Of a DNA stretch of 32,769 nt, positions 1 to 32,769 are shown piece by piece. How positions within the stretch are numbered: position 1 is the stretch's first letter; each line of letters opens with the position of its first letter. The notes beneath the pieces were generated by a model. The model made no database searches. It was given only the letters and a program-made list of their open reading frames with translations, and had not been told where the DNA came from. The position numbers and the translations under genes were made by a program. The DNA lies in the NCBI GenBank assembly GCA_038227875.1, contig JBBRPR010000083.1, positions 1 through 32,769 of the forward strand, written 5' to 3'. Source of the stretch: Planctomycetota bacterium. GTDB lineage: Bacteria; Planctomycetota; SZUA-567; H5-PLA8.

Positions 1-110
1 AAACGTGTCTCCCGCTGCCTGCGGCCCCATCCTGCCAACCTCTTCCACTATTTCGTCACTTTCCATTTTCATCGCTCCCATACCTTTCTTCATCGGCACG
101 GGACGCTCTT

Positions 111-142
111 CAATTTTCAACAATCAGTGGGACGCTTCCCGG
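111..142. mobile_element. Putative terminus of an unidentified insertion element
   Basis: CAATTTTCAACAATCAGTGGGACGCTTC-CCGG lies exactly where PoxB homology stops. It shares TTTCAACAA-N4-TGGGAC-N5-CCGG with the breakpoint at the other end of the window. No transposase is present in the window. Confidence 0.4.
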
Positions 143-1568
143 TCCAGGCGCCGTGCATCTGATGAACGGAATTTACGACGCCGCCATGGAGGGCGCGCCC
201 GTGCTGGCCATCACCGGTTCCGTTAACCACGATCTAACCGGCACATCCTTCACGCAGGAAGTCAACACGCTGGCCCTAATGAAAGATGCGACCGTCTATA
301 ATCAACTCATTACCGGCCCGCAGCACGCGCGCTCGGTTGTGGATCTGGCCTGCCGCATCGCCGCCACGACGCCAGGCGTGAGCCACCTGACAGTTGCGAA
401 GGACACTCAAAATCTGAGTGCCGAGGGCGACAAGCCGTCCAAGGAGGGAGAAAGCCTGTATGGATCATCAAAGCTCACGCCGCGAATCGAAACACCAGAC
501 GACGATGAACTCAATGCCGCAGCCGCACTGCTGAAGTCCGGCGGCAAGATCGCCATTCTTGTGGGACGCGGCGCGTTGAACGCGAGTTCCGAAGTCGAAG
601 CCCTAGCGGAGAAGCTCGGCGCTCCGGTCGCCAAGGCGCTGCTGGGCAAGGCGGTTCTCCCCGACGATTCGAAATACACCACCGGCGGTATCGGACATCT
701 GGGTACACTGCCCTCGCTACAGATCATGCAGGATTGCGACCGGCTGCTGATCCTCGGAAGCAATATGCCTCATCTTGAGTATTATCCGAATTCGAAAGCG
801 GTGAGAGTCATCCAGATCGACCGCGATGCGAAACGGCTGGGCTTGAGGTTCCCGATCGAAATGGGGCTTTCCGGCGACATCAAAGCAACGCTCAAATTGC
901 TGATTCAGAAATTGGACTACAAGGCGGACCGGAGTTTTCTCACGCTGGCTCAAAAACGCATGGCCAATTGGCGTGCAACGATGAGTGGGATCGAAGCCGA
1001 CCAGAGCGCCCCGATCAAGCCGCAGTTTCTTGCCGCGAACGTCAGCGAGTTGATCGCGGATAACGCCATGATCTCCATCGATACGGGCGCCCATACGCAG
1101 TTCAGCGCCCGGCATTTGAAAATTCGACGCGGGCAAAGTGTCGTGGTGTGCGGCAATCTCGCGAGCATGGCGCCGGCGTTGCCTTACGCCATCGCCGCGC
1201 AACTTGCCTTCCCCAACCGGCAATCGATCGCGCTGACCGGCGATGGTGGCTTCACCATGCTGATGGGCGAAGTGGCCACGGCCGTCCGCTATAATCTCCC
1301 CATTAAAGTGATTATCTTTAAGAACAACGCTCTCTCCATGGACCGCTTCGAGCAGGAAGAGATGGGCTACGAGCCATACGGCGACACGCTGCAACCCATC
1401 GACTTCGCCAAAATCGCTGAAGCCATGGGTGCGGAGGGCTACTCTTGCGCCCAACCCGCCGAACTCGCCGGAACTTTAAAACGAGCCTTCGCCAGCCCGC
1501 GGCCTGCCGTTATTGAAGTGGATGTCGACCCCAACGAACCACCCTTGCCGCCGGAAAAACTTAAGTAG
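139..1568 (+). pseudogene. Thiamine-diphosphate-dependent pyruvate oxidase/dehydrogenase (PoxB-like), 5'-truncated or interrupted
   Basis: GPGAVHLMNGIYDA motif, FAD-domain GHLGT..S, and ThDP-binding GDGGF..N. The frame upstream of GPG is open but does not resemble the expected N-terminus (no HEE motif), so homology stops at about 139. Confidence 0.8.
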
Positions 1569-1776
1569 ACGTCTAACGTGGAACTCCGGATTCAACGAAA
1601 GTAGGCAGATGCGCCATCGAATTTCAGACAGCCCTATAAAGTTTTTGTCGCGCTAGTTCGTTGAACTTTGTTACTGGAAATGGCGTCATAGTTGCGCCGG
1701 TGCCCGTTCGCAGACTTCGAGTCATGTGACAACAAGTCGATTCGTACTTCAACCCGGGTCCCGAGGAGTTAGATCC

Positions 1777-2541
1777 ATGTACCATCACGTAAAGAAACTG
1801 ATGTTTACGGTGAATGTCGACAAACCGAATCCTCGATTTGGGAACATGCTGTTGGAACAATTTGGCGGCGCGAATGGAGAACTCGCCGCGGCCATGCAAT
1901 ATTCCGTGCAAGGGATTAATTGCGATAATCCGAAATGCAAGGATCTCCTTATGGATGTGGGCACTGAAGAGCTCAGCCATCTTGAAATCATAGGAACACT
2001 CGCGCGCATGCATCTCAAACCCATGAAAACGCAGATTGATGCCGCGGAGCAGGATCCGCTAATCGCCATTGCCGGCGGCGGTGGAGTGGGGTTATATAAT
2101 TCGATGGGCGACGCTTGGACAGCGGACTATCTCAAGGTCACCGGCGAACTGGATGTGGACCTGCGCAGCAATATTGCCGCGGAGGCGCGTGCAAAGATCG
2201 TCTACGAACGTTTGATCAATTTCTGCGACGATAAAGGTACGCAAGAGGCGTTGCAGTTTTTGATGACGCGCGAAATTACCCATTTGAAAGCGTTCACCCG
2301 TGCACTGGAAAGCATCACGTCGGACGTTTTTACCATTGGAAAAATCCCGCCTACTCCGGAAATCGTCGTTCAATACTATAACGATTCGACTGGCACTGGC
2401 GACAATGGAGAAGTAGACGGTTCTGGTCCGTGGATCACAAAAGATAAGCTAGACGTGATCGATTCGCCCGCGTTGCAGGAATTTCAGGTGACCAAGGCTA
2501 CCCCAAAATCAGCAAAGACCGTGACGGGTAAAAATAAATAG
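1777..2541 (+). CDS. Manganese-containing (non-heme) catalase
   Basis: EQFGGANGELAAAMQY, TEELSHLE, DLRSNIAAEARA and REITH motifs. RBS GAGGAG precedes ATG 1777. Confidence 0.95.
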   Translation: MYHHVKKLMFTVNVDKPNPRFGNMLLEQFGGANGELAAAMQYSVQGINCDNPKCKDLLMDVGTEELSHLEIIGTLARMHLKPMKTQIDAAEQDPLIAIAGGGGVGLYNSMGDAWTADYLKVTGELDVDLRSNIAAEARAKIVYERLINFCDDKGTQEALQFLMTREITHLKAFTRALESITSDVFTIGKIPPTPEIVVQYYNDSTGTGDNGEVDGSGPWITKDKLDVIDSPALQEFQVTKATPKSAKTVTGKNK

Positions 2542-2556
2542 TTTCAATTCAAGCTG

Positions 2557-2599
2557 AGCGCCCCACTCATTCGCGCCTATTCGCCTATGAGTGGGCGCT
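2557..2599. terminator. Stem-loop downstream of catalase (possible terminator or processing hairpin)
   Basis: AGCGCCCCACTCAT ... ATGAGTGGGCGCT forms a 13-bp stem with one bulge. There is no clear U-tract. Confidence 0.35.
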
Positions 2600-2617
2600 T
2601 CGCCTAAGGTGACCCCT

Positions 2618-3169
2618 GTGAATCAAGCAACCCGAATTCGATTGATGGAAGCAGCCTTAAATGAAGCGCAGCGCGGTATGGCGGCGAGGGAAGTGCCCAT
2701 TGGTTGTGTGATAGCGCGGCAATTCGGATCACGGGTGACGATTGTGGCGCGCGGATTCAATCGCGTAAACGGACTGCAAAGGCGCAATGCTCATGCGGAG
2801 ATCGTCGCCTTTGAAAATGCCGGGATAGTGCGTTCGACCGGAAGGGCCCGGCTGCCTCTTTCGGCTGATAATGCGATTCTCATCTCGACCCTGGAACCTT
2901 GTGTGATGTGCCTGGGTGCCGCGATGGAAGCTGGATTCACCGACGTGATCTTTGGACTGCACGCACCAGCGGACAATGGAACACAACGCGTTCGTCCGCC
3001 ACTGAGTCCGGAATCCACATCTCCTAGAATTACGGGTGGCATCTTAGCGGATCGCAGTTACGAGTTATTTGTGAAATGGCTGCGTGACAATGAAAATTCG
3101 GAACAGGCCAAATTTGTGCGCCAATTAATTGCGCTAAACGAAAAAGCAGCGGCTTCTTCACGGACTTAG
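2618..3169 (+). CDS. Zn-dependent nucleoside deaminase (TadA/guanine deaminase-like)
   Basis: EVPIGCVI, HAE and TLEPCVMC motifs. Start is uncertain (GTG 2591, GTG 2618 after AAGGTG, or ATG 2645). Confidence 0.85.
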   Translation: MNQATRIRLMEAALNEAQRGMAAREVPIGCVIARQFGSRVTIVARGFNRVNGLQRRNAHAEIVAFENAGIVRSTGRARLPLSADNAILISTLEPCVMCLGAAMEAGFTDVIFGLHAPADNGTQRVRPPLSPESTSPRITGGILADRSYELFVKWLRDNENSEQAKFVRQLIALNEKAAASSRT

Positions 3170-3173
3170 TACA

Positions 3174-3932
3174 ATGACAAATTATTATACTGGTACTTCG
3201 GGTTGGACAATTCCTTCAAAATGCGCAGCGCTATTCTCCTGGCCAGGCTCGCACTTGGAACGCTATGGCAAGGTCTTGAATTCTGTAGAGATCAACAGTT
3301 CTTTCTACCGCGATCACAGCAAGGATACCTACGCGCGATGGGCGGCCAGTGTGCCAGACGACTTCCGATTCGCAGTGAAATTATCGCGGAAAATTACACA
3401 CGATTCCGGCTTGAACGTAGATTTAAATACGCTGAATAAACTTATCTCACCCATTCTTAACCTTGATGAGAAGCTCGGTGTAATTCTTATTCAGTTGCCA
3501 CCAAAATTCAAATTTGACGCTGCGTTAACGAACGCATTCTTTCGGAACATGCGCTCACTTTATTGCGGCGCAATTGCGGTTGAGCCACGCAATCGTACGT
3601 GGTCTGGCAGCCACTGCCTCGAACTGTTTCACTCTTTCCAAGTGGCGCGAGTTATTGCAGATCCAAATCCGTTGCCGGACGTTTCTCTCGAACCATTCGC
3701 GGCATTGTCTAGTCTGACCTACTTTCGCCTCCACGGCAGTCCTGAAATATACAAAAGTAACTATCCAATTACTGAATTGAAGCGATTCTGCGCGATGTCG
3801 GAAAAAAGTAAAAGGAGAGCAAATGGTGCTGTTTGGTACATATTCGACAACACAACATTTGGTCATGCGACGCAAAATGCATTAACGATGAATAAATTGG
3901 TGGAGCAAACCGCGCCACGTCTTTCGCGCTAG
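3174..3932 (+). CDS. DUF72 (YecE-like) protein
   Basis: GTSGW, VEINSSFYR, FRFAVK..ITH, LIQLPP, YFRLHG and FDN motifs. Confidence 0.92.
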   Translation: MTNYYTGTSGWTIPSKCAALFSWPGSHLERYGKVLNSVEINSSFYRDHSKDTYARWAASVPDDFRFAVKLSRKITHDSGLNVDLNTLNKLISPILNLDEKLGVILIQLPPKFKFDAALTNAFFRNMRSLYCGAIAVEPRNRTWSGSHCLELFHSFQVARVIADPNPLPDVSLEPFAALSSLTYFRLHGSPEIYKSNYPITELKRFCAMSEKSKRRANGAVWYIFDNTTFGHATQNALTMNKLVEQTAPRLSR

Positions 3933-4605
3933 CGCTGATGAAGAATCGATAATCCGCAGGCTCTCTGATTTTTTTATGTAGTGTTGCCCCACGCTATCGA
4001 TGCAGCTCAGGTCCGGCAGCTTTTGAACGCGCAATGTAGGATTACTACAGGTTGCAGGGTGGCTGTTAATCGTTCGCCACCCTGCAATTCCTGTGAACTT
4101 TTCCTATGTAACATTCAGAACAGTCGAAGTTCCGAGGTCGTTGTCGCGATGTGCGATACGTCGAGCACAGCTTACTAAACGCCGCGTGTTCAATAGAATC
4201 TGGCTTCAAAAAGTCAAATCGGGAAGCACTTCCCGAAAACTTTGAGAGGGTTTCCGGAGAATTTCCGACAGCGTTGCACGACGCTTTGGCCACGCATCAA
4301 GACTGTCCGCGCCGAAGTGCGGTGCCGAGGACTTACTGGAACGCGACCTGCTACTTCGAGGCTTCATGCGCACGCCGGTCATCTGGTGCGCCGCCATCAT
4401 CATCACTTTGGCGCCGAAACCATTTTGAATTTATGCAGTGGATCAAGTTCGGAGCGGTGAACACGATGAAACTTGCCGGCTGGGAGCGATCTGAGAAATG
4501 GACACTCGAACCAATGGAAACGTCGATCCTCTATTTATCGAATTTTTTCTACCTTTCATTTTTCTCCAAACGAAACTGGGGCTGCTGGAATCTACAGTTA
4601 ACGTG

Positions 4606-4672
4606 AGATTAGCACCCGACAAATGAAGCTTGCACTGCAAGTAACTGCCACAAAATGGGTTACATAGAGAAC
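4606..4672 (+). repeat. Dispersed direct repeat, copy A
   Basis: AGATTAGCACCCGACAAATGAAGCTTGCACTGCAAGTAACTGCCACAAAATGGGTTACATAGAGAAC. By manual alignment 57 of 67 positions match copy B, plus a 4-nt indel. Confidence 0.85.
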
Positions 4673-4691
4673 AGGGCGTCTGGCAAAGGAA

Positions 4692-5969
4692 ATGAACATG
4701 GTTCGCTCCCGCAACGCGCTCGTTATTTTAGTAGCATTTTGTGTCGCATTGGCAGTCGGCCAAGCCCACGCTGCTGCTCACGGCGGTGGCGGAGGTCACG
4801 GTGGTGGTGGCAAAGGCGGGATGGGTGGCGGGAAGCAGAATAACAATAATAATGATGATTCGGAAGACCGCGGGCTGACGTGGCAGGACTCGTACGACAG
4901 CGCGCTCGATTTTGCCAGTCACGGTGCGCACCCCGTGATGCTCGTGATCGCGCGCGACGGGAATGACGTTGATCGCAAAGCAGTGGAGCTGATGACGTCC
5001 TGGCCGGTGATCGTGGAGATGAGCAAGAAGGACTTGGCGTTCGTTTGGCAGACGGACAAGACCAACCGTGGCAAAGACCTGATCTCACAATTCAAAATCA
5101 AGACGTTTCCCTATGTGGTCTGGAAAGACCAGTACGGCAACGCGCTCTTTGGGCAGACCTTCCCGGATACAGCATCGGCGATTCAATCGGTTGCGCAGAG
5201 CTGGAAGTTAACACTCGAAAATGTCAATAAGTTCATGCAGGATCGCGTAGCACACGCCGATAAGACGCTGGCGAAGGGAAAGTTGCGAGAAGCTTATCAG
5301 GAATACACGCTCGTCGCCCCTTTTAATGGACCATACCCCGACCTGGCACGCGCGGGCAAGTCTAAGGTGTTGGACTCGTGGAAGAAACTCCTGGAACTCG
5401 CCGGCAAGATGCCGGCCGCGTCGCACGATCGCGCCAGTGTGATTAAAGGTTTGCTTAAAGAAACCACGGGTCTGGATTGCGCGAAGACGATGGCTGATGC
5501 CGTCGCCGAATTGAACAAGGCCAAGCCCGCGGCCGATGATGCGCCCGCTGCCAATGTTCCAGTTGAAGTCGCCGCGAAAAACGACGCGATTGCCGCGTCC
5601 GTGACCGCGATGCCTCCCCCGGAGATGAAGGCGCTAAAGACTCTGGCCAGCGCGCCGGTCAACCTGGAACGCGAGAGCGACGATTCAAGCTTCGACACGC
5701 ATCTACTAAGCGACAGTTCCGACGAAAAGCTGAAGGCCGCCGACAAGACTTTGAAAGAAGGCCTGATCGCCTATCGCCAAGCCTGCGCCGATTCGATGGA
5801 CCGCGGCGAAGCGCGCAACACGCTGTTGAAGAAAGCGCACGATCTCTTCGACCAGAGTGTTCAGACCATCGACGCCGTCAACACCGCCAAGCCCAATCCG
5901 CAGCTCGATCGCATGATGTCGCAGATTTCGATGCTGATGTACGGCTGCTTGAAGTATCAGTCGCTGTAA
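4692..5969 (+). CDS. Exported hypothetical protein with possible thioredoxin-like N-terminal domain and helical C-terminus
   Basis: Signal peptide ending in AHA, Gly/Asn-rich linker, and W..SYDSAL..A....PVMLVI / F.IKTFPYVVW.D..G pattern typical of Trx-like folds lacking CxxC. Start may be 4698. Confidence 0.75.
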   Translation: MNMVRSRNALVILVAFCVALAVGQAHAAAHGGGGGHGGGGKGGMGGGKQNNNNNDDSEDRGLTWQDSYDSALDFASHGAHPVMLVIARDGNDVDRKAVELMTSWPVIVEMSKKDLAFVWQTDKTNRGKDLISQFKIKTFPYVVWKDQYGNALFGQTFPDTASAIQSVAQSWKLTLENVNKFMQDRVAHADKTLAKGKLREAYQEYTLVAPFNGPYPDLARAGKSKVLDSWKKLLELAGKMPAASHDRASVIKGLLKETTGLDCAKTMADAVAELNKAKPAADDAPAANVPVEVAAKNDAIAASVTAMPPPEMKALKTLASAPVNLERESDDSSFDTHLLSDSSDEKLKAADKTLKEGLIAYRQACADSMDRGEARNTLLKKAHDLFDQSVQTIDAVNTAKPNPQLDRMMSQISMLMYGCLKYQSL

Positions 5970-6628
5970 TTCAGGCCTGCAGTGCGGCGCTGACGCTAGC
6001 GCCCCGCTGAGGGTGAGACGTGCTCTCTGTTTCGCTCACTTCGCAGAATAGTTTCAGCCTTCGGATGCATCAGAACCACGCGATCCCGTTTACCCTCGGG
6101 CTGCCTGGCTTAGTGAACTCGGATATGGCAATCTTTTTGATTGGCTGGTCATTCATCCCTGATTTATACCGCGAAGGCCGGGAAGAGCGGGGCAATGGTG
6201 CTGATCGAACTGGGCGTGTTCCACATTCCCGGCGATTATGCGGGCTGGCGTTCAGCGGGACGCATGAGGTGATCGCGGGCGCGAAGGAGTGGGTGCTGCG
6301 GATGGCCGTGAAGGGCCGCAGAAGCAGTGATGTTCCGAGGACGGTCCGTGTGCAGAAACTGGAGTCCGTCTTGAGACTCTACGCGGATACGCAGAAACCA
6401 TAGCGGGAACGTCGCCATCAAGGTCCAGGCCGTCAGCCGTGAAGCCCTGAACCGTTTGGCTCCGCGATGTGGCGCACGCAGCCGAGTCGACTTTCTACAC
6501 CCACCGCAACACGAGCTGATTGAGCTGCGCCGACGGACGCTACGACTGGACAATTTGGGTGGTATTTATATAGTTATCTGATTGTTTTAGGTTTTATACT
6601 TGCTGACTCGAGAGAATCGCGAGGTCCT

Positions 6629-9600
6629 ATGTTGCGCTCTGCCTGTGGAACGCGTCGAATGAGAATCGTGGGATGTGCGGCTGCTCTTCTGGCGCACTGC
6701 GTATTTAACGCAAACTCTGCAGAAACCATTCTACATTCCTTTCAAGGCCCCTATCTGGATGGCGGCGATCCGGCGAACGGTGTTATTCTGGGTAGCGACG
6801 GTGCGCTTTACGGCACAACCCGAAGTGGTGGAACACATGACCAGGGGACGATCTACAAGCTCAATGTCGATGGTACGGGCTACACGGTGTTGCGCAACTT
6901 TTTCGGATATAACTTAGCCAATCAGGCCACTGATGGTGCGGCTCCGGATGGTGAACTGGTTCAAGGCTCCGACGGTGCGCTCTACGGTACAACCGAACTG
7001 GGCGGCGCGAGTGGGAGCGGAACAATATTCAAGATCAACACCGACGGTACCGGATTCACCATCCTTCATGCGTTCCCCAGTACTCCCGACGATACGGATG
7101 GCTCGATGCCCATAGGTGGTCTGATCGAGGGTGCCGATGGAGCACTTTACGGTACTGCGTGGGGCGGAGGCTTCATCGGAGTAAACGAAGGCGGCATTGT
7201 TTTCAAAATCAGTAAAACGGGTGCTGGGTACACGGTCCTGCATTCTTTCGTTACCTCGCCCACCGACGGTTACGATCCGACTGGAAGACTGGTTCAGGGC
7301 AAGGACAACGTTCTTTACGGCACAACTATCAGCGGTGGCGCGTCTGGAGACGGGACGATCTTCAAAGTCGCCACAAACGGAACTGGATTCGCCGTGCTAC
7401 ACTCATTCAATGGTTCGGCCGGCGATGGTATAAATCCGTCCCTATCACCGCTCATTCAAGGTAGTGATTTGGCCCTTTACGGGGTGACAATGAACGGCGG
7501 CGCAAATAACAGGGGCACCATCTATAAAATCAGCACAGACGGAAGTAACTACTCCATCCTGCGTTCGTTTGTCAATAATCTGGTGGATGGCACCGCGCCC
7601 CAAGGAGCGCTACTTCAAGCGAGCGACGGTGCAATCTACGGCACAACCTCACAGGACGGTACGTTAGGGGGCGGAACGATCTACAAGATTAATACGAATG
7701 GAACTGGCTACGCTACTGTTTATCCGTTCACGCCGGCGAGTGGGGCTGTAGGGCCGCTCGCCGGACTAATACAGGGAAGCGACGGAACAATTTATGGAAC
7801 GAGTTCCGCCGGCGGATCTACGTTCAATGGTACAGTATTCAGCTTCAGCATTGCCGGCCCTTTGGATCACTTCGTTTTAAACTTTGCTTCTTCCGAGACC
7901 AACGCAACCCCGTTCTCCGGGACCAATACGATCACCGCTCAAGACGTGAACAACAACACGGTGCAGAATTTTGATGCTTCTACCAACAATGTAACGATCG
8001 TCGCCCTCTCGCCACTGACCGGTGGTGTTTCGGGTCTCGGAACGGGCGTCAACAACAAATTGAATAAGGCCTCCGACTTTATAAAGGGAGTTGCCAACCT
8101 CACCGCGCTGGGCATGAATTACACCGGGAACTCCGGCACCGGGACGTTCAAGGCGACGTCGGCGGATTCGAAGAGCGGCACATCCGGAAACGTAACCATC
8201 AATTCGGGCAGCCTCGATCATTTTAACCTGGTGCTCGCCAGTCCCCAAAGCAACGGTGTGGCATGCACGGGAACCAACACGCTTACGGCGGCGGACATTT
8301 CCAATAATACCGTATCAAGTTTCAATGCGTCGACCAACAACGTCACGCTCTCTGTGAACGTACCGTTGACAGGCGCGGTTTCTGGATTGGGCAGCGGCGG
8401 CAACAGCGTCTTGAACCGGGCTTCCGATTTCACCAATGGCGTCGCAAATCTGACGGCTTTGGGCCTGACGTATAACTGCAACGCGGCGACCGGAACGCTC
8501 ACCGCGACTTCCGCGAACGCGAAGACCGGAACGTCTGGATCGGTCACGGTCAATGTCGGCCCGCTGCATCATTTCCTCTGGTCGCTGGCCGGTGCCGAAA
8601 CGGATGGCGTCGCATTTGGCGGGACGAATACGTTGACTGCGTTGGATTCTGGGAACAACACCGTCACCGCGTTCGATGCCTCCGCAAATGCAGTCGTCAT
8701 TACCGCGGTTTCGCCGCTGACAGGCGTGGTCTCCGGCCTGGGCACGGGCGCCAACAATGTCTTGAATAAACCGACGGACTTCACCAACGGTGTCGCCAAT
8801 TTGACCGCTCTGGGCATGACATACGTGGGGAACGCCGCGACCGGAAAATTCCTGGCGACATCGGCAACCTCGAAGTCGGGCCAATCCGGCAACGTGGCGA
8901 TTGCAATAAATTCGCTCCACCACTTCGGTTTCGCTCTGGCGGCGTCAGAATCGACCGGCGTTCCGTTCGCTGGAAGCAATACGCTGACGGCTCAGGACAT
9001 TGGCAATAACGCAATCACGACATTCGATGCGTCGTTGGACAACGTTACCATTATCGCCAACGCACCGCTGACGGGAATCGTCACCGGTCTGGGCACGAGC
9101 AGTAACAATGTATTGAATCGAGCCGCGGACTTCGTTAATGGCGTCGCCGATCTGACCGCGCTGGGTTTGACCTATACCGGGAACATCCAAACCGGAACGT
9201 TCACCGCAAATTCCGCCAGTTCGAAGACTGGAACCTCCGGCCCCGTTGCAGTCAAGCTGCCGCAGACGATTACCTTCAACGCGCTCTCAAATGTGACGTA
9301 TGGAATTGCGCCGTTTCCGCTCACGGCGTCATCGGATTCCGGATTGACCGTGACTTTTTCGGTGGTTTCCGGCCCCGCGTCGATCACCGGAAATGTGCTG
9401 ACCATCACCGGTGCCGGTCCCGTCTCGGTGCAAGCCGACCAGAGCGGAGACGCCACGCACAGCCCCGCTCCGCCAGTAACTCGGCCGCTGACGGTTACGC
9501 GGGCGACGCTCACCGTAACCGCGAACGATAAAACAAAGGTCGCGGGAAATGCCAATCCGGCCTTCACGGCCACATTATCCGGATTTGTGAATGGCGATAC

Positions 9601-10993
9601 CAACTCCGTGGTCACCGGTTCGGGCGCATTCAATACGACGGCAACCGTCAACAGTCCACCGGGCACATATCCGATCACGGTCGCGGCCGGAACGCTTAAC
9701 GCTGCTAACTACGATTTTTCGGCGAGTACCTACGTCGGCGGTACGCTGACTGTGTTCACGAAACTGCTGCTCGCCAACGGACCGTCCGCTGCGCCGAATC
9801 CGGCGTTGATTGCGCAGACGGTACAATTCTCCTGCGGCTCGACGCTCGGCGGAGCGACGTTCTCATGGAATTTCGGCGACGGGACTGCGGTCGCAGGCGG
9901 AGTGACGGTCACCCATGCGTTCGCCGTGAAAGGTACATATTCTGTCGTCGTCACAGCCAGCGACGCGGTGAGCGGTCAAGTGCTTTCGGGAAGCGTGTCC
10001 GTAACGGTCAATCCGACAGTTGGGCCGCACTTTTCAAGCCCGCTCACGGCGAACGCGACGCAAGGCGCTGTGTACTCGTATCAACTCACGGCAACCGGAA
10101 CGGCGCCGATCGCGTATAGCGCCATAGGATTGCCCAGCGGATTGACGCTGGTTAACGACATGATCGCCGGCACGCCGACGGAATACGGCGAGACGGCGAT
10201 TCAACTTGGCGCATCGAACGCAGGTGGTTCAACGTCCGCGGTGCTGTTGCTGACGATCGCTCCGGCGGCAGGCACAACGGTCACGCCGCCAACGATTTCT
10301 TCTCCGCCCAATCCGCCCGCGCCAACGACGGCCGGTCAGCCGGTGACGCTAACCGGTGCGGCGGACTCCGCGCCCGGAGCGCTGATTGTCTATCTCTGGG
10401 ATTTTGGTGACGGCACAAGTGGCGTGGGTCCAACGGTTTCTCATACCTACACCGCCGCCGGCGTGTACATCGCAACGCTCACAATCACCGATGGCATGAC
10501 GACGACAACGCAGACTGTCGACGTGGCGGTAAATGCGGCTGGTCAGGCAGGAACGGGATTCAGCGTCGCCAAGGTCGCCATCAAGTTCAGCTTTTCGTCA
10601 GCGGCACACGATACGTTGACGATTTCCGGTACGATTCCCGTCAGCGCCGGCTTTTCGCCGCTGGATAAAAATGTCATCATCGCGATTGGTAAACTCGAAC
10701 ACCAGTCACTGCTGAACGCCAAAGGTGCGGCGAGCGACAAATCATTTACTCTGACGGGCAAATTGAAGAGCGGCGCGTTCACGGCATCGCCGGCGACGTT
10801 CACAATCACGCTGAAAAATCAGGATCTCTTCAAAAGCCTGTCGGACCTCGGTTTTTCTAATGTGACCGTGGCGAAGTCCGGAGCGAAAGTGTCGTTGAAC
10901 GTGATCGTTGCACTGGATGGGGTGGGCTATCAGCAATCAGTTCCGGTGACTTACACGGCTACCAAGGGCAAGTCCGGCGCGGCGAAGAAATAG
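6629..10993 (+). CDS. Large secreted/surface protein: 7 GloVer (Gloeo_Verruco) repeats, 4 x 117-aa repeats, MBG, PKD, putative Ig (He_PIG), PKD, C-terminal domain
   Basis: Signal-peptide-like N-terminus, seven DG..P...L.QGSDG.LYGTT..GG..GTIFKI units, MBG-like LTVTANDKTK..G.ANP, and two W.FGDG PKD motifs. Confidence 0.9.
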   Translation: MLRSACGTRRMRIVGCAAALLAHCVFNANSAETILHSFQGPYLDGGDPANGVILGSDGALYGTTRSGGTHDQGTIYKLNVDGTGYTVLRNFFGYNLANQATDGAAPDGELVQGSDGALYGTTELGGASGSGTIFKINTDGTGFTILHAFPSTPDDTDGSMPIGGLIEGADGALYGTAWGGGFIGVNEGGIVFKISKTGAGYTVLHSFVTSPTDGYDPTGRLVQGKDNVLYGTTISGGASGDGTIFKVATNGTGFAVLHSFNGSAGDGINPSLSPLIQGSDLALYGVTMNGGANNRGTIYKISTDGSNYSILRSFVNNLVDGTAPQGALLQASDGAIYGTTSQDGTLGGGTIYKINTNGTGYATVYPFTPASGAVGPLAGLIQGSDGTIYGTSSAGGSTFNGTVFSFSIAGPLDHFVLNFASSETNATPFSGTNTITAQDVNNNTVQNFDASTNNVTIVALSPLTGGVSGLGTGVNNKLNKASDFIKGVANLTALGMNYTGNSGTGTFKATSADSKSGTSGNVTINSGSLDHFNLVLASPQSNGVACTGTNTLTAADISNNTVSSFNASTNNVTLSVNVPLTGAVSGLGSGGNSVLNRASDFTNGVANLTALGLTYNCNAATGTLTATSANAKTGTSGSVTVNVGPLHHFLWSLAGAETDGVAFGGTNTLTALDSGNNTVTAFDASANAVVITAVSPLTGVVSGLGTGANNVLNKPTDFTNGVANLTALGMTYVGNAATGKFLATSATSKSGQSGNVAIAINSLHHFGFALAASESTGVPFAGSNTLTAQDIGNNAITTFDASLDNVTIIANAPLTGIVTGLGTSSNNVLNRAADFVNGVADLTALGLTYTGNIQTGTFTANSASSKTGTSGPVAVKLPQTITFNALSNVTYGIAPFPLTASSDSGLTVTFSVVSGPASITGNVLTITGAGPVSVQADQSGDATHSPAPPVTRPLTVTRATLTVTANDKTKVAGNANPAFTATLSGFVNGDTNSVVTGSGAFNTTATVNSPPGTYPITVAAGTLNAANYDFSASTYVGGTLTVFTKLLLANGPSAAPNPALIAQTVQFSCGSTLGGATFSWNFGDGTAVAGGVTVTHAFAVKGTYSVVVTASDAVSGQVLSGSVSVTVNPTVGPHFSSPLTANATQGAVYSYQLTATGTAPIAYSAIGLPSGLTLVNDMIAGTPTEYGETAIQLGASNAGGSTSAVLLLTIAPAAGTTVTPPTISSPPNPPAPTTAGQPVTLTGAADSAPGALIVYLWDFGDGTSGVGPTVSHTYTAAGVYIATLTITDGMTTTTQTVDVAVNAAGQAGTGFSVAKVAIKFSFSSAAHDTLTISGTIPVSAGFSPLDKNVIIAIGKLEHQSLLNAKGAASDKSFTLTGKLKSGAFTASPATFTITLKNQDLFKSLSDLGFSNVTVAKSGAKVSLNVIVALDGVGYQQSVPVTYTATKGKSGAAKK
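7856..9259 (+). repeat. Four tandem 351-nt (117-aa) intragenic repeats
   Basis: Units start at 7856, 8207, 8558 and 8909 (GPLDHF/GSLDHF/GPLHHF/NSLHHF ... F..GVA.LTALG..Y). Confidence 0.9.
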
Positions 10994-11095
10994 CCGTCGG
11001 CCGTTGGCTAAGCGCAAAAACGTTCCAATACGCGAAATGTATCGACGCACCGCTAAAAAAGCGCCGGTTCTGGCAGCGCTCTTCGACAACGGACC

Positions 11096-11266
11096 ATGCG
11101 CGACTGGTCCGCGCCGATGCTCCGCGAGTACGAAGAGCGTGCCGCCTTGTTTGAGTACCTGGGTAACGCGAGACGGATCCAAGCGAACAACGACGCGTTC
11201 GACTTTGTCGTCAGCATTTTGACGGAGCGTACCCGTCCCATGATGGCGCGTGTCAGCACGGACTGA
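11096..11266 (+). CDS. Small phage/MGE-like protein or remnant (EERAA..EY motif)
   Basis: My translation (not in the ORF track): MRDWSAPMLREYEERAALFEYLGNARRIQANNDAFDFVVSILTERTRPMMARVSTD. It resembles the EERAAI.EY.G motif of phage-related proteins. Confidence 0.35.
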   Translation: MRDWSAPMLREYEERAALFEYLGNARRIQANNDAFDFVVSILTERTRPMMARVSTD

Positions 11267-11768
11267 GATTCTTCACGATGATCGATCACGCGTTTCCGCT
11301 AAGATCGCCAATGGTCCGTCCGCTCCTCAGAGATTGAGGCGGTAAGATAGGAATCAGGACGCGTAGCCGGAGATTGGGCGCATTTGGTCATGCTCAGTGT
11401 CCAGGAGGAAGTCCGTCGAGACCCATGGCGGCAACACCGGCGCGTTCCATCAGCGTCTTGCGTCACTCAGCGATCTTATCGCGGTTCATTTTTGTGTCGG
11501 CCGGTGACTGTCTCGGAGCTCCTTCTCCGTCGCCTTCTCTTTGGCCCGAACCGCCGACCAGGACAAAGCCAGGGCGACAACACCCATTTATTCGCGCCCA
11601 GAGGCCACCATTAAACGATCCTCCACTTACCTATCCCATACCAAAACACGCTCCTGACCATCGCGGCACCGGCCCCAGCACCGAAATCCACAGAAGCGAG
11701 CAACCAGCTCGGCAATTGTCCCAGTCCATATTCCCGCCAGTATTCTTGGATCGCCCACCGTCGACCGT

Positions 11769-11839
11769 AGATTAGCAACCGATAAATGAAGCTTGCATTG
11801 CAAGCAAGTGACTGCCGCGAAATGGGTTGCGTATTGAAC
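11769..11839 (+). repeat. Dispersed direct repeat, copy B
   Basis: AGATTAGCAACCGATAAATGAAGCTTGCATTGCAAGCAAGTGACTGCCGCGAAATGGGTTGCGTATTGAAC. Contains the palindrome GCTTGCA-T-TGCAAGC. Confidence 0.85.
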
Positions 11840-12005
11840 TACTAAAATTAGGTTCATTCGGGTTCGAATTCCCGCGGGTATATCACCTTTTTTCATAGGA
11901 GCACGTTTCGACGTGACAGGGAAAGCATTGGATCTGACGTAAAGTTTAGCTAGAGAAAAAGTCGGCACCGAATACACCACATGGGTAGCCGCCGATTTTG
12001 CCCAG

Positions 12006-13394
12006 CTATTCCATTCGCTGTAAAACCAGCCGCAATGTTTCGCGCAACGGCAGGCCCCGCAACGGATCGACCATATAGACAAACTCCACACGTCCGCGAA
12101 GGTACGCGGCGAAGTCGGGGCGTTTCTCGCGATTCTGACTCGCCAGACCGTGTTTCAACGCGTTGTGTAAAATCGCGCGAACCTCTCGGATGTATTCGCG
12201 CGAAACGGTGGGGCGATTGTTCACCGTCAGGCCGGTCACTTCCTGGCGCTGGGACTTGCGCATGACGTGGGTCTTTTTCGGATGCTCCGTGAAGCCTTCG
12301 TCCTGCAAAATCGAGCGGACGCTGCGCAGCAGTCTGCCGACAGCGCGGGTGTCTGTCCCAGAGAACGTGAGATCGTCAGCATAGCGCGTGTACGTGAATT
12401 CGTGTTTGTGCGCCAGGCCCGCGAGCCGCCGGTCGAGTCCCCGGCAGATCGCGTTTGTGATCGCGGGACTCGTGCACGCGCCCTGCGGCAGGGAACGTTG
12501 CGCCATCGCGACGTGATAAACTTTTCCTTCCACTTCCGCGGCAACGCGCGGCGGTTCGGTGCAGAGCAGCGCCATCACTGTCGCGACATGTTCGCAGTAC
12601 CCCAGGAATTCGAACAGCCCCTTCACGCGCGGAAAGCCGACCGTTGGGAAGAAATCCTTCAGGTCGAGATTAATCACGACCGGCTTGGCCGCATGCGGAC
12701 GCGCGTTGGTCAGGATCGAGCGTGACGGAACGAAGCCGTGTGCTTCCGGTTCGGTATTCAAGCGCGCGAGAATGTTGTCCTGAATCCATTGCTGTGCTTT
12801 GGCCAGCGACGGCTTGGGCGCGGAGATGTACCGGATTCCGCCGCTCTTTTTTGGCGTGCCGTAGCGATGGTAGTGAACCAGCGTCGCGCCGCGGCGATGA
12901 TAGGAAAGCCAGCGCAGGACGCCCACAGTGATGTTCATGCGCAACGCAAGTTCGACGCCGGTGTGAATGATCGGAAGTTTGCGTGCGTCCAACTTTACGG
13001 CATCGCTGAGCGCAGGCTGCAATCCGGCGCTGACGCCAATGCCAAGATGCAGGACCGAACTTTGCCGCGCGGCTTCCCAGATCTGCTTGCGTTTCAGGGC
13101 ATCGGCCAGGCGCTTTTCCTTTTTCTCCGCGCGCCGCTTGCGGCTTTCTTCCATGCGGCGCTTGTTTTCTGCCGCGAGCGCTTTTTCAGGATTCTTGGCG
13201 TTCGAATGCTGCTGCCGGAGTTTCGAGATCTGCTTTTCGATCGTGCTGCGTTCGTCGCGCTCCGCCGGTGGGTCTTCGGGAATGGGCACGCCGTACGGCC
13301 AGAAGCCGTGCGCCCGCATGCGTTCAAGCAGCATGTGTTCGTTGGCGTGAACGATGCGCTGATACAACCAGGCTTTTTCTTTGTCTGCTGCCAT
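12006..13394 (-). CDS. Retron-type reverse transcriptase with long basic/coiled N-terminal extension (Mx162-like)
   Basis: PKKSGG.R.I.AP, retron region X NARPH (NAxxH), DLKDFFP, LPQGACTSP, YTRYADDLTFS, and region Y RQEVTGLTVN (VTG). No maturase or endonuclease domain. Confidence 0.93.
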   Translation of the reverse strand: MAADKEKAWLYQRIVHANEHMLLERMRAHGFWPYGVPIPEDPPAERDERSTIEKQISKLRQQHSNAKNPEKALAAENKRRMEESRKRRAEKKEKRLADALKRKQIWEAARQSSVLHLGIGVSAGLQPALSDAVKLDARKLPIIHTGVELALRMNITVGVLRWLSYHRRGATLVHYHRYGTPKKSGGIRYISAPKPSLAKAQQWIQDNILARLNTEPEAHGFVPSRSILTNARPHAAKPVVINLDLKDFFPTVGFPRVKGLFEFLGYCEHVATVMALLCTEPPRVAAEVEGKVYHVAMAQRSLPQGACTSPAITNAICRGLDRRLAGLAHKHEFTYTRYADDLTFSGTDTRAVGRLLRSVRSILQDEGFTEHPKKTHVMRKSQRQEVTGLTVNNRPTVSREYIREVRAILHNALKHGLASQNREKRPDFAAYLRGRVEFVYMVDPLRGLPLRETLRLVLQRME

Positions 13395-13416
13395 GCTGTC
13401 GCCCAGACTTGAAATA

Positions 13417-13650
13417 TTATCGAAGGGGAGCGGCGGCGCTTACGAACATCCCACGGACGAGACCGGTCCACTCAAGTGGAACCGTGCCCTGCCGCAAGCC
13501 CGCGGGGCCCGAGGCCCTATCCAGCGCGGGCGGGCAGGGCACGGTTCCACGGGTGACGAACGGGCGCGTGATGAATGCCTGACACGTGAGCAAGCGCGGC
13601 GTAACGCCGCACAGTTTGCTAAGTCGTGCCGCCGCTTCCCTCCTCGATAA
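13417..13650 (-). ncRNA. Retron msr-msd non-coding RNA
   Basis: Flanking inverted repeats at 13417-13442 and 13620-13650. CUUA-G / G-UAAG junction gives a putative branching G at 13619. Two msr hairpins (13596-13610, 13577-13595). Long msd hairpin with a perfect 18-bp stem (13476-13493 / 13533-13550). Ends 22 nt upstream of the RT start codon. Confidence 0.85.
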
Positions 13651-15337
13651 AGGTTACAGAACGATCTTCGTCTGCAAGGCGACTCATATGAGCTAAACGC
13701 AACGACAAACTATGCTCGCACGGTCCCTTGGTCAACTGGTGTTTACGCGCAAATTCGCACGTACACGTCGCTTCGATGATGTGTCCCGCGTGGTCGACAT
13801 GAAGTTGCGGACGTACGCGGATTCCGTCCGCTCCTTTGGAACTGCCACTGAGTTTAAAGCCGGTGCTGACGGCCCGCCGCGCGATGATCTTCACGTTGCC
13901 GGCGTCATAGATCGCGCGCGCCGCCTTGGCCTGAAGATTCACTTCTTCGGCCGCCTGCGAGACCAGCGCCGCCGCCTGCTTGGCGGTGAACGGTTCGGCG
14001 AAGAGATCGCGATGCAGGAAGACGCCGCCGCTCAGGTCGCATATGGCACGCCCCACCTGGCACAGGTACGACAGCCCGCTGCGCGCCTGTTCGACGCCCA
14101 AGCCTGTCTGCATCGCAACGGCGCTGTCTGTGAGCGACTTGCTCTTTTTCAGGACATCGTAGACGCGCAGAAGCTCCGGCACACCCAGGGTCAGGCGCCG
14201 TGTCAGAAGATGAAATTTCGTATCGCCCGCCCAATCGTTGTCCGACCAGCCTGACAGCGCCAGCGTGAAGTTCACGGGGCCGAGGTCGAGCACATACATC
14301 GTCGGCATTCCGAATCCGGCCAGGTAGACGTCGATTCCGCGGCACGAGGGAATCAGTCGGCCCAGCATCCGCAATCGGTCGCGGCCCCACGTGCGAATGG
14401 ACTGCGCTTTCGCGCCGTCGTAAACGGATTTTGGCGAAAGCTCGATCGTGTGTTCCCAGGGTTCAAACACGACGCGGACGGGTTTGCCGGGCTCCAGTTC
14501 GTAACGCATTGCACGCGGCGATTTCTTGGCCTTGTGTGTGCGCAAGAACTGACAGATCGCGTGCAGATCCGCAGGCTCAAGTCGCAAGCGCGTGAGACTG
14601 AGTGTCATCGCGCTGTGAACCTGTAGGAAGCCCATCAGCCAACTGTCGGGCAGGTCGATTTTCTTTTCGTGGTGGGCGCTCTCGTTGAGCGCCACCGTGA
14701 AGCCGCCCGGGTCGACGGAAAAACGCGTGCGCCGGTACGAACGCATGCGCTCCAGTTCGCCGTGTAATTTCGCGCTGAAGTCGATGTTGGTCGTGCCGCA
14801 CTCCAGTTGCTCCACCTTGCTGAAAATCTCGTACTTGGCGCCGACGCGCGCGTAGCTGCTCTCATCGCGCGAAAACGCTTCGAAGAAAATCTCGCCCGGA
14901 TGGACCGTGATGACGGGGTCCAGAAAATACGAGAGCTCGTATTCGTTCTCGTAAATGTGATTGAAGAATTGCAGCCGCGCGCGGTGGAAGGGCTTCAGCC
15001 GTACGTTGCGCGCCTCATCCAGGTCGCTCAACCGCGCTTCGAGCTGTTCGAGCTGCTGGCGGACCTGCTGCGCCTGAATGCCGATCGTGGCGAGGAACTT
15101 GCGATCCTGCTCCGCGAGCCAGGCGAAAAACGCCGTGCGGTCCGGCGGGCGGTATTTGAAATCGCTGACGACGACCTGGTAAAGCGCCGCAAGTGCTTCG
15201 CGCAGGAGCAGTGGCTGGCCGAGTTCGCCGTGGAAAAACGTCGCCTCGCGCAGCGTGTTGGAGGCAAAGGCCATGTTCGCGGAGTTCAGTCCGTTGACGA
15301 TGCCGCTGCGGCCCGCGTATTTGTACTCAGCCTGCAT
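13619..15337 (-). CDS. SWIM zinc-finger protein (retron-associated)
   Basis: C-terminal CTC-x11-CEH SWIM motif, DPVITVHP..IFFEAFSRDESSY, TTNIDFS, a coiled segment, and a wHTH-like segment before the SWIM. Start overlaps the upstream gene by 11 nt. Confidence 0.88.
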   Translation of the reverse strand: MQAEYKYAGRSGIVNGLNSANMAFASNTLREATFFHGELGQPLLLREALAALYQVVVSDFKYRPPDRTAFFAWLAEQDRKFLATIGIQAQQVRQQLEQLEARLSDLDEARNVRLKPFHRARLQFFNHIYENEYELSYFLDPVITVHPGEIFFEAFSRDESSYARVGAKYEIFSKVEQLECGTTNIDFSAKLHGELERMRSYRRTRFSVDPGGFTVALNESAHHEKKIDLPDSWLMGFLQVHSAMTLSLTRLRLEPADLHAICQFLRTHKAKKSPRAMRYELEPGKPVRVVFEPWEHTIELSPKSVYDGAKAQSIRTWGRDRLRMLGRLIPSCRGIDVYLAGFGMPTMYVLDLGPVNFTLALSGWSDNDWAGDTKFHLLTRRLTLGVPELLRVYDVLKKSKSLTDSAVAMQTGLGVEQARSGLSYLCQVGRAICDLSGGVFLHRDLFAEPFTAKQAAALVSQAAEEVNLQAKAARAIYDAGNVKIIARRAVSTGFKLSGSSKGADGIRVRPQLHVDHAGHIIEATCTCEFARKHQLTKGPCEHSLSLRLAHMSRLADEDRSVTFIEEGSGGTT

Positions 15338-17867
15338 GCGATGCCTCCGTTTGAGGCAGCGTGACAGACGGAACGGCCTGCGGGTGCGCGAGCTTTATGC
15401 GAACGAGCGCTTCGAGCACTTCTTCGAAGTCGGCGCGCCCCTTTAGATGAAGAAATTCCGTGAGGATGCTGGACGCCACTTCCGCCTGCTTCGCGTCCTC
15501 GGTTCCGCGCCGCCCCAGCAGGCGGATGATGCCCTGCTTGAGCGCGCGGTGCGGGTAGTAATCGAAAATGCCGGTGCGACAGAAGCCTTTCAACTTTTCC
15601 AGCGCTTCAGCACCAGGCGGCAGGTGGCGTTCAATCAACTGCAGCGCGTATTTTCGAACGTTGGGGTGCGGATGCTGAATCAGCCGCGAGATCAGATCCG
15701 AGACGTCGTAGCGTTCGAGATGCTTCCGCGCCAGCTCGATGCCCATGTTTTGAACGTCGACGCGGTTCGAATCGATCATGCCGATCAGGCCGTTGTAACC
15801 GACATCCGAACCGGCCAGGCGCGTGCGAATCAGTTCGAAGGAGATGGCGCGCGTGTCCGGCCAATTGCTTTCGGCCAGCACGAGCAGCACCGACGGATCC
15901 TTCGCCCAGAGTTTTTCGGCCGCGCGAATCATGGCGTGAGCCGCCTGTCGGACGGCGGCGAGGTTGTGCTGCGCGAACAGTGTCAGCTTTTCCAGCCCAA
16001 TGCGCTCCGCGGCTTCCGGATGCAAGGCCAGCAGCGCCGATGCAACCGACAGGACCGCAATCGACTCGCTGGTGAGCAGCGTCAAAATCTCATCGAGGGA
16101 CAGGAGTTTATCGATCTGAGTCAGGAGCAGTTCGCGGCCGACTTTCGCGTACGCTTCGTGCCATTGCGGCGACGATTCCGGTGCGCGCAATTTCGCCAGG
16201 ACTCGGTCGGAGAGTTCCAGGCGGAAGCTGTGCTCATCAGGAGCATGCGCGATGACGAGCTCCGCGGCGAGCAGCCGCGCCAGGCTGTTCTCGACGCCGA
16301 GAAATGCGACGATGCGCGTTACGTCCGTGCACCACAGAGGCGCGGTTTCGCGCAACCACTTCTGCGCGAGCCCCAGCACGGCGGGGTGCTGCACATGACA
16401 TAGCCGCTCGAGCAGAGCCCAATCGGGCTTCGCCGGATCGAAGCGCCGCGACAGTTCTTCCAGCACAAGCTCTGCGGTCTTTTCGTATTCGACATGAAGC
16501 AGCGGAAGAAGTTCGTTCAACGACGCGGTCTGAAGCACCGCGCGGTGGCGCTGCGTGATCGCCTGATACGCAAACGCCTGGACTTCCGCGAGTTTCGCGG
16601 CACCGAGCACGCGCAGGTAAGCACGCGGCTGCGCGTCCCAGAGCTGGGGAAAGCGCTCTTCGCGAACGGACGACGGTGCAGCCGCGGCGGCGGAGGAGCG
16701 GAGTTTCGTGCGCAGATTCCGGCCGTCGATTTTCAGCCGCAAACTCGCGCCGTAGAGGATCTGGTTGAGCAGGTAGCAGCGCGCGAAAGCGCCGAACTTA
16801 CCCATGGGATGGTCGGCGTCCGCCTGGGAATAGTGGATCAGCACTTCCGCGGCGGATCGGCTGTACAAGTCCGGGCGATAACGCGCGATTTCGCGCAGGT
16901 AGCGCCAGCACAGCCGGCGGATGTAACTGCGCGTGCCGAAGCCGAAGATCCGGATGCTTCGCTGCACGCCGTCGTAGCCGGACTTTACGTTGGCGAGCGT
17001 GGACGTCGCGGTGCGGCCGTGATATTCGATCGTGTGGCTCAACCAGCCGAACGTGGCGAAGTCGCTGCGGAGCATTGAGCGCTTCAATACGCTCTTGGCG
17101 TAACGCCAGATGAAGGCCTGTTCGAATGGTGCGTGGCCCAGCGCGGTGACGGCCGCGCCGACGGCGACGGGCGTGCCCCATTCGTAGAGGAAGTCGGCAT
17201 ACAAGCCGAGGAACATCTTGTCGGAGCCGTTCAGCGCCAACGCCAGATTCGCCGCGGATTCGACGGCCTTCTGCGGACTCTCGTCGGCGCTGTTCAGCGC
17301 GTCGCGCACTTTCGGGCCGAGTTGTTCAAGGGTGCGCTGTCGCGCGGCCGCGAGTCCTTCGGCATCGCCCAGATTGCGCAGCGCTTCCACAGCCGAACGT
17401 CTTCGCGAGAGCAGCTTACGCGTGGCCTGTTCGCGCAGCACAGGAATCGCCCGCGCGTCGCCCATGCGGCCCAACGCGTCCATGATCGAGCAGGTATCGT
17501 CTGTTGCCTGCGGCACGCGCGCGATCAGTACTTCGACGTAATCTTTGCAACTCTTCAGTCCCAGTAGACGCGCGGCGCGGGCACGAACTTTGGCCTTCGA
17601 CGATTGGAGCGCGTGGAGTGCCGCGTGAACTCCGGACTGGAGATAACCCTGCGCCTGAAGTATGCGCGAAACTTCCGCGAGCCGGTCGGCGAGCTCTCCG
17701 GTGGGGTAGGGGCCGTACGCGGTGCTGTTGCTAAGCTTGCCGGATTTCGGGCCGCGCGCCACCTGGATCAGAAACTGATCCTTGTTGCCCCACGATTCCT
17801 GCACGGAGATTACGGCAATCCGGTCCGTGTTGGTGGGATTATAAAAATGTGTGGCCGGTGGAGGCAT
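15327..17867 (-). CDS. HEAT/ARM-repeat protein (retron-associated)
   Basis: HEAT-like units (VRARAARLLG, DALGRMGDARAIPVL, RRSAVEALRNLGD, AVRQAAHAMI, HPHPNVRKYAL). All-helical character over about 750 aa. Confidence 0.82.
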   Translation of the reverse strand: MPPPATHFYNPTNTDRIAVISVQESWGNKDQFLIQVARGPKSGKLSNSTAYGPYPTGELADRLAEVSRILQAQGYLQSGVHAALHALQSSKAKVRARAARLLGLKSCKDYVEVLIARVPQATDDTCSIMDALGRMGDARAIPVLREQATRKLLSRRRSAVEALRNLGDAEGLAAARQRTLEQLGPKVRDALNSADESPQKAVESAANLALALNGSDKMFLGLYADFLYEWGTPVAVGAAVTALGHAPFEQAFIWRYAKSVLKRSMLRSDFATFGWLSHTIEYHGRTATSTLANVKSGYDGVQRSIRIFGFGTRSYIRRLCWRYLREIARYRPDLYSRSAAEVLIHYSQADADHPMGKFGAFARCYLLNQILYGASLRLKIDGRNLRTKLRSSAAAAAPSSVREERFPQLWDAQPRAYLRVLGAAKLAEVQAFAYQAITQRHRAVLQTASLNELLPLLHVEYEKTAELVLEELSRRFDPAKPDWALLERLCHVQHPAVLGLAQKWLRETAPLWCTDVTRIVAFLGVENSLARLLAAELVIAHAPDEHSFRLELSDRVLAKLRAPESSPQWHEAYAKVGRELLLTQIDKLLSLDEILTLLTSESIAVLSVASALLALHPEAAERIGLEKLTLFAQHNLAAVRQAAHAMIRAAEKLWAKDPSVLLVLAESNWPDTRAISFELIRTRLAGSDVGYNGLIGMIDSNRVDVQNMGIELARKHLERYDVSDLISRLIQHPHPNVRKYALQLIERHLPPGAEALEKLKGFCRTGIFDYYPHRALKQGIIRLLGRRGTEDAKQAEVASSILTEFLHLKGRADFEEVLEALVRIKLAHPQAVPSVTLPQTEASHAG

Positions 17868-17880
17868 GTGCAGCCTTTAG

Positions 17881-18621
17881 CTATTTGAAGTCGTCAAAGT
17901 CTTCTTTTGATTTTACGTTGTCGTCGTCCTCTTCCTCGTCATCGTCGTCGTCACTGTTGTGCGGAACCGGGCTCTTGGTCGCGGAGGCTTGAACGGGCTT
18001 CGTCGCTTTGCTGGAACCGGAGACCGGTCCGAGTTCGCCCAATTCATCCTGCAGGGCGTTGCGCATGGCGATGAAGTCGTCGAATTCGCGCCGTCGGAAC
18101 AAATTGTAGCCGGTCCACATCAGGTCGGCGCAGATCTCGACGGGGACTCGTCCCGTGTTGGCGCCCAAGCCCGGCAGCGCGACGGAGCGGATCGAGCCGG
18201 GTTCGGCGGCATTCTGCATGTGAATCACCTGGAACGCCGCGGCGCAGGCGAGCGCGACGTTCATCGTGTCGCTGATGTCTTCCGACGAGGTGATCATCGT
18301 CGGGGTTGAGATCAGAAAGCGCGGCTGCGGCGCTTCTGTCGGCGTGCAGATCGCATGTCCGACTGGAAGAATCCCATTATATTGGCGGTGAATGCCCTGC
18401 TGCAGCCGCGTTTCGATCTTGTCGCCGAGATGCTTCTTGATGATGCCGTCCAGCCCGCCGTCCATGCTGCCGCGCGAATTGGTCGGGGACACCCATGCGC
18501 TGACAGGCTGCGCGAGCATGGAGCCTTCGATGATCTGCACTTCCGGGTTTTCTTCAAAGGTAGAGCGCCAAGCCTTGATCATCTTCGGATTGATGTCGAC
18601 GAGCGTGACGGAAACCAGCAT
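17881..18621 (-). CDS. Macrodomain protein (ADP-ribose binding/hydrolase) with acidic tail
   Basis: VSPTNSRGSMDGGLD, LISTPTM and SVALPGLGANTG macro signatures. RBS AAAGGAGG. D/E-rich C-terminus. Confidence 0.92.
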   Translation of the reverse strand: MLVSVTLVDINPKMIKAWRSTFEENPEVQIIEGSMLAQPVSAWVSPTNSRGSMDGGLDGIIKKHLGDKIETRLQQGIHRQYNGILPVGHAICTPTEAPQPRFLISTPTMITSSEDISDTMNVALACAAAFQVIHMQNAAEPGSIRSVALPGLGANTGRVPVEICADLMWTGYNLFRRREFDDFIAMRNALQDELGELGPVSGSSKATKPVQASATKSPVPHNSDDDDDEEEDDDNVKSKEDFDDFK

Positions 18622-18639
18622 GGCGCGAATCCTCCTTTA

Positions 18640-20067
18640 TCAGCACGAAAATTCAGCAAGATACTCCATGCGCTGCCGGTCAGTGCTGTAGACGACGTAT
18701 TCGTCGTCCGCGAATTCCGACTTGGATAGAAGCTTGCTTCGCACGCCATGGCAACTGTCGTATCCCGGCGGTGGTGCTTCAAGTCCGTACGTAATCTTGT
18801 GGTATTGCTTGATCTTTCCCAGGCTCACGCGTGCGACGGTCAAAAACCGGGTGCCGCTTTTGCCGGCCGAGGTGTAGAAGGCGCTGGTACAGGCCGCATC
18901 GCCAAAATAGATCCCGTTGCCGAGCCAGCCGGCGTCCGTGCGGTTGACGCCCATGCTGACGACAATCTTGGGCAGCAGAATTCCGCGCGAAAGCAACCCG
19001 ACCCAATTCTGAATGCGCGAGCCGTGGAAGAGCAGCCGCTGATTACCGATCTTGTCGTCGAACTTCTCCCATTCGCCGCCGCGGCGCACGGTAAAGAGGT
19101 TCTTCACTTTGATGTTCTTCGATTTAATCTGGCTCTTAATGATGTGATCTTCGATCTCATGGTAGATACCCGACGACTTGGGCACCGGCGCGATATCGCA
19201 TTTCAAAGACAGGTACTGCGCATCGATCTGCTCGTTGTAGAGCACGTTTCCGGCTTCGCCGTTGACCTGGAGCATGTCTTTCATCAACTGCAGCGTTTCC
19301 TGCTTCTGCTGGAAGGCGTCCATGGTGTTGATCACGGCGCCGGCAATCGCGCTTCGTGTGCGGCCGATGCGATGCGGGATGACCGTGTAGAATTCCCCGG
19401 ACAGGTCTTCCATTTTCGACGCCTGCTGCTTGTTGGATTTGAACAGGTCGTACAGTTCGAGCAGGATGGCTTCGCCTTTTTCGATCTGACCGATGGTGAG
19501 AACGCCCAGCGGCGTCTCAATGCCGTTGGCGGTGATCTTCGCGCTGACGCTGCTGGTGAGCGCGTTGGTTGCTTCTGAGAACAGGTAACGGACAAGACTC
19601 TGGATGCTGCTGTCAAGTCCCAGCGACTTCACCGCCGGAACGGGCTCGCCCGCGGCTTCTTTGGCCTTGGCGAGTTTATCGAGCGTCTTGCTGTCCACTT
19701 CGCCGACGCTCGCCCCGCGCGCCTTTTGCGAGCCAATTTTACTCGAGGCCAGCGCCAGCTCTTTGTAACCCTTGCGCGGCGATGTTTTTTCGCGGTAGAT
19801 CGAGAGGTAGTTGCTGTCGGCTTCGACCTGATTGTCGAAGTAGCGGCATTCTTTCTGGCCGCTGTTGGGATTCGTTTCCAGGTCGTCGGTGCGGCCGTAG
19901 TGCGTGAAGACGCGGAACTTTGCGCCGCCGCGGTGCAATTCTATCGCGTAATATTTGTTGCGGTTGGTTTTGAGATCCGTGACTTGGAGCACGGCCTTTT
20001 TAACGATTTCAAAGTCGTCGGGAAATTCCGGCTCGCCGGATTCACCGTGTTTCCATGCTTCTGCCAT
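18640..20067 (-). CDS. Poly(ADP-ribose) polymerase (WGR + regulatory helical domain + catalytic domain)
   Basis: NKYYAIEL..VFTHYGR..IYREKT (WGR), PLGVLTIGQI..G / LSGEFYTVIPH (PARP_reg), and LLFHGS, GNGIYFGD, SAFY, DEYVVY (H-Y-E triad). RBS GGGGAG precedes ATG 20067. Confidence 0.95.
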   Translation of the reverse strand: MAEAWKHGESGEPEFPDDFEIVKKAVLQVTDLKTNRNKYYAIELHRGGAKFRVFTHYGRTDDLETNPNSGQKECRYFDNQVEADSNYLSIYREKTSPRKGYKELALASSKIGSQKARGASVGEVDSKTLDKLAKAKEAAGEPVPAVKSLGLDSSIQSLVRYLFSEATNALTSSVSAKITANGIETPLGVLTIGQIEKGEAILLELYDLFKSNKQQASKMEDLSGEFYTVIPHRIGRTRSAIAGAVINTMDAFQQKQETLQLMKDMLQVNGEAGNVLYNEQIDAQYLSLKCDIAPVPKSSGIYHEIEDHIIKSQIKSKNIKVKNLFTVRRGGEWEKFDDKIGNQRLLFHGSRIQNWVGLLSRGILLPKIVVSMGVNRTDAGWLGNGIYFGDAACTSAFYTSAGKSGTRFLTVARVSLGKIKQYHKITYGLEAPPPGYDSCHGVRSKLLSKSEFADDEYVVYSTDRQRMEYLAEFSC

Positions 20068-20117
20068 AAAAAGCTCCCCACGATGGCAAAATCTCAAAAT
20101 TGATGAATATCCCGCGC

Positions 20118-20145
20118 ATCGTAGTCTGATATGCACGAAGCGCAA
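20118..20145 (-). promoter_or_regulatory. Possible sigma70-type promoter for the PARP-to-RT operon
   Basis: TTGCGC-N16-TACGAT on the minus strand, preceded by an A-rich tract, in the 108-nt gap between the ARH and PARP genes. Confidence 0.4.
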
Positions 20146-20175
20146 GATTTACTTTTTCATTTTGCAGAAGCTTAA

Positions 20176-21165
20176 CTACATCTCGAATAAAAATTCGCCG
20201 CGCGGTGCCACATATTTACTCTCTTGAGTCGCGGGCTTCTGAGGTTCTTGCGCGAACGCAAAGAGCTTCTGGGAGAAATCGGTAATCAGATCCGCCATCA
20301 CTACGTTCTTTCGCCAGCTTTCGGGAATAGCGTCGACTCCGTAAAAGGCGCCGGCCAGACTTCCGTACACGGCGCCGGTCGAGTCGGAATCGTCGCCCAG
20401 ATTGACGACCGCGATGGCACCGTCCTCAAACGAATCCGTGGTGTGAAAGGCCCAGAGCACCGCCTCCAGCGTGTTGACGCAGTAGCCGCCGCCATTGATC
20501 GCTGGAGGTTGCTTCTCCTTGAACGAGCCATTGGCGATCGCGTGAATTTTTGGATGCAACGCATCCGGATTCCAACCGCCGAGCGGCGAGTAGCAGGCGC
20601 TGAGCAATTCGTCTTTCGACTTGCCCTGAAGTGCACCGACGATCAATCCCCCAAAATAGTGGCAGGCATGGGTCGCCTCAATGGCGCCGTGCGTGGTCTC
20701 GCTGCTTTCCCCGGACAACTGAAGACACTTCTCGACGTCGTTGGCGTAAGCGAGAGGCACGGGTGCGAGCCGCATCAGCGAGCCGTTGCCGCCGCCATTT
20801 CCCGTGGCCCGCAGATCGCCGTTCGCTCTGAAATCCCCCAGTGCGCGAGCCGTGCCGACGCCAATGTCGAAACAATGTCCGGTGGACGAAAGATGGCCTT
20901 CCTTCCACCAGCGGCAGTAGCGTTCGAGCTGATCTTTGGGATCGAACCCGCGCTGCTCGATCAGGCTTTCCGCGAGACACAAGGCCATGCTTGTGTCGTC
21001 CGTCCAATAACCGGCGTCAAGGTTGTAGGTGCCGTGAGCTCTAAAACCATCGCCGCGCTTGAACGGCGGAAAACTTCCCGGGCTCTTGAATTCACACCAA
21101 GCGCCCAGCGCGTCACAGCAGGCGAGCCCCAACAGGCTCCCGAGGTAGCGTTGTAACGTTTCCAT
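20176..21165 (-). CDS. ADP-ribosylglycohydrolase (ARH/DraG family)
   Basis: GLA..DALG, WTDDTSM, DIG, GNGSLMRLAP, TTH and NLGDDSDSTGAVYG.LAGA.YG motifs. Confidence 0.95.
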   Translation of the reverse strand: METLQRYLGSLLGLACCDALGAWCEFKSPGSFPPFKRGDGFRAHGTYNLDAGYWTDDTSMALCLAESLIEQRGFDPKDQLERYCRWWKEGHLSSTGHCFDIGVGTARALGDFRANGDLRATGNGGGNGSLMRLAPVPLAYANDVEKCLQLSGESSETTHGAIEATHACHYFGGLIVGALQGKSKDELLSACYSPLGGWNPDALHPKIHAIANGSFKEKQPPAINGGGYCVNTLEAVLWAFHTTDSFEDGAIAVVNLGDDSDSTGAVYGSLAGAFYGVDAIPESWRKNVVMADLITDFSQKLFAFAQEPQKPATQESKYVAPRGEFLFEM

Positions 21166-21698
21166 GCCGCGACATGGTACTTCCAACCCGTAGTTCAGCA
21201 ACCTAGGGTTGAACCTTGTAGCAGCATGTACTTGCTACCTAAAAAGTCACCATGACGCTGCGGCAAATCCGAAGCCGCGCGGGCCGCAAGTTGCCAGCGT
21301 CGCCTGGCCGCTGACTATCGTCCGTGCGTTTTCAAAATGGCACGTGTCCCAGTTTCCAGCACACCGTCACTGAAGCGGCGCACCATGTCTTGCATGTGTC
21401 GCGGGCATTCCGTGAAGTTCTTAAAGCCGAGCATGCGCGCAGCGCCGTCCAGATCGCGTTGCGCTGAGTTTGGCGCACTCGATTCGGTGTTTTAGCCCGT
21501 GGCCGTGTGCGCCCCGTCTGTCGCGACGGCGTGCGCGCAGCGTGCTGGATCAGACCGTAAACGACGCCCGCGAATGAAAAAACGAAATATCGAACGGCGC
21601 GCCATTAAGTCGCTCGATGATCTCGACACCGAATGGCGCGCCTGGCCGGAAACGCGCGGGTTGGTCGACAAGCCTGCGAAGTGATGCGTCGGGGGAAT

Positions 21699-24269
21699 TC
21701 AAGACTGCGCCGGTTGAATCCGCGCAATGAAGGCCTCGAGCGCCGGTTGCGAATGTGTCAGTCCATAACGCGTGTCGCGAGCGGCCAGTGCCTGCTTTAA
21801 GGCTTTGGCGCGCTCACCGTTTTCATTCAACCAGATCGCCAACCACAGACGCCATTCGGGACGCCAGGAAAAAGCGGGCCAGCGAATCGAACTGACGGAC
21901 TTCTTGCCGAGAAAGACTTCGGCCAAATCCAGTTCGGTTCCGGTCAGGAGCTCAACGCTCGCGCGCGTGAGCTTCTGAACAGTCGGAGTTTTCAGTCGAT
22001 GGAGTGAAGACAGCAGGATCTGCAGCACGAGCGATTCCGTGAACGGAATATCGGAACGCGGCAGCGCCAGCGATTCGAGATGCGACGCGGCGCGATCCAG
22101 GTCGCCGTTTTCCAGATGCCAACGCGCCTGCAACATGGAAATGGTGTCAGCGTACACGTCGATGCCCGTGGCAGTCGCTCGCTTCAAGCTCTGCGCCACC
22201 CACGCCGAGAACAAATCGTCCTGGCGGGATTCCACGAACGAAGCGCCGACCCAGAAGAATTCCGTAACGAAGATGGTCTTTGAAAACAGAGCGTCCGGAT
22301 CGGCCAGCAGCGCTTCGCCATAGTTTGCTGTACCTGTCGACAAGGCCACGTGCATGGCGATCAGGTTGCCGAGAATGCCGATGGAGCGGCTTTCTCCAGC
22401 ATCAAAACGATTCAAGAATTCGCGCTGCATCCCGGCGCGGATCGCGCAATGAGCTACGGGCGGTGAGTTCCAATTCATCCAATCCAGTGGAATCCAATGC
22501 TCTCGCGAAAAAAAGTTGCCGGTCAACAGATCGTCGCGTCCAGCGGCAAGAGCAGTGCTGAGGTAGGACGATTCAAATCCGGGGACGCGGGTTTGAGCGG
22601 GATGCATTTTTGCGCGCATTCCACGCGCGTGCTCCAACGCCTTTTTCCACTGCGCCAGTCTCAACAGAAAGCGGATGTGTTGAATGTGGCTTTTGATCTG
22701 GCTGCCCGCGGGAGGCGTCGCGGCGCCGGCGGCGAGTCGTTGAATCTCCGCGCGGATTTCCAGATCCTGGGTGCGCGTGGCCTCGTACAGGTGTTTGACG
22801 CGGCGGTAGTGGTTGGCGGCATCGGCAATCCGGGCCCGCGCCTGACTGCGGGGAAAGCGCTGCTGCAAGGTTTGCAGTAACCTTAAACCCTTGCGCGGCT
22901 GATCCTCGGGCGTTCCCCGCAAATCCATCAGTGCTTCCTCGGCAATCGCGTACGGTTCCAGTTCGGCTCCCGCCAGGGAATGAAAAGCCTTCACCGCCGC
23001 GGCTCGGTTTTGCAGACAGACATGACAGATGCCGATCTTCAGCCGCGCTTCCAGTCCGCTGGAGCTGCCCGGACTTTTGGCCACAATCTGCTTGTAGCCT
23101 TCAATGGCCTCGGCGTAATGCCCGTACTGGAACAGGCGATCGGCGGCACGCAACGGCGGTGCGTTCAACGGCCAGTTTTGAATATGAATTTCAACCGGGC
23201 GCAAGCGGGTCTCGCGCCCCCATCCGTACAATCCCACCCGGTTCCCCGGAAATGCAGCCAGCTCGCGAAACGCGAAGACCCGCTTGCCGTCGATGCTGCA
23301 CAGCACGACGCCTTTGTCGTCCTGATATTCCAACTCCAGCAGGTAACGCTTGCCCGGCCGGAGCTCCGGGCCGCTTTGGACGAGCACGTCTGACAATCCC
23401 CGCGCGAATTTTGTACAGGAATTGAATTCAGCCCCCAGTTGAAAGAAGTACCCGGAGTACAGTGAGTAGTTTTTGAATTCCGGAGAAACGCGGTGACCGA
23501 TGATGCTGAGCTCTCCGGCTTGCGTCTCGACCCAACCTTCGCAAATCAGGCGGAAGGATGCCGGCACATCCGTTTTCCAGACCAGGATATTCTCGCGATG
23601 AAGCGAGCGGAACGCGCCGTCCTGTAGTTCCCACTCTCCCGTCTCAGTCTCCCATTCCGACTGGCTGAGTGGATGCTCCGCGTCAAACCGCACGAGCGTC
23701 CAATCCGACTGCGCATCGGTGAAGAGGCCTTGGGTGCCGCCGGGCGGTGCGGACACAAATCCCGCGGTCTGCAACGATGCGCGCAAGTGGGTTAACAGAA
23801 GTTCCAGGCGTCGGGAAAGGGTTGGCACGGGAATGCCCAGAACCGCGCTCGCCAGCTTTTGTGACAGTCCTTGTTCGCAGCAGAGGCTGACGATCTCGCG
23901 ATCCTCGGCCGGAAGCACCAGGAGCGCATGGCGGGCAGCCTGGGTGGCCTCGGCGGCGATCGAGGATTCATCGGCCGATCCCGAAAGGGAATACGCGGAG
24001 GCGACGCGCTTTTCGCGCTGCCGGCGGCTTCGCGACGACTTCGACATCTTGATGGCGATGCCACGGACGATCTTGAAGAAATAGACCACGAGCTGGTTGC
24101 GCGAAAGGGTCAGCGGCGCGCGCTGCAGTAAGTGCGCGTAGGCCTCCTGCACCGCTTCTTCTGCGACGGCTGGCTCATTGGTGGCGCGCAGGGCGAGCAG
24201 ATAGCCGCGGTTACTCTGATCCAAAAGTCCCACGACCTGTTTACGCCAGTGGTCATCAGAGACTTCCAT
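21699..24269 (-). CDS. ECF (sigma70-family) sigma factor fused to a lectin/ConA-like domain and TPR repeats
   Basis: Region 2 AEEAVQEAY and region 4 LP.EDREIVSL...GLSQ..A..LGIP.PTLSRRL. Then a beta-rich G.WELQDG / SIDGKRV / VGLY domain and TPR-like helices. Confidence 0.85.
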   Translation of the reverse strand: MEVSDDHWRKQVVGLLDQSNRGYLLALRATNEPAVAEEAVQEAYAHLLQRAPLTLSRNQLVVYFFKIVRGIAIKMSKSSRSRRQREKRVASAYSLSGSADESSIAAEATQAARHALLVLPAEDREIVSLCCEQGLSQKLASAVLGIPVPTLSRRLELLLTHLRASLQTAGFVSAPPGGTQGLFTDAQSDWTLVRFDAEHPLSQSEWETETGEWELQDGAFRSLHRENILVWKTDVPASFRLICEGWVETQAGELSIIGHRVSPEFKNYSLYSGYFFQLGAEFNSCTKFARGLSDVLVQSGPELRPGKRYLLELEYQDDKGVVLCSIDGKRVFAFRELAAFPGNRVGLYGWGRETRLRPVEIHIQNWPLNAPPLRAADRLFQYGHYAEAIEGYKQIVAKSPGSSSGLEARLKIGICHVCLQNRAAAVKAFHSLAGAELEPYAIAEEALMDLRGTPEDQPRKGLRLLQTLQQRFPRSQARARIADAANHYRRVKHLYEATRTQDLEIRAEIQRLAAGAATPPAGSQIKSHIQHIRFLLRLAQWKKALEHARGMRAKMHPAQTRVPGFESSYLSTALAAGRDDLLTGNFFSREHWIPLDWMNWNSPPVAHCAIRAGMQREFLNRFDAGESRSIGILGNLIAMHVALSTGTANYGEALLADPDALFSKTIFVTEFFWVGASFVESRQDDLFSAWVAQSLKRATATGIDVYADTISMLQARWHLENGDLDRAASHLESLALPRSDIPFTESLVLQILLSSLHRLKTPTVQKLTRASVELLTGTELDLAEVFLGKKSVSSIRWPAFSWRPEWRLWLAIWLNENGERAKALKQALAARDTRYGLTHSQPALEAFIARIQPAQS

Positions 24270-24415
24270 ATGGAGCTAGACCCTTCGTTTTTGCGATCTA
24301 AACCCATGGTACGCAGCCAATTGAAAATATTCAGAAGAAAAAATCACGGTCCGTGAGAATTTTCGCGCCGTGCTGGCACCCTTGTATGAGCAACCGCGGC
24401 AAAGGAGGAAAATTT

Positions 24416-24604
24416 ATGCTGACTCCGGGATTTGTAGTGAATCAGGCCAACGACATGGGGGTGTGGATCATCGTCGCGATGGTGGTGATGGTATTCATTA
24501 CGACGGTCATCATCGGCGGACTGAAGTGGCAACCGCCTCTCCGCACTCAATTGGGAAAAATGCGACACAAGGCCTCTCGCCCTCGAGTCATGTTTCGATC
24601 GTAA
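24416..24604 (+). CDS. Small single-pass membrane protein (62 aa)
   Basis: Strong RBS AAAGGAGG, one hydrophobic helix (VWIIVAMVVMVFITTVIIGGL), and a basic C-terminal tail. Confidence 0.65.
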   Translation: MLTPGFVVNQANDMGVWIIVAMVVMVFITTVIIGGLKWQPPLRTQLGKMRHKASRPRVMFRS

Positions 24605-24663
24605 GACATCTTGTGATTCTAATTCCTTCTCCATGAACCCACTAGAAAAAGGGCGCGAAGACA

Positions 24664-27600
24664 ATGCTGACGTCGAAATTCCGTTTGGACATAAACGCGT
24701 TACTGCTGCTGCTGTTGACGGTCTGCTGGCAGCTGCCGGTTTCCGCTTCGGCGTTGAGCGTGACGGTGACGCCCTCCGCTCCCAGCGTTCCGCGTTACGA
24801 TGTTTACGAACTGACGCTGGGGCACACGGCCAATTACACCTATCCGAACGATGACGTGACCATCGCGGCGAGCTTTACCGCACCCTCGGGAAAGACGTTT
24901 TCCGTGGGTGGATTTTTCTATGACGTGAATGCGTGGAAGGTGCGCTTCGCACCCAACGAGACGGGCACTTGGAGTTGGTCCTTAAATTTTACGGCGCCCG
25001 ACGGGAGCTTCGCGTCGACGGGAAATTTTTCATGCGCGGCCTCCGCCCGCTCTGGCTTTGTGCGGCTTCATCCCACCAGTTCGTATCGCCTGATCACGGA
25101 AGACACGGGAAAAGCGTTTTTTCCCATCGGCATTCAGCAAGGTTATGAAGGTCTGCCGAACAATCCGAGCGTGGGCGGCCTGAGCTGGTTTCTTCCCCCC
25201 ACCGGCAATCCCGGCAGCACGAATAATTCCGTCTATCCCGTGAGCAGCGACACGTATTTTGCTCCGTTTGCGCAGGCCGGCTTCAACCTCTATCGCGACA
25301 ATGGTGAATCACAGAACGTGCTCCTGGATTTCAATACATCCGCCAGCGGCAAGAATCAGTATGACATACAGCGGAGCAAGAACACCGATCTGTTGTGCAG
25401 CGATTCGCATCGCCACCAGCTCAAATTGATGCTCTGTTTTTCAGCCAACCCGCATTTTTATGTGGGCGATACCTGGGATCTTTCCAATCCAGCGGTAAAG
25501 CAGGCCTGGCTGCGCCATCACCAATATTGCATTAACCGCTACGGTGCCTATGTGGATATCTGGGAGCTGGCGAACGAATGGGGCCAGCGCGGCGAACCCA
25601 CACAGGCGTATTACGACACGGTGACGCAGTACGTACACAACAACGATCCGTACCAGCATTTGATCACGATCAGTTATCAGCCCACCCATCCGCAACCCCT
25701 GATCGACATCGGTGGACCGCATTATTACATCGGCTCCTCAAATCTGGATCTCGATGATCAGATCGTCAATGGAACTTATGGACTCGTGCACAACACATTC
25801 CTCAACAAGCCCATCATCATCAGCGAGGTCGGCAACAACGCGCCGATTGGCGACAATGATATGCCTCTGGAGGAACGCTATCGAATATTCCTGTGGACGT
25901 CGTTCTTCAACCGTGCCGCGATCATTCCCTGGGACGGTTACAACGGTAGCGGCCAATCCGGTACCGGCGTGGCCAACCTTTATGTCGGTTCGACGCAGCG
26001 CGGGCACGCCTCGAAATTCAGCGCGTATGTATCGGATTTCGACCCCAATGCGATTCCGGTAAGCGTCACGATGAGTCCAGCCAACGCCATGCGCGGATAT
26101 GTGCTCGGTAGCAATCAATGTGTCGGCGGCTGGTTCACCCACACGACCAGTCACAGCACCACTCTTTCCGGAGCGACGGTGACGCTCAACATCCCCGCCG
26201 CGGGAATGGCGGGTCAATGGATCGATCCTGCATCCGGAAATGTGCTCCAATCTTTCAGCCCGGCGAGTGGAACACAGACGTTGAACGTACCCGCCTTCGC
26301 TTCCGACATTGCCTTGAAGATCCTGGGCGGTGGCGGACCGCTTGCGCCATCCATTACAACACAGCCGCAAAATCAAACCGTCGCCGCCGGTCAGACTGCC
26401 ACATTCACCGTCGCAGCGTCAGGCACCGGGCCACTCGCTTTCCAATGGAAGAAGAACGGCAGCCCGATTGGCGGCGCGACCAGCGCGTCGTATACAACTC
26501 CGGCGACCACGACCACGGATAGTGGAGCCGCATTTTTGTGCGTCGTCACCAACGCCGTGGGCAGCGCATCCAGTAATGCAGCGCTCCTCACCGTGAATGC
26601 GACGGCCGTTGCGCCCAGCGTTACGACTCAACCGGTGAATCAAACTGTTGCGGCTGGTCAGACCGCGACGTTCAGCATTGTTGCTGCGGGAACTGCGCCG
26701 TTGACCTATCAGTGGAAGAAGAACGGCAGCGCGATTGCCGGCGCGACCAGTGCCTCGTATACGACTCCAGCGACGACGACGGCGGATAGCGGAGCCGCAT
26801 TTCTGTGCGTCGTCAGCAATGCTGTTGGCAGTGCCACCAGCATTGCTGCGATCCTCACGGTCCTCGACCCGGGGCCATCCATTACGTCTCCCGCCTCCGC
26901 CGTCCCCAACCCCGCGACGGTGGGACAATCCGTCGCGTTTACGGTTGCGGCCAATGATCCTGATGGAGATACGCTGTTGTATCGTTGGAGCTTCGGCGAC
27001 GGGTCCACAGGCTCGGGAAATTCGATATCGCATGCGTACAGCGCTGCGGGAGTGTTCGCCGCATCAGTCACAGTCGACGATGGCAAAGGCACGACTGTTG
27101 TCAGCAACGTGAACGTCTCCGTTACGACCGCCACAACTTCATCGGCGTTGAAAATCAATTTTCAACCCGCCTCCGCGATTGTGCCCGCAGGCTATCTTGC
27201 GGATTCCGGAGCGGTCTACGCTGCTCGAGGCAATGGGCAGAGCTACGGATGGGACATCGATCTCTCCGCGCAAACATCGAAGCGCAATCTCAATTCCGAT
27301 CCACGTCTGGACACCGCGGTTTTTACTTGGAATACGACCCGCAGTTGGAGCTGCGCGCTGGCCAACGGTAATTACCTCGTCACTCTCGCCAGCGGCGATG
27401 CCCAATGGTATCACGGCCAGAACTGGGTGGAATTGCAGGGCGCTGTGGTCATTAACAATGTGGCATCGGCGCCAAATCAATTCCTCGTACTCAGCAATGT
27501 TCCGGTAACCGTTTCGAATGGAAAGTTGACGGTCCGCATCGGCAATGGCTCCTGGGAAACGGCACTGAATTATGTCGATATCACGCCGGTCTCTGGCGGC

Positions 27601-28836
27601 AATCAGCCACCACTCATTACGACTGCGGCATCCGCAACGCCGAATGCCGTCACCGTAGGACAGAACGTGGCCTTCTCAGTTGCGGCAAGCGATCCCAATG
27701 GCGATGCGTTGAGTTATTCCTGGGCGTTGGGTGACGGTGCCACCGCAAGCGGCAGTACCACTTCGCATGCGTTTGCAGCGATTGGAAATTTCACTGCCAC
27801 GGTCACCGTCTCCGATGGAAAAGGCGGCATGGCCACCAGCAGCACGGCCGTCACGGTCACGTCCCCGATCCAACCCGGTGTGGTCAAGATCAACTTTCAA
27901 CCGTCGGGAGCTGTCGTTCCGGCAGGATACCTGGCCGACGCGGGTGCTCCATACGCGGACCGGGGTAATGGGCAAACGTACGGATGGGATCTCGATTTGA
28001 GCGGTCAAACATGGCAGCGACATATTAGCAGCGATGCGCGCCTGGACACGGCCGTCTTCACTTGGGGCACAACACGCACGTGGACCTGCTCGGTGGCCAA
28101 TGGGAACTATTCGGTCAAGCTGTTGAGCGGTGATCCGCAATGGTATCATGGGCAGAATTGGGTGGAACTGCAGGGCGCCGTCGTCATTAACAATGCGGCT
28201 ACCGCAGCCAATCAGTACATCACCGTTGCAGCTCCCGTCACCGTCTCGAACGGAAAATTGGTCATCCGGATTGGCAATGGTTCCTGGGAGACCGCGCTGA
28301 ACTACATCGAGATCACACCAGTTCCGGGTGGTGCGGCTACCGCCAGTTCCGCCCCTGAAGTCTCGCTTCCAACCACGCTGGCCATGACCGTGACTCATGC
28401 CCAGATTTCGACGAAGTTCAACGCCGCTGGCCGTGACGTCTGCAAGATCAAAGGAACGCTGCCACAGGTTTCGAGTCCGTTCGATCCCGCAGGCAAGTCG
28501 CTGCTCATAAATATCGCAGGTGTCTCTGCTCCGTTCATTTTGGATGCCCGCGGAAAGGCCAAATCGCTGGATGGATCCGTGATCGCGCTGGTTTTCAAGT
28601 CTTCGCGTACCCTCTCCCTTGACGCGAGCCGCAACGCGGGATTTCAGAAAGTAGCGTTCACACTGATGATCAAGAATGGTGCCTGGACGAAACTCTGGAA
28701 CAGCGATGGCACGGGGACAGACTCGGCACCGCGCTCCGTGATGGCCAGCGTTCAACTGGAGGGCTCGACGTATCTGGAGAATGTTCAACTTGCGGTCAAA
28801 ACAAAAAACAGCTCCGGCATGATGCTCTCAAAATAG
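24664..28836 (+). CDS. Secreted multidomain glycoside hydrolase (DUF5060 + clan GH-A TIM barrel, 2 Ig-like, 2 x [PKD + CBM-like], C-terminal domain)
   Basis: Signal peptide, DUF5060-like GFFYD..WKVRFAPNETGTWSW, WELANE acid/base and IIISE nucleophile motifs, two PSITTQP..FQWKKNG Ig domains, and two KINFQP..GYLAD.G..YGW domains. Confidence 0.88.
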   Translation: MLTSKFRLDINALLLLLLTVCWQLPVSASALSVTVTPSAPSVPRYDVYELTLGHTANYTYPNDDVTIAASFTAPSGKTFSVGGFFYDVNAWKVRFAPNETGTWSWSLNFTAPDGSFASTGNFSCAASARSGFVRLHPTSSYRLITEDTGKAFFPIGIQQGYEGLPNNPSVGGLSWFLPPTGNPGSTNNSVYPVSSDTYFAPFAQAGFNLYRDNGESQNVLLDFNTSASGKNQYDIQRSKNTDLLCSDSHRHQLKLMLCFSANPHFYVGDTWDLSNPAVKQAWLRHHQYCINRYGAYVDIWELANEWGQRGEPTQAYYDTVTQYVHNNDPYQHLITISYQPTHPQPLIDIGGPHYYIGSSNLDLDDQIVNGTYGLVHNTFLNKPIIISEVGNNAPIGDNDMPLEERYRIFLWTSFFNRAAIIPWDGYNGSGQSGTGVANLYVGSTQRGHASKFSAYVSDFDPNAIPVSVTMSPANAMRGYVLGSNQCVGGWFTHTTSHSTTLSGATVTLNIPAAGMAGQWIDPASGNVLQSFSPASGTQTLNVPAFASDIALKILGGGGPLAPSITTQPQNQTVAAGQTATFTVAASGTGPLAFQWKKNGSPIGGATSASYTTPATTTTDSGAAFLCVVTNAVGSASSNAALLTVNATAVAPSVTTQPVNQTVAAGQTATFSIVAAGTAPLTYQWKKNGSAIAGATSASYTTPATTTADSGAAFLCVVSNAVGSATSIAAILTVLDPGPSITSPASAVPNPATVGQSVAFTVAANDPDGDTLLYRWSFGDGSTGSGNSISHAYSAAGVFAASVTVDDGKGTTVVSNVNVSVTTATTSSALKINFQPASAIVPAGYLADSGAVYAARGNGQSYGWDIDLSAQTSKRNLNSDPRLDTAVFTWNTTRSWSCALANGNYLVTLASGDAQWYHGQNWVELQGAVVINNVASAPNQFLVLSNVPVTVSNGKLTVRIGNGSWETALNYVDITPVSGGNQPPLITTAASATPNAVTVGQNVAFSVAASDPNGDALSYSWALGDGATASGSTTSHAFAAIGNFTATVTVSDGKGGMATSSTAVTVTSPIQPGVVKINFQPSGAVVPAGYLADAGAPYADRGNGQTYGWDLDLSGQTWQRHISSDARLDTAVFTWGTTRTWTCSVANGNYSVKLLSGDPQWYHGQNWVELQGAVVINNAATAANQYITVAAPVTVSNGKLVIRIGNGSWETALNYIEITPVPGGAATASSAPEVSLPTTLAMTVTHAQISTKFNAAGRDVCKIKGTLPQVSSPFDPAGKSLLINIAGVSAPFILDARGKAKSLDGSVIALVFKSSRTLSLDASRNAGFQKVAFTLMIKNGAWTKLWNSDGTGTDSAPRSVMASVQLEGSTYLENVQLAVKTKNSSGMMLSK
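26344..26865 (+). repeat. Tandem duplicated Ig-like domain (period 267 nt)
   Basis: Units start at 26344 and 26611 and are near-identical in protein sequence. Confidence 0.85.
26872..28323 (+). repeat. Tandem duplicated PKD + CBM-like module (period 735 nt)
   Basis: KINFQP occurs at 27151 and 27886. QWYHGQNWVELQGAVVINN and IGNGSWETALNY are identical in both copies. Confidence 0.85.
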
Positions 28837-29005
28837 CCCCGCTATTTTGCGCACGCTCCAACATTGAATCGCACCGATGGACCTCATGGTTCTGCAAATC
28901 GTCATCACTACGCAGGACGGGTAGGGCGTTCGAGCGGAGGCAGTGCAATCAAATACTGCTGACCGCCCTCGTTCTCGAACGTCGGGAGATGCCGGATTGC
29001 GGGGA

Positions 29006-30745
29006 TCAGGTACTACAGAGTTCCAAGTTGGATTTTGCCGGGCGCACAGGCCGATCCTTGGCCGGCGCGACGGGCAGTGCATGATGGCAATATGCATCGA
29101 ACGTCCGGTCCATACGCTGCTCGTTGCTTTCGAGAATCGTTGAATTGGAGCGGGGCAGATAGCGGCCGGGCGCGATGATGCCCTGCGGGTCCAATGCTAC
29201 CTTTAAATTCCGTACCGCGTCCCAATAGTGCTGCGAACCTGCATCAAGTTTATTCATCGACCGGATGCCGCAGCGGTAAGGCACGTAACCGGCGTCCATG
29301 CACGTTTTCCAGAGCGCATCGTAACACTGCAGCGCGCGCTGGCCCTCTTCTGGATCTTCTTTGTCGTAAGCCACTGTCAGTACACTGCAGAGAGCGCGCG
29401 CGGTGATCGTGGTCATGGTCAGCAGCGTTTCGAATCCGAAAGCCGCATAAATGGGCTCGACCCGCTCGATGAGGTTCAGCGCGTGGCCGCCACTCATCGG
29501 TAGAATGGGTGAGAGCCACATAAAGCCCCAGCGGTTGTTAAGTGGATCGAGCGTGGGATCGGCTGGCGCGTCTTTGGCTCGCCATCCCGCACCGAAGAGG
29601 TGCTCGCGGCGCGGTATACCCTTCAAGAGATCGAACGCCGGACGGATCAGCGTGACCAGTTCGCACGTCCGCGAAAACAGGCCGTGCCGCCCGGCGAAGC
29701 GCGTAAGATTTTCGGCGCGGCGCAGCATGCTTTCGTCGAAAAAGTGAACACGTCCCAGATGCCGTAGCGCCTTGCGGATCTCCGTCCGCGCGCCGTGGAC
29801 GGTGGCACGCGTACCGTAGATGCCGCCGAGTACATTCCAGGCACCCATGCCGTGCGTCTTTCGCAATTCCTCGCGCATGGCGGACGTCAGCGGCGACTTT
29901 CCTTGCATCGCGTCCCATGGGTAGCGCGAGCGCGCCGAAAGCGCGCGCAAGTCATTGGCAATATGAACAGTGCTCTGCACCGTCCCGGCCAGCCGCAGTT
30001 CGCGCAGCGCATTCACGATGTCCACGATGTCTTCTTCGCGCTCGGCTTTGAGTCCAAACGCTTCCAGGTATTCCGGTCGGCGGTTGAGCCACACGCCCAT
30101 GCGCGTCACAATGCCAAAATTGGATTGGGTAAACAGGCCGTCCAGTGAGGGTCCGATTCCCGGTTTGAACAGATGCGCCGCCTGTGCATTTTCGTAGTGG
30201 CCAAACCCGGTGGCCAGCAAGCTGCCGTCGGCCAGCACCACTTCGTAACCCGCCGACGCGTGATAGTGATCGCCGGCCGGAGAGTGTCCGAAGCCACGTT
30301 CCAGTGTGTTGCCGACGATGCTCGCGTCCGGTCCCGCACCCGTGACATCGAGCCATAACGGGAGATCACGATCGCGCAGGTATTCGTACAGTTGCTGTTG
30401 CGTCACGCCCGGTTCGATCACCGCGTACGCCAATTCCGAATCGACTTCCATAATGCGATTCATGCGCCGCAGGTCCACGATCACCTGTCCGTCGGAAACG
30501 GCGCACGCGTCGCCGTAACCCCAGTTGTTGCCGCGGCTGATGGGATACAGCGGCACGCGGTTGGCGTGGGCGATGCGCACGACCTCCTGCACCTCCTCCC
30601 GGTTTGCGGGGAAGACAACCGCGGCGGGCCGTGTACCTCCGGGATGGGTGCTCCGCGCGTAGCGGTCGCGAACGGCATCGCCGCCGCACACGCGCTCGAA
30701 TCCCAGCAGTTCGGTCCAGCGCGTCAGGGCATTGTTCAGATCCAT
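29006..30745 (-). CDS. FAD-binding oxidoreductase, VAO/p-cresol methylhydroxylase family (FeeG-like)
   Basis: PISRGNNWGYG, IEPGVT, S.VGNTLERGFG, GPSLDGLFTQSNFGIVT, PYR and LDPQGIIAPGRY motifs. Start set at MDLNN (30745) because the longer ORF overlaps the upstream gene. Confidence 0.92.
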   Translation of the reverse strand: MDLNNALTRWTELLGFERVCGGDAVRDRYARSTHPGGTRPAAVVFPANREEVQEVVRIAHANRVPLYPISRGNNWGYGDACAVSDGQVIVDLRRMNRIMEVDSELAYAVIEPGVTQQQLYEYLRDRDLPLWLDVTGAGPDASIVGNTLERGFGHSPAGDHYHASAGYEVVLADGSLLATGFGHYENAQAAHLFKPGIGPSLDGLFTQSNFGIVTRMGVWLNRRPEYLEAFGLKAEREEDIVDIVNALRELRLAGTVQSTVHIANDLRALSARSRYPWDAMQGKSPLTSAMREELRKTHGMGAWNVLGGIYGTRATVHGARTEIRKALRHLGRVHFFDESMLRRAENLTRFAGRHGLFSRTCELVTLIRPAFDLLKGIPRREHLFGAGWRAKDAPADPTLDPLNNRWGFMWLSPILPMSGGHALNLIERVEPIYAAFGFETLLTMTTITARALCSVLTVAYDKEDPEEGQRALQCYDALWKTCMDAGYVPYRCGIRSMNKLDAGSQHYWDAVRNLKVALDPQGIIAPGRYLPRSNSTILESNEQRMDRTFDAYCHHALPVAPAKDRPVRPAKSNLELCST

Positions 30746-30771
30746 GCTATTTTCGCTCCGCACCACGGTGC

Positions 30772-31647
30772 TCAGGCCATCACTTCCAGGCGTTTCCCGG
30801 CGTGAATTTTGAAATACTTCGCTTCCTGAAAACTCATCGTGCGGTGTTGGCTGGCCAGGAAACGCGTGACTTCGCGCTCTTCGTCGGCGGAGAACATGTA
30901 CGCGTGGATGCGCTTGCCTGAACGGTCGCGACCGGAGCTGAAGCCATTCAGTTCCGCCTCCATACGCATGAAATCCATGCGCAGAAGTACTGCCGGCGCG
31001 TCTTTGACGCGCGGGCACGGGCGCTCCGGTCCAACCTGTTCGAAGCGCAGAAGTTTCTTGTAGTACGAGGCGTGGCGCGGATTCACTTCGATCAGCATGT
31101 CGGTGCAACCGCCGCCGCAGCGGGCGTACGCGTAGCTGAGATGAAATAGATGAAAAAGCAGCGCGCGGGCGTTGGGTGTGTCGTCGTCGATCGCCAGCCG
31201 CGTAAACTCAACGAGGGTGCGGCCGCCGGCGCGCATGGCGTCGACCTCGTCGCGGTAGATTTCGTTGCAGGGCAGCCCGAAATGCGAATCGAAAACCAAC
31301 GTGATCGTACCGCGCTCGTGTCCGTGAATGTCCTCGGCAATCAAGGTGAACGACCCGGCGTACGCGTCGAAGGGTGAAACGCACAGTTCGCTGGGATTTT
31401 CATTCACGTAACCCATCCGGCGGTAAACGCGATAGGCCAGAGCATAGGCGCGTCGCCGGCTGGCCTGGTCGGCCGCCACCCGGATTTTAAAATCCGGATT
31501 GCCATCGGCCGCATGGACGATCCACGAGCGGATGTCTTCCTGCTCTTCTGCCACGGCTCGCAAGACTTGCGATACGGCGGTCGTTCGTTTGACCTGGGGA
31601 GCCTGTGTCGGAATGTTGCCCGATGTGTTCACGTTGCTGTCAATCAT
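30772..31647 (-). CDS. N-acyl amino acid synthase (FeeM-like GNAT acyltransferase)
   Basis: AY.L.Y..Y...GY, GTITL..D...GLP, LVEFTRLA and IEVNPRH..YY..LL.F..G..CPRV.APAVLL motifs. RBS GGAGG precedes ATG 31647. Confidence 0.88.
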   Translation of the reverse strand: MIDSNVNTSGNIPTQAPQVKRTTAVSQVLRAVAEEQEDIRSWIVHAADGNPDFKIRVAADQASRRRAYALAYRVYRRMGYVNENPSELCVSPFDAYAGSFTLIAEDIHGHERGTITLVFDSHFGLPCNEIYRDEVDAMRAGGRTLVEFTRLAIDDDTPNARALLFHLFHLSYAYARCGGGCTDMLIEVNPRHASYYKKLLRFEQVGPERPCPRVKDAPAVLLRMDFMRMEAELNGFSSGRDRSGKRIHAYMFSADEEREVTRFLASQHRTMSFQEAKYFKIHAGKRLEVMA

Positions 31648-31838
31648 GAAGTGGACCTCCAACCGCACTCTTGATTCACCTCGAGGACGGGCTACCAACA
31701 AATTCTTTAAGAAAGCGCTGGTGGACACGAATATTGAGTTCGCGAGCAGAGCGAAATTATCGATTTTTCTTTGGTAACGACCGATCCGGAGGCTTCGCAG
31801 TGTTGATTCCAAAACCTGCATAATCGAGGAACACGACG

Positions 31839-32036
31839 ATGCCTTGGATTGTGAAAGTCGATGACGAAGGCCAATTTAGGTTTCTCGCCAATCCGGATGA
31901 GGCCGTGCACCGGGTGGCCTTGGCAAAAGTGGAGGAGCGCGACAAGGCCAGACGCTTTAACACCGAATCCAGCGCCAACGACTTCGCCAGCTTCCGCGGT
32001 TATCGCTATTGGAAGGTTGAGAGGGTCGAGCCGTAA
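31839..32036 (+). CDS. Small hypothetical protein (65 aa)
   Basis: RBS GAGGA upstream, protein-like composition, and it fills the gap between two minus-strand genes. Confidence 0.55.
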   Translation: MPWIVKVDDEGQFRFLANPDEAVHRVALAKVEERDKARRFNTESSANDFASFRGYRYWKVERVEP

Positions 32037-32047
32037 CGCCGGTTCAC

Positions 32048-32632
32048 TCACGCAGCCTGCATGGTCTCTTCTACTGCGACTGGCGAGGCCGGCGCGGCAG
32101 GCGCCTGATCAATCACGCGGTTCAAGCGCGGTTTCAGGTACTCATGCGTGTACCGATTGCAATGGTAGCACATTAGAATGAAGCTTAGCGTTCGCGGCAG
32201 TTGTTCGGGGCAATGCCATAGCACGCGCCAGAGGAAGCGCTTGATTTCCTTTCTGAATTCCGGCGGGAACATGGCGAGGAAATCCCAGAAGAAGCGCACC
32301 AGTCCCAGCGTCGACATTTTGGCGGTGCCGCTGCTGTCTTTTTTGTCGGAGGCGCGTTTTAACTCTACGCTCGCCAGCCAGCGGAAATACGCCCAGCGGC
32401 CTTTCACGGTCGCAGGGCGTGGAAGCCGCAGAAAGGAATCGAGCGTCCGTTCAAAGTATGCGCGCGGCTCGTAAATGGTCTCGACGATGCGGCGAAATCC
32501 GGCTAGCAATTGTCGCGGTGGAATTCGCGTCAGCATATTCGTGTATCCCGATGTGGCCCAGCCGTCGGAATCGTTAAGATCGTCCAGCAGGCGACCCTCA
32601 CGTTTCATGCGATCGTAAAGGGGCGTGCCCGG
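32048..32632 (-). pseudogene. C-terminal part of a B12-binding radical SAM protein (DUF4070-type tail), 5'-truncated or interrupted
   Basis: PGTPLYDRMKREGRL..TNM..L..GF..IYEP..YFER is the typical end of B12-radical SAM proteins. Sequence upstream of PGTPL is unrelated. Confidence 0.75.
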
Positions 32633-32660
32633 CGGATGTCCCATCCGTTGTTGAAATTGG
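32629..32660. mobile_element. Putative terminus of an unidentified insertion element
   Basis: Minus strand reads CCAATTTCAACAACGGATGGGACATCCG-CCGG at the radical SAM breakpoint, the same motif and spacing as 111-142. Confidence 0.4.
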
Positions 32661-32769
32661 TTGAACGTCCGTAGCCGAAACCGAAACGTACCTTCCTTTC
32701 ACGGCCTCGTCAAGGGGCTCGCTTCGTACTGACCGCTTTGTCTACAGGACAGACGCGGTTTACAATCCA

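Follow-up and report, generated by a model that had tools for sequence, protein, structure and literature searches.

Type XIII retrons (Mestre et al., 2020; RT clade 10), which include Mx162, Mx65, Sa163, and Ne144, are the described systems closest to the locus analyzed here. The shared features are the RT, SWIM, and HEAT profiles, the motif patterns of the SWIM protein, a WGR-like N-terminus of the HEAT protein, and an msr-msd with a1/a2 arms upstream of the RT. The locus differs from type XIII retrons in that its core is accompanied by a WGR-HD-ART PARP and a macrodomain protein, often also by an ARH; the HEAT protein falls approximately 200 residues short of those of its nearest non-PARP relatives; the msr has a clade-specific hairpin motif; and the RTs form their own clade. 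The words PARP, macro, and ADP-ribos are absent from the main text of PMC7736814, whose supplementary cluster tables might list such neighbors, and from PMC13712802. The searched literature contains no demonstration of an anti-phage role for a type XIII retron and no mechanism for these retrons, including the classic Mx162. A paper on a PARP-linked retron was not found there either, nor is such a retron described in PADLOC, in line with the preliminary description of the locus, which knew of no characterized example.

Retron toxin–antitoxin systems (Sen2/St85 RcaT, Ec86, Ec48, Ec78) follow the same logic of RT, msDNA, and effector, and the RT of the locus is related to those of Ec86, Ec67, and Ec78; unlike in the characterized systems, the effector candidate here is a PARP with dedicated erasers. 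DNA-dependent PARPs (eukaryotic PARP1/2/3 and the WGR-PARP of Herpetosiphon aurantiacus) share with the focal PARP the WGR, helical regulatory, and catalytic domains and the H-Y-E residues; however, the focal PARP has no zinc fingers or BRCT, is encoded with a retron, and is only putatively activated by DNA. DNA dependence of the bacterial Herpetosiphon enzyme is described in a section of PMC4245714, while the available sections of two surveys of bacterial PARPs (PMC4245714, PMC5966428) do not mention RTs beside PARPs. DarTG, presented as defensive against phages in part of PMC11825919, is similar in that the writer gene is directly followed by a macrodomain gene, and the Macro model is structurally near the DarG macrodomains. 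Here, however, the writer belongs to the PARP family and is not a DarT-type toxin, writer and Macro are linked to a retron, and Macro lacks the C-terminal DarT-binding domain of DarG; it has an acidic tail and a helical extension that is short.

The features of the locus, within the window (the whole analyzed stretch of 32,769 nt), are as follows.

20176..21201, minus strand: ARH, ADP-ribosylglycohydrolase (DraG/ARH family), optional eraser (Pfam ADP_ribosyl_GH)
18640..20145, minus strand: PARP, with WGR, helical regulatory, and catalytic domains, the writer (Pfam WGR, PARP_reg, PARP)
17881..18621, minus strand: Macro, macrodomain protein, eraser or ADP-ribose reader (Pfam Macro)
15327..17867, minus strand: HEAT, type XIII accessory protein with HEAT/ARM repeats and, at the N-terminus, a degenerate WGR-like domain (PADLOC profiles)
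13619..15337, minus strand: SWIM, SWIM_XIII protein with a predicted clamp fold, a winged helix, and a C-terminal SWIM zinc finger (PADLOC, model)
13422..13643, minus strand: msr-msd ncRNA (folding z-score, covariation)
12006..13394, minus strand: RT, retron reverse transcriptase of type XIII, clade 10 (PADLOC RT_XIII, RVT_1)

The six ORFs are co-oriented, and the coordinates yield spacings of 18 nt between PARP and Macro and 13 nt between Macro and HEAT, and an 11-nt overlap of HEAT and SWIM, all exactly as initially described. A scan of the locus for promoters and terminators gave the same counts as in shuffles and was uninformative.

The RT has PADLOC RT_XIII as the top of 69 RT profiles (2.3e-160) and matches Pfam RVT_1 (1.4e-21); its translation contains the YADD motif and a long N-terminal extension, and the nearest solved RTs are those of Ec86 and Ec67. 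As SWIM and HEAT match the type XIII profiles as well, the PADLOC run proposed in the preliminary description assigns the retron core to type XIII. PADLOC has no model for PARP, Macro, or ARH, and none of its retron effector profiles matches the effector candidates.

A structured RNA is indeed present between SWIM and RT. The spacer folds with −141.8 kcal/mol (z −6.97; 0/200 shuffles as good), and the consensus from an alignment of 36 related loci has 44 pairs; compensatory double changes occur at 33 of these, in the msd hairpin and in the stem formed by a1 and a2. The elements are ordered as a1 (13643–13634, within the end of the SWIM ORF), a conserved UUAGC, a conserved msr hairpin, a long msd hairpin, and a2 (13431–13422). 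Since the SWIM stop codon TAG (13621–13619) lies inside the UUAGC just past a1, the earlier statement that the ncRNA overlaps this stop is correct. The candidate branching G is at 13619 in the same UUAGC, on the assumption that branching takes place at the G of an AGC. The msr hairpin motif is found directly 3′ of SWIM in loci of the PARP clade, including 7/7 of the split arms considered below; the ncRNA region has no family match in Rfam.

The HEAT protein matches PADLOC WGR_XIII (6.5e-97) and HEAT-ARM_XIII (4.4e-68), and Pfam HEAT_2 (3.5e-10). Pfam WGR is absent from the focal HEAT and is seen in 5/7 of the longer HEAT proteins tested from non-PARP relatives; L145 and L146 reach the cut-off, and L148, L088, and L144 stay below it. 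A transfer of the WGR domain from HEAT to PARP is nevertheless rejected, since in the profile–profile alignment with canonical WGR-HEAT proteins (hhalign, probability 100, E 2.7e-84) HEAT residues 8–80 still correspond to their WGR region. The WGR domain of PARP shows no specific kinship to the one fused to HEAT (25% over 81 aa, E 0.07).

The SWIM protein matches PADLOC SWIM_XIII (1.4e-177) and has no match in Pfam; its profile against solved structures yields weak winged-helix matches alone (E 0.03–0.4). Residues D140, D148, E153, D186, and E224, and C525, C527, C540, and H542 are conserved in the alignment, and the protein carries the DEDE-type motif Dx7[D]x4Ex30-32Dx37E and CxCx12CxH, the patterns given for the type XIII SWIM protein (cluster 114_1) in a section of PMC7736814. 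The structural model (pLDDT 76.6, built from 17 sequences) matches PCNA in Foldseek (1.9e-9), and superposes on the whole PCNA protomer in VIA-align (Z 21.5, rmsd 2.7, 232/244 residues, model range 34–365); with a 9-1-1 subunit, the superposition reaches Z 21.1. Hence, SWIM is predicted to have the full two-domain PCNA/9-1-1-like clamp protomer fold at approximately residues 34–365 with a helical insert, and this predicted fold is new in this analysis. The likeness is that of whole clamp protomers to one predicted model, with an identity of just 8–15%; SWIM differs from PCNA and 9-1-1 in the helical insert of about 70 residues, the fused winged helix, and the SWIM finger. The predicted fold would shift the working model of type XIII retrons from a “transposase-derived nuclease” to a “clamp-like DNA holder”.

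The PARP matches Pfam WGR (5.6e-10), PARP_reg (3.2e-19), and PARP (3.9e-28), all above the cut-offs. In the database copy the start is 26 codons further in (475 aa), and the true start is likely about there. Residues H348, Y387, and E456 do not vary among 28 relatives; from the motif context, we take them to be the H-Y-E triad. Among solved structures human PARP4 is the best match (1.6e-50), followed by PARP2/1/3; PARP4 is closest to the catalytic half of the focal PARP, and the sequence matches of PARP2/1/3 span it from WGR through the catalytic domain. PARP4 itself has no WGR domain. The database contains 861 relatives at E ≤ 1e-10, the top 120 being 64–71% identical, with no close relative in PLSDB plasmids (best identity 33%).

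Macro matches Pfam Macro (4.5e-12), and the folds closest to its model (pLDDT 82.6) are Poa1p/Ymx7 (4.7e-11) and DarG macrodomains (1.4e-6), with Af1521, MacroD2, and macroH2A among the other Foldseek matches. The ADP-ribose-binding motifs N-x6-GGLD and PGLG..TG are kept in 75 sequences, and the tail is disordered and acidic, with a conserved DFDD at its end. The binding motifs would allow catalysis, as in a hydrolase, although macroH2A-type proteins, also among the fold matches, are readers.

ARH matches Pfam ADP_ribosyl_GH over positions 1–286 of 287 (5.9e-71); by sequence, its solved relatives are 2cwc (7.9e-71), 6dre (2.8e-50), then DraG and ARH3. An ARH-family gene is found beside 24/39 complete arrays (4 upstream of PARP, 20 downstream of RT), and flanks none of the 81 non-PARP type XIII loci and none of the 24 PARP(-Macro)-only loci. 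ARH is a frequent yet optional part, tied only to loci with both PARP and retron. The earlier picture of a writer with two erasers stands in that PARP, Macro, and ARH are linked to the retron, and is to be amended in that ARH is optional and mostly located downstream of RT.

Analysis of the linkage from the PARP side shows Macro after PARP in 74/80 PARP loci, and PARP-Macro followed by retron genes in 56 of these 80 genome loci, comprising 38 full arrays, 10 PARP-Macro-HEAT-SWIM, and 8 PARP-Macro-HEAT up to the contig end. With at least 7 kb available downstream of PARP, retron genes are seen in 38/52 loci. From the SWIM side, PARP and Macro are present in 15/18 closest metagenome relatives, these 18 being the close relatives whose contigs extend far enough upstream to be informative, versus 0/50 more distant type XIII loci. 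The RT tree (98 rows) separates 49 PARP-linked from 35 unlinked RTs by one change (SH-aLRT 98), with groups partly ascertained via PARP itself. Recurrence beside related retron genes and placement of the RT in a phylogeny had both been suggested as checks, and both came out positive. At the genome level, PARP is found in 3 and SWIM_XIII in 25 of 401 sampled Planctomycetota genomes; in a second phylum, sampled with 301 genomes, PARP and the SWIM clade are present in the same 5 genomes, with the arms apart, and 11 with only a distant SWIM all have no PARP.

These data bear on the simplest alternative, that PARP, Macro, and ARH are mere neighbors of the retron in this genome, without a functional tie. 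PARP-Macro pairs and lone PARPs do occur without an adjacent retron, and other Planctomycetota WGR-PARPs (G126:C695, G291:C758) are not retron-linked; however, the gene order repeated in 56/80 PARP loci, the difference between close and distant SWIM relatives, the single clade of linked RTs, and the 5/5 overlap of the PARP and SWIM clades speak against it. The comparative data already contradict this alternative, which we consider hardly credible. They indicate that the link between the retron and the ADP-ribosylation genes is not chance, and support a functional tie of a type XIII retron to a WGR-PARP writer and Macro/ARH erasers. The association of the retron, PARP, and one or two ADP-ribose removers in four phyla (Myxococcota, Planctomycetota, Pseudomonadota, Acidobacteriota) points to an undescribed retron subtype.

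Loci with incomplete arrays set the limits of the association. In 7/10 genomes with retron-less PARP loci, a complete PARP-clade HEAT-SWIM-RT arm is present elsewhere, hence the single transcript envisaged earlier for these genes is not required by the system. The other 3/10 have no PARP-clade SWIM (G406 and G407 contain just a 39–40% identical SWIM, G409 none), and PARP-only and PARP+Macro-only loci are dispersed through the PARP tree, so that PARP can persist without the retron. Genes downstream of the PARP-Macro-only loci are mutually unrelated and reveal no alternative conserved partner. The reverse cases are L109 (Macro-HEAT-SWIM-RT without PARP) and L107 (HEAT-SWIM alone); in G125, the array is cut within Macro, and no PARP match is found in its assembly.

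While the parts, their conservation, linkage, and genome-wide co-occurrence are supported directly, the mechanism is what we infer from them. On balance, we think it probable that the locus represents a distinct sub-clade of type XIII retrons with the core and an ADP-ribosylation arm, in which a DNA-activated PARP is under the control of the msDNA state, with the erasers serving as brakes. The RT would make msDNA, to be held by the clamp-like SWIM and WGR-like HEAT proteins; as long as this complex is intact, PARP would be autoinhibited through its helical domain. Infection may perturb the msDNA or the complex, e.g., by cleavage, modification, or displacement, so that a DNA end or junction reaches the PARP WGR and PARP fires; the resulting ADP-ribosylation of proteins or nucleic acids and NAD+ consumption would stop growth or phage replication. 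Macro and ARH would clear modification that is basal or made in error, and so reset the system.

Alternatively, the ADP-ribosylation arm could regulate the retron rather than serve as its effector, with PARP modifying msDNA ends or RT/SWIM/HEAT, and Macro and ARH reversing this; the SWIM/HEAT proteins would then provide the real output, as they do in ordinary type XIII retrons. All members of the canonical type XIII set are present in the core, and canonical systems function without a PARP; the closest folds of Macro include DarG, which removes ADP-ribose from DNA; and PARP1–3 are able to ADP-ribosylate DNA ends. Moreover, the distance matrices of PARP and the core correlate with r 0.78–0.81, a looser co-inheritance than among the core genes (0.89–0.94). 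However, the PARP-Macro pair occurs alone in some genomes, a better fit to an autonomous module than to a mere regulator, and a PARP1-like enzyme with the full H-Y-E and a helical domain for autoinhibition has the look of a switchable output enzyme. We regard a purely regulatory arm as rather unlikely.

To our knowledge, bacterial PARPs have been known for more than ten years without a clear biological role. With the retron, they gain a concrete partner system, and one large, widespread PARP clade is now placed in a defined, clonable, and testable multi-gene system. The measurable output of PARP (ADP-ribose, NAD+) would give access to the question of what is sensed by the SWIM/HEAT/msDNA core, and a PARP switchable by programmable reverse-transcribed DNA is a possible tool.

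More tentatively, and with doubt prevailing, the system may be viewed as a signaling machine that mimics DNA damage on self-made DNA. Here, the clamp and the WGR scaffold would hold the msDNA, and the PARP WGR would read its state; PARP would fire once phage factors cut, modify, or displace the msDNA, and the macro/ARH erasers would reset the signal. If true, this would unite a eukaryote-like clamp, a WGR sensor, a PARP, and erasers in one bacterial retron immune module, and the PARP4-like catalytic domain would hint at an evolutionary tie to eukaryotic PARPs in RNA–protein particles.

The same set of a PCNA/9-1-1-like fold, WGR, PARP, macro, and ARH, mirroring eukaryotic DNA-damage signaling, would also suit a non-immune housekeeping or stress module (DNA damage signaling, development, or dormancy) that uses msDNA as a cofactor in soil bacteria with large genomes. 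The hosts are mainly Myxococcota and Planctomycetota with genomes of 8–12 Mb; no defence genes neighbor the locus within the window; and a section of PMC7736814 describes type XIII retrons as inherited partly vertically, in moderate correlation with 16S, and as possibly domesticated. Against such a role, which appears distinctly unlikely, the distribution is patchy (3/401 and 5/301 genomes), the arms are repeatedly lost and split, the flanks vary between relatives (e.g., the genes flanking the locus differ in G126), and members of different phyla intermingle in the RT and PARP trees; all four features are what mobile accessory systems, and not housekeeping genes, typically show. In addition, we know of no tested retron type that is not defensive. 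A spread over four phyla with such intermingling in the trees is as for mobile defence genes.

The preliminary description had placed six co-oriented ORFs in the window, and all six are found on the minus strand; its spacings of 18 nt, 13 nt, and an 11-nt overlap are reproduced from the ORF coordinates. The genes and their profile matches are:

20176–21201, minus strand: ARH (Pfam ADP_ribosyl_GH, 5.9e-71)
18640–20145, minus strand: PARP (Pfam WGR, 5.6e-10; PARP_reg, 3.2e-19; PARP, 3.9e-28)
17881–18621, minus strand: Macro (Pfam Macro, 4.5e-12)
15327–17867, minus strand: HEAT (Pfam HEAT_2, 3.5e-10; PADLOC WGR_XIII, 6.5e-97, and HEAT-ARM_XIII, 4.4e-68)
13619–15337, minus strand: SWIM (no Pfam match; PADLOC SWIM_XIII, 1.4e-177)
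12006–13394, minus strand: RT (Pfam RVT_1, 1.4e-21; PADLOC RT_XIII, 2.3e-160)

None of the PADLOC profiles matches ARH, PARP, or Macro. The RT contains YADD, and the solved RTs nearest to it are Ec86, Ec67, Kva2, and Ec78; the ARH resembles bacterial ADP-ribosylglycohydrolases (2cwc, 6dre), DraG, and ARH3.

The proposed tie between the retron and the ADP-ribosylation genes holds: the retron–PARP association is real and recurrent, by gene linkage, trees, and genome co-occurrence. A protein search yields 861 PARP relatives at E ≤ 1e-10, the best 120 at 64–71% identity; an alignment of 28 relatives leads to 80 loci in species-representative genomes, scored by tblastn with the six proteins of the window. 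L062, one of the 80, corresponds to contig C161 of genome G126.

Gene content of the 80 PARP loci
PARP-Macro-HEAT-SWIM-RT: 38/80, full arrays
PARP-Macro-HEAT-SWIM: 10/80, of which 7 end at or near a contig edge and 3 continue for at least 4.5 kb with no RT match
PARP-Macro-HEAT: 8/80, reaching the contig end
PARP-Macro only: 18/80
PARP only: 6/80

Downstream sequence extends for at least 7 kb in 52 PARP loci; of these, 38 have retron genes, 12 have PARP–Macro only, and 2 have PARP only; the PARP–Macro-only loci show no common downstream partner, the genes there being mutually unrelated. Independent ascertainment from the SWIM side (SWIM protein alignment, 80 metagenome loci) gives two classes by identity to the window SWIM, 30 loci at 47–66% and 50 at 39–45%. 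The expected recurrence of PARP and Macro beside homologous retron genes is seen in 15 of the 18 high-identity loci with enough upstream DNA (the 15 include two nearly identical contigs), whereas PARP or Macro is found in 0/50 low-identity loci. The exceptions in the high-identity class are L108 and L109, with Macro and without PARP, and L107, with neither and also no RT. Weighed with these counts, and with the loci that have no retron genes, the explanation that the ADP-ribosylation genes are only chance neighbours of the retron appears extremely improbable.

Placed in a tree of 98 rows, as had been suggested, the 49 PARP/Macro-positive RTs are separated by one branch (SH-aLRT 98) from 35 negative RTs with sufficient upstream DNA, the other 14 rows being cut upstream and unlabelled; a smaller RT tree has the same single split, with support 94. 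The nearest outsider in the RT tree, locus L101, has HEAT–SWIM–RT with a Ser/Thr kinase upstream. This kinase (G104, L101 11846–13732), located upstream of HEAT and with a MshEN domain, matches PADLOC PD-T4-6 (2.5e-68), and the same core may use it as an alternative effector arm. In the PARP tree, retron-less loci are dispersed among linked ones, with at least six changes forced by the starred branches. Distance matrices for 35 complete arrays correlate at r 0.78–0.81 between PARP and HEAT/SWIM/RT and at 0.89–0.94 among the core genes; this correlation shows co-inheritance and is not independent proof of interaction.

Among 401 sampled genomes of Planctomycetota, the phylum of the window, the PARP domain is present in 3 and SWIM_XIII in 25. 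The window and G126:C161 have the whole array in common (63/62/40/60/59% identity), the latter without ARH, and their flanking genes differ; in G125 the array is on an 8-kb contig broken inside Macro, with no PARP match in that assembly. Another contig of the window's genome, C4, carries a further type XIII retron of a different subtype (L006 8255–13602), with RT 50% and SWIM 34% identical to those of the window, a 595-aa HEAT-ARM_XIII protein, and no PARP, Macro, or ARH at the locus. Two WGR-PARPs of the same phylum, L004 8209–9807 (G126:C695) and L005 2–1720 (G291:C758), are not retron-linked and show 22–36% identity with the window PARP; the N-terminus of the G291:C758 protein is lysine-rich and histone-H1-like.

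Genomes with a retron-less PARP locus carry SWIM at 57–63% identity elsewhere in seven of ten cases. These seven split arms are complete HEAT–SWIM–RT sets that carry the msr motif specific to the clade and have neither PARP nor Macro nor ARH in their vicinity; the close PARP is single-copy in each of the five genomes checked. The remaining three of the ten are two Kofleriaceae genomes with SWIM at 39–40% only and a genome with no SWIM. In the Myxococcota sample (301 genomes), the close PARP is found in 5 genomes and PARP-clade SWIM in the identical 5, while 11 more have distant SWIM only, none with the close PARP. The arms are separate in all five carriers (14, 40, 84 kb, or different contigs); three had already been reached via PARP loci and two are new, and as relatives are not independent, no p-value is given. 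The preliminary description took the tight spacing in the window for a sign of one transcript; a single transcript is not needed, the arms being split in 7/10 genomes with a retron-less PARP locus.

The hosts of 55 titled retron-linked genome loci are Myxococcota (25, and 2 labelled delta-proteobacteria), Planctomycetota (18), Pseudomonadota (6), and Acidobacteriota (4), and the phyla are intermixed in the RT and PARP trees alike. Among the carriers seen, only Tautonia sociabilis GM2012 (L040 12251–14785) is a cultured strain with the whole array; an in-frame stop divides its HEAT gene into two ORFs (327 and 504 aa) in a contig of about 5x coverage, owing either to pseudogenization or to an error in sequencing.

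The ARH census was done as a second-round search with every ARH-family protein found. An ARH-family gene adjoins 24 of the 39 complete arrays having flanks on both sides: in 20 of these it follows RT (14 in the same orientation, six on the opposite strand), and in four it precedes PARP in the same orientation, the arrangement of the window. It is seen in 0/81 non-PARP type XIII loci and 0/24 PARP(-Macro)-only loci, and hence is restricted to places where both arms sit together. By these counts ARH is a frequent, movable, and optional member; its inclusion in the system stands, but the position upstream of PARP is not the rule (4/24) and presence is not obligatory.

The SWIM–RT spacer has a fold energy of −141.8 kcal/mol vs. 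−108.4 in shuffles (z −6.97). RNAalifold on the window and 35 related spacers gives 44 pairs, 33 of them with double changes preserving pairing in at least one sequence. A 10-bp stem of a1 and a2 closes the structure, which further has an msr hairpin that is almost invariant, a conserved inner stem, and a long msd hairpin whose sequence varies across the aligned spacers. In the window, the strands of the closing stem are:

13643–13634, minus strand: a1
13431–13422, minus strand: a2

The ncRNA overlaps the SWIM stop, as described earlier: the stop codon is within a conserved UUAGC directly after a1, and G at 13619 in this motif we take, by the usual retron rule, as the candidate branching G. 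An Rfam search of the region finds no family. Between SWIM and RT, some PARP-clade loci repeat the msr hairpin motif, with two or three copies each (L033 at 6854 and 7293; L042 at 16691 and 16940; L119 at 3050 and 3286; L190 at 9841, 10129, and 10393), suggesting tandem duplicated ncRNAs; these extra copies account for the longer spacers of the four loci.

The acidic motif and zinc-finger pattern of SWIM given in PMC7736814 are conserved in the alignment. SWIM is described in the literature as possibly transposase-derived; a transposase-like fold is not borne out by the predicted structure (a single model, built from 17 sequences; pLDDT 76.6, pTM 0.75). Residues 34–365 of the model match complete PCNA protomers (Foldseek 1.9e-9; VIA-align Z 21.5, rmsd 2.7, 232/244 residues), and a 9-1-1 subunit superposes with Z 21.1. 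The model has a helical insert at about residues 67–135, and past the clamp part a winged helix, then the SWIM finger; weak sequence matches of residues 367–432 to TFE and eS25 are consistent with the winged helix. Since type XIII proteins from non-PARP loci were also in the alignment behind the model, the predicted clamp-like fold is probably common to type XIII retrons generally. A search of solved structures finds no type XIII retron protein.

HEAT proteins in the nearest non-PARP relatives are 950–1130 aa long, and five of the seven tested have a Pfam WGR match, two at or above the Pfam cut-off and three below. A move of WGR from HEAT to PARP was considered and rejected, as residues 8–80 of the window HEAT align with the WGR region of these relatives (profile–profile alignment with the WGR-bearing relatives: probability 100, E 2.7e-84 overall); the shorter length of the window protein reflects an internal gap. 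Two WGR-type modules thus belong to the system, a degenerate one on the HEAT scaffold and a canonical one on PARP.

In PARP (475-aa form), H348, Y387, and E456 do not vary across 28 sequences. Its helical and catalytic domains are closest to human PARP4 of the vault particle (1.6e-50); PARP2, PARP1, and PARP3 match more weakly (about 1e-26 to 1e-21), from the WGR domain onward. This hints at a specific bacterial–eukaryotic relationship for PARP4. The Macro model is confident (pLDDT 82.6), with yeast Poa1p/Ymx7 as the nearest fold (4.7e-11), then the DarG macrodomains (1.4e-6, 5.2e-6), followed by macroH2A, Af1521, and MacroD2. The motifs N-x6-GGLD and PGLG..TG are kept across 75 sequences, and at the end of a disordered acidic C-terminal tail (17881–18030, minus strand) a DFDD is kept in at least 90% of the 75 proteins; the tail resembles acidic docking tails such as that of SSB.

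Among the matches listed in full-text literature searches (for the retron–PARP pair 25 of 126, judged by title and abstract), there is no paper with a retron–PARP link and none describing a clamp-like retron protein. In the main text of PMC7736814, the definition of type XIII makes no mention of PARP, macro, or ADP-ribose, and its supplementary tables might list such neighbours; the available text of PMC13712802 has no such wording, the bacterial PARP surveys PMC4245714 and PMC5966428 have, in their accessible parts, no retron or reverse-transcriptase context, and that of PMC9967889 covers retrons only in general terms. The PARP-linked array is apparently an undescribed new subtype of type XIII retrons.

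The conserved, co-inherited, and co-occurring set comprises RT, ncRNA, SWIM (predicted clamp-like), WGR-like HEAT, PARP (with the H-Y-E residues, a WGR, and an autoinhibitory helical domain), Macro, and, often, ARH. Macrodomains and ARHs remove ADP-ribose, WGR-HD-ART PARPs are turned on by DNA ends, and msDNA commonly restrains a retron effector until phage factors disturb it. DNA-end activation of a bacterial WGR-HD-ART PARP is stated in PMC4245714, and msDNA restraint is outlined in PMC9967889. We propose an immune function, and somewhat favour a mechanism in which the msDNA complex would be the sensor, PARP would be the output enzyme, set off once msDNA or its complex changes, and Macro and ARH would curb leakage and reset the system. 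A minority of genomes retain a PARP–Macro pair but not the retron, which suggests that the pair by itself is not lethal, and fits an autoinhibited enzyme. The ADP-ribosylation arm might instead regulate the retron or its msDNA, the effector lying elsewhere; this we consider unlikely. That the entire system is a non-immune stress module seems quite doubtful. The flanks in the window encode giant PKD/Ig proteins and a sigma-70/TPR protein besides ordinary metabolic genes, and Pfam and PADLOC reveal no further defence genes there.

The two giant PKD/Ig proteins, of secreted type, bracket the region, one of 1454 aa at 6629–10993 (plus strand), the other of 1390 aa at 24664–28836 (plus strand), the latter also with a DUF5060 domain.

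Follow-up and report, generated by a model that had tools for sequence, protein, structure and literature searches.

What lies between the SWIM zinc-finger gene and the retron reverse transcriptase (RT) gene of this planctomycete? The 32,769-nt stretch of DNA that was analysed (the window) holds, at positions 13417-13650 of the minus strand, a segment in which a preliminary description had seen an unannotated msr-msd noncoding RNA (ncRNA). Our analysis indicates that this segment, placed between genes of the SWIM_XIII and RT_XIII families, is very probably the msr-msd ncRNA gene of a type XIII retron. Every large reading frame around it is on the minus strand and the genes are closely packed, in the following order:

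18640-20145, minus strand: WGR-PARP_reg-PARP gene (Pfam), which heads the gene row
17881-18621, minus strand: Macro-domain gene (Pfam), after a gap of 18 nt from the PARP gene
15327-17867, minus strand: HEAT/ARM-repeat accessory protein of 846 aa (Pfam HEAT_2), after a gap of 13 nt from the Macro gene
13619-15337, minus strand: SWIM zinc-finger accessory protein of 572 aa (PADLOC), overlapping the HEAT gene by 11 nt
13417-13650, minus strand: ncRNA stretch, the a1 arm of which overlaps the end of the SWIM reading frame
12006-13394, minus strand: retron RT of 462 aa (PADLOC, Pfam), downstream of the ncRNA stretch

The proteins place the locus within a described retron type. RT_XIII was the top PADLOC family for the RT (E 2.3e-160; 532.7 bits versus 368.9 for the runner-up), and by this profile score the enzyme belongs to the type XIII RTs of clade 10. 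Pfam RVT_1 covers residues 181-391, preceded by an N-terminal extension of ~170 aa, a feature shared with the long extensions of myxobacterial RTs mentioned in passages of PMC6868368. The motifs NAxxH (as NARPH), YADD and VTG, named as in sections of PMC7736814 and PMC6868368, are present and are invariant among six aligned RTs. The SWIM protein matched PADLOC SWIM_XIII across residues 1-551 (E 1.4e-177) and carries a CxCx12CxH motif (CTCEFARKHQLTKGPCEH) near its C-terminus. Its HEAT/ARM partner matched WGR_XIII (E 6.5e-97), a profile of 973 positions of which it covers only 105-614, in which it differs from the type XIII proteins behind that profile; a second PADLOC family, HEAT-ARM_XIII, matched it at E 4.4e-68. 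The RT, SWIM/DEDE and HEAT/ARM proteins thus all match the PADLOC profiles of type XIII retrons, both members of the accessory set were found, and the gene set is therefore that of type XIII as laid out by Mestre et al. (2020, PMC7736814). There, type XIII corresponds to RT clade 10, with Retron-Mxa1/Mx162, Mxa2/Mx65, Sau1/Sa163 and Nex2/Ne144 as members and with ncRNA structures of its own; in a 2026 survey (PMC13712802), Planctomycetota account for 26 of 143 type XIII candidates. NCBIfam is without a type XIII model, and its retron models matched below their cut-offs. Locus searches with single proteins returned one relative in one case and the query alone in another.

The minus strand encodes the RNA, whose two ends, a1 (13650-13620) and a2 (13442-13417), pair with each other. 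Its elements are as follows:

13628-13650, minus strand: a1, outer 5' closing arm (UUAUCGAGGAGGGAAGCGGCGGC), inside the last SWIM codons
13627-13624, minus strand: internal loop ACGA (sequence)
13623-13620, minus strand: junction helix strand CUUA, pairing with UAAG at 13442-13439
13619, minus strand: predicted priming (branching) guanosine in the context UUAGC (column conservation)
13591-13618, minus strand: region of msr hairpin 1, with an 8-bp stem (13612-13605/13601-13594) and loop UUA
C13618-G13591 and A13617-U13592, minus strand: outer pairs of msr hairpin 1 (fold and comparison)
13610-13596, minus strand: core of msr hairpin 1, GCGGCG-UUA-CGCCGC (sequence)
13567-13586, minus strand: putative second msr hairpin and linker, a weak element
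13461-13565, minus strand: long msd hairpin (template), with a conserved base helix, two stems and a cap
13533-13550 with 13476-13493, minus strand: 18-bp perfect stem of the msd (sequence)
13525-13531 with 13498-13504, minus strand: 7-bp stem of the msd (sequence)
13505-13517, minus strand: msd cap GGGCC-UCG-GGCCC (sequence)
13447-13459, minus strand: small hairpin CGUCC-GUG-GGAUG, just before the template start (fold)
13443, 13442-13439 and 13438, minus strand: facing G, then UAAG, then C (sequence and comparison)
13437-13417, minus strand: a2, outer 3' arm, pairing with a1
13444-13582, plus strand: predicted msDNA, 5'-GAACATCC..., its start placed by comparison and its 3' end between ~13565 and 13582

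All of the arms, hairpins and stems that the preliminary description had listed are present at its coordinates, and the general features of a retron ncRNA were found together: closing a1/a2 arms, facing Gs, an msr hairpin, a long msd stem-loop and an adjacent RT gene. The 234-nt RNA folds to -136.1 kcal/mol against a mean of -101.1 (sd 5.03) in 200 shuffles, none of which folded as well (z = -6.96), and the a1/a2 duplex of this locus is worth -48.5 kcal/mol. A search of Rfam to E 10 returned no family at its gathering threshold; mir-575 (22 bits, threshold 100) and ncS037 (17.1 bits, threshold 112) both fell on the msd hairpin, look like chance and were rejected.

The 5' arm of the RNA lies within a protein-coding sequence. 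The SWIM gene terminates in a TAG codon whose G is G13619 itself, and a1 is therefore translated as the final codons of SWIM; because the PADLOC profile ends at residue 551 of 572, this tail does not belong to the conserved portion of the protein. The overlap recurs in at least one relative (L155), where the SWIM match extends to 16619 and the RNA match begins at 16612. No sigma-70-like promoter was found in 13200-14200, where 0.3 would be expected by chance; the host may use other promoters.

The structure recurs at related loci. Five other loci in which a SWIM gene is followed by an RT gene (L001, L003, L004, L017 and L018, the last a second retron in the same genome) have a like fold between the two genes, and scanning with six aligned RTs recovered 80 further loci, at 42-64% identity, in records titled as Planctomycetota, Myxococcota, Acidobacteriota, Verrucomicrobiota, Bacteroidota, Pseudomonadota and Bacillota. 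Searching with nhmmer and the first RNA alignment gave 61 matches, 59 of them on the RT strand, and some loci had two in tandem. Alignments of mixed subtypes (MAFFT and RNAalifold) recovered the msr hairpin or parts of the fold only, since subtypes differ by 4 nt in the placement of the 5' junction, and were set aside. A covariance model (R1) was built from 18 copies of the window's subtype, trimmed 16 nt outside each G and aligned with MAFFT. Its sole match in the window, 13427-13635 of the minus strand (174.5 bits, E 5.1e-41), was also its sole match in the 9.3-Mb genome. Over 99 sources R1 made 74 matches in 68 sources, 73 of them on the RT strand, and the score of the ncRNA described here ranked 13th of the 74. 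Matches were made at 60 of the 79 loci searched from the six-RT scan, the 19 negative loci including upstream-truncated ones, the five from Bacillota and several copies of the other subtype known from the junction analysis described below.

In this covariance model of the SWIM-RT intergenic region, a check proposed earlier, the pairs are maintained by compensating changes. In the alignment of all 74 copies, which was fitted to R1 and is biased towards the model structure, 84.3% of pair cells were paired, versus 37.3-42.1% when the partners were slid by 1-3 columns; the MAFFT-only alignment of the 18 seeds, which is free of such fitting, gave nearly the same picture (83.0% versus 36.7-43.9%). 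Covariation scores were 0.579 in the fitted alignment, versus at most 0.116 for slid partners, and 0.378 in the MAFFT-only alignment, versus at most 0.130, and in neither case did any of 500 shuffles reach the observed value. Both sides had changed in 65 of 73 pairs (fitted, 74 copies) and in 45 of 73 (MAFFT-only, 18 seeds). Hairpin 1 of the msr was paired in 99.5% of cells over the 74 copies, with 6 of its 8 pairs changed on both sides, and in 100% in the sequence-only alignment, where its outer pair is AU in 8 sequences and CG in 8. The msd helices were 68-95% paired over the 74 copies, nearly all pairs having changed on both sides, and the small hairpin at 13447-13459 was 71.3% paired (86.8% sequence-only). 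Pairing in the putative second msr hairpin was 61.4% over the 74 copies and 72.2% in the sequence-only alignment, in which 0 of its 5 pairs had changed on both sides; of the two small msr hairpins proposed at the outset, the first is upheld and the second is not.

The arms behave likewise. Their sequences vary between loci and are matched within each locus: over 40 copies, cognate a1/a2 duplexes averaged -57.4 kcal/mol versus -34.6 (sd 7.2) for non-cognate combinations, and the cognate a2 ranked first for 31 of the 40 a1 arms, several of the other nine being accounted for by three near-identical loci and by tandem copies. Conservation and covariation of the arms, on which the preliminary description had staked its reading, were thus both found among the homologues. 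Many of these loci are relatives of each other, and the set derived from the PARP search (discussed below) shares contigs with the set derived from RTs, so the counts given here overstate independence.

Within this structure two guanosines stand out. Of the 74 copies, 68 have G in the column of G13619 (5 gaps, 1 A) and 71 have C as the base after it; a G stands in the column of the facing G, G13443, in 71 of 74, and the template base before it is C in 61. The distance from G to G is 173-194 nt in 65 of 67 copies, 175 nt in the window, and of the 41 copies in the PARP-derived set, which overlaps the RT-derived set in its contigs, 40 have both Gs. A junction analysis, anchored on the alignment and weighting Watson-Crick pairs, found a helix ending at a 5'-side G opposite a 3'-side G in 40 of 40 copies, with a spacing of 170-183 nt in 39 and 194 nt in the remaining one. 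That at least three pairs were found is in this analysis partly a matter of construction, because the partner was chosen for pairing; this does not apply to the conserved context, GUUCGUAA or GAAGUCR, or to the constant spacing.

These features agree with what is printed for other retrons. In passages of Simon et al. (2019, PMC6868368) the priming G is most commonly found in TAGC, and in CAGC in Mx162 and Sa163, and copying of Ec86 starts at a cytosine; a conserved priming G that faces a second G at the inner end of a1 is described there and in the legend to Fig. 2 of PMC7736814. The UUAGC context and the template base C13444 therefore agree both with the family and with the printed rule, and a C in 61 of 74 copies suits a start at C13444 (DNA 5'-GAACATCC...). 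The near invariance of the two Gs and of their spacing means that the comparison backs both G13619 as the priming guanosine and a start of the msDNA opposite C13444, two predictions of the preliminary description that we regard as well supported at the level of sequence comparison. In the predicted structure G13619 faces G13443 directly at a three-way junction and is either free of pairing or loosely paired. Since the computed fold pairs it with C13590, and 64 of 68 copies have C or U at that position, G13619 may be weakly paired at this junction until the RT binds, rather than free in the unbound RNA.

The fold and the comparison do not place the junction alike, and this leaves room for a retron ncRNA in which the priming nucleotide is not G13619, or the start not C13444, for example with a junction made of ACGA and UCGU. 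We consider this unlikely. The fold check proposed earlier did yield a long stable structure, but, left unconstrained, the RNA reaches its minimum energy with ACGA paired to UCGU and G13619 to C13590, not with CUUA paired to UAAG, and forcing the CUUA/UAAG junction gives -112.8 versus -117.7 kcal/mol, a cost of 4.9 kcal/mol; judged from their junction sequences, some relatives could form a pairing like ACGA/UCGU as well. Against it, the CUUA/UAAG helix is kept by two-sided changes across subtypes, in which the flanking pairs are UUA/UAA, CUA/UAG, CUG/CAG, UGA/UCA, CGA/UCG and UUC/GAA. The helix is paired in 98.0% of cells in the fitted alignment (74 copies) and in 94.4% in the sequence-only one (18), where its pair types are UA/CG, UA/CG and AU/GC/CG. 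A priming site elsewhere is also hard to reconcile with the nearly invariant columns of G13619 and its facing G and with the TAGC consensus context given in PMC6868368. The comparison thus supports the CUUA/UAAG junction over ACGA/UCGU despite its energy cost.

Two further readings concern whether the element works, and whether it is a retron element at all. That it is an inactive relic, an RNA gene preserved beside an RT without msDNA production in the host, seems very improbable: the overlap of a1 with the SWIM reading frame could be taken as a sign of decay, but L155 shows the same overlap between the RNA and the 3' end of SWIM, the RT frame is intact with all motifs, the four upstream genes of the operon are open and tightly packed, and the ncRNA ranks high among the R1 matches. 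Even less credible, to the point of being nearly discounted, is a structured element of some other kind between the genes, for instance a terminator, a repeated palindrome or an attenuator acting on the RT gene. The stretch is GC-rich, very stable and lies between two genes, which would suit such an element, but a search of the minus strand gave no terminator-like site, the genome holds a single copy, no Rfam family fits, and the architecture, the two Gs and a spacing of 173-194 nt accompany type XIII RTs across several phyla. A type XIII retron ncRNA with G13619 as its priming base is the reading carried forward here.

The length of its msDNA was estimated by analogy with loci resembling Mx162. 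These came from a search of genomes in the same family as the one carrying L098 (titled Hyalangium versicolor), where 35 of 81 genomes had RT relatives at E of at most 1e-40; the label "Mx162-like" for five loci (L128 and L130-L133) rests on the printed CAGC context and on their dimensions. Their RNA context is gcatCAGCc, and their arms are ~34 positions long, of which 29-30 are paired in three of the five by an ungapped count that stops early at mismatches in the other two. The core of their msr hairpin, GCGGCGUUGCGCCGC, differs by one loop base from that of the window, GCGGCGUUACGCCGC, so that the likeness to the Mx162 msr noted in the preliminary description is borne out against these Mx162-like loci. 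The G-to-G spacing is exactly 211 nt in all five, which equals 162 (msd) + 57 - 8, where the 57 rests on a 77-nt msdRNA, branched at G20, that the original description of Mx162 reportedly contains. The 162-nt DNA and the 8-nt overlap are given for Mx162 in parts of PMC6868368, in which Simon et al. print 71 nt for the RNA.

On this calibration, reverse transcription in the Mx162-like loci would stop 10 nt past the msr hairpin, 17 nt ahead of the base of the long hairpin. The two hairpins are separated by a linker of 27 nt in those loci and of 25-29 nt in the window, and transfer of the stop, to ~35 to 37 nt from the G, therefore predicts a DNA of 139-141 nt (13444 to ~13582), whereas a stop at the base of the long hairpin would mean 122 nt. 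By this analogy the 3' end of the msr and the stop probably lie within 13567-13586, and the msDNA is probably ~122-141 nt long; the 110-130 nt estimated previously is likely to be somewhat short. The DNA 13444-13582 itself folds to -47.9 kcal/mol (z = -6.23).

From established retron biochemistry, a sequence of events can be proposed for this locus. The RT (12006-13394) would bind the conserved msr hairpin, and the 2'-OH of G13619 would serve as primer for copying that begins at C13444 and proceeds towards the 5' end of the RNA through the long msd hairpin. Reverse transcription would halt ~35-54 nt short of G13619, RNase H would strip the copied RNA, and the product would be a branched RNA-DNA molecule, the DNA of which (plus strand, 13444 to ~13565-13582, ~122-141 nt) forms a long hairpin. 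If the analogy with other retrons holds, the msDNA-RT particle may restrain the SWIM and HEAT/ARM proteins, and perhaps PARP and Macro, until infection. We know of no type XIII retron for which restraint of an accessory protein by msDNA-RT has been demonstrated.

As an RNA, 13417-13650 is one more type XIII retron RNA, a kind whose members and RNA structures were classified in 2020. With type XIII retrons it shares closing arms, facing Gs, an msr hairpin and a long msd in a position between SWIM and RT, and with Mx162 and Sa163, as represented by the five Mx162-like loci, it shares arms that lead to an unpaired G facing another G, a C after the priming G, and an upstream SWIM gene. The Mx162-like loci differ in their context (CAGC versus UAGC in the window) and in their spacing (211 versus 175 nt), from which it follows that the msd hairpin is shorter in the window; they also have ~14 extra nt between the G and the hairpin, which are absent here. 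Retron-Nex2 (Ne144, from Nannocystis exedens) probably belongs to the same ncRNA subtype, judging from taxonomy and dimensions: a DNA of 144 nt would fit the 173-181-nt spacing, and a Nannocystaceae locus (L214) has an R1 match of 143.6 bits, a spacing of 176 nt and the same six-part operon. Broadly the same mode of action is found in Retron-Eco1 (Ec86, type II-A), in which, according to passages of PMC6868368, the priming G also lies in TAGC at the inner end of a1/a2 and the first copied base is also C; it has an RT of another clade, other effectors and a far shorter msd than the window.

In the window and its nearest relatives, WGR-PARP and Macro genes are a further part of the operon. The PARP-Macro pair stands directly upstream of HEAT, SWIM, ncRNA and RT, in the same direction. 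The same six-part order occurs in the nearest relative genome (G008, locus L134) and in another (G041, locus L135) that also holds a locus titled as Myxococcaceae (L039). When three aligned PARPs served as the query of a scan, 78 loci at 46-69% identity were recovered; 55 of these extend 7.2 kb or more past the PARP start. Among the 55, 36 have Macro, HEAT, SWIM, an R1 match and RT in the same order and direction, and the other 19, most of them PARP-Macro alone, do not have the full order. By record titles the six-part loci belong to Planctomycetota, Myxococcota, Acidobacteriota and Pseudomonadota. Searches by tblastn up to 12 kb upstream of 19 type XIII loci found neither PARP nor Macro; of these loci 7 are of a UUGC subtype, 7 of the other subtype, 4 Mx162-like (L151-L154, in the genomes of L128, L130, L131 and L132) and 1 of the window's subtype.

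The three aligned PARPs have H374, Y413 and E482 as invariant residues, which we take to be the H-Y-E catalytic residues of PARP, and the WGR domain of eukaryotic PARPs recognizes DNA ends. Conservation of the gene order across phyla makes a functional link between PARP-Macro and the retron plausible. We tentatively propose, with low confidence, an undescribed six-part subclass of type XIII (PARP, Macro, HEAT/ARM, SWIM, ncRNA and RT), in which msDNA would be the ligand of the PARP WGR domain, loss or alteration of msDNA during phage infection would switch on ADP-ribosylation or NAD+ consumption, and Macro would reverse it. The arrangement itself may be new: the words PARP, macro and ADP-ribos do not occur in the main texts of PMC7736814 and PMC13712802, the supplements of which may list such neighbours, and no link between retrons and PARP was found in the literature searched, the texts containing both words treating other subjects by their titles and the opening of their abstracts.

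The identification supplies predictions at the level of single bases, for the priming G, the DNA start and the hairpin, and the near-fixed 173-194 nt between the facing Gs across several phyla points to a constraint on msDNA length. The more interesting lead is the presence, in many genomes, of a complete bacterial PARP and a macrodomain gene in one operon with this retron subtype. If the link is functional, it would join retron DNA to ADP-ribosylation and would provide a handle on the role of type XIII, the oldest known retrons.

Directly upstream of the type XIII retron, and forming one tightly packed operon with it, lies a pair of genes that completes the order PARP, Macro, HEAT/ARM, SWIM, ncRNA and RT, all in the same direction:

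17881-20145, minus strand: complete WGR-PARP_reg-PARP gene and Macro gene

The same six-part order, with PARP and Macro, was found in L134 and L135 and in 36 of the 55 PARP-homologue loci among L155-L232 that had enough flank. For 19 type XIII loci from the collected genomes, mostly loci whose ncRNA is of another subtype than that of the window, tblastn searches of the 12 kb upstream found neither PARP nor Macro. No link between a PARP-Macro arrangement and retrons was found in the literature searched, where the supplements of surveys may list such neighbors. Three further metagenome studies (runs X2, X3 and X4) contain short contigs that match parts of window positions 13000-14200 at 90-100% identity, indicating that near relatives of this retron are present in other samples.

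The genome that supplied the window holds another type XIII retron, with an ncRNA of a different subtype:

G000:C4 146233-147402, minus strand: RT, 46% identical to the window RT
L018:3129-3377, minus strand: ncRNA

Its SWIM protein is 35% identical to that of the window, its ncRNA junction reads CUGAG...GUCAG, with 176 nt separating the two Gs, and no PARP, Macro or HEAT match was found within 12 kb upstream.

In some loci (L022, L033, L053, L068, L073, L081, L172 and L192) a single RT is preceded by two complete tandem copies of the ncRNA, for example:

L022:1000-1210 and 1249-1459: tandem ncRNA copies

The msd stems differ between the copies of one locus. In the window ncRNA the motif UUCRUCAC occurs twice consecutively at 13560-13580 on the minus strand (CAUUCAUCACGCGCCCGUUCGUCAC), and the ncRNA consensus likewise carries UUCGUCAC two times at this repeat. 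GUUCGU recurs at the template start (13441-13450, minus strand). GUGGAAC, which lies at the msd hairpin base, is a potential pairing partner for either upstream UUCRUCAC copy, a hint that alternative pairings may form near the presumed reverse-transcription stop site.

The distance between the facing Gs, predicted in the window as the priming G13619 and G13443, is nearly constant, at 173-194 nt in 65 of 67 copies in the RT-derived alignment and 172-181 nt in 38 of 39 in the PARP-derived alignment, which shares contigs with the first. In the five Mx162-like loci, so called from their CAGC context and dimensions, it is exactly 211 nt in every case. This constancy spans phyla although the sequence of the msd stem varies freely, a combination which, judged from sequence comparison, points to msDNA length as a property that is probably under constraint.
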